A DNA stretch of 64,000 nucleotides from NCBI GenBank assembly GCA_963707755.1, contig CAVPRC010000008.1:191903-255902 (forward strand). Direction: 5' to 3'. Under the pieces are notes generated by a model. The model searched no databases, was not told the origin of the DNA, and saw only the letters and a program-made list of their open reading frames with translations. Made by a program: the position numbers and the translations under genes. Origin of the DNA: an uncultured Actinomycetota bacterium (GTDB lineage Bacteria > Actinomycetota > Actinomycetes > Propionibacteriales > Nocardioidaceae). This document shows, piece by piece, positions 1 to 64,000 of the stretch (position 1 is its first letter; each line of letters opens with the position of its first letter).

Positions 1-453
1 GAGTTCCTGCCGCACCTGATCGCCTCCGGCGACGGTCACGTCGTGAACATCTCCAGCCTGTTCGGCCTGGTCGGGATGCCCGGCCAGACCGCCTACAACG
101 CCGCCAAGTTCGGCGTGCGTGGGTTCACCGAGGCGCTGCGGCAGGAGATGATCCTGGCCGGCCACCCGGTGCAGGTGACCTGCGTGCACCCGGGCGGCAT
201 CAAGACCGCCATCGTCCGCAACGCCCGGGTGACCGCCTCCCACGAGCACGCCCACGTCGCCGAGCACTTCGACACCAAGCTGGCGAGGATGACGCCGGAG
301 CGGGCGGCCGAGATCATCCTCGACGGGGTGCTGGCGAACAAGCCGCGGGTGCTCGTCGGGTCCGACGCCAAGGCGCTCGACTGGGTGCAGCGGCTGCTCG
401 GCGCGCGCTACCAGCGGCTGTTCACGCTGGCCGCCCGGCGACTCGGCCCGTAG
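1..453 (+). CDS. short-chain dehydrogenase/reductase (SDR), 3' part; 5' end outside window
   Basis: Frame open from base 1. SSLFGLVGMPGQTAYNAAKFGVRGF (Ser...YxxxK catalytic motif) and HPGGIKT are typical of classical SDRs. Stop at 451-453. Confidence 0.85.
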   Translation, partial: EFLPHLIASGDGHVVNISSLFGLVGMPGQTAYNAAKFGVRGFTEALRQEMILAGHPVQVTCVHPGGIKTAIVRNARVTASHEHAHVAEHFDTKLARMTPERAAEIILDGVLANKPRVLVGSDAKALDWVQRLLGARYQRLFTLAARRLGP

Positions 454-511
454 GCGCCTCCCGGCACTGGCCTGGTGCGTCCCTCGCGGGCGGCGGCTGA
501 CCGGTCGTGTC

Positions 512-1351
512 TCAGGGGCTACGCGTCGTCGCCTTCTTGGTCGACGTCCTGGTCGACTTCTTCGCCGCGACCTTCTTGGTGGCGCGCTTCACCGGCTTCG
601 CGGTCGACGCCTCCTCCACGGGTCGACGCCCCTTGAGCCGCACCCACAGGTGCTCGCGACCACCCGGCGCGGTCACCGTCTTCGTCTCGACGAAGGGCTG
701 CGCCTTGACCAGGTCGCTGAGCTTGCCGAACCCGTAGCTGCGCGAGTCGAACGAGGGGTCGGTGCGGTTCAGGTGGTTGCCGAGCGCACTGAGCGAGGCC
801 CAGTCCTCGTCGTCGGAGTCGACCCTGTTCAGGGCCTTCGTCAGCACGCTCTGGATGGGGCGGGGCTGGTCGTCCTTCGCCGGCTCCGTTGCCTGCTCGG
901 ACGCCACGCTCTCGCCGCCGAGGACCTCGAGGAACACGAACCTCTCGCACGCTTCGACGAAGGCTTTCGGCGTCTTGCGCTGACCGACGCCGATGACCCG
1001 CTTCCCCGACTCGCGCAGCCGGGTGGCCAGCGGGGTGAAGTCGCTGTCGCTGGAGACGATGGCGAAGCCCTGGACGTTGCCGGAGTACAGCAGGTCCATC
1101 GCATCGATGATCAGCGCCGAGTCGGTGGCGTTCTTGCCGTAGGTGTACGCGAACTGCTGCTGCGGCGAGATGGCGTTGCCGAGGAGAACCTCGCGCCAGC
1201 CGGTGAGGTGCGGGTTGGTCCAGTCGCCGTACGCCCGCTTGACGGTGATGGTCCCGTAGCTGGCCAGCTCCTCGAACATCTCCTTGATCAGCTTCGCGGA
1301 GGTGTTGTCGGCATCGATCAGGACGGCGAGGCGGGTGCTGTCATCTGGCAT
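512..1351 (-). CDS. NYN-domain (LabA-like) protein with OST-HTH/LOTUS domain and Lys/Ala-rich basic tail
   Basis: Start taken at MPDDSTRLAVLIDADN (ATG 1349-1351). AIVSSDSDFTPLATRLRESGKRVIGVG is the NYN core. DWASLSALGNHL...GFGKLSDLV is OST-HTH-like. The longer ORF to 1579 overlaps the next gene. Confidence 0.8.
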   Translation of the reverse strand: MPDDSTRLAVLIDADNTSAKLIKEMFEELASYGTITVKRAYGDWTNPHLTGWREVLLGNAISPQQQFAYTYGKNATDSALIIDAMDLLYSGNVQGFAIVSSDSDFTPLATRLRESGKRVIGVGQRKTPKAFVEACERFVFLEVLGGESVASEQATEPAKDDQPRPIQSVLTKALNRVDSDDEDWASLSALGNHLNRTDPSFDSRSYGFGKLSDLVKAQPFVETKTVTAPGGREHLWVRLKGRRPVEEASTAKPVKRATKKVAAKKSTRTSTKKATTRSP

Positions 1352-1355
1352 GTGG

Positions 1356-1739
1356 TCAGCTGCCACTGCCGTAGGGGCGGGTGATGATCTCCAGGAAGTG
1401 GCCGCTGGGCTCCTCCCAGTACACGCCGCGGCCGCCGTCGTTGGTGTTGGTCTCACCCGGGCGGTTGCGGGACGGGTCCGCCCAGTAGTCCAGCCCGCGT
1501 TCGCGGATGCGACCGAAGATCTCGTCGAACCGGCCCTCGTCGACGAGGAACGCGTAGTGCTGCGGATGCACCGGGCCATGGTCGTCGGCGAAGTCGAGCG
1601 AGACGTCGTTGTCGACCTGGACGACCAGGAACGGTCCGAACGGCACCGGCTCGCCGACCCCGAGGATCTCGGACAGGAATGTCGCGGACTCCTGCTTGTC
1701 GCGCACCGCCACGATCGTGTGGTTCAGCTGGACTGCCAT
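1356..1739 (-). CDS. VOC / glyoxalase-bleomycin-resistance family protein
   Basis: 127-aa ORF. LNHTIVAVRDKQESATFLSEILG ... HYAFLVDEGRFDEIFGRIRERG is the typical VOC fold pattern. Confidence 0.75.
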   Translation of the reverse strand: MAVQLNHTIVAVRDKQESATFLSEILGVGEPVPFGPFLVVQVDNDVSLDFADDHGPVHPQHYAFLVDEGRFDEIFGRIRERGLDYWADPSRNRPGETNTNDGGRGVYWEEPSGHFLEIITRPYGSGS

Positions 1740-1853
1740 CGGCCTCCGCCCTTCCTTGCACCGGCCACTCGGCGCGGTGATCCGACCCAGGCCACGTGGT
1801 CAGTGTTCCACCATGCCTGCGCGCTGCGGTCGCGTCGCCGCGATCGCGACCCG

Positions 1854-2828
1854 TCAGGCCCGCCGGGTCGCCCGGAACACCGCCCGGGCGGCCGCGGCAC
1901 CGAACGCGTTCGGCCTCCGGTCGGCCGGGCCACGCCCGGTGTCCCACCACCCGAGCGGGACGCCGAGCTGGTACCACCCCTGCACGACCAGCGACGCGCC
2001 GTCGTACACGCTGCCGCGCCCGCCCGGCCGCCACTTCGCCGCCAGCACCGGGGTGATCTCCTCGGTGGTCCGGCCCGGCGTGAACGTGCCGGTGCGCAGC
2101 AGCACCGCGGCCAGCACGCCGAGGGTGTCCAGCTCGAACTCCTGGCTCCACCGTGGACGCGGGTCGACCACAGCGCCCCACAGCCGCGCGTCGTCGTCCC
2201 GGGCCAGCCGGCCCCCCTCCGACACGGACAGCCGGGATCCGTCCAGCCCCAGCAGCCGCTGGGCGGCCAGGTGCTCGTGCAGGAAGCGCAGCGGCGGGAT
2301 GTCGTCCTCGCGCTCCCGCCGCAGCCACGGGAACTCCTCCGTCCACCGGAACCGGTCGTCGAGCGCCAGCACCGTCGCCTGCGGCAGCCCGCCGCCGGGG
2401 GTGACCGTCAGCCCGTCACCCACCGCGTCCAGCAGCGCCCGCACCCCGGCGAGCGAGAGGGCGACGCGGGCGGGCGGACCGGGCCGCGGCCCGAGGGTGC
2501 CGAGCGCGGGCTCCCAGAAGGGTGCGGGGACGTCGGGGAACGACTGCGTCCACCGCCAGACCGAGAGGATCTCGTGCGTCGTCGAGGACCGGCACAGGGC
2601 CGCCTCCTCGGGCCGTCCGGCCGCCTCGAAGAGCTCACCCAGCGCCCACGCCGCCTCGTGGTGCTCGTGCTGCGTGGCCGGCGCGTGCGCGGGCAGGTCG
2701 TGCCAGAGGTAGCGCCGAAGCTCGTCCGGTCCCAGCGAGAGCGCTGCGGAATCCACGGGAGGCACCGGCACATTGTGCCCCCGCGGGCCGGGATATCGTG
2801 GCGTCGAATCCTTGGGGGACTCGCCCAT
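1854..2828 (-). CDS. hypothetical protein (start uncertain)
   Basis: Long ORF with GC3-rich codon usage and no family recognised. An internal GTG start (VDSAAL, near 2765) is equally possible. Confidence 0.5.
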   Translation of the reverse strand: MGESPKDSTPRYPGPRGHNVPVPPVDSAALSLGPDELRRYLWHDLPAHAPATQHEHHEAAWALGELFEAAGRPEEAALCRSSTTHEILSVWRWTQSFPDVPAPFWEPALGTLGPRPGPPARVALSLAGVRALLDAVGDGLTVTPGGGLPQATVLALDDRFRWTEEFPWLRREREDDIPPLRFLHEHLAAQRLLGLDGSRLSVSEGGRLARDDDARLWGAVVDPRPRWSQEFELDTLGVLAAVLLRTGTFTPGRTTEEITPVLAAKWRPGGRGSVYDGASLVVQGWYQLGVPLGWWDTGRGPADRRPNAFGAAAARAVFRATRRA

Positions 2829-3204
2829 GACCAACCGCCCGCTCGGCAGCGCAGACACCGCGGACCGGACCACGACTCCGGTCCGCGACGCGGGCCCGTG
2901 CGACCTCTACGCCCCCGGTCACCAGATGCACTACACGCACCAGGGACGCGCCGTGCGGTCGCCGGCCACCCCGGTCGGCAACGTCATCGTCGACGGAGCC
3001 GACGTCACCCTCGTCCTCGAGACCGGTCGCGAGCTGGCCTGGCGGCACCACGACCCGGCCCGGCTGCGGCGGGCGTTGGAGCTGGTGCCCAGCAAGCGGG
3101 TCGCCTACCCGGACCACCATGCGCTGCGGGTGGGTCCCTACTGGTTCAACTGCGCCGTCGGCTCCGACGGATGGCAGGACTGCAGCCGCCCCGCCGCTCC
3201 GTGA
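2827..3204 (+). CDS. hypothetical protein
   Basis: ATG at 2827 (MTNRPLG...), divergent from the previous gene. Its stop overlaps the next start (GTGA at 3201-3204). Confidence 0.45.
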   Translation: MTNRPLGSADTADRTTTPVRDAGPCDLYAPGHQMHYTHQGRAVRSPATPVGNVIVDGADVTLVLETGRELAWRHHDPARLRRALELVPSKRVAYPDHHALRVGPYWFNCAVGSDGWQDCSRPAAP

Positions 3205-3749
3205 CCTGCGCCGTGACGTCCGCTGCTGGGGCGCCGGTCCGGGTGGTGGCCCGCAAGTGGCCCGACCGACCGCACTGGGAGCACGACGCGCTCCGGCTGG
3301 GCGAGGACGACCACGGCGTCTGGCTGGGCGCCCCGCTCGGCACCTACCTGAGCCGACCCGGCGCGGCCTTCCACAGCGACCAGGCGCACGTCACCCTCGT
3401 GCCCCGCGACGGCGCGTTCGTGGCGACCTTCTACGGCCGCGGCGGGTCCTCGCACTGCGACGTGTACGTCGACATCACGACCGTCCCGGTGTGGGACGGC
3501 GACACCGTCACCGCCGTCGACCTCGACCTCGACGTGGTCCGCGGCTGGACCGGCCGGGTCTGGGTCGACGACGAGGACGAGTTCGCCGCGCACCGGGTGC
3601 AGCACGCCTATCCCCCGGACCTGGTGCGGCTCGCGGTCGGCTCGTGCGAGGCGGTCCGGGACGCCGTACGCCGTGCGGAGGCGCCGTACGACGGACGCAC
3701 TCCCGGGCCCTGGTTCGAGGCGCTGGCCGCGTGCACGATGGGGTCATGA
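3201..3749 (+). CDS. DUF402-like protein
   Basis: C-terminal 182 codons of the 1284-3749 ORF: KWPDRPHWEH...CDVYVDITT...AVDLDLDVV...VDDEDEF resembles DUF402. GTG start is coupled to the upstream stop. Confidence 0.65.
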   Translation: MTCAVTSAAGAPVRVVARKWPDRPHWEHDALRLGEDDHGVWLGAPLGTYLSRPGAAFHSDQAHVTLVPRDGAFVATFYGRGGSSHCDVYVDITTVPVWDGDTVTAVDLDLDVVRGWTGRVWVDDEDEFAAHRVQHAYPPDLVRLAVGSCEAVRDAVRRAEAPYDGRTPGPWFEALAACTMGS

Positions 3750-4021
3750 CCGAGACCGTCGCGCGCCACGTCGTCGTGCACGGGCGCGTGCAGGGCGTGT
3801 TCTACCGGGACTCGTGCCGTCGGGAGGCGCAGCACGCCGGGGTCGCCGGCTGGGTGTTCAACGCCAGCGACGGCACCGTGCACGCCCATCTCGAAGGCCC
3901 GGCGGACGCCGTGGACCGGGTGGTGGCCTGGACCCGGCAGGGACCGTCGCACGCGCACGTCGACCACGTCGAGGTGCGGGACACCCGGCCGGCCGGGCTC
4001 ACCGGCTTCGAGGTCCGCTGA
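3746..4021 (+). CDS. acyP: acylphosphatase
   Basis: 91 aa. VHGRVQGVFYRDSCRREAQHAGVAGWVFNASDGTVHAHLEG matches the acylphosphatase signature. ATGA overlap with the upstream gene. Confidence 0.85.
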   Translation: MTETVARHVVVHGRVQGVFYRDSCRREAQHAGVAGWVFNASDGTVHAHLEGPADAVDRVVAWTRQGPSHAHVDHVEVRDTRPAGLTGFEVR

Positions 4022-4033
4022 CCTGCAACAGGC

Positions 4034-5371
4034 CTAGCGCGGGTCGGTCTGCGGACGCCGCCGCACGGCCCGCGCCCGCAACGGGCCGACCAGGCGCGGG
4101 CCGGACAGCCTGCCCTCGAGGCGCCGCGCCTCGCGCTTGAGCGGCTGGGCGACGTACTCACCGAAGATCACGCCCGCGGCCAGCGCGATCGCGATGGCGG
4201 CCGCGTTGATCATCGAGATCAGGCCGTTGCCGCCCTCGGACAGCAGGTACAGCCCGCGGTAGATCGAGAGACCTGGCAGCAGCGGCACGATCGACGACAC
4301 CACGATCACGAGCGGCGGCACCCGCACCCTCGCCGCGACCGCGTAGCTGACCAGACCGATCAGCACCGAGGCGACGGCGCTCGCCCACGCGACCCCGAGG
4401 CCGCGGTCGAACGCCACGTAGAACAGCACCGCAGCCATCGCCGCGATCAACGCGATCGGGACCAGCGTGCGGGGCGGCGCGTAGCCCGAGAACGCGAACG
4501 CCGCGGCGGTGATCGCGGCACCGGTGGCCATCACCGGCAGCTCGCTGAACGACGCGAAGCCGGGGTCGAGCCGGCCGAGGTTCACCCCGAGCATCCGGCC
4601 AACGGTCAGGCCACCGCTGACGCCGGCGATGACACCGGACGTCGCCAGGATGGCCTCGAGGATCCGGGCCCCGGCGGTGAGCGGGAACCCGGTCAGGGCG
4701 TCCTGGATCGCGCCCATGAAGTTGATGCCGGCCAGCAGCAGGATGATGCCCGCGGTCACGACCCTCGACGGGTCGACGTCCACGCCGGCGGCGACGGTGC
4801 CCACCGCGATCAACGTGGCCAGCAGGCCTCCGGCGACCTGCTGGTAGAAGCCGGGCAGCCTGCGCCGCGTCATCTGCCGCTGGAGGAGGTCGACGCCGAC
4901 GGCGGCGAGGAACGCGATCAGGATCACCACCCAGTCACCGCCGACCAGCAGGCCGACGCCGCCGCCCATCACGCCGAGCCCGAGCGTCACGGCCCAGCGG
5001 GGCAGCCGGTGCCCGGACGACACGATCCGCGCCAGCTGGCTGCGGGCCTCGTCCCGGTCGATGGCACCCGCGATCAGGTCGCGGACCAGGTGGTCGACGA
5101 GGGTGAGGTCCTCGTAGTCGATCTCGCGGTGCCGGACCTGCCGGATCTGGATCATCGCCGGCTCGTCGAAGCTGCTCTGGTGGCTCATCGCCAGCTCGGT
5201 GAAGGTGACGTCCGCGGTCGCGGCGCGCAGCCCGCAGCCGTGCGCGACGTTCAGCATCGTCGCTCCGACGTCGGCCGCGCCGGCTCCCGAGGAGAGGAGC
5301 ACCTCACCGATCCGCAGGGAGAGGTCGAGGGTCTTGTAGGTGTCCCTGCTGGTGTCTTTGCTGTCCGCCAT
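4034..5371 (-). CDS. threonine/serine exporter family (ThrE-like, DUF1212+DUF3815) membrane protein
   Basis: Start at MADSKD. N-terminal soluble part LDLSLRIGEVLLSSGAGAADV, then about 10 Gly/Ala-rich TM helices. Confidence 0.8.
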   Translation of the reverse strand: MADSKDTSRDTYKTLDLSLRIGEVLLSSGAGAADVGATMLNVAHGCGLRAATADVTFTELAMSHQSSFDEPAMIQIRQVRHREIDYEDLTLVDHLVRDLIAGAIDRDEARSQLARIVSSGHRLPRWAVTLGLGVMGGGVGLLVGGDWVVILIAFLAAVGVDLLQRQMTRRRLPGFYQQVAGGLLATLIAVGTVAAGVDVDPSRVVTAGIILLLAGINFMGAIQDALTGFPLTAGARILEAILATSGVIAGVSGGLTVGRMLGVNLGRLDPGFASFSELPVMATGAAITAAAFAFSGYAPPRTLVPIALIAAMAAVLFYVAFDRGLGVAWASAVASVLIGLVSYAVAARVRVPPLVIVVSSIVPLLPGLSIYRGLYLLSEGGNGLISMINAAAIAIALAAGVIFGEYVAQPLKREARRLEGRLSGPRLVGPLRARAVRRRPQTDPR

Positions 5372-5562
5372 CGCGGGTCCAGTGTGACGGGGTCCGCAGG
5401 CTGCCCGCGACCCGAAACCGGGCGCGTCAGGAGTGGCTTTGCTCACCCCGTGACGGCGACGGCCGGCCTGTGCCGCCGGTCACCTTTTGTTTGCGCGTCC
5501 AACCGTTGGGAATCGTGCCGCGAGGGAGGGGGACCGTCGTACTCGAATCCGAAAGGCATCAC

Positions 5563-6981
5563 GTGCACGTGCTCGCTCCGCAAGAGCCACCGAGAGACTG
5601 GAAGCTCGACGACGTCACCGTCACCGAGCCCGGCATCATCAAGCGGGCCATCGGCGCCGCGTCCATCGGCAACGTCACCGAGTGGTACGACTTCGGCGTC
5701 TACGCCTACTTCGAGCCGACGATCAAGGAAGTCTTCTTCGCCGACCTGCCCGACACCATGGGCACGATCGCGACCTTCGGCCTCTTCGCCGTCGCGTTCC
5801 TGGTCCGGCCGTTCGGAGGCCTGTTCTTCGGGCCGCTGGCCGACCGGATCGGCCGCAACAAGGTGCTCGCCACCACGATGATCATGATGGCGCTCGGCAC
5901 GTTCGCGATCGGCTGCATCCCGAGCGAGAAGTCCATCGGCCTCCTCGCCCCGGCCCTGCTGCTGGTCGCCCGTCTCGTGCAGGGCTTCTCGACCGGTGGT
6001 GAGTACGGCAACGCGATGACGTTCATCGCGGAGTACGCCCCCGACCGCAAGCGCGGTTTCCTGGGCAGCTTCCTCGAGTTCGGCACCTTCACCGGCTACC
6101 TGATGGGCGCGATCGTGGTCACCGTCGCCGGCGCCGTGCTCACCGACGACCAGCTGCTCGCCTGGGGCTGGCGCATCCCGTTCTTCGTCGCGCTGCCGCT
6201 GGGCATCATCGGCGTCTACCTGCGCACCCGGCTCGCCGACACTCCGGCGTTCCTCGAGCTCGAGAAGGAGGCCGACGCCCGCGAGAAGCAGCTGCGCGCC
6301 GGCAGCGAGCTCAAGAAGATCGCGAACCTGTGGCCGTTCATGCTCGTGTGCATGGGCCTGGTGCTGGCGTGGAACGTCACCAACTACATGCTGACCTCGT
6401 ACATGCCGACCTACGTCACCGCGACGATGCCGGACATGCAGGGCGGCAAGGGCGTCTCGGAGACCACGTCGCAGATCCTCCAGATCGTCGTGATGGCCGT
6501 CGCGCTGGTGACGATCCCGCTGCTCGGGCGGCTCTCGGACCGCATCGGCCGCAAGCCGATCGTCTGGGTCGGCGCGATCGGCCTGATCGTGCTGTCCTTC
6601 CCGGCGATCATGCTGATCCGCGCGCAGAGCGGCTTCACGATCTTCCTCGGCCTGATGATCATGGGGCTGCTGCTGATCTGCTTCAGCGCCACGATGCCGT
6701 CGACACTGCCCTCGCTGTTCCCGACCCGGGTCCGTGGCGGTGCGCTGTCGATCGCGTTCAACATCTCGGTGTCGCTGTTCGGCGGCACCACCTCGGTGGT
6801 GGTCGGCACCCTGGTCAGCAAGACCGGTGACCTGAACTGGCCGGCCTACTACCTGATCGCCACGGGTGTGATCGGCGCGGTGTCGATCTACTTCACCCAG
6901 GAGTCGAACGGCCGCCACCTGTGGGGCTCCTCCCCCGCCGCCGACTCCACGGCCGAGGCCAAGGAGCTCGTCGACGCCTGA
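5563..6981 (+). CDS. MFS transporter, metabolite:H+ symporter (MHS/ProP-like) family
   Basis: GNVTEWYDFGVYAYF, RPFGGLFFGPLADRIGRNK and GRLSDRIGRKP motifs, 12 TM pattern. GTG 5563 preceded by GAAAGG. Confidence 0.85.
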   Translation: MHVLAPQEPPRDWKLDDVTVTEPGIIKRAIGAASIGNVTEWYDFGVYAYFEPTIKEVFFADLPDTMGTIATFGLFAVAFLVRPFGGLFFGPLADRIGRNKVLATTMIMMALGTFAIGCIPSEKSIGLLAPALLLVARLVQGFSTGGEYGNAMTFIAEYAPDRKRGFLGSFLEFGTFTGYLMGAIVVTVAGAVLTDDQLLAWGWRIPFFVALPLGIIGVYLRTRLADTPAFLELEKEADAREKQLRAGSELKKIANLWPFMLVCMGLVLAWNVTNYMLTSYMPTYVTATMPDMQGGKGVSETTSQILQIVVMAVALVTIPLLGRLSDRIGRKPIVWVGAIGLIVLSFPAIMLIRAQSGFTIFLGLMIMGLLLICFSATMPSTLPSLFPTRVRGGALSIAFNISVSLFGGTTSVVVGTLVSKTGDLNWPAYYLIATGVIGAVSIYFTQESNGRHLWGSSPAADSTAEAKELVDA

Positions 6982-7002
6982 GGCTCGGCGCTCACGCACT
7001 CC

Positions 7003-7036
7003 CGGCCGGGGCGGGACTCGCGTCCTGCCCCGGCCG
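7003..7036. terminator. GC-rich hairpin between convergent genes (likely bidirectional terminator)
   Basis: 15-bp stem cggccggggcgggac / gtcctgccccggccg (one G-U pair) with 4-nt loop, between the MFS stop (6981) and the dinB stop (7051). No T tract. Confidence 0.5.
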
Positions 7037-7050
7037 CGGTGTGTCACGCC

Positions 7051-8097
7051 TCAGCCGTCAGCCGAAGCCGGAGGCGCCATCTCCGCACGCACCCCGACCA
7101 GCCGGACCGCCCGGGTCTGGTCGAACCGCGTCAGCAGCTCGAGCGCGGCAGCCGTGACGTCGGCGACGTCGGACGTGGGACCGGGCAGCGTCAGCGAGCG
7201 CGAGCGGGTCTCGAAGGGCGCGTAGCGCAGCTTCATGCCGACCCGGACCGCCGGCCGGCCCTCGGCCCCGATGTCCGCGGTGACCTGGGCCGCGAGCTCG
7301 CGCACCGCGTCGGCGACGACGGCCCAGTCGGTCTGGTTCTGCTGGAACGTGGTCTCCCGGCCGTGTCCGCGCGCGACGTACGGCGTCGGGTCGACCGCCG
7401 AGGAGTCGACGCCACGACCGAGGCGGCGGTACCACGGGCCCATCGTCGGGCCGAGCCGGTCCGCGAGCAGCTGCGCCTCGGTGGACGCGAGCTCGGACAC
7501 CGTGTGGATGCCGAGCTCGGCGAGCTTGGCGGCGGTCTTGCGGCCGACCCCCCACAACGCGTCGGTGGGTCGGTCCCCCATCACCGCGAACCAGTCCTCA
7601 GTCGTCAGCCGGCCCACGCCCTGCGGCTTGCCGAAGCTCGTCGCGATCTTGGCCTGCAGCTTGTTGTCGCCGATGCCGACCGAGGAGTGCAGCCCGGTCG
7701 CGTCGAGCACAGCGGTCCGCACGTCCGCGGCGAACGCCTCCGGGTCGTCGGTCTCGACGGCGAGGAAGGCCTCGTCCCAACCGAGCACCTCGACGGGTAC
7801 GTCGAGCGAGCGCAGCGTGTCCATGACGCGCACCGACGCCTCGTCGTACGCCTGGTGGTCGACGGGCAGGAAGACCGCGTCCGGGCACTTGCGGGCCGCC
7901 GTGCGCAGCGGCATCCCCGAGCCGACGCCGAACGCCCGCGCTTCGTACGACGCGGTGGACACCACTCCACGCTCGGTGGGGTCGCCCCGGCCGCCGACGA
8001 CCACGGGCAGCCCGGCGAGCTCGGGGCGCCGCAGCACCTCGACCGCCGCGATGAACTGGTCGAGGTCGACGTGCAGCACCCAGGCCCGCGAGGTCAC
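7051..8097 (-). CDS. dinB: DNA polymerase IV (Y-family)
   Basis: VLHVDLDQFIAAVEVL, STASYEARAFGV, GIGDNKLQAKIATSFGKPQG are hallmark DinB motifs. Confidence 0.9.
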   Translation of the reverse strand: MTSRAWVLHVDLDQFIAAVEVLRRPELAGLPVVVGGRGDPTERGVVSTASYEARAFGVGSGMPLRTAARKCPDAVFLPVDHQAYDEASVRVMDTLRSLDVPVEVLGWDEAFLAVETDDPEAFAADVRTAVLDATGLHSSVGIGDNKLQAKIATSFGKPQGVGRLTTEDWFAVMGDRPTDALWGVGRKTAAKLAELGIHTVSELASTEAQLLADRLGPTMGPWYRRLGRGVDSSAVDPTPYVARGHGRETTFQQNQTDWAVVADAVRELAAQVTADIGAEGRPAVRVGMKLRYAPFETRSRSLTLPGPTSDVADVTAAALELLTRFDQTRAVRLVGVRAEMAPPASADG

Positions 8098-8104
8098 CCC
8101 GGCG

Positions 8105-8461
8105 TCACCGGACCACGACCAGCAGGACCACCACGACGAGCGCGACCACGGCCAGCGCGGCCCACGGCACGGGAGCCTGAGGTCGCGCTCGGGTCTCCTC
8201 CGCCGGGGCGTCCGGGTCCTGCCGGCTGCGCAGCTCCTCGGCGAGCCGGTCGAGGTACGCGTCGACCTCGCCCATGTCGTAGCCGGTGCGCAGCCGCACC
8301 GGGTGGAAGCGCCGCGTCTCGACGTCCAGCGGTGTCATCAACGGCGGGTCCGCCGCGAGGGCGGCGCGCGCCTGGTCGAGGAACTCGTCGACCTCGCCGA
8401 TGTCGTAGCCCTCACGCATCCGGACCGTGCTGAACGTCGGATGCTCCTCCGCCATGCCCAT
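8105..8461 (-). CDS. DivIVA-domain repeat protein with C-terminal TM helix
   Basis: Two copies of the G-Y-D-x-G-E-V-D-x-(F/Y)-L-D motif, then AALAVVALVVVVLLVVV. Lies 7 nt upstream of dinB. Confidence 0.7.
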   Translation of the reverse strand: MGMAEEHPTFSTVRMREGYDIGEVDEFLDQARAALAADPPLMTPLDVETRRFHPVRLRTGYDMGEVDAYLDRLAEELRSRQDPDAPAEETRARPQAPVPWAALAVVALVVVVLLVVVR

Positions 8462-8515
8462 GGCCCCATCATCGCGCCGCCGGGCTGCCGCCGACGTGCA
8501 CTACGTTCACGTGTC

Positions 8516-9175
8516 ATGAGCAATCCCGTGCTGCTGGTGGTGGGTGCCGGTCCCGGTGTCGGGGCGTCGGTCGCCCGACGCTTCGGCCGCGAGGGGTACG
8601 ACGTCGCGCTGCTGGCCCGCGACCCGGAACGGCTGAAGGACGTGGGCGAGAGCCTGCAGGCCGACGGGGTGACGACCGGCTGGAGCACGGTCGACGTCAC
8701 CGACGCCGCCGCACTCACGGCCGCCATCCAGCGGTTCGGCGGTCACGCCGGCCACCTCGACGTGCTGCACTTCAACCCGAGCAGGTTCCGGCACGCCGAC
8801 CCGCTCTCCCTGACCGCGGAGCACCTGCTGGACGACGTACGCCTCGGGGTGGCGCCGCTGCTCACCGCGGTGCAGGCGGCTCGGCCGTTCCTGCGCCCGG
8901 GGTCGCGCGTGGTGGCGACCGGCAGCATGGCGGCCGACCAGCCCTGGCACGAGGCGGCCAGCCTCGGGGTGCAGAAGGCCGGGCTGCGCAACCTCGTCCG
9001 GTCGATCGACGCGACGCTGCGCGACGACGGCGTGCGGGCCGTGTCGGTGACCGTCAACGGCACCCTGGAGCGCGGCACCGACCTCGACCCCGACCGCGTG
9101 GGTGACGCGATCTTCGAGGCCACCCGGCAGCCCGAGGACGGGTGGCGGGTCGAGGTGCCCTACCCGGCTAGATGA
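8516..9175 (+). CDS. SDR-family oxidoreductase
   Basis: ATG 8516. VVGAGPGVGASVARRFGREGYDVALLAR is a Rossmann TGxxxGxG-like motif. Confidence 0.8.
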   Translation: MSNPVLLVVGAGPGVGASVARRFGREGYDVALLARDPERLKDVGESLQADGVTTGWSTVDVTDAAALTAAIQRFGGHAGHLDVLHFNPSRFRHADPLSLTAEHLLDDVRLGVAPLLTAVQAARPFLRPGSRVVATGSMAADQPWHEAASLGVQKAGLRNLVRSIDATLRDDGVRAVSVTVNGTLERGTDLDPDRVGDAIFEATRQPEDGWRVEVPYPAR

Positions 9176-9410
9176 CGGACCGGTAGCGCGCCAGGATCTC
9201 CTCGACCTCGGCGTCCTCGCGGCGCGCCAGCGGCACCATCAGCTCGGTCACCAGGTCGGTCAGCTCGGCGACCCGTCGGTTGAGCCGGCGGTTCTCCTGC
9301 ACCTCGGCCTCCAGCGCGTCGAGCCGCGCGCGGACCCCTGCGCCGCGCGCGGCCTGCACACGCTGCGCGACCGTGCGCGCCGTGACGAGGTGGGTGCGCA
9401 GGTCAGACAC
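9168..9410 (-). CDS. small coiled-coil protein (DUF6752-like)
   Basis: GTG 9408-9410 overlaps the stop of the upstream LicD gene (9403-9405). LDALEAEVQENRRLNRRVAELTDLV suggests a coiled coil. Confidence 0.5.
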   Translation of the reverse strand: MSDLRTHLVTARTVAQRVQAARGAGVRARLDALEAEVQENRRLNRRVAELTDLVTELMVPLARREDAEVEEILARYRSVI

Positions 9411-10995
9411 GGGTGGCTCCTGAGGCTCGGGGGAAGGTGACCCGCAACCGGCAGGTGCGGGGGTCTGGGCGGTCGAAGACGTCGGTGCCGGGCCCGTCGT
9501 AGCGCTCCTCGACGCGGGCGCCGTAGCCCTCCAGCTCGGCGACCACCCGGTCCGCGTCGACGCGCTGCGCGAGACCGGCCGGCTCGACACCGGCCGGCAG
9601 CCCGGGCCCGGTGGCCGAGACCTCGAGGAACAGGCTGCCGCGGTCGCCGGCCAGCGCCATCCGGGCCAGTCGCCACAGGTTGCGGCGCGCCTCGTCGTCG
9701 AGCGCGTTCACCAGGTGCCGTGCGTAGACGTGCCGCCGTCCCGGCAGCAGGCCGATCTCCGCGCCGGTCACCGCGACGGTGCGCAGCTCCCCCAGCATCA
9801 GCCGGCGTACGACGGACGTGGCGCTGCTGCGACGCAGGCGCCGCTGGGTCCTGCTGCGCCCGTCGGGCGACACCTCGTAGGCGTGCACCCGGTGCCCCTG
9901 CCGCGCGAAGAACGCCGCGTCGCGACCGGTGCCCGAGCCGAGCTCGACGACCGTGTCGCCGCGCAGGATCCGACGACGGGTCCAGCGCGCGAAGTCGGAG
10001 CGGCTCTTCGGCACGTCGCGGACCTGCGGGCCGCGGAAGAAGGCGTTCCAGGCCGGCAGGTGGTCGCGGTAGCCGCGCAGCCAGCCGTCGAGCCGGCGCA
10101 CCCCGCCGGGCGGGTCGGTGAACCTGAACGAGGGGTCCGGGACCCGCCAGCCGGGGCCGTAGACGAACGCCAGCATCGCCTCCGGGTCGGCGGGCGCCGG
10201 CAGCTCCACCCCCTCGAGCACGATCGTCGAGGTGGGGGTGATCGCGCTCCGCGGCAGGTCGCCGCTGCGGTTGCCCAGCTGGTAGAACACGCCGTCGACG
10301 TAGAACGCGACGAACACGTCGACGTAGACGGTGCGCCGGTCGCCGAGCCTGAGCAGCACCTTGAAGTCGCCGCCGGACATCCGCACGGTCCGCCAGCCGC
10401 GGGCGAGCATGGCCCGTTCGAGGGCGTAGGACTCGCGGATGACGTCCGCGGGGTGGGTCCGCTCGCTGAGGTAGCACAGGTCGGCGTCGCAGTCGGTGCC
10501 GATCATCCGGCCCTCGCGGACCGCGCCGAGCAGGCAGCCGTAGTTGAGGTAGGCCTCGACGCCGCCGTGCTCACGCAGGTCGTCGAGCACGCGCGCCGTA
10601 CCCCGGAGGATCTCGGCGCGGGCCGCGTCGTCGGTCTCGGCGAACACCCGGGTCAGGTTGCCGACCTTGTTCACCGCGAGCGGGTGGCCGTGCGGGTCCT
10701 CGAGCCGGATCCGCTCCGTGCCGCCGCCGAGGGCGACCTCCTGGTCGACGTACGTGCGGCCGGTCCCGGGCTCGGCGAGGGTGAGCCGGGTGCGGCCTCG
10801 CAGGTGCGGCTGCAACGAGGCCGGCCAGGACACGACCAGCCCGCCGGGGCCCGGACGTGCGTCCCGCTGCGGCTGGAAGGACCAGACGTAGCGACCGTCG
10901 AAGGAGACGGTGACGACCCCGGACACGGAGGCGGGCAGCGTGAGTCCACGGTCGTCGACGTGGAACCCGTCGACGACCTGGTCGGTCGTGGTCAT
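9403..10995 (-). CDS. LicD-family phosphotransferase fused to class I SAM-dependent methyltransferase
   Basis: YGCLLGAVREGRMIGTDCDADLCY (LicD DxD core) in the middle. VVELGSGTGRDAAFFARQGHRVHAYE (SAM motif I) in the C-terminal third. About 110-aa unassigned N-terminal domain. Confidence 0.75.
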   Translation of the reverse strand: MTTTDQVVDGFHVDDRGLTLPASVSGVVTVSFDGRYVWSFQPQRDARPGPGGLVVSWPASLQPHLRGRTRLTLAEPGTGRTYVDQEVALGGGTERIRLEDPHGHPLAVNKVGNLTRVFAETDDAARAEILRGTARVLDDLREHGGVEAYLNYGCLLGAVREGRMIGTDCDADLCYLSERTHPADVIRESYALERAMLARGWRTVRMSGGDFKVLLRLGDRRTVYVDVFVAFYVDGVFYQLGNRSGDLPRSAITPTSTIVLEGVELPAPADPEAMLAFVYGPGWRVPDPSFRFTDPPGGVRRLDGWLRGYRDHLPAWNAFFRGPQVRDVPKSRSDFARWTRRRILRGDTVVELGSGTGRDAAFFARQGHRVHAYEVSPDGRSRTQRRLRRSSATSVVRRLMLGELRTVAVTGAEIGLLPGRRHVYARHLVNALDDEARRNLWRLARMALAGDRGSLFLEVSATGPGLPAGVEPAGLAQRVDADRVVAELEGYGARVEERYDGPGTDVFDRPDPRTCRLRVTFPRASGATRV

Positions 10996-11450
10996 CAGGC
11001 GAGCGCCGGCACCGCACGCGACGGCTGGGTGGCGGCCCGTCCCTGGACCGCCCGGCGCAGCATCGTGCTGGAGGTGTGCATCGTGTACGGGAAGTAGACG
11101 ACCTCGACCCCGACGGCACCCAGGCGCTCCTCGAGGGCGAGGCCCTTCGGGGTGCCACGCCAGTCGTCGCCCTTGAAGATCCGGTGGAAGCGCACGTCCT
11201 GCCAGGCGTCCCGCTTGTCGGTCGTGGTCTCGGCGTAGACCTGGTCGACGATGCCGACGCTGCGGACGATCTCGAGCCGCTCCTCGAGCGGCACGAACGG
11301 GCGAACGCCCTTGGTCAGCTCGCAGATCTCGTCGGCGACGACGCCGGCCACGAGGACGTCACAGTGCTCACGGGCCTGGCGCAGCACGTTGAGGTGACCC
11401 ACGTGGAACAGGTCGTAGGCGCCGGGTGCGTACCCGATCACTCCGCTCAT
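10995..11450 (-). CDS. cytidylyltransferase (TagD/glycerol-3-phosphate cytidylyltransferase-like)
   Basis: GYAPGAYDLFHVGHLNVLRQA (HxGH nucleotidyltransferase motif). Stop overlaps the LicD start (ATGA). Confidence 0.85.
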   Translation of the reverse strand: MSGVIGYAPGAYDLFHVGHLNVLRQAREHCDVLVAGVVADEICELTKGVRPFVPLEERLEIVRSVGIVDQVYAETTTDKRDAWQDVRFHRIFKGDDWRGTPKGLALEERLGAVGVEVVYFPYTMHTSSTMLRRAVQGRAATQPSRAVPALA

Positions 11451-11825
11451 CAGCCCTCCTGGAAGCCCACGGTCGAGAAGTTCTGATCTTACTATACTTA
11501 CTTACTCGACATTGTGGGCAGAAGGGTGCGTTGTCTCACCTCGCGCGTGTCGGGACGGGGACTCGCCGTACCGACGGCGGCGAGACCGAGACGCCCGGCC
11601 CGTTAGTGCTCCCCCGAGGTCAGCACTACCGGGTCGGGCGCTCGGTCTCGCCGTCGTCGGTGAGGTTCGCCAGCAGACAGACCTCGGCGTCGGCAAGCCT
11701 GCAGGCCTGCTCGATGAACCATCCGATCACTTCCCGCATGACCCCTCCCAGGGACAGCCCCGCCGGAAGAGGGTTGCCCCGCCCGCGGGGCTTGAAACAG
11801 CCACGCCGGTGGAATGCTGGGCGCC

Positions 11826-12756
11826 ATGGATCTCCGGGTGTTCACCGAGCCGCAGCAGGGTGCGACGTACGACGACCTGCTGGCCGTCGCACGACGCAGC
11901 GAGGAGCTCGGCTTCGGCGCGTTCTTCCGCTCCGACCACTACCTCGGCATGGGCACCGAGGGGCTGCCCGGCCCGACCGACGCCTGGCTGACGCTGGCCG
12001 GCCTGGCCCGCGACACCTCGACGATCCGGCTGGGCACGCTGATGACGTCGGCGACGTTCCGGCTGCCCGGCGTGCTGGCGATCTCGGTGGCGCAGGTCGA
12101 CCAGATGAGCGGTGGCCGGGTCGAGCTCGGGATCGGCGCGGGCTGGTACGAGGACGAGCACACGAAGTACGGCATCCCGTTCCCGCCGGTCGGCGAGCGC
12201 TTCGACCGGCTCGAGGAGACGCTGGCGATCGTCACCGGGCTGTGGGAGACGCCGAGCGGCGGCTCGTTCAGCCACGACGGCGAGCACTACCGCGTCACCG
12301 ACTCCCCCGCGCTGCCCAAGCCCGTGCAGTCGCCCCGCCCGCCGGTGATCGTCGGCGGCAAGGGCAAGCGGCGCACGCCCGCGCTCGCGGCGCGCTACGC
12401 CGACGAGTTCAACGTGCCGTTCGACTCGGTGGCAGACGAGCCGGTCGCTGATCGCGGGCGTGCGGGAGGCGTGCGAGACGGTGGGGCGCTCCCCCGACGA
12501 CCTGGTGTACTCCAACGCCCTGGTGCTCTGCGTCGGCCGGGACGAGGCCGAGGTGGCCCGACGCGCCGCCGCCATCGGCCGCGACGTCGACGAGCTCCGC
12601 GCGAACGGCGTCGCCGGCACCCCGCAGGAGGCCGTCGACACCCTCGCGGCGTACGCCGAGGCCGGGTCGTCGCGCGTCTACCTGCAGATGCTCGACCTCG
12701 CCGACCTCGACCACCTCGACCTCGTCGCCTCGGAGATCGCCCCTCATCTCCCCTGA
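11826..12756 (+). pseudogene. LLM-class (luciferase-like) F420-dependent oxidoreductase, frame broken near 12440
   Basis: MDLRVFTEPQQGATYDDLL...ELGIGAGWYEDEH in frame 3 continues as REACETVGRSPDDLVYSNALV...YLQMLDL in frame 1 (ORF 12460-12756). Confidence 0.8.
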
Positions 12757-13267
12757 CGCCGACCCGTCAGCTGGTAGGCACTCTCACCGGCGTGTCACAC
12801 GGCAAGTGACGGGTCAGGTTGCGCGCGGGTGACGGTGATGGCGGAGCTGGCGCAGCCCGACGACGTGCTCTGCAACGCGGACTTCTCGGCGCTGTCGAGG
12901 CTCAGCCGCCAGCGGATCTTCACCGCCACCCACTCCCGCAGGCAGCGGCAGGTGTCGTAGGTGGGCATCCAGGTGGTCGGGTCCTGGTCGCCCTTGGCCT
13001 GGTTGGCCGAGTCGGTCGGTCACGCCGACCAGCGTCCGGGCGTCCCGGGTCGGCGACAGGGGGGTCAGGGCAGGGGCAGCTCGTCCTTCGACGAGCCCGG
13101 CGGCACCTTGGCCGGCTCGACGGCCTCGTCGGCCTCGCCGGCCGAGAGCGAGCCGACTCGAGGCCGCACGAACCGCCACGTTTCCCCCGATCCCCCTCGG
13201 GGTACCTGCGACGGCAACCATCGGATGGCCTGCACGATCTGCGGCGCCAGGAACGGAGACCAGGGGA

Positions 13268-14248
13268 ATGAACGACGAACAGCCGGACATGGGTCTTTCG
13301 GACGAGGAGCTCGCCGCCCAGGGCGCGACCGCGCTCCCCGACAAGGAGGTCGTCTCCATCCTCGACCTCAACGCCGACATCGACCTGGCCATCGACGCGG
13401 CCGCCCCGATCGACCTCGCGGTCGCCGCGAACGCCAACGTGGCAGCGCCCATCGACGCCGCGGTCGGCGCCAACGTGCTGTCGATCGACTCCACCGCCCA
13501 GGCGCTGAGCGACCAGGGCGTGATCATCAACCAGGGCCTCGACGCGGACGCCTCGGCGCACGCCGTACAGGACAGCGCGCTCGACCAGAGCAACGACGTC
13601 GTCGACGCCGGCAACGGCGCGGCTCCTGCGGACGCTGCCGGGGCCACCGACGCCGGCGTCGCCCCCGAGGCTGCCACGGCCGCCCCGTCGGTCGGCAGCA
13701 CCGCGCTCGGCGACACAGGTGCGGCCACCGACGGCCTGACCGGCACGCTCGGCGACACCACGGGGACCGTGGGTGACGCTGCTGGCGGCGCGGTCGGCGA
13801 CACGGCCGGCACGGTCGGCGGCGCGGTCGGCGACACGGCCGGCACGGTCGGCGACACCGTCGGCGGGGCCACGGACGGTGTCGGAGGCACCGTGGGCGAT
13901 GCTGCCGGCGGTGTCGGCGGCGCGGTGGGCGGCGCTGTGGGCGGAGCGACCGGCGACCTCGGCGGCACGGTCGGCGGGGCCACGGGCGCGGCCGGCGGCC
14001 TGCTCGACGGCAACCTGCTCAACGTCGACGTCAACGTGGACGCCGATGCCGACATCGCGGCACCGATCAACGGCGCGGTCGCCGCGAACGCCAACGTGGC
14101 GGCCCCGATCGACGCGGCCGTCGGCGCCAACGTCGGCTCGGTCGGCAGCGACGCCATCGCCGTCTCGCAGCAGGACGCGATCATCAACCAGGACATCACC
14201 GGCTCGGCGGACGCGACGTCGGACCAGACGTCGGACATCCAGCAGTAG
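13268..14248 (+). CDS. Ala/Gly/Asp/Thr-rich repeat protein with duplicated ~75-aa end modules (unknown family)
   Basis: 326-aa ORF, ATG preceded by GGAGACCAGGGGA. Modules LNADIDLAIDAAAPIDLAVAANANVAAPIDAAVGANV... (N-terminal) and VDADADIAAPINGAVAANANVAAPIDAAVGANV... (C-terminal) flank GDTAGTVGG-type repeats. No signal peptide seen. Confidence 0.7.
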   Translation: MNDEQPDMGLSDEELAAQGATALPDKEVVSILDLNADIDLAIDAAAPIDLAVAANANVAAPIDAAVGANVLSIDSTAQALSDQGVIINQGLDADASAHAVQDSALDQSNDVVDAGNGAAPADAAGATDAGVAPEAATAAPSVGSTALGDTGAATDGLTGTLGDTTGTVGDAAGGAVGDTAGTVGGAVGDTAGTVGDTVGGATDGVGGTVGDAAGGVGGAVGGAVGGATGDLGGTVGGATGAAGGLLDGNLLNVDVNVDADADIAAPINGAVAANANVAAPIDAAVGANVGSVGSDAIAVSQQDAIINQDITGSADATSDQTSDIQQ

Positions 14249-14254
14249 TACCGG

Positions 14255-16769
14255 ATGGCCGTCCTGCCCGCCCCGGCCGGGCGTGAGGACGACGCGCTGG
14301 CGTCGTCCTCGCGCCCGGCTGCGCCGACCCCCGACGTCGCCTCCCGCGCCGACGGGGTCGAGCTCATCGGCGAGATGGTGGGCTCCGGCTACCGCGAGCC
14401 ACCCGCGCTCGCCCGACGCGGTGACGGCCAGACCTTCCAGCTGACGCCGCTGCTCTACCTGGTGCTGGAGACGGTCGACGGCCGGCGCTCCTACGACGAG
14501 GTCGCGGAGCGCGTGAGTGCTGCCTACGGCCGCACCGTCACCCCGGACAACGTGCGCACCCTCGTCGACCAGCAGCTGCGGCCGATGGGACTGCTCACCC
14601 GTCCGGACGGGTCGCAGCCCGAGGTGAAGAAGTCCAACCCGCTGCTCGCGCTGCGGTTCAAGTACGCCGTCACCGACCCGGAGCGCACCCGCCGGCTGAC
14701 CGCGCCGTTCGCCCGGCTGTTCAACCCCGTCGTCGTGGTCGCGGTGATGGTCGGCCTTCGCGGCCGTCTGCTGGTGGGTGTTCATGGAGAAGGGCCTGGC
14801 GTCCGCGACGTACCAAGCCTTCGACAAGCCCGGCCTCCTGCTCCTCGTCGTCGCGATCACGATCCTGTCCGCCGGCTTCCACGAGTTCGGCCACGCCGCG
14901 GCGGCGCGCCGCGGTGGGGCCACCCCCGGGGTGATGGGCGCCGGCATCTACCTCGTCTGGCCGGCGTTCTACACCGACGTCACCGACTCCTACCGGCTCG
15001 GGCGCGGCGGACGCGTGCGCACCGACCTGGGCGGTCTCTACTTCAACGCGATCGTCGCGGTCGCGGTGGCCGGCGTCTGGTGGCTGACCGGGTACGACGC
15101 CCTGCTGCTTCTCGTGGCGACCCAGATCCTGCAGATGGTGCGTCAGCTGACGCCGCTCGTGCGCTTCGACGGCTACCACGTGCTCGCCGACCTCACCGGC
15201 GTGCCCGACCTGTTCCACCGGATCAAGCCGACCCTGCTCGGCGTGCTGCCCTGGCGCTGGAGGCACCCCGAGACCCGGGTGCTGAGGCCGTGGGCACGGG
15301 CCGTGGTGACGCTGTGGGTCGTCGTGGTCGTGCCGATGCTGGCCTTCTCGCTGTTCACGATGGTGCTCACGCTGCCCCGCATCCTGGGCACCGCCCGGGC
15401 CAGCGTCGAGAAGCAGTCCACGCTGCTCGGCCTCGCCTGGTCCGACACCGACCTGCTCGAGACGGCGGCCCGCTGCATCGCGATCGTGGCGGTCGCCTTC
15501 CCGATCCTGGCCACCGCGGTGATCCTGTTCCGGCTGGTTCGCAAGATCGTCGGCTCCACCTGGCGGCGCACCCGCGGGCGTCCGGTACGCCGCGGGCTGG
15601 CCGGCCTGGTCGCCGCCGCCCTGGTCGCCGGCCTCGCCTGGGCCTGGTGGCCGCACCCCGGCACCTACCGGCCGATCGAGCCGTACGAAGGCGGCACGCT
15701 GGTGCAGGCCGCGCAGGCGCTGCCCGTCGTCCCGCGCTCCGCGCCGACCCGGCTCGTCGAGGGCCAGCGGGGCAGCCTGGTCACCGGCTGGTCCGACGAC
15801 GACCCGAGGCCCACCCGATCACACCCGCAGCTCGCGCTGGTGCTGGTCCCCCGCGACGGCGGCGCGACCGGCGCCACGGGCGGAGGCGTGGCTTCCGCGG
15901 CCGACGGCGGTGCCGCCGCACCGGTCGGGGGCACGGGCGCGGCCACCGGCGACAGCACGGGCGCCGCGGCCCAACCGTGGGTGTTCCCGTTCAACAAGCC
16001 GCTCGCCCCCGAGGCCGGCGACAACCAGGCGATGGCCGTCAACACCAACGACAACACGATCCGCTACGACGTGGCGTTCGCGCTGGTGTGGATCGAGGAC
16101 GACTCCCCCGCCCTGAACACCAACGAGGCCTACGCGTTCGCGAGCTGCACCAACTGCGCGGCGGTCGCGATCGGCTTCCAGATCGTCCTGGTCACCGGCG
16201 ACAACCACGTCGCCGTGCCGCAGAACATCTCGGCCGCGGTCAACTACGACTGCGTCAACTGCCTCACCTATGCCCTCGCCACGCAGCTCTTCGTGACCCT
16301 CGACGGCCCGCTCAGCGACGCCGGCCGGCAGCAGATCGCGGCGCTGTGGCAGCAGATCGCCGACTTCGGCACGCACATCACGGAGGTGCCGCTCTCCGAG
16401 GTGCGCGACCGGCTGACGTCGTACGAGCAGCAGATCCTGGCCGTCATCGAGAAGGAGCAGGGACCGCTGACCCCGGACGCCACGGCCACGGCCGCGGCCG
16501 ACGCCGGCGCGACCCCGAGCCCGTCGGTCGAAGGCAGCGACGGCGCGGCACCGAGCGCCGAGGCCTCGCCCGGCGCGGGGACCCCGTCCGACACCGCCAC
16601 GGGTACGACGGGCGGCAGCACCGGCGACGCGGGCAGCACCGGTGGCGCGACGAGCGGTGCGACGACCACCGGCACGGACCCGTCCCCGACCCCGACGGAC
16701 GCGCCGACCACGCCGACCACGCCGGATCCCTCACCGAGCGCGACCCCGTCGGCCGACGCCACCCCGTAG
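14255..16769 (+). pseudogene. PqqD/RRE-like domain fused to M50-type (HEFGH) polytopic membrane metalloprotease, frame broken near 14750
   Basis: The N-terminal part (14255 frame) FQLTPLLYLVLETVDGRRSYDEVAERV...VRTLVDQQLRPMGLL looks PqqD-like. It continues in the 14778 frame: ILSAGFHEFGHAAAARR ... FDGYHVLADL. The C-terminus has two CxxC pairs and a Thr/Pro/Ser-rich tail. Confidence 0.75.
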
Positions 16770-16859
16770 CACCGAGCTCCGGCACCGCCAGGCTGTCGCC
16801 TCGTCCGTCTGCTCGACGGCTGGACGCTGTGGGCCTTCACCCGCAGCCGCCGCTGGCGC

Positions 16860-18233
16860 CTACCGCACCCAGACCGTGACGAGGTTCGAGGTCGCCGCCA
16901 ACCGGTAGGTGTCCGCGATCGACACCGCCTTGTAGGTCGTGGACCGGCGCGGCCGGACGGTGGTGGAGTACCACCCCGTCGGTGCGAGGCTCTTCGACGC
17001 CCGCACGTAGGTCCAGCGACCGCCTCGCGCCGGCCGCTTGTAGAACCGGACGTACTTGCCCGTCACCGCACCCAGCGACGTCTTCAGGTGGCCGTAGACC
17101 ATCACGGCCGCGCCCTTGCGGACGCGCGACGTCTTGTTCTTGTGCAGGTAGACGGTGGGCTTGAGCTTGGCAGGCGTGCTCACCCGGCTCGGCGCCGAGG
17201 CGGAGCCCGCGTAGACCGTGTCACCGGCGAACGCCACCGAGTAGTCGGTCGCCTGCGACACCGGGGTCGTGAACGAGTAGTGACCGGCCGGGTCCGTGTT
17301 GATCGTGCTGACGGCGCTCCAGGCCGTGGCGCCGACGGCCCGCGCGTACAACGTCACCGGCAGACCGGCCAGCACACTGGAGTCGGCGGTCTTGCGGAGG
17401 TCGCCGGCGAACGTGACGGGACCGTTGATCGCGGTTGTCGTCGACGCGGACGGTGTGAGCGTGACGTTGGTCGGTTCGCCGGTCGGGATCGTGACCCCCG
17501 GAGGCACGGGGGCGCTCGAGCCGCCAGTGGTGTTCGCGAGGGAAGCGAGCTGCGCCGTCGTGCCGTTGAAGCGGTTCATGTCGACGTTGCCGGAGATGCC
17601 GCTCACCGTGCCGCTGCTGGTGCGCTGCCAGAACGTCCAGGTCGGCCAGCCACCGGGCACCCGTGGTGTCGAGACGCCGTAGTGCGCGATCCACAACGGG
17701 TAGTGGGTGAAGGCCGTGCTGTTGCCCAGGTAGTGCTCCCAGAACGCCGGGGACACGTAGATCATCGGGGTGCGGCCGGTGAGCTGCTCGACCGTCTGCA
17801 GCCAGGTCGCGGTCCAGTTCCTCAGGTCCGTGACGCCCAGCCCGCCGCTGGCTTCGAGGTCGAGCACGGGCGGGAGCGTGCCGGCGCCCTGGAAGGACCC
17901 CACCTTGGAGACGAAGTAGTTGGCCTGGGCCGGCGCCGTGCCGACCTTGGGACGGGCGAAGTGGTAGGCGCCGCGGTACATCCCGACCGCCTGGACGCCC
18001 GCCCAGTTGGTCGCGAGCTGGGTGTCGGTGTACGTCGTGGACTCGGTCGCCTTCATGAACGCGAACTGCATCCCGGCGGCCTTGACCTTCGACCAGTTGA
18101 TCGTGCCCTGCCAGTGCGAGACGTCGACGCCGTCGGCGTAGGCCAGGGTCGAGGCCAGCAAGGCCGCGAACGACGTCACGAGCACCACGACGAGGCGTCG
18201 GGCGCGACGCGCGGCAGCAGCGGTAGTCCTCAC
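16860..18233 (-). CDS. secreted GH25 muramidase (lysozyme) with C-terminal Ig-like/beta-rich domains
   Basis: Signal peptide RRLVVVLVTSFAALLASTLAYA. GVDVSHWQGTINWSKVKAAGMQFAFMKATE and GAYHFARP are GH25 motifs. Confidence 0.85.
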   Translation of the reverse strand: MRTTAAAARRARRLVVVLVTSFAALLASTLAYADGVDVSHWQGTINWSKVKAAGMQFAFMKATESTTYTDTQLATNWAGVQAVGMYRGAYHFARPKVGTAPAQANYFVSKVGSFQGAGTLPPVLDLEASGGLGVTDLRNWTATWLQTVEQLTGRTPMIYVSPAFWEHYLGNSTAFTHYPLWIAHYGVSTPRVPGGWPTWTFWQRTSSGTVSGISGNVDMNRFNGTTAQLASLANTTGGSSAPVPPGVTIPTGEPTNVTLTPSASTTTAINGPVTFAGDLRKTADSSVLAGLPVTLYARAVGATAWSAVSTINTDPAGHYSFTTPVSQATDYSVAFAGDTVYAGSASAPSRVSTPAKLKPTVYLHKNKTSRVRKGAAVMVYGHLKTSLGAVTGKYVRFYKRPARGGRWTYVRASKSLAPTGWYSTTVRPRRSTTYKAVSIADTYRLAATSNLVTVWVR

Positions 18234-18588
18234 GGGGTTCCTCCGAGCCTCCCAGGAGCCGCGGGGGCGGCCCCGCTCCGGTGCGGGTGAGTGGTCGAAG
18301 GCTAGCCCGAGTAAAGAACCGCCGGAGGTGAAACGCGCAGATCAGCGGGCCCGTGCGTCTCCGGTGCCCACCCAGGGCAGGTCCTAGACCACCAGGCTGA
18401 GCAGCAGCACGAACACCAGCCCGCTCACAGAGATCACCGTCTCCATCATCGACCAGGACTTGATGTTCTGGCCCACGCTCCGTGGGTTCAGGCGGGGGGT
18501 ACCCGCCGAGCCGCGAGGTTACGCCGGGTGTCTCCCGGTTCGTGCAGCCGCACCGCGTGGCCCGGAGCCGGCCGGGCAGACTGTCCGG

Positions 18589-19620
18589 ATGCGCGCCGTG
18601 CAGTACGCCGAACCGCTCGCGACCCCGCGTCTGGTCGACATCCCGGACCCCGAGTGCCCGGACGACGGCGTCGTGGTGCGGGTCGGCGCCACCGGGGTCT
18701 GCCGCTCCGACTGGCACGCCTGGGCCGGGCACGACCCCGTGCCGCGCCCGCACGTGCCGGGTCACGAGCTCGCCGGCACGGTGCACGCCGTCGGCCCGTC
18801 CGTACGACGCTGGTCGGTCGGCGACCGGGTGACGGTGCCGTTCGTCTGCGGCTGCGGACGGTGCGCCTACTGCCGGGCCGGTGACACGCACGTCTGCCCC
18901 GACCAGACCCAGCCGGGCTTCACCGGCTCCGGGTCGTTCGCGGAGCTCGTCGCGCTGCGGGCCGCGGACACGAACCTGGTGCGCCTGCCGGACGACCTCG
19001 ACGTGGTCACCGCGGCGTCGCTCGGCTGCCGGCTGGCCACCGCCTACCGGGCCGTCGTCACGCACGGCCGCATCACGCCCGGGGACTGGCTGGCCGTGCA
19101 CGGCTGCGGAGGGGTCGGGCTGTCCGCGGTGCTGGTCGGTGCGGCGCTCGGCGCGCGGGTCGTGGCGGTGGACGTGTCCGAGGCGGCGCTCGCCCGCGCG
19201 GTCGAGCTGGGCGCCGCCGCGACGGTGCGCGGCGACGATCCGGCGGCCGCGGTGCGCGACGCGACCGGTGGGGGCGGCGCGCACGTCTCCCTGGACGCCG
19301 TCGGCTCCCCCACCACCGCCGTCGCCTCGGTGCACTCGCTGCGCCGCCGCGGCCGGCACGTGCAGGTCGGGCTGCTGCTCGGCGACCAGGCGACCCCTCC
19401 GCTGCCCATGGACCTCGTCGTCGCCCACGAGCTCGAGGTGCACGGCTCGCACGGGATGCCGGCGCACCAGTACGCCGACCTGCTCGACCTCGTCACCTCC
19501 GGCCGGCTCGACCCACGGCTGCTCGTCGGCCGGGTGATCGGCCTCGACGAGGCCGCCGCCGCCCTCATGGCGATGAGCGAACCGGCGCAGACGGCCGGCA
19601 TGACCGTCGTACGCCTCTGA
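18589..19620 (+). CDS. zinc-dependent alcohol dehydrogenase family oxidoreductase
   Basis: GVCRSDWHAWAG, GHELAGTV, CGRCAYCRAGDTHVC (structural Zn Cys cluster), HGCGGVGLSAV. Confidence 0.85.
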   Translation: MRAVQYAEPLATPRLVDIPDPECPDDGVVVRVGATGVCRSDWHAWAGHDPVPRPHVPGHELAGTVHAVGPSVRRWSVGDRVTVPFVCGCGRCAYCRAGDTHVCPDQTQPGFTGSGSFAELVALRAADTNLVRLPDDLDVVTAASLGCRLATAYRAVVTHGRITPGDWLAVHGCGGVGLSAVLVGAALGARVVAVDVSEAALARAVELGAAATVRGDDPAAAVRDATGGGGAHVSLDAVGSPTTAVASVHSLRRRGRHVQVGLLLGDQATPPLPMDLVVAHELEVHGSHGMPAHQYADLLDLVTSGRLDPRLLVGRVIGLDEAAAALMAMSEPAQTAGMTVVRL

Positions 19621-19658
19621 GCGAATCCGCTGCCAGGACCGGCCTCGGTTGGCATCAT

Positions 19659-20464
19659 GTGCCGGTGAGTTCGGGGGAGCTGTGGGATCGGCTGACGTTC
19701 GGGCGGGCGCGGAGGCGTCGACGCCTGATGCGCCTGGTCATGTGGGACGACGCCCCGCGGCCGGTGCGTGACCGTTCGGGGGCCAAGGGACTGTTCGGCG
19801 TGCTCGGCGCCACGCTCGTGCTGCTGGCCGTCGTCGGGTCGCCGGCACCTCAGGCACCTCCGCGTCGCCGCCTGGCGGGTCGTTCGCGTTCCTGGACCAC
19901 CAGCCCGGCACCCCGTCGGTCCCCGTCACGTGGAGCTCCTGCAAGCCCATCCACGTCGTGGTCAACGACGCGCTGGCGCCGCCCGGCGGCTGGGACGTCC
20001 TGATGGCCGCGCTCGACCAGGTGCACGAGGCGTCCGGACTGGAGTTCGCCGTCGACGGGCGGACGTCCGCGCTGCCCGAGGGCAGCGTGCGCTCACCCAA
20101 CGGCATCGACTGGGACCCCGTGCTGGTCGCGTGGACGACGCCGGAGCAGGCCCCGCGGCTCGAGGGCAACGTGGACGGGTTCGGCGGCAGCTCGGCGATG
20201 ACGGACCGGGTGTCCGGCAAGAAGTACTACGTCACCGGTCGCATCGCCCTGGACGCACCCCAGCTCACCAGGGAGCTGAACAGCCTCCACGGCGCGGATG
20301 GCGTGCGGGGCGTGATCGTCCACGAGCTCGGCCACGTCCTCGGCCTCGCCCACGTGAACGACGGCAACGAGACCATGAACAAGAGCGCGCGTCGCGACGG
20401 CCGGCTCGGCCCCGGTGACCGGATCGGCTTCGGGCAGGTCGGCGCCGGCCCCTGCTACGGGTAG
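19659..20464 (+). pseudogene. membrane-anchored matrixin/metzincin-like metalloprotease, frame broken near 19850
   Basis: N-terminus (LWDRLTFGRARRRRR + TM) is in frame 3. The remainder (SFAFLDHQPG...SSCKPIHVVVNDAL...VHELGHVLGLAHV) is in frame 2. It aligns along its length with the intact paralogue at 21148-22029. Confidence 0.7.
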
Positions 20465-20474
20465 GGCGCGCCGC

Positions 20475-21077
20475 TCACGCCCCGCCGCGCTCCCCCACCG
20501 GGATCTCCACCGGCACCGTGCTGCCGGGCTGTGCCAGCGGGCACGCCCAGGCCGGGTCGTAGGCACAGGACGGGTTGTAGGCGAAGTTGAAGTCGAGCAC
20601 CAGCGACCCGTTGCCGGTGCCGAGGTCGGCGCCCTTCACCGTGTCGAGCAGGTAGCGCCCACCGCCGTACGTCCCGCCGGGCCTGCCGGCCGACGCGTCC
20701 TTGACCGGCAGGAAGATGCCGCCGGCGTACGTCGCGAGCCGCCACACGTCGAGCGTGCCGGCGCCGGGGACCTCGACGACCCCGAGCCGGTCGAACGGCA
20801 CGACGCCGTCAGTGCCGCTGGTGATCTCGATCTGCCGCGACTCCGCCCGCTCGACCTTCAGCTCGAACCGCCAGGCCGGGTCGTAGTCCGGCACGGGCAG
20901 CCCGGTGAACGACGCGTGCTGCTCGGGCAGCAACGGCGAGGCCGGGTGGGTCGCGAACAGCTCGTCGCGGACGGCGCGCCACCGGGCGTGTGCGGCGGCC
21001 GGGTCGGAGTCGGCCCGGATCTCGGCGTAGAGCGCGAACACGCGTCGCCGCCAGTCCACGATGTCGTAGGCGTCCAT
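20475..21077 (-). CDS. DUF1684-like protein
   Basis: 200 aa. WRRRVFALYAEIR ... GGRYLLD ... LDFNFAYNPSCAYDPAWACPL is the characteristic C-terminal pattern. Confidence 0.75.
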   Translation of the reverse strand: MDAYDIVDWRRRVFALYAEIRADSDPAAAHARWRAVRDELFATHPASPLLPEQHASFTGLPVPDYDPAWRFELKVERAESRQIEITSGTDGVVPFDRLGVVEVPGAGTLDVWRLATYAGGIFLPVKDASAGRPGGTYGGGRYLLDTVKGADLGTGNGSLVLDFNFAYNPSCAYDPAWACPLAQPGSTVPVEIPVGERGGA

Positions 21078-21147
21078 CCCGCGAATCTACCCAGGGACTG
21101 GCTGCGTTCGTCAGCGCGACCTCATGCAGCCCTGCGAGGATGTCGCG

Positions 21148-22029
21148 GTGCCACGGGGGAAACGGTGGGACAGCCTGACCCTGGGTCCGGCTCGTCGCCG
21201 ACGACACATGCATCGCCAGCTTGCCGCACTCGATCGCTGGTACGCCGAGCAGGCGGCTCAGACGTCCCGTGGCGGCGACGGCCGGCGCCGGTTCCTGGTG
21301 GCCACCGTCACGGTCGTCATCGCGCTTCTCGCAACCGGACACCTGCTGCACAAGCAGGGATTCACGTTGGGCATCGACGGAGTTCACGAACGTCGCGGTG
21401 AGGGACCGTCCACGACGCTGCCGGGTTCCGACGCGTATCGCTTCGTGGCCCACCAGCCCGGTCGCCCAGACGACCCGGTCACCTACGACCCGTGCTCGAC
21501 GATCCACCTGGTCGTGAACGACACCCTGGCCCCTGCGGGGAGCGATCGCATCCTCGCCGAGGCCGGCGCCGCCGTTGGCTCAGCCACGGGACTGCGCCTG
21601 GTTGTGGACGGGCGCACGGACGAGGCACCCACGCGCGATCGTCCCTTGAGGGACCCGGTGCGCTACGGACGCGGCTGGTCGCCGGTGCTGGTTGCCTGGA
21701 CGACCCCCGCGCAGGTGCCCGGGCTGAAGGGGAGACCTGCGGGACTCGGCGGCAGCGCTCGCGTGGTCGACGAGATGTCGGGCCGGTCGACGTACGTCAC
21801 CGGCACAGTGGCGCTCGACACCCCGGTGCTCACCACGATCCTGAGTCGTCCCGACGGGGCGGCAGAGGTGCGCGCGATCGTGATGCACGAGCTCGGGCAC
21901 GTGGTCGGGCTTGCCCACGTGAATGACCCACGCGAGCTGATGAACGCGGACAACGTGGGCCAGAAGGCGTTCGGCCCTGGCGACCTCACCGGCCTCGCTG
22001 CCCTCGGGCGTGGTCGCTGCGCCGGCTAG
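21148..22029 (+). CDS. membrane-anchored matrixin/metzincin-like metalloprotease
   Basis: MHELGHVVGLAHV (HExxHxxGxxH). N-terminal RWDSLTLGPARRRR + TM. GTG 21148 chosen by alignment with the paralogue; the ORF opens at 21124. Confidence 0.7.
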   Translation: MPRGKRWDSLTLGPARRRRHMHRQLAALDRWYAEQAAQTSRGGDGRRRFLVATVTVVIALLATGHLLHKQGFTLGIDGVHERRGEGPSTTLPGSDAYRFVAHQPGRPDDPVTYDPCSTIHLVVNDTLAPAGSDRILAEAGAAVGSATGLRLVVDGRTDEAPTRDRPLRDPVRYGRGWSPVLVAWTTPAQVPGLKGRPAGLGGSARVVDEMSGRSTYVTGTVALDTPVLTTILSRPDGAAEVRAIVMHELGHVVGLAHVNDPRELMNADNVGQKAFGPGDLTGLAALGRGRCAG

Positions 22030-22038
22030 CCACATCCC

Positions 22039-25000
22039 CTAGTCGTCGAACAGCGCGCGCACGTCGTCGGCGCCCAGCGGCGCGGACATCAGCGCGTCGT
22101 CGTCGACGACCTGCGAGAACAGCGCGGCCTTGCGGGCCTTGAGCGCCATCACCTTCTCCTCGACGGTGTTCGTGGAGACCAGGCGGTAGACGTTCACAGG
22201 TCGGGTCTGGCCGATCCGGTGGGTGCGGTCGACGGCCTGCGCCTCGACGGCGGGGTTCCACCAGGGGTCGAGCACGAACACGTAGTCGGCCTCGGTCAGG
22301 GTCAGCCCGACGCCGCCGGCCTTGAGGCTGATCAGGAACACCGGGTCCTCGCCGTTGCGGAAGCCGTCGACGACGGCCTGGCGGTGCCGGGTGGCGCCGT
22401 CGAGGTACGACGAGGTGATGCCCTCACGCTCGAGTCGCGCACGGACCCGGGTGAGGAACGACGTGAACTGGCTGAACACCAGGGCGCGGTGCCCCTCCTC
22501 GGCGAGCTCGAGCAGGTGGTCGACCAGGACGTCGACCTTGGCCGACCCGACGCCGTCGTACGCCTCGTCGACGAGTCCCGCATCGAGGCTGAGCTGTCGC
22601 AGCCGGGTGAGGGACCGGAAGATCGCGATGCGGTGCTTGTCGAACTCGTCGACGAGGCCGAGCACGGTCTGCCGCTCACGTTGGAGGTGCGTGTCGTAGA
22701 TCGTGCGGTGCTTGGGCGTCAGCGACACCTCGAGGACCTGCTCCTGCTTCGCCGGCAGGTCCGCCGCGACGTGCTCCTTGGTGCGGCGCAGCAGGAACGG
22801 CCGGATGCGCTTGCGGAATCGGGCGAGCACCTCACGGTCGCCGAGCCGCTCGACCGGGATCGCGACGATCTCCTGGAACCGCTGCGGCCACGGATAGAGC
22901 CCCGGCGCCACGATCGACAGCAGCGACCACAGCTCCATCAGCCGGTTCTCCATCGGCGTGCCGGTCAGCGCGAGCCGGAACGGCACCTCGAGCCGACGCA
23001 CCGCCTGGTGGGTCTTGCCCTGGTGGTTCTTCACGGTCTGCGCCTCGTCGAGGACGAGCCCGCCCCAGTCGAGACCGACGTAGTCGGACGCCTCGAGCCG
23101 GAACAGGGTGTACGACGTGACCACCACGTCAGCCCCGTCCGCGAGGGCGCGGACCGACTCGCCGCGCCGCGCCTGCGACTCGCTGACCACGCGGACGTCG
23201 AGGCCGGGCGTGAAGGCGGCGGCCTCGTGCGCCCACATGCCGACCACGCTGGTCGGCGCGACCACGAGGAACGGCGCGGCCCCGCGGTCGCGGGCGTGCG
23301 CGATCAGGGCGAGGGTCTGCAGGGTCTTGCCGAGCCCCATGTCGTCGGCGAGGATCCCGCCGAGCCCGGTCTCCCAGAGGTAGGCCAGCCACCGGAACCC
23401 CGCGAGCTGGTAGGCCCGCAGCTCCGCCTTGAGCCCCACCGGGTCGATCTCGGGGAGCGTGTCGAGGGACCGGAGCGCCTGCGCGGACCGGACCCAACGA
23501 GCCGCCTGGGCGTCGACGATGCCGACCTCGGCCAGCTCGTCCCACAGGCCGAGGTCGTGGTGCGCCAGCCGGACGCCCTCGTCGGGCTGCTCGTGCAGCT
23601 CGCCGGCCGCCTCCACCAGCTGCGCGAGCCGGGACAGCTCGGGGCGGTCGATGCGCAGGTGCTTGCCGTTGCGGAGGATCACCCGGTCCATGCCCTTGGT
23701 GAGCGCCTCCAGCACGTGCGCGAGCGCGATGTGGGTGCCGTCGACGACGATCTCCACCTCGAGGTCGAGCCAGTCGGTGCGGGCCTCGTCCTGGTCGGGG
23801 CGGGTGCTGACGTGGATGACCGGCACTCCCGACAGCTCGCGGTAGTCGGGCTGCTCACCGATCTCGTCGATCTCCACCTGTCCGCGCAGGCCGGGCAGGA
23901 GCTGCTCGGCGAACAGGATCGCGTGCGCGTCGCGGAAGGTCTGCTCGTCCTCGAGCCCCATCCCTCGCTGGTGACCGCGGCACAGGTGGTAGGCCTGCTC
24001 CTCGTCGAGCTCCAGCGCGTCGAGCTGGGCCTGCTCCAGCTCCGGACGGCGTACGGCGCGCAGCCCGCGCGTCTCGGACAGGGCGTAGACCCGGTCGTCC
24101 GCGCCGACGCGGTAGCGCCAGCTCCACGCGGCGTGCACCTCGTCGGCCGCCACCCAGGTGACGGTGAGCGCGAGCCGCGGCTCGGCCGGCTCGGGCACCG
24201 CGACCGACCCGTCGGACGACAGCACCGGGACGTGCCGCTGGAGCCGGGGGAGGTACTCCCCCACGAGCTCCTCGCGGTCCTCCTCCGGCACGAGCACCGA
24301 GTCACCGCGCTTGAGGAGGCGGCGCACCTCCGGCCCGGGCCGGGCGGTCAGCGCCGCGAGGGTCACCGACCAGGACTCGGCGTCGGCCACCCACAGCGCC
24401 ACGGCGTGCCCACCCTCGCCCAGCACGTCGAGCTCGGCCGCGTCGTACCAGTCGCCGTCGAGCGCCACCCCCAGGCGCAGCTGGGCGTCGTGGCCCGGGG
24501 CCGCGTTGACGTCGAGCCGGATCGTCACCGGCTCGGGAGCGACGGTGACCCGGGACAGGCCGGTGCCGGCGAGCAGCGGGATGCCGGCGGCCACCGCCCG
24601 GTGCAGCAGCGGGATCTCATCGGGACCGAACGAGCCCATCGAGACGTGCCCGTCGGCACCGAAGTAGAGCTGCCGCATCGCGGTGCGGTGACCCGAGAGC
24701 AGGTCGTTGAGGGCGGCGACCTGGGCCGGCGGGTGCGGGCCGCGGCGGTCGAGGTAGGGGACGTCGGTCCAGGAGATGCCGGTGCGGACCCAGTTGTCGC
24801 GAGCGCCGCGTCGCATCGGCCGCATCCGCAGCGTGCCGCGCGCCGGCGTCAGGCTCTGCGGACCGCCGCGGAACCCGGTCGCGCGGGCCGGTGGCTTGAG
24901 GTCGACCTGGAGGGCGAGCGGCTGCTCGACGCGCTGCAGCCGCTCGGTCTCCCGCCCGTCGAGCTCGTCGAGCAGCGAGGACAGCTGCCGCTCCCAACGC

Positions 25001-25332
25001 CGGGCACCCGGCGGCGAGTCCCGCTGCTGCTCGTCGCGCACCGTGATCAGCAGGGCGAGGCTGTGCTTGCAGCCGTCGCCGACCGGGCAGCTGCACCGGC
25101 CGAAGACCCAGACGCCCTCCCCGTCGACGCCGACACTCAGCGTGACGACGTACGGCGCGCTGGTGGACCCCGACACGGTGCCGCGGATGTCGAGGTCGCC
25201 GTCGCCGTCCAGCTCGTGCGTGCACGTGAGCACGTGCCCGCGGCGGACGTAGTCCCACGCCCGGTCCAGGGTGGGCGTGCCGTAGCGGCGGCGCAGGTCC
25301 TCGTCGCTCAGCAGCGAGGACAGGTCGACCAT
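22039..25332 (-). CDS. SNF2-family helicase with N-terminal SWIM zinc finger
   Basis: CSCPVGDGCKH (SWIM). ILADDMGLGKTLQ, DEAQTVKN, LTGTPMENRL, QAVDRTHRIGQTRPV are SNF2 motifs I-VI. Alternative start at 25362. Confidence 0.85.
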   Translation of the reverse strand: MVDLSSLLSDEDLRRRYGTPTLDRAWDYVRRGHVLTCTHELDGDGDLDIRGTVSGSTSAPYVVTLSVGVDGEGVWVFGRCSCPVGDGCKHSLALLITVRDEQQRDSPPGARRWERQLSSLLDELDGRETERLQRVEQPLALQVDLKPPARATGFRGGPQSLTPARGTLRMRPMRRGARDNWVRTGISWTDVPYLDRRGPHPPAQVAALNDLLSGHRTAMRQLYFGADGHVSMGSFGPDEIPLLHRAVAAGIPLLAGTGLSRVTVAPEPVTIRLDVNAAPGHDAQLRLGVALDGDWYDAAELDVLGEGGHAVALWVADAESWSVTLAALTARPGPEVRRLLKRGDSVLVPEEDREELVGEYLPRLQRHVPVLSSDGSVAVPEPAEPRLALTVTWVAADEVHAAWSWRYRVGADDRVYALSETRGLRAVRRPELEQAQLDALELDEEQAYHLCRGHQRGMGLEDEQTFRDAHAILFAEQLLPGLRGQVEIDEIGEQPDYRELSGVPVIHVSTRPDQDEARTDWLDLEVEIVVDGTHIALAHVLEALTKGMDRVILRNGKHLRIDRPELSRLAQLVEAAGELHEQPDEGVRLAHHDLGLWDELAEVGIVDAQAARWVRSAQALRSLDTLPEIDPVGLKAELRAYQLAGFRWLAYLWETGLGGILADDMGLGKTLQTLALIAHARDRGAAPFLVVAPTSVVGMWAHEAAAFTPGLDVRVVSESQARRGESVRALADGADVVVTSYTLFRLEASDYVGLDWGGLVLDEAQTVKNHQGKTHQAVRRLEVPFRLALTGTPMENRLMELWSLLSIVAPGLYPWPQRFQEIVAIPVERLGDREVLARFRKRIRPFLLRRTKEHVAADLPAKQEQVLEVSLTPKHRTIYDTHLQRERQTVLGLVDEFDKHRIAIFRSLTRLRQLSLDAGLVDEAYDGVGSAKVDVLVDHLLELAEEGHRALVFSQFTSFLTRVRARLEREGITSSYLDGATRHRQAVVDGFRNGEDPVFLISLKAGGVGLTLTEADYVFVLDPWWNPAVEAQAVDRTHRIGQTRPVNVYRLVSTNTVEEKVMALKARKAALFSQVVDDDALMSAPLGADDVRALFDD

Positions 25333-25396
25333 GCGGACGAGCCTACGAGGCGGCTCCGACATCCGCGCCCGCAACCGGCCGGGGCACGATGTTCCT

Positions 25397-25747
25397 GTGG
25401 AGAAGCCGTCGTTCGTCCTGCACGAGCACCACAAGCCGCGTCACCACTTCGACCTGCGGCTCGAGGAGCGCGGGGTGCTGCGCTCGTGGGCGCTGCCCAA
25501 GGGGCTGCCGACCACCCCGAGGCAGGACCGGCTGGCGGTCGCGGTGGAGGACCACGAGCTCGAGCACCTGCGCTACGAGGACGACGACAAGTCCATCGCC
25601 GACATCGGCTGGTGGGAGGACGAGGACCGCACCGAGCGCCGGCTGCTGTTCGTCCTGCACGGCAGGGACGCCTCCGTGCGCTACGCCCTCATCGACACCG
25701 GCCGGGACTGGCTGCTGCACCGCACCAAGGACCAGCCACGTGGTTGA
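25397..25747 (+). CDS. stand-alone LigD-type 3'-phosphoesterase (PE) domain protein
   Basis: FVLHEHHKPRHHFDLRLEERGVLRSWALPKGLP matches the LigD PE-domain core. GTG start at 25397. Confidence 0.7.
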   Translation: MEKPSFVLHEHHKPRHHFDLRLEERGVLRSWALPKGLPTTPRQDRLAVAVEDHELEHLRYEDDDKSIADIGWWEDEDRTERRLLFVLHGRDASVRYALIDTGRDWLLHRTKDQPRG

Positions 25748-25802
25748 GCCGACGACCTTGTGGGCACGATCACGCGGATCCCGTTCGACGAGAGGACGCT
25801 GC

Positions 25803-27209
25803 ATGGTGGCACCGATGGACCCGACGTCGGCCGGGTTCCTGTTCGCCGAGAACCGCAGCCAGCCCATGCACGTCGGGGGCCTCCAGCTGTTCCGCAAGCC
25901 GGAGGGAGCGCCGCGATCCTTCGTGCGGGACATGTACGCCGACATGCTGGCGCACGACGACCCGGCTCCCCTGTTCCTCAAGCGCCCGCACCGCTCGGTC
26001 GCCACGGGCGGACAGTGGTTCTGGACCGAGGACGACCAGTTCGACATCGAGTACCACGTCCGGCACAGCGCGCTCCCGAAGCCCGGCCGGATCCGTGAGC
26101 TGCTCGAGCTGTGCGGCCGGCTGCACAGCACCCGGCTCGCGCTCGAGCGGCCGCTGTGGGAGATGCACGTCATCGAAGGCCTCCGCGACGGGCGCGTCGC
26201 GATCTACAGCAAGATGCACCACGCACTGATCGACGGCGTCTCCTCGATGCGGCTCATGCAGAGCGTGCTGTCGACCGACCCCGACGAGCGCGGCATGGCG
26301 CCGACCTGGTCGGCCGAGCACGTCGGGCCCCGTCCGGTACGGCGCGCCGAGGACACCGACAACGACGCGTTCGGCCTCCCGCTCGGAGCCCTGCGCACGG
26401 CCCTCGCCATCAGCGCGGAAGCGGCCGGACTCCCCGGGGCCCTGGTGCGGACGCTGTCCCGCGGCGTACGCAACGAGACCTCGGCAGTGTCGCTCTACGC
26501 GCCGCGCACGATCATCAACAAGCGGATCACCGGGGCGCGGCGGTTCGCCGCCCAGGACTGGCCGCTCGAGCGGCTGCAGGCGATCGGCAAGGCGACCGGG
26601 ACCACCCTCAACGACGTGGTGCTCGCGATGTGCAGCGGCGCGATGCGGACCTACCTCGACGAGCTCGGGGCCCTGCCGGACACGTCCCTGGTCGCGATGG
26701 TCCCGGTCGGGCTCAAGGCCAAGAACGCACAGAGCGCCTCCGCATCCGGCGGCAACGCGGTCGGCGCGGTGATGGCGGGCCTCGGCACCGAGCTGCCCGA
26801 CCCGGCCGACCGGCTGCAGGCCGTGCACCGCTCGATGGTGACCGGCAAGGAGGCGCTGGGGTCGATGACGCCGGCGCAGATCCTGGCGATGAGCGCCCTG
26901 GGCCTGGCCCCGGCGATCCTCGCGCCGATGCTCAAGCTCGAGGGCCTGACCCGGCCGCCGTTCAACCTGATCATCTCGAACGTCCCCGGCCCGAAGACGC
27001 CGTTGCACTACAACGGCGCGGTGCTGGAGGGGATGTACCCGCTGTCCATCCCGATCCACGGCATGGGTCTGAACATCACCTGCACGTCGTACGCCGGCAA
27101 CATCGGCTTCGGGCTGACCGGGTGCCGCCGCACCGTCCCACGGCTGCAGCGGCTGCTGACCCACCTCGACGACGAGCTGACCGCTCTGGAGAAGGCCGCC
27201 GGGATCTAG
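25803..27209 (+). CDS. wax ester synthase/diacylglycerol acyltransferase (WS/DGAT)
   Basis: HHALIDGVS active-site motif (HHxxxDG), PMHVGGLQLF N-terminus, NVPGP near the C-terminus. Confidence 0.85.
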   Translation: MVAPMDPTSAGFLFAENRSQPMHVGGLQLFRKPEGAPRSFVRDMYADMLAHDDPAPLFLKRPHRSVATGGQWFWTEDDQFDIEYHVRHSALPKPGRIRELLELCGRLHSTRLALERPLWEMHVIEGLRDGRVAIYSKMHHALIDGVSSMRLMQSVLSTDPDERGMAPTWSAEHVGPRPVRRAEDTDNDAFGLPLGALRTALAISAEAAGLPGALVRTLSRGVRNETSAVSLYAPRTIINKRITGARRFAAQDWPLERLQAIGKATGTTLNDVVLAMCSGAMRTYLDELGALPDTSLVAMVPVGLKAKNAQSASASGGNAVGAVMAGLGTELPDPADRLQAVHRSMVTGKEALGSMTPAQILAMSALGLAPAILAPMLKLEGLTRPPFNLIISNVPGPKTPLHYNGAVLEGMYPLSIPIHGMGLNITCTSYAGNIGFGLTGCRRTVPRLQRLLTHLDDELTALEKAAGI

Positions 27210-27221
27210 GTCGCGTCCTGG

Positions 27222-28193
27222 CTAGCGGAACGCCCGGTAGTCCGAGAACGGCCGGGCCTCGCGCCCGGTGGTGGCCTGCTCGACCATCTCCCGCTCGGCC
27301 CAGTCGCGCCACGCCTGCACCGTCGCCGGCGCCGGCATCGTCATCAGCAGGCCCTGGTCGGCCATCGCCTCGGCGGCGAGGATCGCCTGGCGGATGGCCT
27401 CCACGCGTGGCGGCAGCAGGGTGGGGTCGGTCGCGATCGCGATGTCGACGACGTCCTCGCCGTCGTGCACGGCCTGCTTGGCGACCAGCCGGGCGGCGTC
27501 CCAGGACATCGCGGAGGCGCGGACGACTCCGACGATCTGCTCGGCGATCCGGCCGGCCTCGCGGTCGGAGTGGCTCGCGGCGTACAGGCTCAGCTCGCGG
27601 GCGATGTCGGCCAGGTTGTCGTCGTGGGCCAGCAGGATGTCCGGCGGGCAGTCCAGCAGGCGGATCACCCGGGCGGCGGCGCGGTCGACGCGAGCCGCCG
27701 GTGTGGTGGTCGGCGACAACACCGGCTGCCGCCCGGCGTGGCTTCCGTTCGACATCGCGAAGTCCGCCCAGACCCGGGTGCCGCCGGGCAGGTCGTCGAT
27801 GCCCCAGCGACTGGCCAGCGAGGAGACGATGAACAGGCCACGCCCGGTCATCGTCTCGAAGTCGAGGTCCAGGTCGTCGGTGTCCGAACCGTCCAGGTCG
27901 GCGCGCAGCGCGATCGACTGGGCCGGCATCGTGCCGGTGTCCACGACCGCGACGCGGACTGCGTCCGCGGAGGCCCGCAGCTCCACGTCGAAGAAGGTGC
28001 CCTGGCTGTGCAGCGTGGCGTTGGTGGCCAGCTCGGTGGCGCTGAGCTGGACGTCGTCGATCAGCTCGGGGCGGCCCCAGGTGGTGAGCGCGTCGTCGAC
28101 GAAGCGACGGACCGCCGGGACGCTCGCGGGCTGCGCGACCATGCGCACCCTCGTCTCGGCGACGTGACCACCTGTCCGGCTCACAGGGGTCAT
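27222..28193 (-). CDS. HATPase_c (anti-sigma/RsbW-like) domain protein with ~190-aa uncharacterised C-terminal domain
   Basis: ATG 28193 preceded by GAGGGG. VRRFVDDALTTWG...ATELATNATLHS...GRGLFIVSSLASRWG is the RsbW-type ATP-binding fold. Confidence 0.6.
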   Translation of the reverse strand: MTPVSRTGGHVAETRVRMVAQPASVPAVRRFVDDALTTWGRPELIDDVQLSATELATNATLHSQGTFFDVELRASADAVRVAVVDTGTMPAQSIALRADLDGSDTDDLDLDFETMTGRGLFIVSSLASRWGIDDLPGGTRVWADFAMSNGSHAGRQPVLSPTTTPAARVDRAAARVIRLLDCPPDILLAHDDNLADIARELSLYAASHSDREAGRIAEQIVGVVRASAMSWDAARLVAKQAVHDGEDVVDIAIATDPTLLPPRVEAIRQAILAAEAMADQGLLMTMPAPATVQAWRDWAEREMVEQATTGREARPFSDYRAFR

Positions 28194-28238
28194 TATCTGC
28201 CCCTCTGTCACGTTTCGTCGTGCGGATCGCCGCGATTC

Positions 28239-29093
28239 TCAGGCGCTGATCGTCTCCGACTGCTCGATGGCGGCGTTCCACTCCCGCTTCGAGGCCCGCC
28301 AGCCCTCGTCGTCGTGGCCGAGCCGCCAGTAGCCCGACACCGACAGCCGGTCGAGGCCGAGCCCGCGCTCGACGCGGAGGTACCTCCGGATGTCCCGCAC
28401 CGCCGCGGCTTCCCCGTGCACGAACCCGTGCACGTCGTCGTCCGGCCAGGGCAGCGACCGGACGGCGTCGACCAGGGGTACGCCGGGGCGCTGGTCGCCC
28501 TGGTGGACCCAGGTGAGCTCGATGCCGGACGGCCGCGGCAGGTCGATCTCGTCGCGGGCGTCGTGCACCTCCACGACGGCGTGGCCCACCGCGTCGTCGG
28601 GCAGCCGCTCCAGCGCGACCGCGATGGCCGGCACGGCGCTGAGGTCCCCGGCGAGCAGGTGCCACCCGGCGGTGGCGTCGGGCTGGTAGCCACCACCCGG
28701 ACCGACGAGCAGCAGCTCGTCACCCGGCTGCGCGGCGGCCGCCCACGGACCGGCGATGCCGGCCGCGCCGTGGACGACGAAGTCCAGGGTCAGCTCGCGC
28801 GTCGCCTCGTCGAAGGCGCGCACCGTGTAGGACCGCAACCGGGGTGCGTGCTCACGCGGCAGCGACTCGGCGACCGTCTCGAGGTCGACCCGGCCGTCGT
28901 CGGTCAGCGGGAACGGCCGCGGCACGTCCTCGTGGACGAACACCGCCTTGACGTAGGAGTCCGCACACGGCGACGGCTCGAAGGTGTCCAGGCCGGGACC
29001 ACCCACGACGACCCGCACCAGGGACGCGGACAGCCGCTCGGTGCGCAGCACGGTGGCGGCCATCGCGGTGCGACGGCGGCGGGGCTCGGGCAT
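28239..29093 (-). CDS. siderophore-interacting protein (SIP/ViuB-type FAD reductase)
   Basis: RSYTVRAFD, LLAGDLSAVPAIA, GYWRLG are characteristic of the SIP family. Confidence 0.8.
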   Translation of the reverse strand: MPEPRRRRTAMAATVLRTERLSASLVRVVVGGPGLDTFEPSPCADSYVKAVFVHEDVPRPFPLTDDGRVDLETVAESLPREHAPRLRSYTVRAFDEATRELTLDFVVHGAAGIAGPWAAAAQPGDELLLVGPGGGYQPDATAGWHLLAGDLSAVPAIAVALERLPDDAVGHAVVEVHDARDEIDLPRPSGIELTWVHQGDQRPGVPLVDAVRSLPWPDDDVHGFVHGEAAAVRDIRRYLRVERGLGLDRLSVSGYWRLGHDDEGWRASKREWNAAIEQSETISA

Positions 29094-29130
29094 GGTGCTC
29101 CTTCAGCGGGACGGACGTTGAGCCTACAAC

Positions 29131-29149
29131 TTAGGTAAGCCTAACAAAC
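29131..29149. promoter_or_regulatory. IdeR/DmdR-type iron box candidate
   Basis: TTAGGTAAGCCTAACAAAC matches 14/19 positions of the consensus TTAGGTTAGGCTAACCTAA. It lies 38 nt upstream of the SIP start, in an AT-richer divergent spacer. Confidence 0.45.
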
Positions 29150-29215
29150 GGTTCCTACTTGACGGCTGCCGCGGGACGGGCGAGCGTCCGATCATGTCCT
29201 CCGCCCGCCGTTCCC

Positions 29216-30568
29216 GTGGACCGTGACCGCCTCACCTCGCTGGTCGAGGCCGAACGGTCGACGTACGCCGCCTCGCACCCGCGCTCCGCCGAGCTGTACG
29301 CCGGGGCGGAGCACCTGTTCGGGCGGGTGCCGATGACCTGGATGAACATGTGGAGCGGCGGCTTCCCGCTCTACCTCGACCGCGCGTGGGGCAACCGGGT
29401 CGTCGACGTGGACGGGCGCGAGTACGTCGACTTCGCGCTGGGTGACACCGGGGCGATGGCCGGGCACAGCCCGCGCGCGACCGTCGAGGCGGTGACCGGA
29501 CGGCTGTCCGGGACGGGCGGCATCACCACGATGCTGCCGACCGAGGACGCCGAGTGGGTGGGCGCCGAGCTGACCCGTCGCTTCGGGCTGCCGCTGTGGT
29601 CGTTCACGCTGACCGCGACCGACGCGAACCGGTGGGCGATCCGGATCGCCCGGATGGTGACCGGGCGGCCGAAGATCCTGACGTTCGCGTACTGCTACCA
29701 CGGCTCCGTCGACGAGGCCTTCGCGGTGCCGGGACCCGACGGCGAGGCGGTGGACCGACCCGGCCTGGTCGGCGCACCGGTGCCGCTGGCGGAGACCACC
29801 CGGGTCGCGGAGTTCAACGACCTGGCCGGCGTCGAGGAGCAGCTGCGGCACGGCGACGTCGCGGCGATCCTCACCGAGCCCGCGCTGACGAACATCGGCA
29901 TCGTGCTGCCCGAGCCCGGGTTCCTCGACGGGCTGCGCCGGCTGGCCACGGAGTACGGCGCGCTGCTGATGATCGACGAGACGCACACCTTCTCGGCGGG
30001 TCCGGGTGGTGCCACCGGCGCGTGGGGCCTCGAGCCGGACATCTTCGTGATCGGCAAGAGCATCGGCGGCGGGATCCCCTGCGGCGCCTACGGGTTGTCG
30101 CACGACGTCGCCTCCGCCGCGATGTCGCGCGACGACGCCGACCTGGTCGACGTCGGGCGGGGTCGGCGGGACGCTCGCCGGGAACGCCTTGTCCGTCACG
30201 GCGATGCGGGCCACCCTGTCCGACGTACTCACTGACGACGCGTTCGCACGGATGTCCGACCTCGCCACCGACTTCACCGCGGGCGTGCAGGCCACCATCG
30301 ACCGGACCGGCGTGCTCCTGGTCCGTGAGCCGGCTGGGCGCCCGCACGGAGTACCGCTTCGCCTCCCCCGCACCCCGCACCGGCAGCGAGTCGGCGGCTG
30401 CCGCGGACGACGCGCTCGACGAGTACCTCCACCTGTTCCTGGCCAACCGTGGCGTGCTCATCACGCCGTTCCACAACATGGCGCTGATGTGTCCCGGACA
30501 CCTCGGCCGACGACGTGGCCCGGCACACCGCGCTGTTCGCGGAGGCGGTCGACGCGCTCGTCTCGTAG
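29216..30568 (+). pseudogene. class III aminotransferase (glutamate-1-semialdehyde aminomutase-like), at least 3 frame breaks
   Basis: Reading continues across three frames: ...IGKSIGGGIPCGAYGL...DLVDVG | (A)LSVTAMRATLSDVLTDDAF...DRTGV | WSVSRLGARTEYRF...ITPFHNMALMCP | TSADDVARHTALFAEAVDALVS*. Breaks are near 30160, 30315 and 30495. Confidence 0.75.
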
Positions 30569-30569
30569 G

Positions 30570-30625
30570 GCGTGTTGGGGAACCTCCGACCGTCGCGCAA
30601 CAGGTCAGTGAGGTTTTCAACACGA
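30570..30625. repeat. short palindromic element, family 2 (GCGTGTTGGG...CAACACG)
   Basis: Starts 2 nt after the aminotransferase stop. Ends gcgtgttgggg / caacacg are inverted. The same terminal sequence is found at 40698-40854. Confidence 0.4.
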
Positions 30626-30680
30626 CCTGGCCTGTGGATGACGTCCGACGCGTCTCGCCAGGTTCGACCAGAGTGGGCTG

Positions 30681-31107
30681 ATGACCGAGCCGTACTCCCC
30701 GACCGTCCGCACCCAGGCCGACCTCGACGCGATGTGGCGCCACCTGATGGGCCCGCTGGGCTTCGGGTACCGCCGCCTGTACGTCGTCTTCGTCCCGCCC
30801 GACGGAGCAGGTGATCCCGCAGATCACCGAGGTCGCCGACCTGCCCGAGCTGCCCGACCACGAGCTCGTCGCGAACCTGCTCACGATGTGCGCCGACCTC
30901 ATCGACCAGCAGATGCCGACGGGCACACGGGTGGCGTTCCTGTACGCACGTCCCGGCGGCCCCGCCTTCACCAACGCCGACCGCCGGTGGGGCGCGGTGC
31001 TCTTGCGCGCCGCCGACCAGGCGTTCGTGCCGACCTGGCCCGTGCACCTCGCCAACGACCACCGGCTGCGGGTCCTCGCGCCCGACGACCTCGCGTATCC
31101 GGCGTAG
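30681..31107 (+). pseudogene. hypothetical protein, frame broken near 30805
   Basis: MTEPYSPTVRTQADLDAMWRHLMGPLGFGYRRLYVVFVPPDG (30681 frame) continues as IPQITEVADLPELPDHELV...WPVHLANDHRLRV (30811 frame). Confidence 0.5.
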
Positions 31108-31183
31108 CCGGCTCTGCGGAGGCACGGTTCTCTCCCACACCGAGGACGATTCCGAGACCGGCGAGACGTCTTACATTGATCTC

Positions 31184-31357
31184 ATGAACACCGTCCATCT
31201 CTCCGACGAGGAACTCGAGCTGGCCCGTCAGGCGCTACAGGCTTACCTACGAGTGTTCGGCCACGACGAGGCCGACACCCACCGCGAGATCAGGGCCGTC
31301 CTCGCGAAGTTCCGGGCCGCGGAATCGGAAAACGAAGAGCCTCAGGTCATCGTCTGA
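31184..31357 (+). CDS. small hypothetical protein (57 aa)
   Basis: ATG ORF MNTVHLSDEELELARQALQAYLRVFGHDEADTHREIRAVLAKFRAAESENEEPQVIV. Helical and acidic. Below the ORF-track length cut-off. No family recognised. Confidence 0.3.
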   Translation: MNTVHLSDEELELARQALQAYLRVFGHDEADTHREIRAVLAKFRAAESENEEPQVIV

Positions 31358-31392
31358 CCTCGACGCGCACACTGCCGGCGCGCGCCGACGTC

Positions 31393-31524
31393 GTTGGTTG
31401 AGGTGCGCCGAAGCGCTAGCGGAGGCGCCTCGAAACCTCCGCACCGGAGCGCGGTCGTGGCCACGGCGCGCGCCTGCGGGCGGTTTCGAGGCCCTCGCCC
31501 TTGGGGGCTCGGGCACCTCAACCA
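31393..31524. repeat. REP/MITE-like palindromic element, family 1, copy 1
   Basis: Outer inverted repeat cgttggttgaggtgc / gcacctcaacca. Inner inverted repeat cctcgaaacc / ggtttcgagg. Confidence 0.65.
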
Positions 31525-31644
31525 GCGGGAAGGCGTTTCCTCAACGCAACGTTTGTGGCCTGGACGCGAACGCCGAGCGTCACGTTCGGCACCAGATTCG
31601 ATGACCGCACGGTGCTTTTCGTGACGCTCGGCGAGTGGGACGGG

Positions 31645-31811
31645 CGTTGGTTGAGGTGCGCCGGAGCGTTAGCCCTTGAGACGCTGTCCTCGGTCCAGGA
31701 TGAACTCCGCGCCTCGAAACCTCCGCACCGGCGCACTTCGGTGACCTCGGCGGGTGCGTGCGGCTGGTTTCGAGGCCCTCGCCCCTTGGGGCTCGGGCAC
31801 CTCAACCAACG
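31645..31811. repeat. REP/MITE-like palindromic element, family 1, copy 2
   Basis: Same nested inverted repeats. The outer 15-bp repeat is perfect (cgttggttgaggtgc ... gcacctcaaccaacg). Confidence 0.65.
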
Positions 31812-31813
31812 TG

Positions 31814-31856
31814 GGGGGCACCTCAACGAACGTCGGAGGTGGTGGTTTCGAGGCTC
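31814..31856. repeat. family 1 element, partial/rearranged third copy
   Basis: Contains gcacctcaacgaacg and ggtttcgaggc in swapped order, directly abutting copy 2. Confidence 0.45.
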
Positions 31857-31869
31857 CTCAGCCAGCGCC

Positions 31870-32862
31870 TCACCAGGAGCACGACTCGGCGGGACCATCC
31901 AGCAGGGTGCGTACGTCGAACCGGGCCAGCATCGGGACCAGCGGGCGACCGTCGCGCTGGTAGATGCGTGCTCCCGACTCGAGCACCGCCCACAGGCCGC
32001 CGCGGCCGTCGAGCTCGAGGTCCTCGGCGCCGGGGGCGAAGGCGACCCGTCGGCCGGACGGGAGCACGAGCATCCCGCAGGTCGACACGGACGACGTCGA
32101 CCACACCCCTCCCGGGCCGGCCGTCACACCCTGGACGCGACGGATCGCCGGCGCCGTACGCACCGGCGCCACCTGACCCGCTGACGACGCCCGGCCGGGC
32201 ACCAGTGTCGTGGCACCCGGGGCCAGCAGGTCGTCGAGCGCGAAGACGCGGGTGCGGCCGGGACCTCGGTCGGAGAAGGAGGTCAGCGACAGGGTGGACC
32301 GGTCGGCGAGCATCGCCGACCCGCGCACCGGGCGCTCGGTGCGCCAGACCCGCAGCACTGCGTCGCGATGACCGACGCGGGCCGGGTCCACCAGCCACAG
32401 CCGGTCGGCCTCGGCGAGCCACAGACCGTGCCGGTCCAGCACCAGAGCGCCGCCGTGCCGGCAGAACGTCGGCCGTCGCTCCCCCACCGCCCCCACGAGA
32501 CGACCGGTAGTCGCGAGGGTCCGGCCGGTTCTCAACGAGACCTGTACCAACCGACAGGGCCGGTCGCCGTAGGTCGGGTGCCAGCGGTACCCGCTGACCC
32601 ACGCCGTCCGCCCGTCCAGGGCGAGCCCCTGCGGCACGAACAGGTCGTCCACGAACGGCAGCCACAGCCCCTCGCACATCGCGAGGTCCGCGTCGAACCT
32701 CGCCAGCGGCGGATCGACGTACGACGGCACCGGTCCGCGGACGTCGTCGAAGTGCACCGACCCACATGCGCGGTACGACGCGTCGGGCGGAGCGTCCGAC
32801 GCGGACGACGTGCACGCCGTGACGCACAGCAGCGTCAGCAGGACGAGGACGAGCCGGCGCAT
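31870..32862 (-). CDS. lipoprotein, unknown function
   Basis: MRRLVLVLLTLLCVTAC (lipobox-like L-x-x-C). The remainder looks beta-rich with repeated W/G motifs. Start at ATG 32862. Confidence 0.65.
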   Translation of the reverse strand: MRRLVLVLLTLLCVTACTSSASDAPPDASYRACGSVHFDDVRGPVPSYVDPPLARFDADLAMCEGLWLPFVDDLFVPQGLALDGRTAWVSGYRWHPTYGDRPCRLVQVSLRTGRTLATTGRLVGAVGERRPTFCRHGGALVLDRHGLWLAEADRLWLVDPARVGHRDAVLRVWRTERPVRGSAMLADRSTLSLTSFSDRGPGRTRVFALDDLLAPGATTLVPGRASSAGQVAPVRTAPAIRRVQGVTAGPGGVWSTSSVSTCGMLVLPSGRRVAFAPGAEDLELDGRGGLWAVLESGARIYQRDGRPLVPMLARFDVRTLLDGPAESCSW

Positions 32863-32914
32863 GCCCACGATCCTGACAGCCGTACGACACACTTGGCGTC
32901 GGGAAGGGACGCGG

Positions 32915-35458
32915 ATGCTCAGGATGACGTGGCGCAACCTGTTCGCGCGCAAGGTCCGGCTCGGGCTGAGCGCGTTCGCGGTGGTGCTCGGGGTCGCGTT
33001 CGTCGCCGGGTCGTTCATCTTCACCGACGCGATGGGCGACGCCTTCGACGGCATCATCGAGGGCTCGACGGCCGACGTGGAGATCGCCTACCAGGGCGCC
33101 AACGACTTCGACTCCCAGCAGGACGCGCGCACGATCCCGGCGTCGGTGGTGAGGCGGCTCGACGAGCTGCCCGAGGTCGGCTCGGTGCACCCGAGCGTCC
33201 AGCTGTTCTCCGTCTTCGTGATCGGCCGCAACGGCAAGGTCGTCGGCGGCAACGGCCCTCCGGGGCTGGCGGTCAACTACACCGGCACCACCTCGGTCAG
33301 CGGCAAGCCGATCGTCACGCTGAGCCGCGGCGCGTTCCCGAAGGGCGCCGGCCAGGTGGCGCTCGACGTCGACACCGCACGCAAGGCCGGGTACGGCGTC
33401 GGCGACACGGTCACGCTGGTGACCCCCGGCGACCCGCCCACGCTGAAGGCGAAGGTCTCCGGGCTCGTCGAGTTCGGGTCCGGCGGCCTCAACGGCGCGA
33501 CGCTGACGCTGTTCGACGTGCGGGTGCTGCAGAAGCAGTTCTTCGGCGGCAGGGACGTCTACTCCTCGATCTCGCTCGACGCCGCGCCCGGGGTGAGCCA
33601 GGTGCAGCTGCGCGACGCCGCGCAGGAGGTGCTGCCGAAGGACGTCGTCGCCCGCACCGGGGACGAGCAGGTGTTGAAGAACAAGGCCCAGCTCGACGAG
33701 GTCCTCGGCTTCCTCAACACGTTCCTGCTGGTGTTCGCGGGCGTCTCGCTGGTGGTCGGCACGTACCTGATCGTCAACACCTTCTCGATCCTGGTCGCGC
33801 AGCGCAGCCGCGAGCTCGCACTCCTGCGGGCACTCGGGGCCTCGCGTCGCCAGGTGAACCTCAGCGTGCTGGTCGAGGCGGTCGCGGTCGGCCTGTTCGG
33901 CTCGACGCTCGGGCTCGGCGCCGGCTACCTGCTGGCCCGCGGGCTCCAGCTGCTGTTCGGGGCGGTCGGCTTCGACCTGAGCCGGGCGGTGTTCCCGGTC
34001 AACCTGCGAACGGTCGTCGCGTCGTACGCCGTGGGGGTGCTGGTCACGGTCGTCGCGGCATACCTCCCGGCCCGCCGCGCCTCCACCATCCCGCCCGTCG
34101 CGGCGCTGCGGGACGACGTGGCGCTGCCGGAGTCCACGCTGCACCGCCGGGTGCTCGTCGGGTTCGGGCTCATCGTGGTCGGCGCCGCCGGCATGGTCGG
34201 CGGCTTCACCAAGGAGGGCAACCTCGGGCTCAGCCTGATCGGCCTCGGCATGCTGGGGATCCTCATCGGCGTCTCGCTGCTGAGCCCGTGGGTGGGGCGG
34301 CCGCTGACCCGCGCGTTCGAGGTCGGGTACCGCCGCGCCTTCGGCACCGTCGGAACGCTGGCGGCGCAGAACTCCCTGCGCAACCCGCGGCGTACGGCGG
34401 CCACCGCCAGCGCCCTGATGATCGGGCTGACGCTCGTCTCGCTGATGGCGGTGCTCGGCCAGTCCGCCACCGCCAGCACGGACGCGGCGGTCAAGCGTGG
34501 GCTCACGTCACAGTTCGTGGTCTCCAACGTCGTCGGCACGCCGTTCTCGACGGGCATCGCCAGGAAGATCCGCAAGGTCGACGGCGTGCGCAGCGTGGCC
34601 GAGCTGCGGACCGCCGGCGCGAGGATCAAGGACGACCGCGGCTTCGTCGGGGCCGTGGACGCCGAGGCGCTGGGGCTCGCCATCGCGCTGCCGGTCGAGC
34701 AGGGCTCGATGCTGGCCCTGCGGCCAGGGACGATGGCGGTCAACCAGCGGTCCGCGGCCCGCCGCGGCATCGCTCTCGGCGACACCGTCCCCGTCGAGTT
34801 CCAGGGCGGCACGGTCCGGCTCAAGGTGGTCGCGCTGTTCGGTGCGTCCGGGGTGCTCCCCGCCAACTTCATCGTCACGCCCGACGCCTTCGTGAAGGGC
34901 GGGCTGACGCCGCTCGACTCGCTGCTCTACGTCACCAAGGACCCGGGCGCCGACGCCGACGCCGTGCGCCGACAGGTCGACCGGATCATCGCGCCGCTGC
35001 CGACCGTCACCGTGAAGGACCCCGGTGAGTTCGCGCAGGAGCAGCGCCAGCAGATCAACCTGTTCCTGTACTTCATCTACGCCCTCCTCGGCCTCGCGGT
35101 CGTCATCGCGGTGCTCGGCATCATCAACACGCTGGCGCTGTCGGTCATCGAGCGCACCCGCGAGGTCGGCCTGCTGCGTGCGGTCGGGCTGTCCCGCCGG
35201 CAGCTTCGGCTGATGGTGCGTCTCGAGTCGGTCGTGGTCGCCGTCCTCGGCGCCGTCCTCGGCGTGGTGATGGGTCTCGTGTTCGGCGTCTCGCTGCAGC
35301 GCGCGATCGCCGACCAGGGCATCGACGTGCTCGCGATCCCGTGGGTGCAGCTGGTGACCTTCGTCGCACTCGCGGCGCTCGCCGGGGTGCTTGCAGCGGT
35401 GCTCCCGGCCCGGAGGGCCGCCCGACTCGACGTACTTCGGGCGATCGGTGCCGAGTAG
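32915..35458 (+). CDS. ABC transporter permease, double FtsX/MacB-type
   Basis: MLRMTWRNLFARKVRLGLSAFAVVLGVAFV. Two FtsX modules (ALRALGASRRQV and LLRAVGLSRRQL). ATG preceded by GGGAAGGGA. Confidence 0.85.
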   Translation: MLRMTWRNLFARKVRLGLSAFAVVLGVAFVAGSFIFTDAMGDAFDGIIEGSTADVEIAYQGANDFDSQQDARTIPASVVRRLDELPEVGSVHPSVQLFSVFVIGRNGKVVGGNGPPGLAVNYTGTTSVSGKPIVTLSRGAFPKGAGQVALDVDTARKAGYGVGDTVTLVTPGDPPTLKAKVSGLVEFGSGGLNGATLTLFDVRVLQKQFFGGRDVYSSISLDAAPGVSQVQLRDAAQEVLPKDVVARTGDEQVLKNKAQLDEVLGFLNTFLLVFAGVSLVVGTYLIVNTFSILVAQRSRELALLRALGASRRQVNLSVLVEAVAVGLFGSTLGLGAGYLLARGLQLLFGAVGFDLSRAVFPVNLRTVVASYAVGVLVTVVAAYLPARRASTIPPVAALRDDVALPESTLHRRVLVGFGLIVVGAAGMVGGFTKEGNLGLSLIGLGMLGILIGVSLLSPWVGRPLTRAFEVGYRRAFGTVGTLAAQNSLRNPRRTAATASALMIGLTLVSLMAVLGQSATASTDAAVKRGLTSQFVVSNVVGTPFSTGIARKIRKVDGVRSVAELRTAGARIKDDRGFVGAVDAEALGLAIALPVEQGSMLALRPGTMAVNQRSAARRGIALGDTVPVEFQGGTVRLKVVALFGASGVLPANFIVTPDAFVKGGLTPLDSLLYVTKDPGADADAVRRQVDRIIAPLPTVTVKDPGEFAQEQRQQINLFLYFIYALLGLAVVIAVLGIINTLALSVIERTREVGLLRAVGLSRRQLRLMVRLESVVVAVLGAVLGVVMGLVFGVSLQRAIADQGIDVLAIPWVQLVTFVALAALAGVLAAVLPARRAARLDVLRAIGAE

Positions 35459-35611
35459 ACCACTTTGCCGGAGTGTTTCAACAGGTGGACCGCGGGTTAC
35501 CTTCGGTTGACTCCGTGGGGGCGCAGAAGCGTGACGGAGGTCAAGTCCTCGCCGGTACCGACGGCGGGGCGGTCCGGCCCACGCCGAGGCCCGCCAGGGT
35601 GCCGGACGACA

Positions 35612-35768
35612 CATGCGCGAGATCGCAGCACTGGCGGGCACGGACGACCCAGCACGGCGATGCGCCCCCCGTATGAGGTGGGACGCGTCTTGGGGTGAAG
35701 CCACTTTCTGGTGGCCGGGCAGACTTCGGTCCCGAACCCGACAGGTCATCGTTCGCAGGCGTCGCCGA
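35612..35768 (+). promoter_or_regulatory. ydaO/yuaA-type (c-di-AMP) riboswitch candidate
   Basis: Conserved blocks in order: ATCGC, GGGCACGGACGACCCA, TGGGGTGAAGCC, CCCGAACCCGACAGGTCATCGTTCGCAGGCG. It ends just before the GAAGGG RBS of the NlpC/P60 gene. Confidence 0.65.
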
Positions 35769-35779
35769 AGGGTTCCTGC

Positions 35780-36232
35780 ATGTCCTCGACGATCCGTCGT
35801 TTGTTCACTCCTGTCCTCGTCCTGGTCGGCACGCTCGTCGCGTCGCTGCTCCTGGTCGCACCGTCCGCCGACGCGAAGGCCGCTCCAGCTCGCGGCATCG
35901 TCAGCATCGCGGCGTCCAAGGCGGGCGCGCCGTACCGCTACGGCGCCACCGGCCCGAGCGCCTTCGACTGCTCCGGCTTCACTCGTTGGGTGTACGCGAA
36001 GGTGGGCCGGCACCTGCCGCGCACCTCCTCGGCCCAGGCCGGCGCGGCGCGCCACGTGAGCGCCTCCGACCGGCGGCCGGGCGACCTGGTCTTCTTCAAC
36101 GACGGTGGGGGCGTCTACCACGTGGCGATCTACGCCGGCGGCGACAGCGTGTGGCACGCGCCGCGGCCCGGCGAGACCGTGCACCGCGAGCATCTCTGGA
36201 CGAACGCGGTGTCCTACGGCCGGGTGGGCTGA
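35780..36232 (+). CDS. secreted NlpC/P60-family peptidoglycan endopeptidase
   Basis: Signal peptide, then GAPYRYGATGPSAFDCSGFTRWVY (catalytic Cys) and GDLVFF...GVYHVAIYAG (His). Confidence 0.85.
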   Translation: MSSTIRRLFTPVLVLVGTLVASLLLVAPSADAKAAPARGIVSIAASKAGAPYRYGATGPSAFDCSGFTRWVYAKVGRHLPRTSSAQAGAARHVSASDRRPGDLVFFNDGGGVYHVAIYAGGDSVWHAPRPGETVHREHLWTNAVSYGRVG

Positions 36233-36302
36233 CGGTCCCCTCCACCGTGCCGCAGGGTCCTGCTCGGGCAGGCCTGCGGTGGCGGGCTCGGCACTCCCGC
36301 GG

Positions 36303-37022
36303 TCATGACCCTTGGCGGAGGATCTCCCAGTCGAGGGACGCCTGGGTGCCGAGCTGGGGGCGCAGGTCCGGGCGGTCGCGGTAGGCCAGCAGGACGAACG
36401 CGAGCGTGGCCGCGTCGTCGCTGAGGTAGCGCGTCTGCACGGCGAGCGTCCCTTCGGGCGCCCGCACCTCACCGCGCCAGCCCGGCGGTGCGGTGCTGGA
36501 CCGCACCGGCCTCGCCCCGTCGCGCAGCACCACGGCGAGCGGCTCTCCGGGCACCACCCCGGCGATGTCGTCCCAGCCGACCCGCCAGGTGGCGCCGTCC
36601 TTGACGTTCGTGACGCCGTCGGCGGCGAGATAGACCCCGCCGGCCGGCATCCGCCCACGCACCACGAAGGCGAGGTACGTCGCGAGCACGGCGCCGACCG
36701 CGAGCAGGACGACCGCGACCACCAGGTCGTCACGACCGACGGCCACCACCCCCGCCGCGAGCGCACAGCCGGCGAGCACGACCAGGAAGCCAGCGGTGAC
36801 CGCCGGCACCCAGCCGGCCCGGGGCAGGACGGTCGCGGGCACGCCGGCGGGCGACCGGCCGACGACGGCGCCGGTGCTGCCACGGCGTGACGTCTCCAGG
36901 ACCGTGGCTGCCAGGGAGACCACACCCAACCCCGTCAGCAGCACGCCGAACAGCACGCCGTAGGTGCTGCCGTCGCGGACCGCGGCTACCAGGATCCCGG
37001 CGCCCACGAGCACCACGAACAC
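36303..37022 (-). CDS. multi-TM membrane protein with PH-like soluble C-terminal domain (candidate immunity protein)
   Basis: Four hydrophobic helices, then YLAADGVTNVKDGATWRVGWDDIAGVVPGEPLAVVLRDG. Lies downstream of the toxin-like gene on the same strand. Confidence 0.55.
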   Translation of the reverse strand: MFVVLVGAGILVAAVRDGSTYGVLFGVLLTGLGVVSLAATVLETSRRGSTGAVVGRSPAGVPATVLPRAGWVPAVTAGFLVVLAGCALAAGVVAVGRDDLVVAVVLLAVGAVLATYLAFVVRGRMPAGGVYLAADGVTNVKDGATWRVGWDDIAGVVPGEPLAVVLRDGARPVRSSTAPPGWRGEVRAPEGTLAVQTRYLSDDAATLAFVLLAYRDRPDLRPQLGTQASLDWEILRQGS

Positions 37023-37136
37023 CTGCCCCGCCGCGAGCAGCGCGAGCCGGCCGCCGCTGCGCCGTACCCGTGTCGTGCTCCGTCACTGGGTCACTCCATC
37101 ACTTCGTGGCTTCGTCGCTTCGTCACTGGTCACGGT

Positions 37137-38327
37137 TCAGTCGAACAGCCCGCCGATGGCGCCGCCCACCGCTCCGGCCGCGTCACCGATCGCACCGCCG
37201 GTGTCCTCGACCGCGTCCCACCCGGCGTCGACGGCCTCGCCGACATCCGGGCCGTTCTCGAAGAGCGAGTCGATCGCGCCGGAGGTGAAGATACCCACCC
37301 CCGCGCCGACGATCGCCCCGGTCGCCGTACCCACGCCCGGAATCGGCACGAAGCTGCCGATCACCGCGCCGGTCGCTGCGCCGGCGCCGACCGAGGCGAG
37401 GAAGCCGCCGGTGCCGGAGGCGACGGCCTGCACCGGGTCCTTGCCGGTGGCGATGTCGTAGCCGATGCCGGCCGCGGCCAGGACCCCACCCGCCTTGAGC
37501 GGCAGCGTCTTGCTGCCGGACTTGAGCGCGTCGGCCTCCTTGGCGAGGTCGTCGGCTGAACCGGCGAGCTTCTTGGCGTCGTCGAGGTCCTGGTACCACC
37601 GCTGTCTGCCGACCGCCGACGGGTCGGACCTCAGCGCCCGGTCGAGGTCGCGGATCGCCTGGCTCTTGAAGGTCTGCGAGGTCTGCCGCAGGGCGCTGGA
37701 GTTGAACTCCATCCGGGCGCCGGCGAGGCCGCCCACCACGTCGGCCGGGTTGAGCAGCCATTGGGCGCCGGACAGGCCGCGGTACTTGTCGGCCAGCCCC
37801 TGTCCGGCCGCCTTCAGGTCGCTGCGGACCGCCTCGGCGTCGGCGACGACGGTGTTCCAGGCACGGATCTTGTCCTGGTGCGCCTCGTAGGCTGCCACCG
37901 CGGCGTCGTGCGCATCGATGGCCTGCACCGGGGTGTCCGCCGTGACCGTCATGGGTCCCGGACGCGCGGGGCCGGCACCTGGGTTCTCGATGACGTAGCC
38001 CTGCACGGTCAGACCTGCGGCGGCCGCGGCCTCGCGGATGTCGGCCATCCGGTGCTGGGCGCTGCGCAGCGAGCCCGCGTAGGTGTCCAACGACAAGCCC
38101 ACGTCCCTGGCCGAGTCGGACAGGTCGTCGCTCTTACGCGACGCGCCCCGCATCGAGGACGCGAACGCGCCCCCGGCCGGACCGTCCCAGTCGGACTCGG
38201 CGTCGCCACGTGCCGAGCTCAGTGCGTCGGACGCGCGCACCACCGCGGGTGCCAGCGTGCCCGAGAGCCAGTGCCCGGCGGCCTCGATGGAGGCGGGGGC
38301 GCCCTTGACCTCGGTGTCCAGGCTCAC
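37137..38327 (-). CDS. LXG/T7SS-signal-like N-terminal domain protein with C-terminal glycine-zipper membrane domain (putative secreted toxin)
   Basis: N-terminus IEAAGHWL...DWDGPAGGAFASSM...SLDTYAGSLRSAQHRMADIREAA is helical and WXG/LXG-like. C-terminus GVLAAAGIGYDIATG...GGFLASVGAGAATGAVIGSFVPIPGVGTATGAIVGAGVGIFTSGAI. Start could be anywhere from 38327 to 38399. Confidence 0.6.
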   Translation of the reverse strand: MSLDTEVKGAPASIEAAGHWLSGTLAPAVVRASDALSSARGDAESDWDGPAGGAFASSMRGASRKSDDLSDSARDVGLSLDTYAGSLRSAQHRMADIREAAAAAGLTVQGYVIENPGAGPARPGPMTVTADTPVQAIDAHDAAVAAYEAHQDKIRAWNTVVADAEAVRSDLKAAGQGLADKYRGLSGAQWLLNPADVVGGLAGARMEFNSSALRQTSQTFKSQAIRDLDRALRSDPSAVGRQRWYQDLDDAKKLAGSADDLAKEADALKSGSKTLPLKAGGVLAAAGIGYDIATGKDPVQAVASGTGGFLASVGAGAATGAVIGSFVPIPGVGTATGAIVGAGVGIFTSGAIDSLFENGPDVGEAVDAGWDAVEDTGGAIGDAAGAVGGAIGGLFD

Positions 38328-38331
38328 CGCG

Positions 38332-38616
38332 TCACCGCACCCACGGGCCACGCAGGCCGTCGGCGGAACGTTGGTCGGTACCGACGTACGACGCCGCACT
38401 CGCCCCCACCTGGGAGCCCGCGGCCGAGAGACCCTCGGAGAGGCCGCCGGCGCTTTCGCAGACCCGGCTGATCGTCGAGCTGATCAGCGAGGACAGGTCA
38501 CCGCCGTCCACGCCGGAGGGTGCCGAGCCGCCGCAGTCCTCCAGCCCGCCGGCCGCCTTCACCAGCACGCCCTGGATGCGCTCGAGGGTGGCGAGGTCGA
38601 CGTCGGTGCCGCTCAC
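38332..38616 (-). CDS. small helical protein, EspC/type VII secretion target-like
   Basis: 94 aa from GTG 38616: SGTDVDLATLERIQGVLVKAAGGLEDCGG...ISRVCESAGGLSEGLSAAGSQV. The GTGA overlaps the upstream stop. Confidence 0.5.
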   Translation of the reverse strand: MSGTDVDLATLERIQGVLVKAAGGLEDCGGSAPSGVDGGDLSSLISSTISRVCESAGGLSEGLSAAGSQVGASAASYVGTDQRSADGLRGPWVR

Positions 38617-38900
38617 GACGCGCCCCCGTCTGCCGGCCGCGGCCGCATGTCGAGGAAGACCAGGTCGTAGGGCTCGTCGTCGTGGGCGCGCTGGAGGTCC
38701 TCGATGGTCAGCAGCGCCCACGGAGCGTCCGGCCGGTAGAACTCGTGCAGGCGGTCGATGGCGGAGTAGACGAACAGCGCGGTGCGGCCGTCGTTGGTCT
38801 CCACCAGCTCCAGACGCCGGGCGTCGTCGCCCGGCCGTGTGGTCGTCGGCGCGTAGACCACGGGTGGGAACTCCCGTCGCCCGTCCCCCGTGTCGGCCAT
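38613..38900 (-). CDS. SAV_915/SseB-like family protein
   Basis: MADTGDGRREFPPVVYAP...LELVETNDGRTALFVYSAIDRLHEF...PWALLTIEDLQ...PYDLVFLD fits the SseB-like N-terminal domain pattern. Confidence 0.55.
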   Translation of the reverse strand: MADTGDGRREFPPVVYAPTTTRPGDDARRLELVETNDGRTALFVYSAIDRLHEFYRPDAPWALLTIEDLQRAHDDEPYDLVFLDMRPRPADGGAS

Positions 38901-39019
38901 CGTGTCCCCCGGTCCCCTCGTCGTCGCGGTGCGGCCGAGCCTAACAACGACGCGACCGGCGGCGGTCGGGTTACCGTGGCGACGAGGGTGCAACGGCGCG
39001 CCCTCGGGAGGGAGCCGAC

Positions 39020-40697
39020 GTGCTGTCCGACATCGAGATCGCCGATCGGGCCGAGCTGCACAAGATCGTCGACGTCGCCCGTGACGAGCTGGGCATCCCG
39101 GAGGAGCACCTGGTGCCCTACGGGCACCACAAGGCCAAGGTCGACCTGCGCTACCTCACGTCGCTCGACCGTCCGTTGGGCCGGCTCATCCTGATGACGG
39201 CGCTCTCGCCCACCCCGGCCGGCGAGGGCAAGACCACGACGACGGTCGGCCTGACCGACGCGCTGCACGGGCTCGGGCACCGGTCGATGGCCTGCCTGCG
39301 TGAACCGTCGATGGGCCCGGTGTTCGGGATGAAGGGCGGCGCGGCCGGCGGCGGCTACTCACAGGTCGTGCCGATGACCGACATCAACCTGCACTTCACC
39401 GGCGACTTCGCGGCCATCGCCGCCGCGCACAACCTGCTGTCGGCCCTCATCGACAACCACGTGCACCACGGCAACGACGCTCGACATCGATGTCCGGTCG
39501 CTCACATGGAAGCGGGTCATCGACCTCAACGACCGCGCGCTGCGCGGCCTGGTGGTCGGTCTGGGTGGGGTCGGCAACGGCTTCCCGCGCGAGGACGGCT
39601 TCGACATCGTGGTCGCCTCCGAGCTGATGGCGATCTTCTGCCTGACCGAGTCGTGGGCCGACCTCAAGCGCCGCATCGGCGACATCGTCATCGGCTACAC
39701 CCGCGGCAAGGCGCCGGTGACCGCGCGCGACCTCGGTGCACACGGCGCGATGACCGTGCTGCTGCGCGACGCGCTGGCGCCCAACCTGGTGCAGACGCTG
39801 GAGCACGCACCGGCGTTCGTGCACGGCGGGCCGTTCGCGAACATCGCACACGGCTGCTCCTCGGTGATGGCCACGCACGCAGCCCTGCGGCTCGCCGACT
39901 ACGTGGTGACCGAGGCGGGGTTCGGCGCGGACCTCGGCGCGGAGAAGTTCGTCGACATCAAGTGCCGCAAGTCCGGGCTGCGTCCCGACGTCGCGGTCGT
40001 GGTGGCGACGGTGCGGGCGCTGAAGTACCACGGCGGCGTAGACCTCGCGGACCTCGGCACCGAGGACCTCGACGCGCTCGAGGCCGGGATGGCGAACCTG
40101 CGCCGGCACCTGCACAACATCCGAGAGGTCTACGGCGTGCCGTGCGTCGTGGCTGTGAACCGCTTCCCCACCGACACCGACGCCGAGATCGACCGGGTCG
40201 TCCGGCTCGTCGCGGACGAGGGCGTGCGGGCGTTCCCAGCGACCCACTTCGCCGACGGCGGGGTCGGGGCCGAGTCGCTGGCGAAGGGTGTCCTCGACGT
40301 GCTCGACCAGCCGTCGCCGTACTCCTTCTCCTTCACCTACGACGACGACCTCTCCCTGACCGCGAAGGTCGAGACGGTGGCGGCACGGTTGTACGGCGCC
40401 CGCGAGGTCACGTGGGACGGCAAGGCGCGACGGAGGCTCCAGCGGATCGAGGCGGACGGGTACGGGACGCTGCCGGTGTGCATCGCCAAGACGCAGTACT
40501 CGTTCTCGACCAACCCCACGATGCGGGGCGCGCCGTCCGGCCACGAGCTGCACGTGCGTGAGGTGCGGCTGGCCGCGGGCGCCGGCTTCGTGGTGATGGT
40601 GTGCGGCGACGTGATGACGATGCCCGGGCTGCCGAAGCGACCCGCCTGCGACCACATCGACCTCACCGACGACGGCGTGATCCTCGGGCTCTCCTAG
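39020..40697 (+). pseudogene. fhs: formate--tetrahydrofolate ligase, frame broken near 39478
   Basis: LSDIEIA...[16 protein letters not shown]...[12 protein letters not shown]-like block ends at HHGND. It continues in the 39552 frame: LDIDVRS...[15 protein letters not shown]...[12 protein letters not shown]. Confidence 0.85.
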
Positions 40698-40854
40698 CGC
40701 GTGTTGGGAAAGGCTGCGTCCGTAGCAGGCGTGGCATCCGCGCCCGGTCCGGCAAGGCGGAGCCGCGAGAGCGCAGCGTGCTGCGCCGAGCGGCGAGAAC
40801 GCCGCCGGTCGGGATGCGGGGCCGCGGACGCGGACGCAGAGTTGACCAACACGC
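40698..40854. repeat. long palindromic element, family 2
   Basis: Fills the spacer between the convergent fhs and yihY-like stops. Outer inverted repeat gcgtgttgg / ccaacacgc. Inner inverted repeat ctgcgtccg / cggacgcag. Confidence 0.5.
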
Positions 40855-40856
40855 AC

Positions 40857-41924
40857 CTAGGGCGGCGCATCCTGGTCCTCGTCCCGCTGGCCGTCCGCCG
40901 GCGGGTGTGACCCGTCGGGAGAGGCGTGTGCCTCCTCCGGAACCGGGCCCGACTCTCGCGGATCGAAGCTGACGCGCACGCGCTGGAACCCCTTGTGGCG
41001 CTGGGCTTTCGCGTAGTCGGCGTAGGCGCGGCGATCCGCCTCGGTCAGGTCGACGGAGTCGGTGAACGGCGTGAGCAGGGCGCGCGGGTAGAGCTGGCGG
41101 GTGAGCACCACGTTGACCTCGAGGCCGATCACGGCCATCACGGATGCGATGTAGATCAGCGCGAACAGACCGAGAACGAGCGCGAAGACGGCGTTCAGGT
41201 CGTCGGCCCGGGAGATCACCCGCGAGACGTACACGCCGCCGACCCACTGCAGCAGCTGCCACAGAACGGCGACCGTGACCCCGCCGGGGAGAACCTCGCG
41301 GAGGCGCTCGTCCTGGGATGTCGAGAGCCTCATCAGGAAGCTGACGACGAGCGCGTTGAGCGTGACCGTGGCGGCCACGAGGAGCACCTGCAGTTCCGTG
41401 TGCGCCTCGCCGAAGATGCTGAGGTGGCTGGCCGCGCTCGACAGCGTCGCGATCACCAGCACGGTCAGCCCCGCCAGGACCATCGCCACGAACGAGCGCA
41501 GCCGGCTGAGGATCGGGTTGAGCCGGCTGTTGCGCGGCACCGCCCAGGTGACGTTGGCGGCGTTCTGGGCGGCCAGTCCGAGACCCTGCACGCCGTAGAT
41601 CGCGGTCAGCGTCCCGATCACGACGGCCGACGCGCTGCCCTGCAGACCCTCGGGGGCCCCGAGCTGGGTGCCGACGATCGGGAACTGGCGGAGCGCCGAG
41701 GTGAGCAGCTCCTGCCGCAGCTCGGGGTTTCCGCGCAGGACGAGGCCGAGCACGGAGGAGGCGATCAGCAGCAGCGGGAAGATCGCGATGAAGGCGTAGT
41801 AGGTGATGATCGCGGCCAGGTAGTTGCCCTGGTCGTCGAAGAACTTGTAGGTGACCGCCAGCGGGAACGCGACGACCGGGTGACGCTGCTGGAACTCGTC
41901 GACGCGGTCGACCAAGGCGGCCAT
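40857..41924 (-). CDS. YihY/BrkB (virulence factor BrkB) family membrane protein
   Basis: YLAAIITYYAFIAIFPLLLI and six TM helices, with an acidic C-terminal tail. Confidence 0.8.
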   Translation of the reverse strand: MAALVDRVDEFQQRHPVVAFPLAVTYKFFDDQGNYLAAIITYYAFIAIFPLLLIASSVLGLVLRGNPELRQELLTSALRQFPIVGTQLGAPEGLQGSASAVVIGTLTAIYGVQGLGLAAQNAANVTWAVPRNSRLNPILSRLRSFVAMVLAGLTVLVIATLSSAASHLSIFGEAHTELQVLLVAATVTLNALVVSFLMRLSTSQDERLREVLPGGVTVAVLWQLLQWVGGVYVSRVISRADDLNAVFALVLGLFALIYIASVMAVIGLEVNVVLTRQLYPRALLTPFTDSVDLTEADRRAYADYAKAQRHKGFQRVRVSFDPRESGPVPEEAHASPDGSHPPADGQRDEDQDAPP

Positions 41925-41962
41925 GGCAGCACGCTACGTGCCTTCCGGCCCGCGGCGGGCCC

Positions 41963-43035
41963 TCAGCAGGTGGCAGCTTCGAGAGCCGGTGCGGAGACCT
42001 GCCTGACGGCCAGCCGCTTGGCACGAGCCTCGGCCCCCTTGCGGGCCTTGGCCCGGGCCGCCTTGCCGAGCGGCTTGCCGTGCTTGTCGGTCCTGGGGAC
42101 CCGGATCGGCTTGGTCGGCGTCAGCGTCTGGGTGTCCGACGCGCTCGCGGCCGGCACACAGGTCGGCGCACCGCTGAGCTGGTCGTAGACACCGTGCACG
42201 GCCGGGATGATGCGGTCGTAGTTGAGGCCCAGTCCCCCGACCACCGCGGCGGCGACGAGCAGGGCCACGAGGGACTTGATCCGGGACGCGCTCTCTCCGG
42301 ACTTCTTCCTCGCCTTGGCCGGCGTGACTCCGCGGGACGCCTGGTCGGCGGCCACCTGCGCCGCGGTCTCCTCGGCGGCGGCCATCGCGGCGGCCACCCG
42401 GCGGCTGCGGGCCGACGCGGGCTCGCGGTCGTGTCCGTCGACGCAGCGGCGGGCACGGGGGCCGGCTGCTCCGCGACGGGCTCCGGCTCCGGCTCGGGAC
42501 GCGCAGCGATCGGCTCGGGCCGCCACGGCGGCGTCACGACCGGCTCGGGCTGCGGCAGCCCGGCGGTCTGCAGGACGTGTGTGGCGTGCTTCACGTGCGA
42601 GGGCGGCAGCACGACCGGCGCCTCGGTGAGCGCGTCGACCAGGCTTGCCAGGCTGCAGATCCGGGCCTCCATCGCCCACTCCAGCAGCAGCTCCTCGCTG
42701 GTCACGCAGAGCACCGGGACGATCCACTCCGCGTAGGTGCCGGCGATGGTGGCCACGGCTACCGCGGCGTCCAGGCACGCCTCGGTCTCCCGCTCGCGGG
42801 TGACGCCGTTGGCGACGACGACGCCGTCCTCGACGCCGAACGGGCCGACCCACTCGGGGGCCACGACCACGAACACACCGCCGGGACCCACGACCACCTG
42901 GTCGGCCTCGGCCAGCTCCGGCACCAGGTCGTGCAGACCCGGGATCACGGTCCACCCGTCGGGCAGGATCTCCAGGAGCTCAGCGACCGTGGGCAGCGAC
43001 GACGTCAGCGTCGTGTCCGCCGAGTGCTTGCCCAT
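41963..43035 (-). pseudogene. NERD-domain protein with Pro-rich linker and C-terminal TM helix, frame broken near 42420
   Basis: ILPDGWTVIPGLHD...DQVVVGPGGVFVVV...VPVLCV is NERD-like (42121 frame). It continues as AAMAAAEETAAQ...IKSLVALLVAAAVVGGLG... in the 41963 frame. Confidence 0.65.
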
Positions 43036-43137
43036 CCCGTCTCCCCCAGGTCGATGTCCGAATTACGACGATACGGGCGGATCCTCGATCAGGGGCGAGA
43101 ACCGCGGATTTCCTCCGGGGCGTGACAGGCTGGGCGC

Positions 43138-43528
43138 ATGGGCGAGCACAACGTGCTGGGCGAGGACCTCGAGCCGTGCGGCACCGACCCGGTCACCGGC
43201 TTCTACCGCGACGGTTCGTGCACCTGTGGTCCCGAGGACATCGGCGTGCACGCGGTCTGCGCGGTGATGACCACCGAGTTCCTGGAGCACCAACGCTCGG
43301 TCGGCAACGACCTGAGCACACCGCGCCCGGAGTGGAGGCTTCCCCGGCCTGAAGCCCGGTGACCGGTGGTGCGTGGTCGCGGCCCGGTGGCGGCAGGCGT
43401 ACGACGAGGGCGTGGCCGCCCCGGTCGTGCTCGCCTCCACCCACGAACGGGCCCTCGACGTGATCCCGCTCGGGTGGCTGCGCGAGCACGCGGTCGACGT
43501 ACCGTCGGACCCGCGGTCGCTGGGCTGA
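43138..43528 (+). pseudogene. DUF2237-like protein, frame broken near 43335
   Basis: NVLGEDLEPCGTDPVTGFYRDGSCTCGPEDIGVHAVCAVMT...STPRPEW continues in another frame as FPGLKPGDRWCVVAARWRQAYDEG... Confidence 0.7.
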
Positions 43529-43532
43529 CCCG

Positions 43533-46325
43533 TCAGCCGGCGGCTTCGAGCGCGACCGTGCCGCCATGGAGCGTCCCGCCACCGGCGGCGTCGCACAGCA
43601 TCCGGCTGATCTGCTCGGGCGGGACCGGCCGGGAGAACAGGTAGCCCTGCCCCAGCTCACAGCCGAGCCCCGCCACGACGGCGAGCTGCTCGGGGGTCTC
43701 GATGCCCTCCGCGATCGACTGGAGGTCCAGCGACTGCGCCATGTGCATCACCGACCGGACGATCTTCTGGGTGTGCACACTGTCCACCACGTTGGCCACG
43801 AAGCTCCGGTCGATCTTGACCACGTCGGCGTCGAACCGGTCCAGATAGCGCAGTGAGGAGTAGCCGGTGCCGTAGTCGTCGACGGCCACCGACAGCCCGG
43901 TCGCGCGCAGCTCCTCGACCACGGTGACAGCGGTCTCGAAGTCCACGGCGAGCGACTGCTCGGTCAGCTCGATCACCACCTGGTCCGCGCCCACGCCGTA
44001 CGACGCGACCAGCTCGCCGACCCGTGCGGCGAACCCGGGCTCGTCGAGCTGGCGGACCGACACGTTCACGCCGACGGCGACCCGCTGCAGCGGTGCCTCC
44101 AGCTGCCAGGCGGCGAGCTGGCGACAGGACTCCTCGAGCACGAACCAGCCGAGGGTCTGGATCGAGCCACCGTGCTCGGCCATCGGGATGAACACGTCGG
44201 GCGGGACCGAGCCGAGGTCGGGGTGCTGCCAGCGCAGCAGCGCCTCGACGCCGCGCATCTCGCCGGACTGGAGGTCCACGATCGGCTGGTAGACGACGTG
44301 GAACTGGTCGAGCACCGGCTGGGCGACCTGCTCCTTGAGCTGCACCTGCTTGGCCGCGTCGAGCCGCGAGTCCCCCTCGATCAGCACGATGCCGCCCTTG
44401 TCCCGCGCCTTGGCCTCGTAGAGGGCGATGTCGGCGTGGGACAGCAGCGCCTGCGCGCTCTCGGACTCGTCGTCGTCGGCGAGCACCACCCCGACGCTGG
44501 TGCGGACGTTGAAGCGGCGGCCGCCGGCGACCACCGGCTGCTGGATCGCCTCCACCAGACGCTCGGCGACGGCCCGCACCTCCTCGGCGGTGCCGTGCAC
44601 GAGGTGGGCGAACTCGTCGCCGCCGAGCCGGGCCACGGTGTCGCCGGCCCGCACCAGGCCGGCCAGCCGCTGGCCGATCACGGTCAGCACCAGGTCGCCG
44701 GCGCCGTGCCCGTGCCGGTCGTTGATCACCTTGAAGTCGTCGAGGTCGAGCAGCAGCAGCCCGAACGGACGGTCGGGCCGCCGTACCAGCGCGTGCTCGA
44801 TGCGGTCCATCAGCAGCACGCGGTTCGGCAGCCCGGTGAGCGCATCGTGGTGGGCCTGCCGGAGCAGCCGGGTGGTCAGCTCGTGCCGCTCGCTCACGTC
44901 GTGCAAGGTCAGCACGGCCCCCTCGAGGGCGCGCTCGTTGAGCTGGCCGACGGCCTGCACCTCGAACCAGCCGTAGCTGTCGTCCAGACGCCGGACCCGG
45001 CACTCGACGAGGCCGTGCGACTCGGTGCCGTCCACCACCACCGGGCCGATCGTGGCCAGCACCTTGGGCAGGTCGTCGGGGTGCACCTGCGTGAGCAGCT
45101 CGTCCGCGGAGGGCAGCAGCGGCATGTGCCCGAGCGCGCTGTTCACCGCGGGGCTGCAGTAGGCGACGTGACCGTCGGAGCCGAGGACGATGATCACGTC
45201 GGAGAGGTTCTGCACCACGTCCTGCCACCACTGCTCGCGGTGCCGGAGCTCGGCGGTACGGCGGTCGACGGCCTGGGACAGGTCACGGGCCAGCGTCGTC
45301 TGGTCGGCCACCACCACGAGCTGGCGCAGTGCGATGCAGGTGCCCACCACCACGACGAGCCACCAGTGGTGGTGCCGGGTCACCGCCGCGGGCTCCGTCG
45401 CGCAGGCGACGACGGCCAGCCCGGTCGCCAGGGACGGGAAGAGCTGACGGACGAAGCCTGGTGCCTGACGCGCCGCGGCCAGCTCGGGGCGGGGCCGCAG
45501 GACCGCGGGTGCCGCACCGGCGAGGCCGACGAGCGCGAAGGCCGCGAACCAGCCGACGTCGAGCGGGCCGCCGGGGGTGAACGCGGCGTGCACGGTGCGG
45601 GAGACGTAGACGCTGTCGGTGAGCGAGAGCACCAGCAGGCCCAGGCTGAGCGGGATCCAGACCATCCGGCGGGTGTCGGGCAGCACCACGCAGCGGGCCA
45701 GCACGATGGCGGCGACCAGCCCGTCGACGAGCGGGTAGGCCAGTGCCACCATCCGGGCCGGGGTGGCGACGGGCGCGTCGTCGAGGATCGGGTCGAGCAC
45801 CAGCAGCGAGATGGTCAGCAGCAGGCAGCCGGCGATGACGACACTGTCCAGGCCCGACCGCCAGCGCGACCACAGGCTCCCGGCCGTCCGGGGGAAGCGC
45901 ATGATGCCGAGGGCGACCGGCACCGCGTAGCCGACGTAGCCGACGTCGGCCAGCGACGGGATCGGGGGGACGCTCCCGAACAGCACCTGGTACGTCGCGA
46001 AGGTGACCGACCCGACTGCCCAGGTCAGGCAGCCGACCGTGAGCCACCACCACGCGGTGTGCGTGGCGTGGTCACGGCGGTGTGCTCCCCAGCAGGACCA
46101 GGCGGCGTACAGCGGGGCGGCGACGAACACCAGCTCGCTGACGACCACCTCGGCACGCGGGGAGCCGACGTCGCTGAGCAGCCAGGCCAGGTAGGCGGCG
46201 CCGAACAGGGACACCAGCAGCGCCGTCCGCACGAACCCGCGCGCGCTCCCGCTTCCCCGCGTCGCACCACGGACACGCCCAAGACCGGTCCCCTCACCTC
46301 GGTGCCGACCAGAAGCATTGCGCAT
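43533..46325 (-). CDS. membrane-anchored PAS-GGDEF-EAL signalling protein (c-di-GMP turnover)
   Basis: About 9 TM helices, a PAS-like segment, RLGGDEFAHL (GGDEF), EALLRW and DDYGTGYSSL (EAL). Start at ATG 46325. Confidence 0.85.
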   Translation of the reverse strand: MRNASGRHRGEGTGLGRVRGATRGSGSARGFVRTALLVSLFGAAYLAWLLSDVGSPRAEVVVSELVFVAAPLYAAWSCWGAHRRDHATHTAWWWLTVGCLTWAVGSVTFATYQVLFGSVPPIPSLADVGYVGYAVPVALGIMRFPRTAGSLWSRWRSGLDSVVIAGCLLLTISLLVLDPILDDAPVATPARMVALAYPLVDGLVAAIVLARCVVLPDTRRMVWIPLSLGLLVLSLTDSVYVSRTVHAAFTPGGPLDVGWFAAFALVGLAGAAPAVLRPRPELAAARQAPGFVRQLFPSLATGLAVVACATEPAAVTRHHHWWLVVVVGTCIALRQLVVVADQTTLARDLSQAVDRRTAELRHREQWWQDVVQNLSDVIIVLGSDGHVAYCSPAVNSALGHMPLLPSADELLTQVHPDDLPKVLATIGPVVVDGTESHGLVECRVRRLDDSYGWFEVQAVGQLNERALEGAVLTLHDVSERHELTTRLLRQAHHDALTGLPNRVLLMDRIEHALVRRPDRPFGLLLLDLDDFKVINDRHGHGAGDLVLTVIGQRLAGLVRAGDTVARLGGDEFAHLVHGTAEEVRAVAERLVEAIQQPVVAGGRRFNVRTSVGVVLADDDESESAQALLSHADIALYEAKARDKGGIVLIEGDSRLDAAKQVQLKEQVAQPVLDQFHVVYQPIVDLQSGEMRGVEALLRWQHPDLGSVPPDVFIPMAEHGGSIQTLGWFVLEESCRQLAAWQLEAPLQRVAVGVNVSVRQLDEPGFAARVGELVASYGVGADQVVIELTEQSLAVDFETAVTVVEELRATGLSVAVDDYGTGYSSLRYLDRFDADVVKIDRSFVANVVDSVHTQKIVRSVMHMAQSLDLQSIAEGIETPEQLAVVAGLGCELGQGYLFSRPVPPEQISRMLCDAAGGGTLHGGTVALEAAG

Positions 46326-46695
46326 CGGACACCGATTTGTCCGAATTACCAACAAGCCCGCCGGGTTACCGGCGAGCCACCTCACCCCCCGGTGTCTTGA
46401 CTGGCACGCCGGATGGGTCATCCCGTTCCTTGTCACGCGGGGGCGAGGGGCTCCCCGGCGACGCAACGGGGGTTCCGATGATCTTCACCTGCGACACGTG
46501 CCAGTGCCCGGTCGGTCTCGACGAGGGCTTCTTCCGCTCGGTCAACCTGCGCCCGGTGGCGGTGGTGCCGGCCGTGCTGGTTCGCCAGGCGCGGCCTGCC
46601 GCTGCCCGCCCAGCGCCAGGCTCCCGCCGAGGAGAGCACATCGCCCACGGTCCGGCGGACCGGGCTGATCCGCCGCTGACGTCCGGACCTCCGGG

Positions 46696-47179
46696 TCAGG
46701 ACCGGCCGAGCAGGAGCCCGTCGACGCGCACCGATGCGCCGCTCGTGGTCCGCAACGTGACCCGTCCGGTCCGGGGTGCGGCCAGCAACGGAAGGTACTT
46801 CATCTGCTTGAAGCGGGTCGTGGTGCCGTGCGGCGGACGACCTGGCGGCGTACGGCCGCGCACTGGGCGGCGAGGTCGGAGGGGTAGTCGAGCTCGAGGC
46901 TCACCCGTACCCGGGCGATGTCGTGGTGCACGGTGACGGTCGCGTGCGGGGCGGCGCGCGCCCCGGGCGGATCCGGACGGACCCGGCGAGTCCGGCGGGG
47001 ACGCGCCGCGACCCCCGGCCGGCGGCGGCCCGCCCGGCTGCGCGGCGAGCGCCTCCCGGGCCGCCTGCGGCCGCGATCTTCGCGACGACCCGGTCGGCGA
47101 TCCGGGTCGCCCCCCGTTCGGCCGGCGGGGCACGCCGCGGCGGGGCTGCGCCCGTCGGCGTGCTCATCGCGGGCCTCAC
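46696..47179 (-). pseudogene. Asp23/Gls24-family (alkaline-shock) protein, several frame breaks
   Basis: ATG 47179 overlaps the upstream stop. ERGATRIADRVVAKIAA | QAAREALAAQPGG | ATVTVHHDIARVRVSLELDYPSDLAAQCAAVRRQV are read in three different frames. Confidence 0.5.
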
Positions 47180-47361
47180 CGTCGCCGGTCGTCGCGGGTG
47201 CGGAAGAAGTCGCCGGGTTCCAGGTCCCCGTCCAGGAACCGGCCGACGACGAAGCCGATGGCGCCCAGCGCCGCCACCAGCAGGAAGGCGCCGAAGCCGC
47301 CGAAGTATCCGGCGAACCCCAGCGCCATGCCGGCGATCAGGCCGACCACGGCCATGCTCAT
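47176..47361 (-). CDS. DUF2273-like small membrane protein
   Basis: 61 aa, two Gly-rich TM helices (VVGLIAGMALGFAGYFGGFGAFLLVAALGAIGFVVG). The usual partner of Asp23 genes. Confidence 0.7.
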   Translation of the reverse strand: MSMAVVGLIAGMALGFAGYFGGFGAFLLVAALGAIGFVVGRFLDGDLEPGDFFRTRDDRRR

Positions 47362-47404
47362 CGGCGCTCCCTCACGGTCCCTGAGCCGATGCGGCCGCTC
47401 CGGC

Positions 47405-47832
47405 TCACTGGAGCCGGGACTCCGGCTCCTCGTCGTCCTCGTCGGGCAGCTTCACGTCGCTGACCGCGATGTTGACCTCGACGACCTCCAGGCCGGTCAT
47501 CCGCTCGACCGCCGCGATGACGTTCTCCCGGACGGCCCGCGCCACGTCGCGGATCGACACGCCGTAGTCGACGACGATCTCCAGGTCGAGGGCCGTCTGC
47601 ACCTCGCCGACCTCGGCCTTCACCCCGCGGGTGACGCGACTTCGCCGCCGCCGGGCACCCGGTCGCGGACGGCGCCGAAGGTGCGGCGAGAGCGCCGCTG
47701 CCCATGGCGTGGACGCCGACCACGTCGCGGGCGGCGAGTCCGGCGATCTTCTCGACCACCCCGTCGGCGATGGTGGTGCGGCCGCGGTCGGCCGGGTTGC
47801 GGGAGGCGCCCCCGGATGTCGGATTCGGTCAT
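47405..47832 (-). pseudogene. Asp23/Gls24-family envelope stress protein, 3 frame breaks
   Basis: MTESDIRG | ASRNPADRGRTTIADGVVEKIAGLAARDVVGVHAMGSGA | RTFGAVRDRVPGGGEVA | TRGVKAEVGEVQTALDLEIVVDYGVSIRDVA... are in alternating frames. Confidence 0.7.
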
Positions 47833-47941
47833 CGCGTGTCCCTTCGCGCGGATCGGACTCACTCCGCACCACGGTAAGCGCGGTGCCGCGGCGGCGCGCC
47901 GGGACTACGCCGGTCGGCCGGGAACGGATTCCTGTCACCGC

Positions 47942-47972
47942 TTGACCTCAACCGCGGTTGAGGTCCGAGAGT
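47942..47972 (+). promoter_or_regulatory. MerR/SoxR-type promoter candidate (palindrome inside a 19-nt spacer)
   Basis: TTGACC-19 nt-GAGAGT. The spacer holds ACCTCAA-CCGCGG-TTGAGGT, which matches the SoxR box ACCTCAA-N6-TTGAGGT. It lies 70 nt upstream of the quinone oxidoreductase start. Confidence 0.45.
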
Positions 47973-48041
47973 GGGATGCAGTGATCAAGGCCGAAAGCGA
48001 GGCGCGTTTGTCGGAGGTCGAGCGTCGACGAGGGGGATGTC

Positions 48042-49002
48042 ATGCGGGCGATACGGGTGGACGGGTACGGCGGTCCGGAGGTCCTGGTGCCGGTGCGAAC
48101 TGGCGGATCCGGTGCCGGGGGCGGGCGAGGTGGTCGTCCGGGCCGAGGCCGTGGACACGATCTTCGTGGAGACCCAGATCCGCGGGGGCTGGGGCGAGTC
48201 CTTCGGCGTCCGACCCGCCGTACGTGCCGGGCGGCGCGGCCGCGGGGACGGTCGTCGCGGTGGGCGAGGGGGTGGACCCGGGCTGGCAGGGCCGCCGGGT
48301 GGTGGCGCGCCCCGGGGACGAAGGGGACGTACGCGGAACTGGTCCGGGTCCCGGTGGAGCTGCTGGTCCCGGTCCCGGACGGGGCTGGAGTCGGCGGAGG
48401 CGGCGGCGCTGGCGCACGACGGGGTGACCGGCTCGGGCATCGTCGAGGGCGTCGGCATCAAGCGCGGGCGACCGGGTGCTGATCCTGGGCGCGGCCGGCG
48501 GGATGGGGACGCTGCTGGTGCAGATCGCGGTGGCGGCGGGGGCGTACGTGGTGGGGGCGGCGCGGGGCGAGCGGAAGCTGGCGCTGATCCGGGAGCTGGG
48601 CGCCGACCGGGCGGTGGACTACACGGAGCCGGGCTGGACCGAGGCGGTCGGCGGGCCGGTGGACGTCCTGCTGGACGGGGTCGGCGGCGAGCTGGGCCTG
48701 GCCGGGTTCGGGCTGGTCCGCGGACGGCGGGCGGGTCTCGGCGCACGGCGCCCCCAGCGGCGGCTTCACCGAGCTGGACCCGGCGGAGGCGGAGCGGCGC
48801 GCGATCGCCCTGCGCGGGATCGCGGACGTCCAGTTCCCGCCGGCGGAGATCACCCGGCCTGGCGGGCCACGCCCTGGCCGAGGCGGCGGCCGGGCGGCTC
48901 CGCCCGGTGATCGCGCGCACGTTCCCGCTGGCGGAGGCCGCGCAGGCGCACCGCGCGATCGAAGCCCGCGAGATCCCGGGCAAGGCCCTGCTGATCCCCT
49001 GA
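48042..49002 (+). pseudogene. NADPH:quinone oxidoreductase (zinc-binding dehydrogenase family), many frame breaks
   Basis: MRAIRVDGYGGPEVLVPV | ELADPVPGAGEVVVRAEAVDTIFVETQIRGG | ...GTYAELVRVPVELLVPVPDG | ...VLILGAAGGMGTLLVQIAVAAGAYVVGAA... | ...RLRPVIARTFPLAEAAQAHRAIEAREIPGKALLIP are spread over all three frames. Confidence 0.75.
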
Positions 49003-49076
49003 CGCCGGACCCGCCGGCGGTCGGCGCGGGGCACCCCCGGTGCCGGCAGCCCCCGGAACCGGCGCCGGCCCGCAGG

Positions 49077-49871
49077 TCAGTCCGTGAGGCCGGCCAGGTC
49101 GCGCAGCCGGCGGGCCTGGGCGGCGCGCTCCGCCGGCGCGCTGCTCGTCGTACGTGCGGGACCCTGCACCGCGGAGCAGCGCCTTGGTCTCGATGACGGC
49201 GTCGCGCGGCGCGGCGAGCAGCGCCGCGGCCAGGTCCCGGACCGCGGCGTCGAGCTCGTCGGCCGGCACGACGAGGTTGGCGAGGCCGATGCGCTCGGCC
49301 TCCTCGGCGTGGACGAAGCGGCCGGTGGCGCAGATCTCCAGCGCGCGGGCGTAGCCGACGAGGTCGACCAGCGGCTGGGTGCCGGTGAGGTCGGGCACCA
49401 GGCCGAGGCTGGTCTCGCGCATGGCGAACTGCACGTCGTCGGCGACGACCCGCAGGTCGCAGGCGAGGGCGAGCTGGAAGCCGGCGCCGATCGCATGGCC
49501 CTGCACGGCGGCGATCGGACACGATGTCGTTGCGCCGCCACCAGGTGAACGCCTCCTGGTACTCGGCGATGGTCGCGTCGAGCTCGGCGTCGGAGCCGCG
49601 CGCCAGGTCGAGGAAGGACGGCTCGCCGTCGAAGCCCTCGGGCGTGAACGCCTGCCGGTCGAGGCCGGCGGAGAAGGACTTGCCCTCGGCGCGCAGCACG
49701 ACGACCCGCACGGTGCCCGGCAGCGAGCCGGCCGGCCTCGGCCAGCGCCCGCCACAGAGCGGGAGACTGGGCGTTGCGCTTGGCCGGGTTGGTCAGCGTC
49801 ACCGTGGCGACCGCGTCGTCGACGGTGAGCCGTACGCCGTCCTTGTCGAGCACGGAGTCGAGCGAGGTCAT
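49077..49871 (-). pseudogene. enoyl-CoA hydratase/isomerase family protein, several frame breaks
   Basis: VATVTLTNPAKRNAQSPALW | VVVLRAEGKSFSAGLD | IAAVQGHAIGAGFQLALACDLRVV...RETSLGLVPD are in different frames. Confidence 0.75.
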
Positions 49872-50013
49872 GGGGCGCCTCCGGATCGGGTGCAGTCAGC
49901 AGCGACTCGGCACTAAGTGACTGCACAGTAACCACCCGGTCGACCCGCCGACCGACCGGGTGGTCACCGATCCGATGAGCCGGCGACGTGGCCGCCGAGG
50001 TCGACGCCGGCCG

Positions 50014-50274
50014 TCAGGCCGAGGCGGCCTTCTTGCCCCGCGTCGCTCCGCCGCGACCACGCAGCGTGACCCCGGACTCGCTGAGCATCCGGTGCACGAA
50101 TCCGTAGGAGCGGCCGGTTTCCTCGGCCAGCGCCCGGATGCTCGCACCGGAGTCGTACTTCTTCTTCAGGTCTGCCGCGAGCTTGTCGCGCGCGGCGCCG
50201 GTTACCCGGCTGCCCTTCTTCAGAGTCTCGGCCACCCGTGCCTCCTCATGGGAAGTGCGCTCTGGACTTCTCAT
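50014..50274 (-). CDS. small conserved helix-turn-helix protein
   Basis: 86 aa. LAADLKKKYDSGASIRALAEETGRSYGFVHRMLSESGVTLRGRGG is an HTH pattern. Confidence 0.7.
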   Translation of the reverse strand: MRSPERTSHEEARVAETLKKGSRVTGAARDKLAADLKKKYDSGASIRALAEETGRSYGFVHRMLSESGVTLRGRGGATRGKKAASA

Positions 50275-50609
50275 GATCACCCCTCCGCGGCTTCCTGGCC
50301 ACCCATTCGGCAAGGTCCGTACGACAAGGTTTCGACGACAGGAGCGCGTCCGCACGAGCGGAATCCGCGATTCCGGCCGATGCCGTCCGTACAGTCCGAA
50401 CGGGTTCATCGGCGAAAGCGCCAGGTCAGGCGACGTCGACGACGGCCGAGCCCTGGCCGACGACGGGCTCGGCCGTGAGATCGATCGTAGCGACACACCG
50501 CGGTACGAGGCAGATCTCACTCAGATGATGGATCACGCGCTGGGCCGAATGATCCATACGGCAGTGGATCAGCCGGTCGATCACGCGGCGCCGGCACGCC
50601 GCCGGCGGG

Positions 50610-52013
50610 TCAGGCGAGGGCGACCAGGTCCGCGTAGTCCGGCGCCCCACAGGTCCTCGACGCCGTCCGGGCAGCAGGATGATCCGCTCCGGCTGGAGCG
50701 CCTCGACGGCGCCCTCGTCGTGGGTGACGAGGACGACCGCGCCCTTGTAGGTGCGCAGCGCGCCGAGGATCTCCTCGCGGCTGGCCGGGTCGAGGTTGTT
50801 GGTCGGCTCGTCGAGCAGCAGCACGTTGGCGCGAGGAGACGACCAGGGTGGCGAGCGCGAGCCGGGTCTTCTCGCCGCCGGAGAGCACCCCGGCCGGCTT
50901 GTCGACGTCGTCGCCGGAGAACAGGAACGAGCCGAGCGTCTTGCGGACCTCGACCAGGTCGAGGTCGGGCGCGGCGGAGCGCATGTTCTCCAGGACCGTG
51001 CGCTCCGGGTCGAGCGTCTCGTGCTCCTGCGCGTAGTAGCCGAGCTTGAGGCCGTGGCCCGGGATGACCTCGCCGGTGTCCGGCTTCTCGACGCCCGCCG
51101 AGCAGCCGCAGCAGGGTGGTCTTGCCGGCGCCGTTGAGGCCGAGGATGACGACCCGGGAGCCCTTGTCGATGGCCAGGTCGACGTCGGTGAAGATCTCCA
51201 GCGAGCCGTACGACTTCGACAGGCCCTCGGCCATCAGCGGGGTCTTGCCGCAGGGCGCGGGCTCGGGGAAGCGCAGCTTGGCGACCTTGTCGGAGGCGCG
51301 CACCGCCTCCAGGCCGGCGAGCAGCCGCTCGGCGCGGCGTGGCCATGTTCTGCGCGGCGACGGTCTTGGTGGCCTTGGCGCGCATCTTGTCGGCCTGCGA
51401 GTTGAGGGCGGCGGCCTTCTTCTCGGCGTTCTGCGCGCTCGCGCTTGCGGCGCTTCTCGTCGGCCTCGCGCTGCTGCTGGTAGAGCTTCCAGCCCATGTT
51501 GTAGACGTCGATCTGGGAGCGGTTGGCGTCCAGGTAGAAGACCTTGTTGACGACCGTCTCGACCAGGTCGACGTCGTGGGAGATCACGATGAAGCCGCCG
51601 CGGTAGGTCTTCAGGTAGTCGCGCAGCCAGACGATCGAGTCGGCGTCGAGGTGGTTCGTCGGCTCGTCGAGCAGCAGGGTGTCGGCGTCGGAGAAGAGGA
51701 TGCGGGCCAGCTCGACACGGCGGCGCTGACCGCCGGAGAGGGTGTGCAGCGGCTGGCCGAGCACCCGGTCGGGCAGGCCGAGCGCGGCGGCGATGGTGGC
51801 GGCCTCGGCCTCGGCGGCGTAGCCGCCCTTGGTGAGGAACTCCGTCTCCAGGCGCTCGTACTGCTTCATCGCCTTCTCGCGGGTGGCGCGGTGTCGGGTT
51901 CGGTGTCGAACACCGGCACGACGAGATGTAGACTTCGCGCAGCTGCGCCCCAGCGGGGCTTCGCTGAACAGTATTGCCTGCCGGATCTGGGCGAGCACCG
52001 CGCGTCGTATCTT
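50610..52013 (-). pseudogene. ABC-F family ATPase, multiply frame-broken and lacking its 5' (NBD1 Walker A) part
   Basis: LSGGQRRRVELARILF, LLLDEPTNHLD, the linker QQQREADEKRRKRER, GLNGAGKTTLLRLL, LSGGEKTRLALA and ...DGVEDLWGADYADLVALA* are read across frames. No first Walker A lies upstream. An in-frame TAA is at 52014-52016. Confidence 0.75.
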
Positions 52014-52048
52014 TTAGCTGACGGCCGTGTTGCTGACGACGGCTCCAT

Positions 52049-53071
52049 CCAGGTGTCCGACAGCGTGAAGCCGGTAGGGAAGGGGTCGCTCGGGTCGACG
52101 CCGACCTTGCTGAAGTCGGTGATCCAGGCCTGACCCGCAATGCTTGGCACGACGGCGGCGACGTCGCCGACGGTCGTCAGGCTCTCGATGACGCCGTCGA
52201 AGTGAGTATCCAGGATCGAATTGTGGATGAAGTGTTCACCGGGGCTAATCTGGCCACGGGCGTGTACGATCGCGAGCCGCGCCGACGTTCCGGTGCCGCA
52301 GGCGGTTCGGTCAATGCGGCCCGGCGAGACGATGACCGCGTTTCGACCGGTCAAGACGTCGTTGATTCGCTGCACCGGGGTCGTGAACTCAGTTTGGGTG
52401 ATTCCGGGAAATCGGGGTGGACCGGGTGAACGGCGGACAAGCTGTTCAGCGGCCGCAGCTTGATCGCTGTCCGACAACGCAGAGGTCACGCGCTTCGGAC
52501 GGCTTAATCTCGAATCCGACACTGGCGGCGTCGACCAGCACGTAGGCCATACCTCCCCATGCGACGTCGACGGTCAGCGCCCCGATGCCGGGCACGTCGA
52601 TGGGGGCGTCGAGGTGGTAGACGAACGCCGGCTGGTTGCGAATCGGACACTGGTGACTTTGCCGTCGCGGCAGGTGCACTTCAGGCGATGAGCCCGGCCG
52701 GCGACTCGAGCGTCAGCGGGTGACCGGCTCGGTCATCGGCACCATGCCAGTCTCAAGCAGTACGGTGGCCACACAAATGGTGTTGCTGCCTGACATGACC
52801 GGGTACTCGGTGGACTCCATGATGACGTAGCCCATTGCCGCCGCGGGGTTGCTGGATGGCAGTACGACGTTGGTGGAGCGGACGACGTTGCCGCGGGGCT
52901 CGTGGAGCAGTCGCTGGCGGAGGTCGTCGCGGTGATCTTGCAGGTAGTTGCGCTTGTCGAGCATGGTCGTCGCCGGGGACATCGCCGATACCGCCCACCA
53001 CGACGTTTCCGATCTCGCCGCCTCGGCGTGGCACCGACGACGTCGACCAGGTTATTGAATGCATGCGCCAC
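52049..53071 (-). pseudogene. proline racemase / 4-hydroxyproline epimerase family gene, several frame breaks
   Basis: GEIGNVVVGGIGDVPG | TMLDKRNYLQDHRDDLRQRLLHEPRGN...MSGSNTICVATVLLETG | VDVAWGGMAYVLVDA | SPGRIDRTACGTGTSARLA...DPFPTGFTLSDTW. GTG 53071 follows AAGGA. Confidence 0.7.
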
Positions 53072-53809
53072 CTGTCCTTTGCGCTCTAGCTGGCGTCTTC
53101 GATGTGACTGCTGCGGCGCCACTGTGGGCCGGCGCTGCAGGCGCTGACCCGATAGTCGAACGCTTTGACCGTAACGATAGCCGTGGCGAGGGCCTCTTGG
53201 TGTCCGTGCGTACGGTCGCCGCGACGTCGCCGGGTACGGCCGTTGGGGCGGGCGGCATGCCCCTTGCGCCGGCAGCCGGAACCGCAGGTTTTCAGCCGCG
53301 CCCCTACGGGTGTGAGAGCGGCCCGATTGACGACCCTTGCCTGTGAGTATGCGTCGACCAGCCGGATGTCGTGGCGAATTCGTACCGGCCGTGCTGTCAT
53401 CGGCGGTTCTGGGAGCCGTGCTTTTCTTGGCCATGATCACCGAGCACGACCGTGATCTACACAAGATGAGCGATCATTCGATGCGCCGTTTCGCCTCGGC
53501 TGCTCCACAACTGGTCGTTGTTGAAGGCCGCGACCGGTGCAGTTTCCTCCTTCTTCAATTACCCGCTGAAACTTGAAGTGGTCCTGTCGAATACGTACGA
53601 CTTGTGGTTCGCGCCGTGGCCGTCCAGATCGAAATCACCGGCCTGGGTGCGACGCGGGCCGATTCGTTCAAGATTGCAGGTCGACAAAATGACTCGCGTG
53701 ACCCACCGCCCGATGTCGTAACGGCGCTTGTCGTTGTTTGATCTGCGAATTGGCTGGAATCGGTAATGTATTGCCTTTCTACATGCTGCCGTTGCGACAG
53801 GAGGCGAGG

Positions 53810-54916
53810 ATGGAGATCGTCGGTGCCGACGTCTTTGACTACCGGTTGAACTACGCCCACGGGGAGTACGTGATGTCGGGCGGGCGGGCAGCCCTGTTTC
53901 AGGTGGGCACTCTGGTGAGACTGCGCACGGATGACGGGGTGGACGGCTGGGGTGAGATCACCCCTCTGGGCAGCACCTACTTACCCACGTCGCCGGGCGT
54001 AGTTCGAGCGGGGCTTGCCGAGATACTCCCCGGGTTGGTCGGGTTGGATCCGACGAACATTTCAGCGGTGAACCGGGTCATGGACGGCACCCTGCTGGGA
54101 AATGGTTACGCCAAGAGCGCGGTCGACATCGCCTGCTGGGACCTGCTCGGCAAGGTCGCCGGCCTGCCAATCTCGGCATTGCTAGGGGGCGTACTGCAGG
54201 AGGACTTCCCGATCTATGAGGCGGTGCCGCTCGGCAGCCCACAGTGCATGGCCGACTTCATCACCACCCGCCGTGCGGCCGGCATCACCCGCTTTCAGCT
54301 GAAGGTCGGCAACCGGCCCGATGATGACATTGCCCGCACCCAGGCCTGCGCCGAAGCCGGTGAAGGCAAGACAGTGATCATCGCTGACTCCAACGGGGGC
54401 TGGAACATCCTCGATGCGCAGTTGGCGTTGTGCCGCATGGAAGACCTGCCGATATACATCGAACAGCCTTGCCGCACAACACAAGACAGCATCATCGCGC
54501 ACCGCGACTGCCGGCTGCCGCTGGTACTCGACGAGTCGGTCACCAACGCGACTGAGCTGTTTGAGGCCAAGACCGTAGCCGGTGCAATATCGGTCAATAT
54601 CAAGATCAGCCGGGTGGGCGGCCTGACAAAAGCGGTACGGATGCGGGATCTGATGCAGGAACTCAACATGATGGTGTCGGTGGAGGACATGTGGGGTGGC
54701 GACGTCATCACGGCGGCCGTGAGTCACATCGCCGCCAGCACTCGCCCCGAGAACCTACTGAACACCTCGTTCTTCAACGATTGGACCGACGGCCACATCG
54801 CTGGTTACATGCCGCGCTCGAACAATGGGCGGGGATCGGCCCCCACCGGCCCGGGTCTGGGTATCACGGTCGATGCGAAGGCTCTTGGTGAGCCCATCTT
54901 CACCACCGCCGGCTGA
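53810..54916 (+). CDS. enolase-superfamily enzyme (mandelate racemase/muconate lactonizing family)
   Basis: Intact 368-aa ORF. AKSAVDIACWDLLGK, FQLKVG, ADSNGGW, IEQP, LDES are the metal/acid-base motifs. RBS GGAGGCGAGG. Confidence 0.8.
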   Translation: MEIVGADVFDYRLNYAHGEYVMSGGRAALFQVGTLVRLRTDDGVDGWGEITPLGSTYLPTSPGVVRAGLAEILPGLVGLDPTNISAVNRVMDGTLLGNGYAKSAVDIACWDLLGKVAGLPISALLGGVLQEDFPIYEAVPLGSPQCMADFITTRRAAGITRFQLKVGNRPDDDIARTQACAEAGEGKTVIIADSNGGWNILDAQLALCRMEDLPIYIEQPCRTTQDSIIAHRDCRLPLVLDESVTNATELFEAKTVAGAISVNIKISRVGGLTKAVRMRDLMQELNMMVSVEDMWGGDVITAAVSHIAASTRPENLLNTSFFNDWTDGHIAGYMPRSNNGRGSAPTGPGLGITVDAKALGEPIFTTAG

Positions 54917-55048
54917 CACCGAGCCACATGTTTGATCTCAAACGTATGGGACAGTCCACTGCCGCAGGATCGACTGCGGCCGACGGCACGCCGAGTTCCG
55001 AACGGAAACCGGCGAATACTCGATCATGGACACCGGCAGCCTCAACGG

Positions 55049-55630
55049 AACCCCTTCTTCGCCCTGGGCACCTTCTCTCCGCGGGTGATGGAATCGCTGG
55101 GAGTGATCAGCAAACTCGGCGCCGGAGCCGCCTACAACGCCTTCCTGCTCATCGGAGCACTGTTGGGACTGCTGGTGATCGACCGAATCTCACGGCGCAC
55201 GTTCCTGATCGGGACCTTCTTCCTCGGAGCCGCCCTGCTGATGGCACTTGTCGTGCTCGCCGACGTGAGCCCGGTTCTGGCCGTAAGTCTGTTCGCATCC
55301 TTCGCGCTTGTGCTTGCCGCAGCAGTGAATCTCGAGTTCGTTTATCCACCCGAGCTCTTTCCCACCGACTTACGGGCGTCCGGTGTCGGAATCGCGACAG
55401 CCGCCAGTCGAATCGGATCGGCGGCCAGTACATTCCTGCTGCCGATCGTCGTGGCCACCTTCAGCATCAACGTGGCGCTCATCGCGTGCGTCGTCGTCCT
55501 GGCCATCGGTGGCCTCATCTGCTGGGCCTGGGCCCCCGAAACCGGTACCGAGTCGCTGGGCGAGGTCGCCGAACAGGTGCAGCACGAAACCGATGACCAC
55601 ACACACCACACTGTCCAGCAGTGCCGGTAA
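55049..55630 (+). pseudogene. MFS (sugar-porter-like) transporter, C-terminal half only
   Basis: FFALGTFSP...VIDRISRRTF...YPPELFPTDLRASGVGIATAASRIGSA...PETGTESL corresponds to about TM7-12. No N-terminal half is present upstream. Confidence 0.6.
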
Positions 55631-55779
55631 CGACACCCACACGAAAGCGGCACCCCAAAACGGGTGCCCCTCTTTCGTCGTGCAACACCGCCCTGCGCGA
55701 TGTCCACCGACGCCCGGTCCCGTAAACGCCCCAAGCAGAGGCGAGTTGGCAATGAAGGACCGCTGGGAGCGTTGATGGG

Positions 55780-56205
55780 TCGCGACGCACTCATTAATCA
55801 TCAGGCGATTGCGTACTGCGAGCGTGCGATCGCAGAACCGCGCGGCGAGGTTGTGTACCGGTCGTATTCGCTGTGGACGATGGCGCTTGTTATGTGACAA
55901 CAGAACGCTCCGATCCACGCGGCCGAAGTACTCGAGCAGTGCCTGCAACTCACACGTCACGTCGAGGACCCGCTCGGAACCGCCTGGTGCATAGAAACAT
56001 TGGCCTGGACCACTACCGGAGACAACGACGGCGAACGCTCTGCTGTCCTGCTCGGAGCTGCGGAAAGACTGCGACAAACGGTGGGAAATCCACGGGTCGC
56101 CGGTTACGCCCTCCGGCAGTGAAATTGGTCAAGTTCGACCTGTTCGGCGCCAAGGTCGGCGATCGCCTCGACGCCGTTCACCGGGCTGGGGGTCGTTGCA
56201 GGTAG
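55780..56205 (+). pseudogene. remnant of a TPR-containing (LuxR/AfsR-type) regulator C-terminus
   Basis: ...YRSYSLWTMALVM*QQNAPIHAAEVLEQCLQLTRHVEDPLGTAWCIETLAW...AVLLGAAERLRQTVGNP has an in-frame TGA and a later frame change. No N-terminal domains are present. Confidence 0.3.
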
Positions 56206-56258
56206 AGATCGTCGAAGGCCGCTCGTGACGCCGAAGGACAGCGGGAATTGAGGGCGAC

Positions 56259-56924
56259 TCAGCCGCCGGCTTCAAGGACCGCCGTCAGCACCTGCAGCGC
56301 GCGGTCCCGGTGTGCGTCGAGTTCCGCGACGACCTCGTCAGTGGCACGGCGGCGGACGGCGTCGAGGATCTTCTCGTGCGCATCTACGGTGGTGGCGCGT
56401 TCCTCGGGCGAGTTGTAATACATCGCGCGATAGGCCTCGGTGGATTCCCAGAGCAGCTGGATCAGGCGCATCGTGTGCGGGTGATCCGGCGACTCAAATA
56501 TGCCGAAATGAAACCGGCGGTTCGCCGCCAACTCTGCGGCGACGTCACCGCGCCCGGCCGCCTCGGCGCAGTCGCGCGCGGCCAGCGCGATCAGCTCCAC
56601 GGCGTCGTCGTCCAGAGCCGGCAGTGCCAGCCGCACCGCCCGCTCCTCCAGCAGCTGCCGCAGCGCGTAGATCTCCACGAGGTCCTCGGCGCGAAGCTCC
56701 GTGATGAAATAGCCGCGCCGGGGCCGGTAAACGACCTGACCTTCCTGCTCGAGCGCGCGCAACGCTTCCCGCACCGGGGCCACGCTGACACCGAGGTTTT
56801 CGGCGATGTCCTCCTGCAGGATTCGCTGTCCCGGGCGGAACTCACCCGCCACGATGGCCCGGCGCAGCCCGTCGAGGGCGTGCTGCGCTGTCGTTCCGGG
56901 GCCGCCTTGGCGCATCGTCATCAT
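56259..56924 (-). CDS. GntR-family (FadR/FCD subfamily) transcriptional regulator
   Basis: LRRAIVAGEFRPGQRILQEDIAENLGVSVAPVREALRALEQEG (wHTH) plus a helical FCD-type C-terminal domain. Confidence 0.85.
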   Translation of the reverse strand: MMTMRQGGPGTTAQHALDGLRRAIVAGEFRPGQRILQEDIAENLGVSVAPVREALRALEQEGQVVYRPRRGYFITELRAEDLVEIYALRQLLEERAVRLALPALDDDAVELIALAARDCAEAAGRGDVAAELAANRRFHFGIFESPDHPHTMRLIQLLWESTEAYRAMYYNSPEERATTVDAHEKILDAVRRRATDEVVAELDAHRDRALQVLTAVLEAGG

Positions 56925-56947
56925 CGCGACTCTAGCGGTGGCCGCGG

Positions 56948-58118
56948 CTACCGGAAGGCGTCGATCCCGGTCAGCGCGCTCCCGATTACCAGCGCGTGCA
57001 CGTCGGCGGTTCCCTCGTAGGTGACCACCGACTCGAGGTTGGCCATATGCCGGATGACGGGGTACTCCAGCGTGATGCCGTTCGCGCCGAGCACCTGCCG
57101 GGCGGTGCGCGCGACCTCGAGTGCGGCGTTGACATTTCCCAGCTTGCCCATGCTGACCTGCTCGGGCCGCAACCGCCCGGCGTCCTTTAGCCGGCCGAGG
57201 TGCAACGCGAGCAGGGTGGCCCGATTGACCTCCAGCGCCATCGTGGCCATCTTCTGCTGCTGGATCTGGAACGACGCGATCGGCTTGCCGAATTGGATCC
57301 GGGTGGTGCTGTAGTCGACGGCGGCCTCCAGACAGGCCCGCGCCGCTCCGGCCGCGCCCCACACGATGCCGTAGCGCGCCTCGTTCAGACACGACAGCGG
57401 ACCGCGCAGTGAGGTCGCTTCGGGCAACATCGCCGACGCGGGCAGGCGCACCTCGTCGAGGATCAGCTCCGAGGTGACCGACGCGCGCAGCGACAGCTTC
57501 TTGTGGATATCGACTGTGCTGAAGCCCCTCGTGCCCTTGGGCACCAGGAATCCCCGGACCCCCTCTTCGGTCCTGGCCCAGACAACGGCGACATCGGCGA
57601 GCGAGCCGTTGGTGATCCACATCTTCTGTCCGCGCAGGATCCAGTCCTGGCCGTCACGACGGGCGTAGGTGCGCATCGATGCGGGATCCGAGCCCGAGTC
57701 CGGCTCGGTCAGCCCGAAGCAGCCGATCGCCTCGCCGGCGGCCATCGCGGGCAACCATTGGCGCTTCTGCTCCTCCGATCCCCACCGGTGGATCGCGAAC
57801 ATCGCCAGCGAGCCCTGCACCGACACCATGCTGCGGATCCCGCTGTCGCCCGCCTCAAGCTCCAGACAGGCCAGCCCGTAGGCCGTCGCGCTGGTCCCGG
57901 CGCAGTCGTAGCCGTCCAGGTGCATGCCCAGCACACCGAGCTTGCCCAGCTCACCCATCAGATCGCGGGGCACTCGCCCCTCGTCGAACCAATCCCCGAC
58001 CTCGGGCAGTACCCGCTCGCGTACGAAGGCCCGCACCGTGTCACGTATGTCTCGTCTCCTCGTCGGAGAGAACCGAGTCGATGGACAGATAGTCCTGCAG
58101 GGCGGTGGCAACTGGCAT
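56948..58118 (-). pseudogene. gcdH: glutaryl-CoA dehydrogenase-like acyl-CoA dehydrogenase, one frame break near 58055
   Basis: ATG 58118 preceded by AAGGAGA. MPVATALQDYLSIDSVLSDEE | RDIRDTVRAFVRERV...GCFGLTEPDSGSDPASM...WITNGSLADVAVVWA...EYPVIRHMANLESVVTYEGT. Confidence 0.8.
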
Positions 58119-58162
58119 TTGTGGGTCTCCTTGACGCTTGGGATAATGACACAGTACATGCT

Positions 58163-58188
58163 ATCTTCGATTTTCGAAACTCGAAGAT
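58163..58188. promoter_or_regulatory. palindromic operator candidate in the divergent gcdH / CoA-transferase spacer
   Basis: ATCTTCGA-TTTTCGAAAC-TCGAAGAT: 8-bp perfect arms around a second palindrome TTTCGAAA, in an AT-rich 86-bp spacer. Confidence 0.4.
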
Positions 58189-58204
58189 AATAGAGAGGTG
58201 GCGT

Positions 58205-59329
58205 ATGACCGGAGCTCTTGACGGCCTGCGGGTCCTGGACTTCTCGCGGATCCTGGCCGGGCCCTTCGCGACGATGCAGCTCGCCGACTTCGGCGCCACG
58301 GTGACCAAGGTCGAACGCCCCGGCACCGGCGACGACACCCGTGGCTGGGGCCCGCCCTACGACAAGCATGGGCAAGCGACCTACTTCCAGGCGGTCAACC
58401 GCAATAAGGACAGCATCGTCCTTGACCTGACCGACGAGCGTGATCAAGCGCAGGCCAGGGCGCTCGCCGCCGACGCCGACGTCGTGGTCGAGAATTTCCG
58501 CCCGGGCTTGATGGCGGAGTTCGGCCTCGACTACGACCGGCTCCGGCTGGCCAACCCCGGCCTCATCTACTGCTCGATCACCGGTTTCGGCCGCGGCGCC
58601 GGAGCCTCCCTACCCGGCTACGACCTACTGCTCCAGGCGGTCGGTGGCCTGATGAGCATCACCGGCAGCCCCGACGGCGAGCCCCAGAAGGTCGGGGTCG
58701 CCGTGGTCGACGTGCTCGCCGGGCTTTTCGCCACGACCGGCATCCTGACCGCACTGCACCACCGCGCGGCCACGGGCGAGGGTCAGTTGGTCGAAGTGGA
58801 CCTGCTGTCCTGCCTGCTCGCGGCCCTGGTCAACCAGGCCAGCGCCTACACCTCGGCCGGTGTGGTACCCACCCGGATGGGCAACCAGCACCCCAGCATC
58901 GCGCCCTACGAACTGCTGTCCTGCGCCGACGGCGATCTAGTCTTGGCCGTCGGCAACGATCGTCAGTTCGCCGCCCTGTGCGACGTGCTCGGCGTGCCGC
59001 ACATGGCGATCGATCCACTGTTCGCCACAAACAGCGCACGCGTCCAGCACCGGGGCCTGCTGCGTGCCGAACTCGAAAAGCGGCTCGCGACAAGGACGGC
59101 CGCCGACTGGGCAGCCGAGCTGACGCGGGTGCGTGTCCCCGCCGGCATCGTCAACGACATCGCCGGCGCCTTCGGTCTTGCGGCCGGACTCGGCCTGAAC
59201 CCCATCGTCGAGCTCTCCCGTGATGACGGCAGCAGTGTCTCTTTGTGCCGTAACCCCATCAACCTGTCGGCGACCCCGGCCAGCTACCGATCGGCACCCC
59301 CGCCGCTGCCCGGCACGAAGGTCAGCTGA
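58205..59329 (+). CDS. family III (CaiB/BaiF) CoA-transferase
   Basis: LDGLRVLDFSRILAGPFATMQLADFGATVTKVERPGTGDDTR and ENFRPG motifs. Intact 374-aa ORF. Confidence 0.85.
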   Translation: MTGALDGLRVLDFSRILAGPFATMQLADFGATVTKVERPGTGDDTRGWGPPYDKHGQATYFQAVNRNKDSIVLDLTDERDQAQARALAADADVVVENFRPGLMAEFGLDYDRLRLANPGLIYCSITGFGRGAGASLPGYDLLLQAVGGLMSITGSPDGEPQKVGVAVVDVLAGLFATTGILTALHHRAATGEGQLVEVDLLSCLLAALVNQASAYTSAGVVPTRMGNQHPSIAPYELLSCADGDLVLAVGNDRQFAALCDVLGVPHMAIDPLFATNSARVQHRGLLRAELEKRLATRTAADWAAELTRVRVPAGIVNDIAGAFGLAAGLGLNPIVELSRDDGSSVSLCRNPINLSATPASYRSAPPPLPGTKVS

Positions 59330-59369
59330 ATTCCACAGAGCGACAGGCGGATTGCGAGTTCGAACTTCG

Positions 59370-59416
59370 TGGCCAGGACCGGGATCGAACCGGCGGCCTC
59401 CCGCTTTCATGCGGAC
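59370..59416 (-). tRNA. tRNA-Phe(GAA)-like 3' fragment (anticodon arm to acceptor end); not a complete tRNA
   Basis: The reverse complement reads gtccgc-atgaaa-gcggg aggcc gccgg-ttcgatc-ccggt cctggcc a: a T arm with GTTCGATCC and a 7-nt acceptor 3' strand. The matching 5' acceptor strand ggccagg and the D arm are absent upstream. Confidence 0.45.
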
Positions 59417-59721
59417 TTAGTGAGCGACTGCCATCCATACGTGCTGTTTGAACCGGATCAACGGCCGCAAACGGGGCGAGCCCAACCAAGCTAGTCCCTT
59501 CTGTTGGGCCCATTTTGGCCCGTCCATTTAAGCCAGGGCCGTGATGTCCTCGGGAAGTAACGAGCCGCGGCCACCGAAAAACAGGACGCCACAGAGGAAG
59601 CCAGCCGCGCCGACATCAGGCAAGCCGGGGTGTGCCGGGCCCGAGAGAGTCGCGGGCCAGTGCCGTGCGGCATCGGGCTCGCAGTCGGACTCGTCAGTCT
59701 GGGGAGGCAGATCACGCGATG

Positions 59722-61086
59722 TCAAAAAGGAAGAAAATTTGTGCGTTGACCGCTGCGGATCATGTGTGTGGTGCACACGAGACACGCATCGTGAGAACGA
59801 ACGATGTGGCCAAGGTGGAGAGGATTGTCCGGATCTGGAACGGACAGCCCGATTAGGCTTTCCTCCCAGTGTCCGCGCCGGCCGTCGGAGTCGCGCGGCG
59901 AGGCGTTCCAGGTCGTGGGAGTGATGATTTGATAGTTGGAAATCTTCCCGTCCCGGATACAGATCCAGTGACTCACAGTTCCTCGTGCTGCATTGACCGC
60001 GCCAAAACCTCGGCCCTGGTCCGGCACATCAGTGGGCCACACCATGGCGGGTTCGCTGCCTTCTGCCCTTAGCTCGGCGATCGTCTGGCGCATGAGTTGC
60101 ATGACCAGGACAGGCCTGTGCAGGCGGGTCAGTTGGCGGAGCCAGGCATTAGGCCCCTCGGCCCGCATCCAAGACGCGATGAGGGGATCACCGGCGAGAA
60201 AGAGGTCGACCATCGGCCCGATTTGGACCACCTGATTCGCGTAGCGTGTCGCCTTGGCATGGCTGTATTGTCCTCGGTCCGGCCCGTGCTCAGCCTTGGT
60301 GACCGAGTCCCACGGGTGGGTGGGCCCGTAGTCGGCAAACCATGAATAGCGCGTATGTTCCCGCACCTGGTGGTGATCAAAGGATTCAACGCGTTCGCCG
60401 TTGAGATATCCACCCGGCATCAGGAAGCCGTTGTTGTCGGGTCGTGGATAACAGCCACAACTCAGCAGGTAGCGGCTGCCCAGGCCCAGGTGCTGTAGGC
60501 CGATGGAGCGCCCGAAGCCGGCGTAAAGCCCAGCGCCGGTGTCTGGATGCTCTTCTAGCCAGCCGAGAAACCCTTCGGCGGTGTGAAGTCCCATCCACTG
60601 GTCACTGGTACAGCCCAACACCTCTGCCTCATACCAGGATTGGTATTCGTCGATCGCGGCCTCACACTTGGCCAGTTTCTCGGCCGTCACCTCGCAGGTG
60701 ACTCCTCCCGGTGCCATATAGGTGGCATGGGGCCACTGCCCGGCGAATGCGGTGATGATGCCGAGCATGCCTTTCGAGCGCAAGACCGCCTGGCGCGCAA
60801 AGTAACCCTTGAGCGGAGGCTCAAAAGCCGTCACCATCTTCTCGTATAGAGGGTGAGAGCGATAGGCGGCATGGCAGAAGTCGGGGCAGAACATCACAAA
60901 GGTTTGCCGGGCATCATTCATCACGGCTTCGGCCATCAGACAGAGATTGCGCACGCGCACGCCATTGGGAGCGGGCTGGACACCCCAGGCGTCTTCGAGT
61001 GCTCTCACCCCGGCGTAGAGCTGAGCTGTACTACAGATGCCGCAAATGCGCGGGACAATGACCAACACATCAGACGGCGCGCGGCC
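59722..61086 (-). pseudogene. [NiFe]-hydrogenase large subunit, distal part (split by an IS)
   Basis: ...APSDVLVIVPRICGICSTAQ (N-terminal Ni-binding CxxC) ... HDACLVCTTHMI (C-terminal DxCxxCxxH). The reading frame abuts the IS end. Confidence 0.8.
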
Positions 61087-61119
61087 GGAATTTTTCAAGG
61101 TGGATGAGTCCAGTGGGTG

Positions 61120-62217
61120 TTAGGCGGCTGTCGTGGCGGTCTCCTGGGTGGTGTTCTGGGCTGGTCGGTTGATCCAGGCGGTGTCGGGTAGGTCGAGGAT
61201 CTTCGGCGCCCCGACGGTGCCGAAGCGGTGCGGGTGTCGGGCGCGGGCTTGGGTCAGTACCGTGCGCCGGTCGGCGGCTTTGTCGGTGGCCAACCCGAAG
61301 TGCACGTCGGCGGGTGTGTGCAAACCGATGCCGGTGTGACGATGCTCGTGGTTGTACCAGTGGGTGAAGATGTCCATGAATTGCCTTGCCTCCCAGATTG
61401 ATCCGAAGCGCTCGGGAAACGCCGGTCCGTACTTCAACGTCTTGAACAGCGACTCCGAGTACGGATTGTCGTTGGACACCCGTGGCCGCGAATGCGACCG
61501 GGTAACCTCCAGATCAGCGAGCAGCGTGGCGACGGTCTTGCTGGTCATCGAGGTTCCCCGATCGGCGTGCACGACCTGCGGTACGCCATGCACCCTGAAG
61601 ATCTGCTCCATCAGTTCCCTTGCCAGAACACCGGATTCGTGGGCATGGACGTGAACACCGACGAGGTAGCGGGAGTAGATGTCGATCATCACGTACGCAT
61701 CGAAATAGGTGCCCTTCACTGGGCCCGCGAGTTTGGTGATGTCCCAGCTGTACACCTGCTGCGGTGCGGTCGCGACCAGCTCCGGGCACACCTGGCTGGG
61801 GTGCCGCGCCAGCCGGCGGCGTTCGGCGACCAGCGTGTGCTGTCCCAACACCCGGTACATCGTGGACACCGAACACAGATAGACGCCCTCGTCGAGCAGC
61901 TGAGCGTAGATCTGCAACGGCGCGAGATCGACGAACCGGTCGCTGGTGAGCACCTCAACGACCCGGCGCCGTTCGGCATCGGTGAGTTTGTTGGCCGGCT
62001 CGACCGCAGGCTCGGTGCAGACTGCGGGCGTGAGCGCCGTGGCGGCGTTGCGCCGCCGAGTCGCGGTCGAGCGGACCAGCCCGGTCAATGTGGCTGCCTG
62101 CCTTGTCGATACACCATGTCCGGTCAGCATTGCGAAGGTCTCGGTCAGCGCTTCTTGCGCTGCTCGTCGGAGTCCGCTCTCTCGGACAGTGACTCCAAGA
62201 GAGCGTGTGCTTTTCCC
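61120..62217 (-). CDS. IS3-family transposase OrfB (DDE integrase domain), -1 frame relative to orfA
   Basis: YSWDITKL, VVHADRGTSMTS, SNDNPYSES form the D-D-E triad context. The ORF is open upstream to 62376. Confidence 0.75.
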   Translation of the reverse strand, partial: GKSTRSLGVTVRESGLRRAAQEALTETFAMLTGHGVSTRQAATLTGLVRSTATRRRNAATALTPAVCTEPAVEPANKLTDAERRRVVEVLTSDRFVDLAPLQIYAQLLDEGVYLCSVSTMYRVLGQHTLVAERRRLARHPSQVCPELVATAPQQVYSWDITKLAGPVKGTYFDAYVMIDIYSRYLVGVHVHAHESGVLARELMEQIFRVHGVPQVVHADRGTSMTSKTVATLLADLEVTRSHSRPRVSNDNPYSESLFKTLKYGPAFPERFGSIWEARQFMDIFTHWYNHEHRHTGIGLHTPADVHFGLATDKAADRRTVLTQARARHPHRFGTVGAPKILDLPDTAWINRPAQNTTQETATTAA

Positions 62218-62579
62218 ATGATGTCCAGGGCGGCCTCGGTGGTGTGCAACCGCTTGTTTGCGCGAGCGAGTTCGCGGGTGAGCCGCGCGATCTCGGCCTG
62301 TTCGGCGGTGAGCCTGCCAACCTTCTCGCCGGGCCGTTTGCCCGCCAGCACCCCGGCGTCGCGTTGCTTGCGCCATTCGCTGATCAACGACGAATACAGG
62401 CCCTCCCGCCGCAAATAGGCGCCGCCTTCACCGTGTTCGCACGCCTGCTCATAGGCATGCAGATGGGCAATCTTGTCCGACGCGGTGAACGCGCGACGGC
62501 GCCGCGGCCCGTCGGCTCTGGGGTGGGGTGGATCCATCGGTTCATTGTGGTTCACCGCGGTAATCGTGGAGCTGGTCAT
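62145..62579 (-). CDS. IS3-family transposase OrfA (HTH + leucine-zipper-like)
   Basis: 144 aa. RRAFTASDKIAHLHAYEQA...LTAEQAEIARLTRELARANKRL. Confidence 0.75.
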   Translation of the reverse strand: MTSSTITAVNHNEPMDPPHPRADGPRRRRAFTASDKIAHLHAYEQACEHGEGGAYLRREGLYSSLISEWRKQRDAGVLAGKRPGEKVGRLTAEQAEIARLTRELARANKRLHTTEAALDIMGKAHALLESLSERADSDEQRKKR

Positions 62580-62659
62580 GGTGTGCCGATCCGTATCTCG
62601 CCCTGCGTCAGGCCGATTTGCTGTGAACCAGTGGACTCAACTCACCCTGACACGCAGGG

Positions 62660-62798
62660 GGCCGACCAGAACTTGCTCGTAGCCTCTGTACATGGTGCCC
62701 ACGCACCAACTGTCTCGGACCATACTGTCCTCAACATCAAGTCGAACCTCGAGATCTCCTTCAACTCGATTCAGGTCGATCGTGATTCGCTCGCGCAC
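62660..62798 (-). pseudogene. [NiFe]-hydrogenase large subunit, proximal 46 codons (split by an IS)
   Basis: GTG 62798 preceded by GGAGGGAGG. VRERITIDLNRVEGDLEVRLDVEDSMVRDSWCVGTMYRGYEQVLVG. Confidence 0.65.
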
Positions 62799-63570
62799 TT
62801 TTGGCCTCCCTCCACTTGAGCAACTCTCGGCTCAGCGGGAACTTCTGGCCGATGCAGCCGTAACACGAATGGCCGACCCAGTCTGCGGTGCCACACTTCG
62901 GCCGGTCGGCGGCAGAGAGACAGGGTCGTACCAGTGTCGGTCGCCCGAAACGGTCTAACTGCGCCGGATCGGGATCGCCTGTCAGTAACCAACGCATGGC
63001 AAGGAGCATGGTGTCGGCATCGGCCGAGCAGCCCGCGACGTTGACGACAGGCAGCCCTTTGGCCGATCGCCAATCTTCCCCGAGAAGACCGCCGGGCTGG
63101 CCGTCCGCATACTGCAAGCCCACCGCTGCGGTGGGGTTGGGTGGTGCTGCCGGGATGCCCCCATAACTGGCGCAGGTGCCCAGGGCAAGCACATAGTCAG
63201 CTGCCGCACAAAGCTCATACACCAAGTCTCGCTTCGGTTTACCGTCAAAGGTGTCGAAGAGACCCGTGCCATCTGGCCCCATCGCGATGGAGCCTTCGAC
63301 GCACAGCAGTGTTAGCGACAACACTCCGTCCAGGATCTGGTGAACAATTGGTGCCAACGGGTCCAGCGAGAGCGAGGGATGCCACAGCAGCCGTACCCCG
63401 TCGTGCTCAAGCAGATCAATAAGACCAGTCGCCTGCCCGTCAACACCGAGCATCGCCATCGACTCTCCACTACAAGAGCCACAGCCAATCCACAGTATTG
63501 TCGGAGGGTTTCTCGTCGTAGCCGCGGTCGCAGCAAGTTGACTGCAACACGCCGGTATCCGATACACCAT
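62761..63570 (-). CDS. [NiFe]-hydrogenase small subunit, no Tat signal
   Basis: ATG 63570 preceded by GGAAGGAGG. ILWIGCGSCSGES, LALGTCASYGGIPA, AGCSADAD, HSCYGCIG are FeS-cluster Cys motifs. No RRxFxK leader. Confidence 0.75.
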   Translation of the reverse strand: MVYRIPACCSQLAATAATTRNPPTILWIGCGSCSGESMAMLGVDGQATGLIDLLEHDGVRLLWHPSLSLDPLAPIVHQILDGVLSLTLLCVEGSIAMGPDGTGLFDTFDGKPKRDLVYELCAAADYVLALGTCASYGGIPAAPPNPTAAVGLQYADGQPGGLLGEDWRSAKGLPVVNVAGCSADADTMLLAMRWLLTGDPDPAQLDRFGRPTLVRPCLSAADRPKCGTADWVGHSCYGCIGQKFPLSRELLKWREAKSARANHDRPESS

Positions 63571-63784
63571 CGGCACCTCCTTCCGACCCTCAATTGCCGG
63601 ACTTGGGTCGAGATATCTTGTATTTCTTGAACAGCTATTCGGAGCCATCCGCACGTCAGATGTGTCGGAAGTATTACGTTGGATAGCGCCATCCCGCAGA
63701 TGCCGGTGGATCGTTGCCGAGTTGCGCCGAGCAGATTCATTGTTTCGGCCGCCGAGATGTTGCGCACGCTTAGGCGACTACTCG

Positions 63785-63967
63785 AATTCCCCTCAGACAC
63801 ATCTTGATCGGCCGTTGCACCGCTACGCGCTGCTTATCCTCGACGGCGATTACTACCGGCTGCGTGACCACCGGGACGAGCCGGAGGCAGTACGCCACCC
63901 ATGGTGTCGCGGCCAGAACCATTGGCTCACAGCTACTTACATGACCATCGCGGCCGGCCCGACCTGA
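63785..63967 (+). pseudogene. IS21-family IstB helper ATPase, C-terminal remnant
   Basis: HLDRPLHRYALLILDGDYYRLRDHRDE resembles the IstB tail (I)LDRLLHH..V..I.G.SYRLR. No Walker motifs lie upstream. Confidence 0.4.
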
Positions 63968-64000
63968 TTGTGACCTCCCACGTCGCGGGCCAAACCGAGG

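Follow-up and report, generated by a model that had tools for sequence, protein, structure and literature searches.

A probable self-contained maturation cassette in soil actinobacteria: an acidic protein with a putative leader, paired with an RRE-containing intramembrane metalloprotease

RiPP recognition element (RRE) domains, together with leader peptides, count as a hallmark of small-peptide natural-product pathways and, to our knowledge, machinery built from a leader and a leader-binding protease is otherwise known only for small peptide natural products. The nearest described system is that of the daptides, whose clusters encode MpaP (an intramembrane site-2 protease with a fused RRE) and whose precursors are cut after the proline that ends an acidic, ‘EL’-containing N-terminal motif (PMC10028931). 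The M50 proteases that remove RiPP leaders have been reviewed, and EpeP, an M50 protease, is thought both to cleave and to export its own peptide, thereby offering a precedent for a cassette that lacks a separate transporter (PMC10885120). YydH, EpeP and LiaK are polytopic HExxH...DG metalloproteases that remove a leader, as would the protease described below, but they lack an RRE and operate alongside a radical-SAM epimerase and an ABC transporter, both of which are absent here. The M50 protease SpoIVFB removes a short N-terminal pro-sequence from pro-sigma-K, a full-size, non-transmembrane protein. The cassette described here would resemble that system in engaging its substrate through an additional cytoplasmic domain and in removing a short pro-sequence from a full-size protein, but SpoIVFB has a C-terminal CBS domain and a sigma factor as its substrate, in place of an N-terminal RRE, and no sequence relationship between the two proteases was detected beyond the M50 motifs.

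The locus lies in a 64,000-nucleotide stretch of DNA (the window, which was analysed as a whole) from an uncultured member of the Nocardioidaceae, and comprises two genes:

13268..14248, + strand: gene for an acidic protein of 326 aa (leader, domain 1, variable linker, domain 2), from its ORF, homologs and alignment
14255..16769, + strand: gene for an RRE-intramembrane metalloprotease, 837 aa after removal of an extra base

Like MpaP (NF041824), the protease joins an N-terminal RRE to an HExxH intramembrane metalloprotease and, like the daptide precursors, its partner carries an acidic N-terminal ‘EL’ motif that ends in proline. The EL-to-P spacing of the daptide motif (ELExMEAP) differs from that of the leader here, however, and daptide precursors are hydrophobic peptides of 40-60 aa with a C-terminal Thr, whereas the partners of this protease clade are two-domain, polyanionic proteins of 215-330 aa. 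Neither MpaB/C/D/M tailoring genes nor a transporter is found here, and the protease exceeds MpaP by approximately 370 C-terminal residues (three further TM helices, a beta domain with CxxC pairs that faces outward, and a Thr/Pro tail). The first-pass annotation of this DNA had known of no system with such an architecture. That view holds for the kind of substrate (a polyanion of about 30 kDa), for the missing tailoring enzymes and for the additional outer domain at the C-terminus, all of which are new, but not for the fusion of an RRE to a site-2 protease, which MpaP had already exemplified (PMC10028931).

Conserved pairing and a common leader motif

In sequence searches the 326-aa protein had more than 3,228 homologs and the protease more than 5,000; both ORFs are therefore real genes rather than chance reading frames. 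The ATG of the protease (14255) lies 6 nt past the TAG of the 326-aa ORF, one fewer than the 7 nt given at the outset. Given this 6-nt gap, and with no obvious ribosome-binding site, the protease gene is probably translationally coupled to its neighbour. In 78 of 80 loci a gene of the 326-aa type lies directly upstream of the protease on the same strand, and the other two loci have no upstream DNA, so that adjacency holds at all 78 testable loci (which span Nocardioidaceae, Arthrobacter, Mycolicibacterium, Kribbella and Pseudonocardiales); the synteny check proposed with the original annotation thus finds the pair to stay together. No third gene is conserved within 6 kb on either side of the pair at the 80 loci, the next commonest neighbour occurring at 18 of them. 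No tailoring gene is conserved in the same ±6 kb (80 loci, several families), and neither an exporter, a regulator nor a sigma factor is conserved near the pair; at this one locus, too, no adjacent modifying enzyme or exporter had been seen at first. At least 550 sequenced soil actinobacterial species carry the cassette.

Further evidence that connects the two products lies at the N-terminus of the acidic protein:

13268..13339, + strand: predicted leader, residues 1-24 (MNDEQPDMGLSDEELAAQGATALP; coordinates checked)
13298..13357, + strand: leader motif S11-DEEL-x7-LP-DK-E-VV-S30, common to the short partner peptides of a sister clade

The sister clade of the protease consists of thousands of Streptomyces and Actinomadura proteins of 410-640 aa. 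Their cassettes have the same gene order and strand, and a protease that is 42% identical over RRE and core, but these proteases lack the C-terminal beta domain and the partners are short: one or two ORFs of 70-133 aa lie upstream at 6 of 6 such loci (L081, L082 and L084-L087). All but one of the peptides begin with ‘...S[FY]EEL..[LV].GELLPER.VL[SG]’, the L082 peptide carrying a close variant (QL...ELLPGREALG), and after this come a Gly-rich spacer and a core of 40 aa with a Cys at either end; the L085 peptide (4540-4905) has two tandem cores. These two-Cys products may be unmodified secreted peptides, and no description of the Streptomyces/Actinomadura cassettes was found in the literature searched.

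Gap-free alignment of the 326-aa protein with the sister-clade peptides leaves L15, L23 and P24 invariant, and yields a motif (EL-x7-LP-x-[RK]-x-[VA]-[LVM]-[SG]) with identical spacing in both kinds of partner; the consensus of the leader reads S-x-E-E-L-x7-L-P-[DE]-[KR]-x-V-[VL]-S. Written as a regular expression (EL.{7}LP.[RK].[VA][LVM][SG]), the motif matched 52 times in 2.38 million six-frame residues, each time at the N-terminus of a gene upstream of the protease and never elsewhere in the scan. Because the motif is common to the sister-clade peptides, residues 1 to approximately 30 would form a leader, and the 326-aa protein is likely to be the substrate of the adjoining protease; what had at first been a presumption about the substrate thereby gains comparative support.

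The acidic partner protein

Downstream of its leader, the partner protein is organized as two end-domains and an intervening linker:

13340..13603, + strand: end-domain 1 (DKEVVSILDLNAD...AAPIDLAVAANANVAAPIDAAVGANVLS...Q-rich hairpin), almost unchanged between genera in alignment
13604..14002, + strand: Gly/Thr/Asp/Ala-rich linker (pLDDT 29-47)
14003..14245, + strand: end-domain 2, paralog of domain 1 by sequence comparison

The end-domains, of about 80 aa each, are homologous (54% identical) and are joined by the linker, so that the ‘modular repeat protein’ of the first-pass annotation is not a uniform repeat. Matches to end-domain 1 were found by tblastn in 78 loci. The linker is hypervariable in length among homologs (about 0-150 aa), and its DNA carries degenerate repeats of 9-21 nt. 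The protein contains 42 Asp, 5 Glu, 1 Lys and no Arg, with no Phe, Trp, Tyr or Cys, for a net charge of about -46; its N-terminus is not hydrophobic and, as was recognized from the start, its sequence holds no signal peptide. AF2 produced no confident fold for it (pLDDT 47.9), the sole feature of end-domain 1 being a low-confidence beta-hairpin (residues 84-106).

Membership of a characterised structural family with an unrelated role had been raised as a counter-explanation for this protein; searches of Pfam, NCBIfam, PADLOC and PDB matched no characterised family at all, and no Pfam or NCBIfam model was found at E up to 1, LysM, PG_binding and SPOR-like domains included. Some RefSeq/UniRef homologs bear the automatic label ‘peptidoglycan-binding protein’, an identity that was rejected because Pfam and NCBIfam reveal no such domain and the 326-aa protein has no export signal. 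The same label would suit a reading in which the two genes are unrelated neighbours, the acidic protein being a surface or ‘peptidoglycan-binding’ structural protein and the protease acting on other substrates. The invariable adjacency (78 of 78 loci, across a 6-nt gap), the leader motif common to the partners of homologous proteases, the absence of a signal peptide and the lack of any detectable domain, peptidoglycan-binding or other, all argue to the contrary, and this reading is considered highly improbable.

The structure of the acidic protein also bears on whether the cassette belongs to a true RiPP-type pathway, in which tailoring enzymes and a transporter would be encoded elsewhere in the genome and the end-domains would be two cores that are modified before leader removal. 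The logic of an RRE and a leader is typical of RiPPs, and duplicated cores also occur in the sister peptide of L085. RiPP genes are normally clustered, however, and the ±6 kb around the pair hold no conserved tailoring gene; in alignment, the conserved parts of the end-domains contain no Cys and few Ser/Thr, and the protein ends in Gln, without the C-terminal Thr that is invariant in daptides. Moreover, near-invariant domains of about 80 aa behave like a folded or assembling protein, not like a variable peptide core. A pathway of this kind seems quite improbable.

Architecture of the membrane protease

The features of the protease, in order along the gene, are:

14342..14629, + strand: cytoplasmic RRE/PqqD-like winged-helix domain, residues about 30-125 (AF2, Foldseek, NCBIfam)
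14729..15650, + strand: membrane core of seven predicted TM helices, N-terminus inside and C-terminus outside (hydropathy, positive-inside count, long AF2 helices)
14753..14753, + strand: single extra G inside TM helix 1, breaking the frame (comparison with relatives)
14880..14894, + strand: HEFGH zinc-binding/catalytic motif in TM2, invariant in 78 homologs
15144..15173, + strand: QLTPLVRFDG (residues 297-306), counterpart of NxxPxxxLDG
15966..16460, + strand: extracytoplasmic beta domain with two invariant CxxC pairs and two helices (AF2 pLDDT 85-97)
16146-16157, + strand: CTNC pair (coordinates checked)
16251-16262, + strand: CVNC pair (coordinates checked)
16461..16766, + strand: disordered Thr/Pro/Ser/Gly-rich C-terminal tail (pLDDT 29-37)

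The protease reads in frame 2 over 14255-14752 and in frame 0 over 14754-16769; the joined frames give 837 aa, in keeping with the 838-codon gene, broken near 14750, of the first-pass annotation. Comparison with a relative of 92% identity (L001) shows the extra G at 14753 as the sole isolated indel in a conserved stretch, and the junction obtained after one base is dropped (‘...NPVVVVAVMVAFAAVCWWVFMEKGLAS’) equals that of P0121, an intact homolog with an overall identity of 95-96%. The adjacent gene, for a luciferase-like oxidoreductase, carries another isolated insertion of 1 nt (at 12433) when compared with L001, and many of the relatives are MFD-labelled metagenome-assembled genomes, a class in which single-base indel errors are common. 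Because this neighbouring gene is frameshifted as well, these comparisons make an error of sequencing or assembly the most likely origin of the break at 14753. With the ORF interrupted in the assembly the locus could, alternatively, be inactive: the extra G would be real, the RRE split from the catalytic core and the cassette decaying, which would agree with the sequence as given and with the public record’s own protein call (P0128, 661 aa, the downstream part of the protease only). The isolated insertion in an unrelated neighbour, the junction flanks that match P0121 with no further damage and the metagenomic origin of the related records make such a pseudogene rather unlikely.

The fold of the N-terminal domain was examined in an AF2 model of P0121 (827 aa), where strands 26-28, 41-44 and 50-53 are followed by helices 55-63, 70-81 and 87-98 (pLDDT 82-97), which is the strand-strand-strand-helix-helix-helix order that the RRE fold requires. 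The best solved-structure match of this region in Foldseek was PqqD (5sxy), with a probability of 0.96, a target-normalised TM of 0.61 and an rmsd of 3.6 Å over 97 columns, at 23% identity; as the entire 827-aa model had served as query, the E-value was no better than 0.22. The Pfam PqqD family (PF05402) scored below its cutoff of 23.4 (12-15 bits, E 0.04-0.21), TIGR03859 matched below threshold only, and a profile search of the domain against PDB sequences returned nothing. Two NCBIfam models, daptide_HExxH and ApyI, match over the RRE region, the former (in intact homologs) as a single stretch that covers both RRE and core (profile 19-291 of 379, E 1.2e-31). Although the Pfam model is sub-threshold, the modelled fold, the 5sxy match and this contiguous daptide match uphold the PqqD-type RRE first read from the N-terminal sequence, and on the model the domain has the RRE/PqqD fold. 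Like it, PqqD and other RREs comprise a three-stranded sheet and three helices, but those stand alone or on modifying enzymes, whereas this one forms part of a membrane protease.

In the membrane core, HEFGH occupies residues 209-213 and the accompanying hydrophobic segment residues 193-211. The second motif, QLTPLVRFDG, has the spacing of NxxPxxxLDG with Q for N and F for L, and 78 homologs all keep its Q, P, V, R, F, D and G; by analogy with the site-2-protease family, we take it to be the M50 motif whose Asp would serve as the third zinc ligand. Peptidase_M50 of Pfam (PF02163) falls below its cutoff of 27.2 (8-10 bits, E 0.5-1.7), the PDB profile search with the protease gave no sequence match, and no solved site-2 protease is among the best 50 Foldseek matches listed. 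Identity with the epipeptide protease YydH/LiaK was rejected, on 28-33 bits (E 1e-7) against a cutoff of 225 (NF058609) and on the lack of radical-SAM epimerase or ABC transporter neighbours. The initial description of an ‘M50/YydH-like’ core is thus sound as regards the invariant HEFGH and FDG motifs, but the cutoffs of the Pfam M50 and YydH models are both missed. The daptide model NF041824 gives 96-110 bits (E 1e-27 to 1e-31), below its equivalog cutoff of 300; by sequence, then, the protease is a homolog of the daptide leader peptidase MpaP that falls short of an equivalog. Equivalence to MpaP itself was rejected on that score, on a partner that ends in Gln and on the absence of conserved neighbour genes (80 loci).

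Beyond the core, the topology count and checked coordinates agree with the extracytoplasmic domain, two CxxC pairs and Thr/Pro-rich tail described at first. AF2 builds the outer domain from six long strands followed by helices 678-725, and no Pfam or PDB entry matches it; a novel beta domain that faces the cell exterior is predicted. It is found in 81 of 81 loci with a large acidic partner, versus 0 of 6 sister-clade loci. A stand-alone paralog of the outer domain, with a Sec signal peptide, is encoded at locus L069.

Proposed maturation and biological meaning

The two-gene unit is reasonably likely to be a self-contained maturation cassette, composed of a leader-bearing acidic precursor and its RRE-protease. 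The leader of the 326-aa protein would dock onto the cytoplasmic RRE of the protease and would then be clipped off by the HEFGH/FDG active site, close to the membrane’s cytoplasmic side, presumably (by analogy with the daptides) by a cut right after the invariant Leu-Pro at Pro24. The product, of about 300 residues, extremely acidic and with no aromatics or Cys, would most likely be sent to the cell surface, where the clade-specific CxxC beta domain and Thr/Pro tail may handle or retain it.

In a bolder version, the RRE-protease would be a one-protein machine for processing, export and anchoring: the ~30-kDa product would cross the membrane with no use of Sec, Tat or an ABC transporter, and the CxxC domain would capture it or nucleate it into a surface polymer or cation-binding layer. 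We know of no demonstrated precedent for the export of a polyanion of that size without a dedicated transporter, and this version is put forward as a doubtful one. If true, both the secretion route and this class of actinobacterial surface protein would be new.

The cassette might instead serve in signalling, with the outer beta domain sensing an envelope cue and gating the protease, and the acidic protein being freed inside the cell as an effector (for example, a polyanionic decoy or regulator). M50 proteases classically signal, and SpoIVFB processes a full-size, non-membrane protein; a large outward-facing domain, the lack of a conserved exporter nearby, and a product with no signal peptide and a net charge of -46 would all be in accord. 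However, MpaP and YydH/EpeP, the nearest relatives to have been characterised, act as leader peptidases in biosynthesis, the short two-Cys peptides of the sister cassettes resemble secreted products rather than regulators, and the neighbourhood contains no conserved regulator or sigma factor. A signalling role is accordingly thought unlikely, and the maturation of a surface-bound precursor is preferred.

In the preferred reading, a logic of recognition and cleavage appears to act upon a protein of 215-330 aa in the absence of tailoring enzymes and, if this is confirmed, leader-guided intramembrane proteolysis would extend from peptides to proteins. A large, uncharacterised family of cassettes, each with a precursor and an RRE-protease, would be defined, the Streptomyces/Actinomadura peptides included, and the leader motif provides a handle for the genome mining of further members. 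The polyanionic protein and the new extracytoplasmic domain would be candidates for a part in cell-envelope biology.

The broken reading frame of the cassette

The two genes of the cassette follow one another directly on the forward strand, and a split gene adjoins them upstream:

Genes in the window at the cassette
11814-12756, + strand: luciferase-like (F420/FMN-type) oxidoreductase gene, adjacent upstream of the cassette, split at 12433
13268-14248, + strand: open reading frame of the 326-aa partner protein

The partner sequence is the one quoted in the first-pass annotation, and the protease gene follows it as described there, after six bases (TACCGG) rather than seven, between the partner's TAG and an ATG at 14255. 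The protease frame is clean from that codon up to 14752 and degenerate beyond, while a frame beginning at 14754 encodes the HEFGH motif and the remainder of the protein, as far as a stop at 16767-16769. Base-by-base comparison with a close syntenic relative (L001, with 92% nucleotide identity across the cassette genes) placed the break, which had been noticed near 14750, at an isolated extra G at 14753. Removal of one base gives a protease of 837 aa, and the mended junction ('...NPVVVVAVMVAFAAVCWWVFMEKGLAS') is the same as in P0121, an intact 827-aa homolog that is 95-96% identical overall. The protein called in the public record (P0128) is a truncated 661-aa form, and the break is thus present in the record itself.

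A break of this kind might mean that the cassette is a genuine pseudogene in the window's genome. However, the same comparison revealed a second isolated insertion, an extra C at 12433 that splits the oxidoreductase gene, only 2.3 kb away; the two insertions lie in unrelated, otherwise well-conserved genes and point to assembly indel errors in the record. Because there are two such independent single-base insertions close together, and because the genomes related to this record were assembled from metagenomes, the extra G at 14753 is more likely to be an assembly error. Homologs of the protease, of which there are more than 5,000, are typically 760-890 aa long and uninterrupted.

Gene linkage and neighbourhood

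When one genome was scanned for each species, at least 550 species were found to encode the protease, in taxa that include Nocardioidaceae, Arthrobacter/Pseudarthrobacter, Mycolicibacterium, Kribbella and Pseudonocardiales. The partner and the protease might be nothing more than unrelated neighbours; both partner domains are nevertheless encoded directly upstream of the protease, on the same strand, in 78 of 80 retrieved loci, and the two loci with no visible partner are on contigs that end at the protease, so that the pair is conserved together in every locus where this could be judged. All-against-all clustering of open reading frames from the 80 loci found no further conserved gene within ±6 kb (the next most frequent neighbour is present in 18 loci). 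None of the neighbouring genes in the window (encoding a LicD/methyltransferase, a cytidylyltransferase, a luciferase-like oxidoreductase, a GH25 muramidase and a zinc alcohol dehydrogenase) belongs to the two-gene unit.

Several of these surroundings deserve a brief description in their own right. The GH25 muramidase, which carries a long C-terminal extension, is encoded at 16860-18233 (− strand), convergent to the protease gene, and a GH25-ricin protein is encoded downstream of one sister-clade cassette (L085, 7591-9933). As a conserved partner the muramidase was rejected: beyond one sister locus it is common only to the three closest relatives, and its proximity is thus probably a coincidence. 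A LicD-plus-methyltransferase fusion (530 aa) and a cytidylyltransferase (151 aa), whose stop and start codons overlap, occupy 9403-11450 (− strand); these are envelope decoration genes of the teichoic-acid or phosphocholine type, and show no conservation with the cassette. A 168-aa matrixin-like (Peptidase_M10) protein with an HExxHxxGxxH motif is encoded at 19958-20464 (+ strand), and an isolated single-nucleotide difference from L001 inside its gene, at 20235, is possibly another indel error, in either assembly. Scans of 12-17.5 kb of the window for promoter and terminator consensus sequences and against Rfam gave no match, and the stretch of roughly 510 nt before the precursor gene (12757-13267) contains no convincing open reading frame, sigma-70-like promoter, terminator or Rfam match. 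Finally, L001 has approximately 2.6 kb of extra DNA between its oxidoreductase and precursor genes (2332-4950, against about 13135-13155 in the window), which could equally be a deletion in the window.

The partner protein and its shared leader

The 326-aa protein had been described as a modular repeat protein. Repetition is indeed present, in the form of two end-domains with 54% mutual identity that are nearly invariant between genera, but a layout of leader, domain, spacer and domain describes the protein better; the linker varies from almost none to about 150 residues among homologs. The composition is extreme (47 acidic residues against a single Lys, with Arg, Cys and aromatic residues absent). 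No family match was found for the protein in Pfam, NCBIfam or PADLOC, and an end-domain profile searched against 1.8 billion representative proteins recovered only 410 clusters, mostly of two-domain proteins and essentially the same family, with no informative distant relatives. AlphaFold2 modelling from a 54-sequence alignment gave no confident fold (pLDDT 47.9, pTM 0.19), the only better-scored parts being two hairpins near pLDDT 70. The label 'peptidoglycan-binding protein', which a few homologs bear in databases, has no detectable basis.

The nature of the N-terminus became apparent from a sister clade. Among plasmids, tblastn located two Streptomyces homologs of the protease (42% identity over the RRE, or RiPP recognition element, and the catalytic core) without the C-terminal domain, and a protein search showed that they stand for a large Streptomyces/Actinomadura clade of proteases of 410-640 aa. 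One or two short open reading frames (70-133 aa) lie upstream, on the same strand, in all six readable sister loci:

Short peptide genes upstream of sister-clade proteases, on the strand of the protease
L081: 3918-4145 and 5816-6076
L082: 6298-6510
L084: 3804-4097 and 4380-4781
L085: 4144-4374 and 4540-4905
L086: 3998-4267 and 4570-4896
L087: 4163-4429 and 4549-4893

Most of these peptides start with '...S[FY]EEL..[LV].GELLPER.VL[SG]', followed by a Gly-rich spacer and a core of ~40 aa bounded by two Cys; one has two tandem cores, and that of L082 deviates: its leader is a variant, and its core is of another, Q-rich type with a single Cys. No tailoring enzyme could be recognised near the sister-clade cassettes, on which basis the peptides appear to form an undescribed family.

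The window protein ('S11-DEEL-AAQGATA-LP-DK-E-VV-S30') aligns with the sister peptides without a gap, L15, L23 and P24 being invariant. The regular expression EL.{7}LP.[RK].[VA][LVM][SG] has 52 matches among 2.38 million six-frame residues (the window plus 87 fetched loci), each time at the N-terminal end of a product encoded immediately before the protease, with no match elsewhere. This alignment and the confinement of the motif indicate that the N-terminal ~30 residues of the 326-aa protein are homologous to the leader of the sister precursor-like peptides.

The protease and a proposed mechanism

An AlphaFold2 model of P0121 (mean pLDDT 75, from an alignment with 78 homologs) is confident over residues 20-110 (pLDDT 82-97), where the order of elements is strand-strand-strand-helix-helix-helix. 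When the whole model was submitted to Foldseek, PqqD (5sxy) was the sole solved structure matched at high probability, at this N-terminal domain (probability 0.96, TM 0.61 on the target, rmsd 3.6 Å), as expected of the PqqD-type RRE suggested from the sequence; the top matches, a SufBD beta-helix and the FapC amyloid (probability at most 0.3, rmsd above 11 Å), were set aside. In intact homologs, the NCBIfam model for the daptide intramembrane metalloprotease gives one contiguous match (profile positions 19-291 of 379) that spans the RRE and the catalytic core, with E 1e-31 and 110 bits against an equivalog cutoff of 300 bits. In NCBIfam, the YydH/LiaK model and, at its RRE end, ApyI gave weaker matches, and the Pfam PqqD and Peptidase_M50 models matched only below threshold. 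HEFGH and QLTPLVRFDG, the latter spaced like the site-2-protease motif NxxPxxxLDG, are invariant among the 78 homologs, in agreement with the M50/YydH-like core first proposed. No meaningful match was found among PDB sequences for the C-terminal domain or for profiles of the RRE and of the whole protease.

Hydropathy predicts seven transmembrane segments. By Lys/Arg counts, the RRE is cytoplasmic, as are the loops that follow TM2, TM4 and TM6, and the C-terminal region lies outside. That region comprises a confident beta fold (pLDDT 85-97) whose two CxxC pairs are invariant, together with two helices, and then a disordered Thr/Pro-rich tail, much as first described. Pfam, NCBIfam and PADLOC assign it to no family; a sub-threshold CATRA-N match (E 0.002) on its helical end was dismissed as coiled-coil noise. 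Pairwise hhalign values (E 0.05-0.27) are only suggestive of three internal repeats of ~34 aa, and the idea that the partner is related to this outer domain, as in templating, is unsupported (hhalign probability 0.1, E 0.56). In two Pseudarthrobacter loci, a further copy of this outer domain stands alone immediately before the cassette:

Stand-alone paralogs of the C-terminal domain
L069, 5800-6549, + strand: 249 aa, with a Sec-type signal peptide
L061, about 4524-5003: tblastn match only

The signal peptide of the L069 copy independently supports an extracytoplasmic location. The domain is present in 81/81 loci with a large acidic partner and in 0/6 sister loci, a distribution that ties it functionally to that type of partner.

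For daptides, an intramembrane site-2 protease that carries an RRE domain at its N-terminus has been described (PMC10028931), and according to a review EpeP, an M50 protease, is believed both to cleave its peptide and to export it (PMC10885120). With these precedents, the best-supported reading is one in which we infer the binding, the cleavage and its position, the export and the role of the product: the cytoplasmic RRE would dock the leader of the acidic protein, the membrane-embedded zinc site would cut that leader off, possibly after Pro24, and the acidic two-domain product would be released, probably outside, where the extra C-terminal domain could act on it. Rival readings are signalling-type proteolysis of a cytoplasmic effector and a pathway whose tailoring enzymes are hidden.

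The cassette would work like a RiPP leader-peptidase pair. The original observation is confirmed and its interpretation supported, with two corrections: the frame break is more likely an assembly error than biology, and the claim that no described system has such an architecture was too strong, because an RRE/site-2-type protease fusion is known from daptides. The cassette fails the equivalog tests of both the daptide and the epipeptide families. Literature searches for RRE/PqqD with M50 or site-2 proteases returned daptide and epipeptide work only, and the literature searched held no description of a protein-sized, polyanionic, duplicated-domain substrate, of a cassette without tailoring or transport genes, of the three extra transmembrane helices with an extracytoplasmic CxxC domain, or of the sister family of two-Cys peptides. 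The cassette is widespread, uncharacterised and mechanistically suggestive, and extends a known principle rather than founding a new one.

Follow-up and report, generated by a model that had tools for sequence, protein, structure and literature searches.

The four closely spaced genes examined here lie on the minus strand of a 64,000-nucleotide stretch of DNA from the Nocardioides-like genome of an uncultured Actinomycetota bacterium (the window). They raise the question of whether they encode a secreted, membrane-active toxin together with the proteins that handle it, or a membrane protein that serves the producing cell itself. The genes, here called g1, g2, g3 and g4 in reading order, occupy positions 36303-38900. 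By analogy with EsxX and its ExiAB and ExiCD proteins in Staphylococcus aureus, we favor the view, at a probability of roughly 0.55, that the cassette encodes a glycine-zipper toxin exported by a T7SSa, with a targeting partner, a chaperone and an immunity protein.

Organization and recurrence of the cassette

The four same-strand genes lie where an earlier note on this DNA had placed them, with the junctions that it gave, and are translationally coupled. g1 (38613-38900, 95 aa) starts with ATG at 38900, and its TGA stop (38613-38615) shares the sequence GTGA (38613-38616) with the GTG start of g2 (38614-38616). g2 (38332-38616, 94 aa) ends with TGA at 38332-38334, and the GTG of g3 at 38327 is 4 nt past this stop. 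g3 (37137-38327, stop at 37137-37139) encodes 396 aa and not the 420 aa of the longer ORF; this start is confirmed because the homologues all begin with MS(I/V/L)DTE. A spacer of 114 nt (37023-37136) separates g3 from g4 (36303-37022, 239 aa), which starts with GTG at 37022 and stops at 36303-36305. On the other side, a short intergenic region (38901-39019) divides g1 from a divergent formate-tetrahydrofolate ligase (FTHFS) gene and presumably contains the operon promoter; no sigma-70-type consensus site was found in it. A PADLOC search for defence systems matched only LeoB, at chance level and within the glycine-rich segment (E = 0.0066).

The cassette recurs at about 70 loci in Actinomycetota, and its four genes are conserved and inherited together as a module. 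Among 1.84 billion proteins, 276 cluster representatives contain the C-terminal module of g3. A g4 homologue adjoins this module in 66/66 genome-scan loci whatever the N-terminus; it may stand upstream or downstream of it, and some loci have two. g1 accompanies the module everywhere but in the Rhs fusion and in two N-terminally truncated orphan copies, and its persistence beside the C-terminal module where the N-terminal domain differs points toward a chaperone role. g2 occurs in all loci with a WXG100-type N-terminus but one (L068) and in no other locus type. In the Rhs form (L044), which has Hydro_N_hd, DUF6531 and RHS domains, a 1741-aa Rhs protein has the g3 C-terminal module after its DPLGL core, with a g4 homologue next to it; g1 is absent from this form, in which the toxin would be encapsulated. 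The module also stands behind a Hydro_N_hd domain in P0117, P0120 and L046, and its other N-termini have no Pfam match. One orphan (L065) lies 16 kb from a full cassette, as a second copy truncated at its N-terminus, and another (L069) consists of the last 166 aa of g3 together with g4, beside an apparent translated tRNA gene. Dietzia has a tandem cassette.

The earlier note had proposed a search for C-terminal domain swapping, the signature of polymorphic toxins, and the outcome was divided. The C-terminal module was found on other scaffolds, including Rhs, and as orphan fragments, but the C-terminus is constant on the g3 N-terminal domain. Among the homologues listed (at least 120), 118 of 120 match from the N-terminus and have the same C-terminus, while P0117 and P0120 share the C-terminal half only; no different C-terminus on the g3 N-terminal scaffold appeared among these homologues, which were matched with full-length g3. 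In Nocardioides the cassette is syntenic, between FTHFS and NlpC/P60-MacB genes, and nearly single-copy. Because the locus is syntenic and the full-length homologues listed keep the same C-terminus, the Nocardioides cassette behaves like a stable core gene and not like a fast-swapping toxin, which counts against the interpretation that we favor. A conserved single-copy core gene with an invariant C-terminus and no toxicity is what the earlier note had said would speak against its proposal, and the Nocardioides loci agree with that description in part.

Predicted properties of the four proteins

The g3 protein is predicted to consist of a WXG100/PPE-like N-terminal domain, a helical linker and a glycine-zipper membrane module. 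Residues 1-185 (37773-38327) form three long helices and are a predicted T7SS targeting domain, modelled by AF2 with pLDDT >90; W47-D-G49 is at the first helix turn and the hairpin comprises residues 11-46 and 50-103. W47 is invariant across 83 g3 homologues. A g3 profile matched S. aureus EsxA over positions 7-94 (E = 0.011), and W47 aligned with the WEG of EsxA, so that the WXG motifs are in register. The Pfam scores of g3 itself are below threshold for both WXG100_2 (25.3, cut-off 27) and WXG100 (11.3, cut-off 27.3). Among 13 family members WXG100_2 was matched in 7 and WXG100 in 6, and one relative (P0174) passes the WXG100 threshold with a score of 28.8. The highest-probability Foldseek matches of the N-terminal model were PPE15 and PPE41, with weak E-values. 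There was no Pfam PE or PPE match, and g3 has no Sec-type or hydrophobic N-terminal signal segment. The N-terminus had been described as LXG/WXG-type; the likeness to WXG100 stands, but an LXG domain (PF04740) was not supported, as it had no Pfam match in g3 and 12 relatives and was absent from the top 50 Foldseek matches.

The C-terminal module of g3 (residues 179-396, 37140-37793) is a candidate toxin domain common to the Rhs-fused, Hydro_N_hd-fused and orphan copies. Its hydrophobic core, residues 273-396 (37140-37511), is the best-conserved part of the g3 family and contains 24% Gly and two TM-like segments at about 305-357. This segment, recognized in the earlier note as a zipper rich in Gly-x3-Gly, holds twelve zipper motifs; its GxxxG motifs number 11, versus 6.9 ± 2.0 in composition-preserving shuffles; 182/5000 shuffles reached 11, and therefore the enrichment beyond composition is only modest. 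AF2 confidence is low for the core, as expected of a membrane-inserting segment. Pfam matches of the g3 C-terminus to Gly-zipper_Omp and DUF1269 were below threshold, holin-type matches were weak, and a PDB profile search gave no match relevant to the characterised glycine-zipper toxins. The sub-threshold Pfam scores of g3 in this window, the weak Foldseek E-values and the modest GxxxG enrichment all count against its being an exported toxin.

The single g2 sequence had no family match in Pfam or NCBIfam. A profile of 31 g2 sequences matched Mycobacterium tuberculosis EsxB over its full length (E = 6e-4, positions 7-92), and members of the g2 family showed weak WXG100 and EspC Pfam matches. 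The resemblance to EspC and T7SS targets claimed before is upheld as far as a hairpin of the WXG100 superfamily is concerned; g2 resembles EsxB/CFP-10 more than EspC, although EspC is the UniRef name of the Rhodococcus orthologue. Y77-x3-D81 of g2 (Y77-VGT-D81, 38374-38388) is a candidate T7SS YxxxD/E export signal. In the profile alignment it falls opposite YSRAD of CFP-10, and alignments A3 and A6 show both its Y and its D to be conserved. g2 is predicted to form a heterodimer with the N-terminal domain of g3 and to bear the export motif.

The assignment of g1 as a SAV_915/SseB-like protein was borne out, since it passes the NCBIfam SAV_915 model (NF042914) with 51.3 bits against a cut-off of 40. 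Its Pfam SseB score of 19.4 is just below the cut-off of 21, and NCBI and UniRef name its orthologues as SAV_915 or SseB family proteins. g1 is soluble and acidic, and AF2 gives it an alpha/beta fold (pLDDT 84). Foldseek matched this model to TTHA0547 (probability 0.99) and to Anabaena Tic22 (probability 0.90, TM 0.45, E = 0.08), with E-values of 0.02-0.08 that are weak. The model agrees with the HHpred-based link between SseB and the Tic22 chaperone, which was proposed independently (PMC9503650). g1 may be a chaperone that binds peptides, or may neutralise the hydrophobic C-terminus of g3 in the cytoplasm.

Hydropathy indicates four hydrophobic segments in g4, taken as four TM. The earlier note had placed a putative immunity gene with four TM and a PH-like domain at this position; the TM segments and the constant adjacency to the C-terminal module support this, but the evidence for the PH-like part is weak. 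bPH_6 was matched in 4/37 g4 homologues (best E = 0.008) and bPH_10 in 1/37 (E = 5.8e-5), and the g4 protein of this window had no bPH profile match. A Rhodococcus homologue is named 'PH domain-containing protein' by UniRef, and the C-terminus of g4 is probably a cytoplasmic bacterial PH-like domain. Of the four genes g4 evolves fastest (median identity 0.31), and its product is a candidate membrane immunity protein.

Links to ESX genes and alternative explanations

The window contains no ESX core genes, as had been noted; tblastn with Micromonospora queries found no eccB, eccC or eccD in it. With Micromonospora ESX proteins as queries, ESX core genes were absent within 10 kb at 65/66 genome loci, and Walker-motif screens revealed no EccC-like ORF near the loci. 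This absence counts against export of g3 as a toxin. Relatives provided a link to ESX genes in two cases. Between eccC and eccB/eccD of Micromonospora, in a complete ESX locus with mycP and an esx pair alongside, there are a SAV_915 gene and a gene for a WXG100_2 protein that has the same C-terminal module (E = 5.5e-30). In a Nocardioides-like MAG (L042), the cassette is about 3 kb away from eccB (Pfam 125.6 bits). No g4 was found within 6 kb of the ESX-embedded Micromonospora copy; the lack of g4 there and the disrupted 5' end of g4 in this window are further points against the toxin-immunity interpretation.

The absence of ESX genes from the window and from the surroundings of most loci would suit a cassette that acts independently of a T7SS, as a membrane stress or lysis module made of a holin-like or DUF1269-type glycine-zipper protein and a regulator, in which the WXG100-like helices serve only for oligomerisation or g2 binding. 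The weak DUF1269, Gly-zipper and holin-type Pfam matches agree with this, as do the WXG100-family scores of the window's own proteins, all below threshold. However, the WXG of g3 and the YxxxD on the coupled 94-aa g2 make up a specific two-part T7SS signal, and the module is found inside the Micromonospora ESX locus and close to eccB in the MAG. A location away from the machinery is normal for T7SS substrates such as orphan Esx pairs and PE/PPE genes, and we consider independence from a T7SS unlikely. A locus that is decaying or non-functional in this genome, within a family that is real, is very unlikely. g4 has a 14-nt deletion near its 5' end compared with its closest relatives. The deletion has put the ancestral GTG (37084-37086), of which a remnant persists in the g3-g4 spacer, out of the reading frame, so that the ORF begins anew at 37022. 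A frameshift is also present in the housekeeping FTHFS gene beside the cassette, which would fit decay but suggests sequencing or assembly indels instead. The four ORFs are intact apart from the 5' end of g4, with GC3 of 0.89-0.93, and the restart GTG is in frame behind a G-rich stretch and keeps all four hydrophobic segments, the first TM being shortened.

A physiological role for g3 as a T7SS-associated membrane protein is possible, though doubtful. Once exported or inserted with the help of ESX, g3 may be a channel or anchor in the envelope of the producer, or it may be an accessory of the secretion machine, with g4 as its partner or regulator and g1 as a chaperone; the cases to compare are the EsxE/EsxF pore and the CpnT N-terminal channel of M. 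tuberculosis. The presence of a g3-like gene and g1, but not of g4, inside Micromonospora's core ESX locus, the stable and nearly single-copy synteny across Nocardioides and the lack of C-terminal swapping on the g3 N-terminal domain among the homologues listed are consistent with such a role, and one g3 homologue has received the CpnT name 'outer membrane channel protein' in UniRef. On the other hand, an Rhs protein bears this C-terminal module at its C-terminal tip, the place that holds the toxin in studied Rhs proteins. The truncated orphan C-terminus with g4 fragments and the duplications of g4 also fit conflict systems better, and g4 diverges fastest. We suggest tentatively, and with some doubt, that the g3 family might be a missing component of ESX-4-type secretion in actinomycetes other than mycobacteria and not a weapon, in which case g3 would be a T7SS-exported, self-inserting glycine-zipper channel with a hitherto unrecognised SseB/Tic22-like chaperone and g4 as membrane gatekeeper. 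The module is encoded within the ESX locus in Micromonospora and in a satellite operon elsewhere.

Proposed mechanism and comparison with known systems

In the toxin model that we favor, g3 would be the effector, and its WXG100/PPE-like N-terminal domain would pair with the EsxB-like hairpin of g2. Together they would offer a composite WXG and YxxxD signal to EccC-type ATPases for export. The glycine-zipper module of g3 would then enter the cytoplasmic membrane of the target, which would be depolarised or permeabilised. In the cytoplasm of the producer, g1 may bind the zipper and keep it soluble and harmless until export. g4, with four TM and a PH-like domain in the cytoplasm, would be the immunity protein resident in the membrane. 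The analysis itself covers how the genes are arranged, their assignment to families and folds, the patterns in which they occur together and the proximity to ESX genes in relatives; export, toxicity, immunity and the binding of g1 to the zipper and of g2 to the N-terminal domain are predictions.

The S. aureus EsxX system (T7SSb) comprises the small helical Lap partners LapX3 and LapX4, soluble ExiA and ExiB that sequester the glycine zipper, and the polytopic immunity proteins ExiC and ExiD (PMC12744356). Its logic is the same part for part. Both systems have a helical N-terminal targeting domain with one or more small helical partners, including a partner with an export motif (predicted in the cassette), and a C-terminal glycine-zipper module, membrane-depolarising in EsxX and predicted to be so in g3. 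Both also have a small soluble alpha/beta protein that could cover the zipper until it is exported, and polytopic membrane proteins for immunity; in the cassette g1 and g4 are the candidates. The likeness is one of architecture, and the cassette is known here from sequence alone. The parts differ: EsxX belongs to a Bacillota T7SSb and the cassette, as proposed, to an Actinomycetota T7SSa; the N-terminal domain of EsxX is LXG, whereas that of g3 is WXG100/PPE-like; EsxX has two Laps with FxxxD, whereas the cassette has one helical partner with YxxxD. The EsxX chaperone is DUF5085, and the candidate in the cassette is SAV_915/SseB/Tic22-like. Immunity to EsxX is provided by two 6-TM proteins (DUF5079/DUF5080), compared with one candidate 4-TM protein with a PH-like domain.

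TspA/TsaI of S. aureus and TelE/TipE of Streptococcus gallolyticus are glycine-zipper T7SSb toxins with their immunity proteins (PMC7456083, PMC10434224). As in the cassette, where both parts are candidates likened by architecture, they have a C-terminal glycine-zipper membrane domain on a T7SS substrate and a membrane-protein immunity gene downstream. Unlike g3, TspA and TelE come from Firmicutes and have LXG or LXG-like N-termini, and an SseB-like accessory gene such as g1 is not known for them.

The mycobacterial EsxA/EsxB and PE/PPE heterodimers resemble g3/g2 in having WXG on one partner and YxxxD/E on the other, and their two genes are adjacent and translationally coupled as well. g2 aligns with CFP-10, and the N-terminal model of g3 resembles PPE15 and PPE41. 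g3 lacks the PPE motif and bears a 210-aa membrane module, and the cassette has the 95-aa SseB-like g1 in place of an EspG-type chaperone. CpnT of M. tuberculosis is, as predicted for g3, an ESX-dependent, membrane-active protein; it has a WXG100_2-type N-terminal region and is encoded next to small Esx-like genes (EsxE-EsxF). Its toxin is an NAD+ glycohydrolase, for which the immunity factor is cytosolic. CpnT shares with g3 a WXG100_2-type N-terminus beside a small Esx-like gene, a likeness based on the Pfam WXG100_2 match. The cassette has a glycine-zipper C-terminus, a SAV_915 gene and a 4-TM partner, all of which CpnT lacks.

The framework for Rhs/YD-repeat and polymorphic toxins reportedly goes back to the work of Zhang et al. 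in 2012. As in such systems, the C-terminal module of the cassette turns up again on an Rhs scaffold and behind a second N-terminal domain, a candidate immunity gene is adjacent, and orphan C-terminal and immunity fragments exist. In contrast to them, the C-terminus on the WXG100-type scaffold is constant across genera and not visibly polymorphic, and the g3 module is rare.

Glycine-zipper T7SS effector modules are known from staphylococci and streptococci, and as far as we found, the literature holds no description of one in actinobacteria. If g3 is indeed a toxin, the cassette would represent the first T7SSa interbacterial toxin-immunity family, as far as literature searches show. In that case, too, g1 would provide the first role of an SseB-like chaperone in type VII secretion, as far as these searches show.

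Organization of the cassette and its surroundings

The four minus-strand open reading frames proposed in the earlier note were recovered with all of their junctions in the window, whose GC content is about 72%. The first gene, g1 (38613-38900), encodes a 95-aa chaperone candidate and starts with ATG. The gene for a 94-aa helical partner candidate, g2 (38332-38616), starts with GTG and has the sequence GTGA in common with the g1 stop. The effector candidate is encoded by g3 (37137-38327), which starts with GTG 4 nt past the g2 stop, and a gap of 114 nt separates it from g4 (36303-37022), which encodes a 239-aa immunity candidate. GC3 of the cassette genes is 0.89-0.93. The 396-aa start of g3 is fixed because all homologues begin with MS-x-DTE, which also rules out a 420-aa form starting at 38399. 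No sigma-70 consensus site was found in a promoter scan, as is expected at a genome GC content of 72%.

The closest named relatives of the window are Nocardioides, and the proteins of N. panacis are 67-77% identical. N. panacis has the same four genes with the same order and overlaps, in synteny (BrkB, FTHFS, cassette, NlpC/P60, MacB), and the Nocardioides locus looks vertically inherited and stable. Rhodococcus triatomae also has the four genes with this order and these overlaps, in an unrelated neighbourhood. Compared with N. panacis and a close MAG (L009), g4 of the window has a 14-nt deletion just past the ancestral start codon (37023-37090, minus strand). The ancestral GTG at 37084-37086 is out of frame owing to this deletion and the new 5' end is shorter; GTG 37022, which has a G-rich stretch ahead of it, could serve as the new start. 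Divergent from g1 lies the formate-tetrahydrofolate ligase gene FTHFS (38966-40697, plus strand), which a frameshift at about 39479 breaks in two. Frame 2 matches residues 13-184 of the N. panacis enzyme and frame 3 its residues 185-589, at 85-90% identity, and the split reflects either an indel from sequencing or assembly or a housekeeping-enzyme pseudogene. Since this adjacent gene is frameshifted too, sequence errors are possible causes of both the g4 deletion and the FTHFS frameshift.

Convergent to g4 is a gene for an NlpC/P60 cell-wall peptidase (35711-36232, plus strand), syntenic in N. panacis. T7SSb effector secretion in S. aureus reportedly requires a dedicated cell-wall hydrolase (PMC13059805), and the adjacency of the NlpC/P60 gene to g4 may be coincidental. 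Elsewhere in the window, the GC content falls from about 0.72 to 0.60-0.65 over 52000-64000, and the open reading frames at 61120-62579 (minus strand) appear transposase-like by eye; this stretch may have been acquired horizontally as an island, or it may mark an assembly junction. A 326-aa acidic protein encoded at 13268-14248 (plus strand) consists of degenerate short repeats (…APIDLAVAANANVAAPIDAAVGANV…) and has no obvious family.

A genome scan with one genome per species gave 66 loci, in Nocardioides, Aeromicrobium, Marmoricola, Propionicimonas, Haloechinothrix, Saccharopolyspora, Prauserella, Amycolatopsis, Actinophytocola, Pseudonocardia, Dietzia, Millisia, a Mycobacterium, Serinibacter and Microbacterium. 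Subsequent look-ups extended the range to Prescottella equi, Mycolicibacterium, Cellulomonas and Kibdelosporangium. Co-occurrence was judged with HMMs built on cassette loci. A g4 homologue adjoins the C-terminal module of g3 in every locus of the scan, either downstream or upstream of g1, and several loci have two copies. g1 accompanies every form of the module except an Rhs fusion and two N-terminally truncated orphan copies. g2 was found in all loci with a WXG100-type N-terminus bar one (L068), and in no other locus. Measured against the window, median identity is highest for g1 (0.53), followed by the halves of g3 (0.45 and 0.46), g2 (0.38) and g4 (0.31). In a Nocardioides subfamily with a g3 of 414-422 aa (loci L019-L040, about 8570-9400), g4 is often upstream of g1, giving the order g4-g1-g2-g3, and several of these loci have one g4 copy per side. 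Dietzia alimentaria has a tandem pair of complete cassettes (L050, 6500-12000).

Domain composition of the four proteins

The assignment of g1 to the SAV_915/SseB-like proteins held, with a score of 51.3 against an NCBIfam SAV_915 cut-off of 40; the protein falls narrowly under the Pfam SseB cut-off. Its AlphaFold model is a small alpha/beta domain (pLDDT 84), for which the best Foldseek matches, with weak E-values, were TTHA0547 (probability 0.99), an uncharacterised protein, and Tic22 (0.90), a preprotein chaperone of cyanobacteria. Independently of this analysis, Iyer et al. used HHpred to relate the SseB domain to peptide-binding chaperones of the Tic22 type (PMC9503650). A sequence search of the PDB gave only chance-level matches for g1, for example a glycerophosphodiesterase with E = 0.014. 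A single-sequence search reached close relatives only; wider reach required a profile search, which found 972 SAV_915 proteins. In Cellulomonas, an otherwise normal cassette is headed by a 184-aa tandem fusion of two SAV_915 domains (L070, 6001-6555), which hints that the chaperone candidate acts in dimeric form, like ExiA/ExiB. Long SAV_915 proteins (180-194 aa) are likewise present in Phycicoccus and in Mycolicibacterium (L073, one domain detected). A second, orphan SAV_915-family gene lies directly downstream of the cassette in Prauserella/Amycolatopsis (L048, 12829-13119; L052, 12815-13093; L066, 12891-13211), followed immediately 3' by a gene for an acyl-CoA/biotin carboxylase alpha subunit. 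The proteins of about 600 aa beside extra SAV_915 copies in Prauserella, Amycolatopsis and Haloechinothrix, considered as parts of second cassettes, are such alpha subunits and not effectors.

As a single sequence g2 matched no family. A profile of 31 g2 sequences aligned end to end with EsxB/CFP-10 of M. tuberculosis (E = 6e-4), and in this alignment the conserved Y77-x3-D81 coincides with the CFP-10 export motif YSRAD. Some members of the g2 family match the WXG100 and EspC models weakly, and the Rhodococcus orthologue is named EspC in UniRef.

The N-terminal domain of g3 matched WXG100_2 and WXG100 below threshold, as did those of 6-7 of 13 relatives; one relative scored above it. In the alignment of a g3 profile with EsxA of S. 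aureus, the WXG is in register, and W47 is invariant across 83 sequences. Residues 1-185 were modelled confidently by AlphaFold (pLDDT above 90), as a helix (11-46), a turn at W47-D-G49, a second helix (50-103), a Pro-rich linker and a third helix (134-185). The highest-probability Foldseek matches were PPE15 and PPE41. An LXG-type N-terminus, suggested in the earlier note, was rejected, as it has no Pfam support and no LXG structure was among the top 50 Foldseek matches.

The glycine-zipper core of g3 (residues 273-396) is 24% Gly and has two TM-like hydrophobic stretches, with 11 GxxxG motifs against 6.9 ± 2.0 in shuffles; it was modelled at low confidence by AlphaFold. The C-terminal module containing it (residues 179-396, encoded at 37140-37793) recurs at 52-60% identity on another N-terminal domain, Pfam Hydro_N_hd (homologues P0117 and P0120, locus L046), where g1 and g4 are present and g2 is absent. 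At locus L044 a 1741-aa protein with Hydro_N_hd, DUF6531 and 19 RHS repeats ends in the module, placed directly behind the DPLGL core motif. The next gene there is a g4 homologue, with neither g1 nor g2 at the locus. N-terminally truncated copies occur with g4 alone at two loci, one of them 16 kb away from a full cassette on the same Amycolatopsis contig. The module is rare (276 cluster representatives in 1.84 billion proteins, mostly 355-450 aa). A C-terminal domain found on varied scaffolds, and orphan truncated copies with an immunity gene, are features of polymorphic toxin systems, and by its sequence relationships the module behaves like a toxin domain of such systems. Of the C-terminal domain swapping raised in the earlier note, one direction was seen, with the module on Hydro_N_hd and Rhs scaffolds; in the reverse direction, no differing C-termini occurred on the g3 N-terminal domain among the 120 homologues listed.

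Four hydrophobic segments are present in g4. Its C-terminal domain, about 110 aa long, gave weak matches to bacterial PH-domain models in a few homologues. A PDB sequence search with g4 returned chance-level matches only. For g2, g3 and g4 of the window itself, every family score was under the curated cut-offs. The fold matches of the cassette proteins were weak.

Association with type VII secretion

As the earlier note stated, the window has no ESX core genes, by tblastn with Micromonospora ESX proteins. The same search found none in the 10-kb flanks of the 66 loci, with one exception. Walker-motif screens of cassette loci gave no EccC-like gene; among large open reading frames with several Walker A motifs at 69 loci there were only four candidates of about 880 aa, whose two P-loops are about 400 residues apart, unlike the EccC pattern. 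PADLOC reported no meaningful known defence system in the cassette. In a Nocardioides-like MAG, searched with Micromonospora EccB and EccD, eccB lies about 3 kb from a cassette whose g3 is 58% identical to that of the window; this eccB scored 125.6 and 60.6 bits with Pfam T7SS_ESX1_EccB on two frameshifted pieces.

One of the 972 SAV_915 proteins from the g1 profile search is encoded within a complete ESX locus of Micromonospora sp. NPDC007230, whose genes run in the order mycP, two WXG100 genes, eccC, two helical-protein genes, a YbaB-like gene, genes for a 109-aa protein ending in YQAAD and a 336-aa WXG100_2 protein, SAV_915, mazG, eccB and eccD. The C-terminus of the 336-aa protein matches the g3 module with E = 5.5e-30, and no g4 homologue is found within 6 kb. 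This Micromonospora ESX locus (L074) has three further genes between eccC and the glycine-zipper gene (6418-8876). They encode a helical protein of 119 aa; a protein of 443 aa whose helical N-terminus contains a WxG and whose long tail is rich in Pro, Ala and Gly; and a YbaB-like protein. These proteins are possibly further substrates or adaptors.

A candidate T7SSa effector module

The best-supported reading, from sequence and analogy, sees the cassette as a T7SSa effector module. In it, g2 would join the N-terminal domain of g3 in a helical bundle of the Esx or PE/PPE kind, and this bundle would show the WXG and YxxxD motifs to the EccC ATPase. The glycine-zipper module of g3 would insert into a membrane; g1 would hold the zipper inside the cytoplasm of the producer, and g4 would shield the membrane of the producer. 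The closest worked example is S. aureus EsxX, in which the targeting domain is bound by small Lap proteins, soluble ExiAB has a hydrophobic groove that sequesters the glycine zipper, and toxin coming from outside is countered by polytopic ExiCD (PMC12744356). The occurrence pattern of g1 fits an ExiAB-like zipper shield: g1 persists in the ESX-embedded copy and alongside other N-terminal domains, and is absent from the truncated orphans and from the Rhs form, a single example in which the toxin would sit in the Rhs shell. Toxicity, immunity, binding and export are putative. A non-antagonistic role, such as that of an ESX-associated channel or envelope protein, seems rather unlikely; there is room for it because the ESX-embedded Micromonospora copy lacks g4.

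To our knowledge, antibacterial toxins delivered by T7SS, among them glycine-zipper depolarisers paired with membrane immunity, have so far been described from Firmicutes alone (T7SSb), and the function of ESX-type systems outside pathogenic mycobacteria is largely unknown. Compared with the Firmicute glycine-zipper toxins, the N-terminal domain, helical partner, chaperone candidate and immunity candidate of the cassette are all of different families, and its secretion system would be of the actinobacterial type. Public records name its proteins as hypothetical, SseB/SAV_915 family, EspC-like or PH-domain, and literature searches on SAV_915, on Nocardioides with T7SS and on actinobacterial T7SS toxins found no description of the cassette. 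The cassette is compact and widespread, in Nocardioides, Aeromicrobium, Rhodococcus, Prescottella equi, Mycolicibacterium, Dietzia, Amycolatopsis, Saccharopolyspora, Kibdelosporangium, Cellulomonas and Microbacterium, and Micromonospora has a relative of it embedded in an ESX locus. Several of its carriers are genetically tractable, P. equi and Mycolicibacterium among them. For the SAV_915/SseB family, the proposed job would be to keep a hydrophobic glycine zipper before export, and for the ESX-4-like systems of soil actinomycetes the cassette offers a testable candidate substrate and function.
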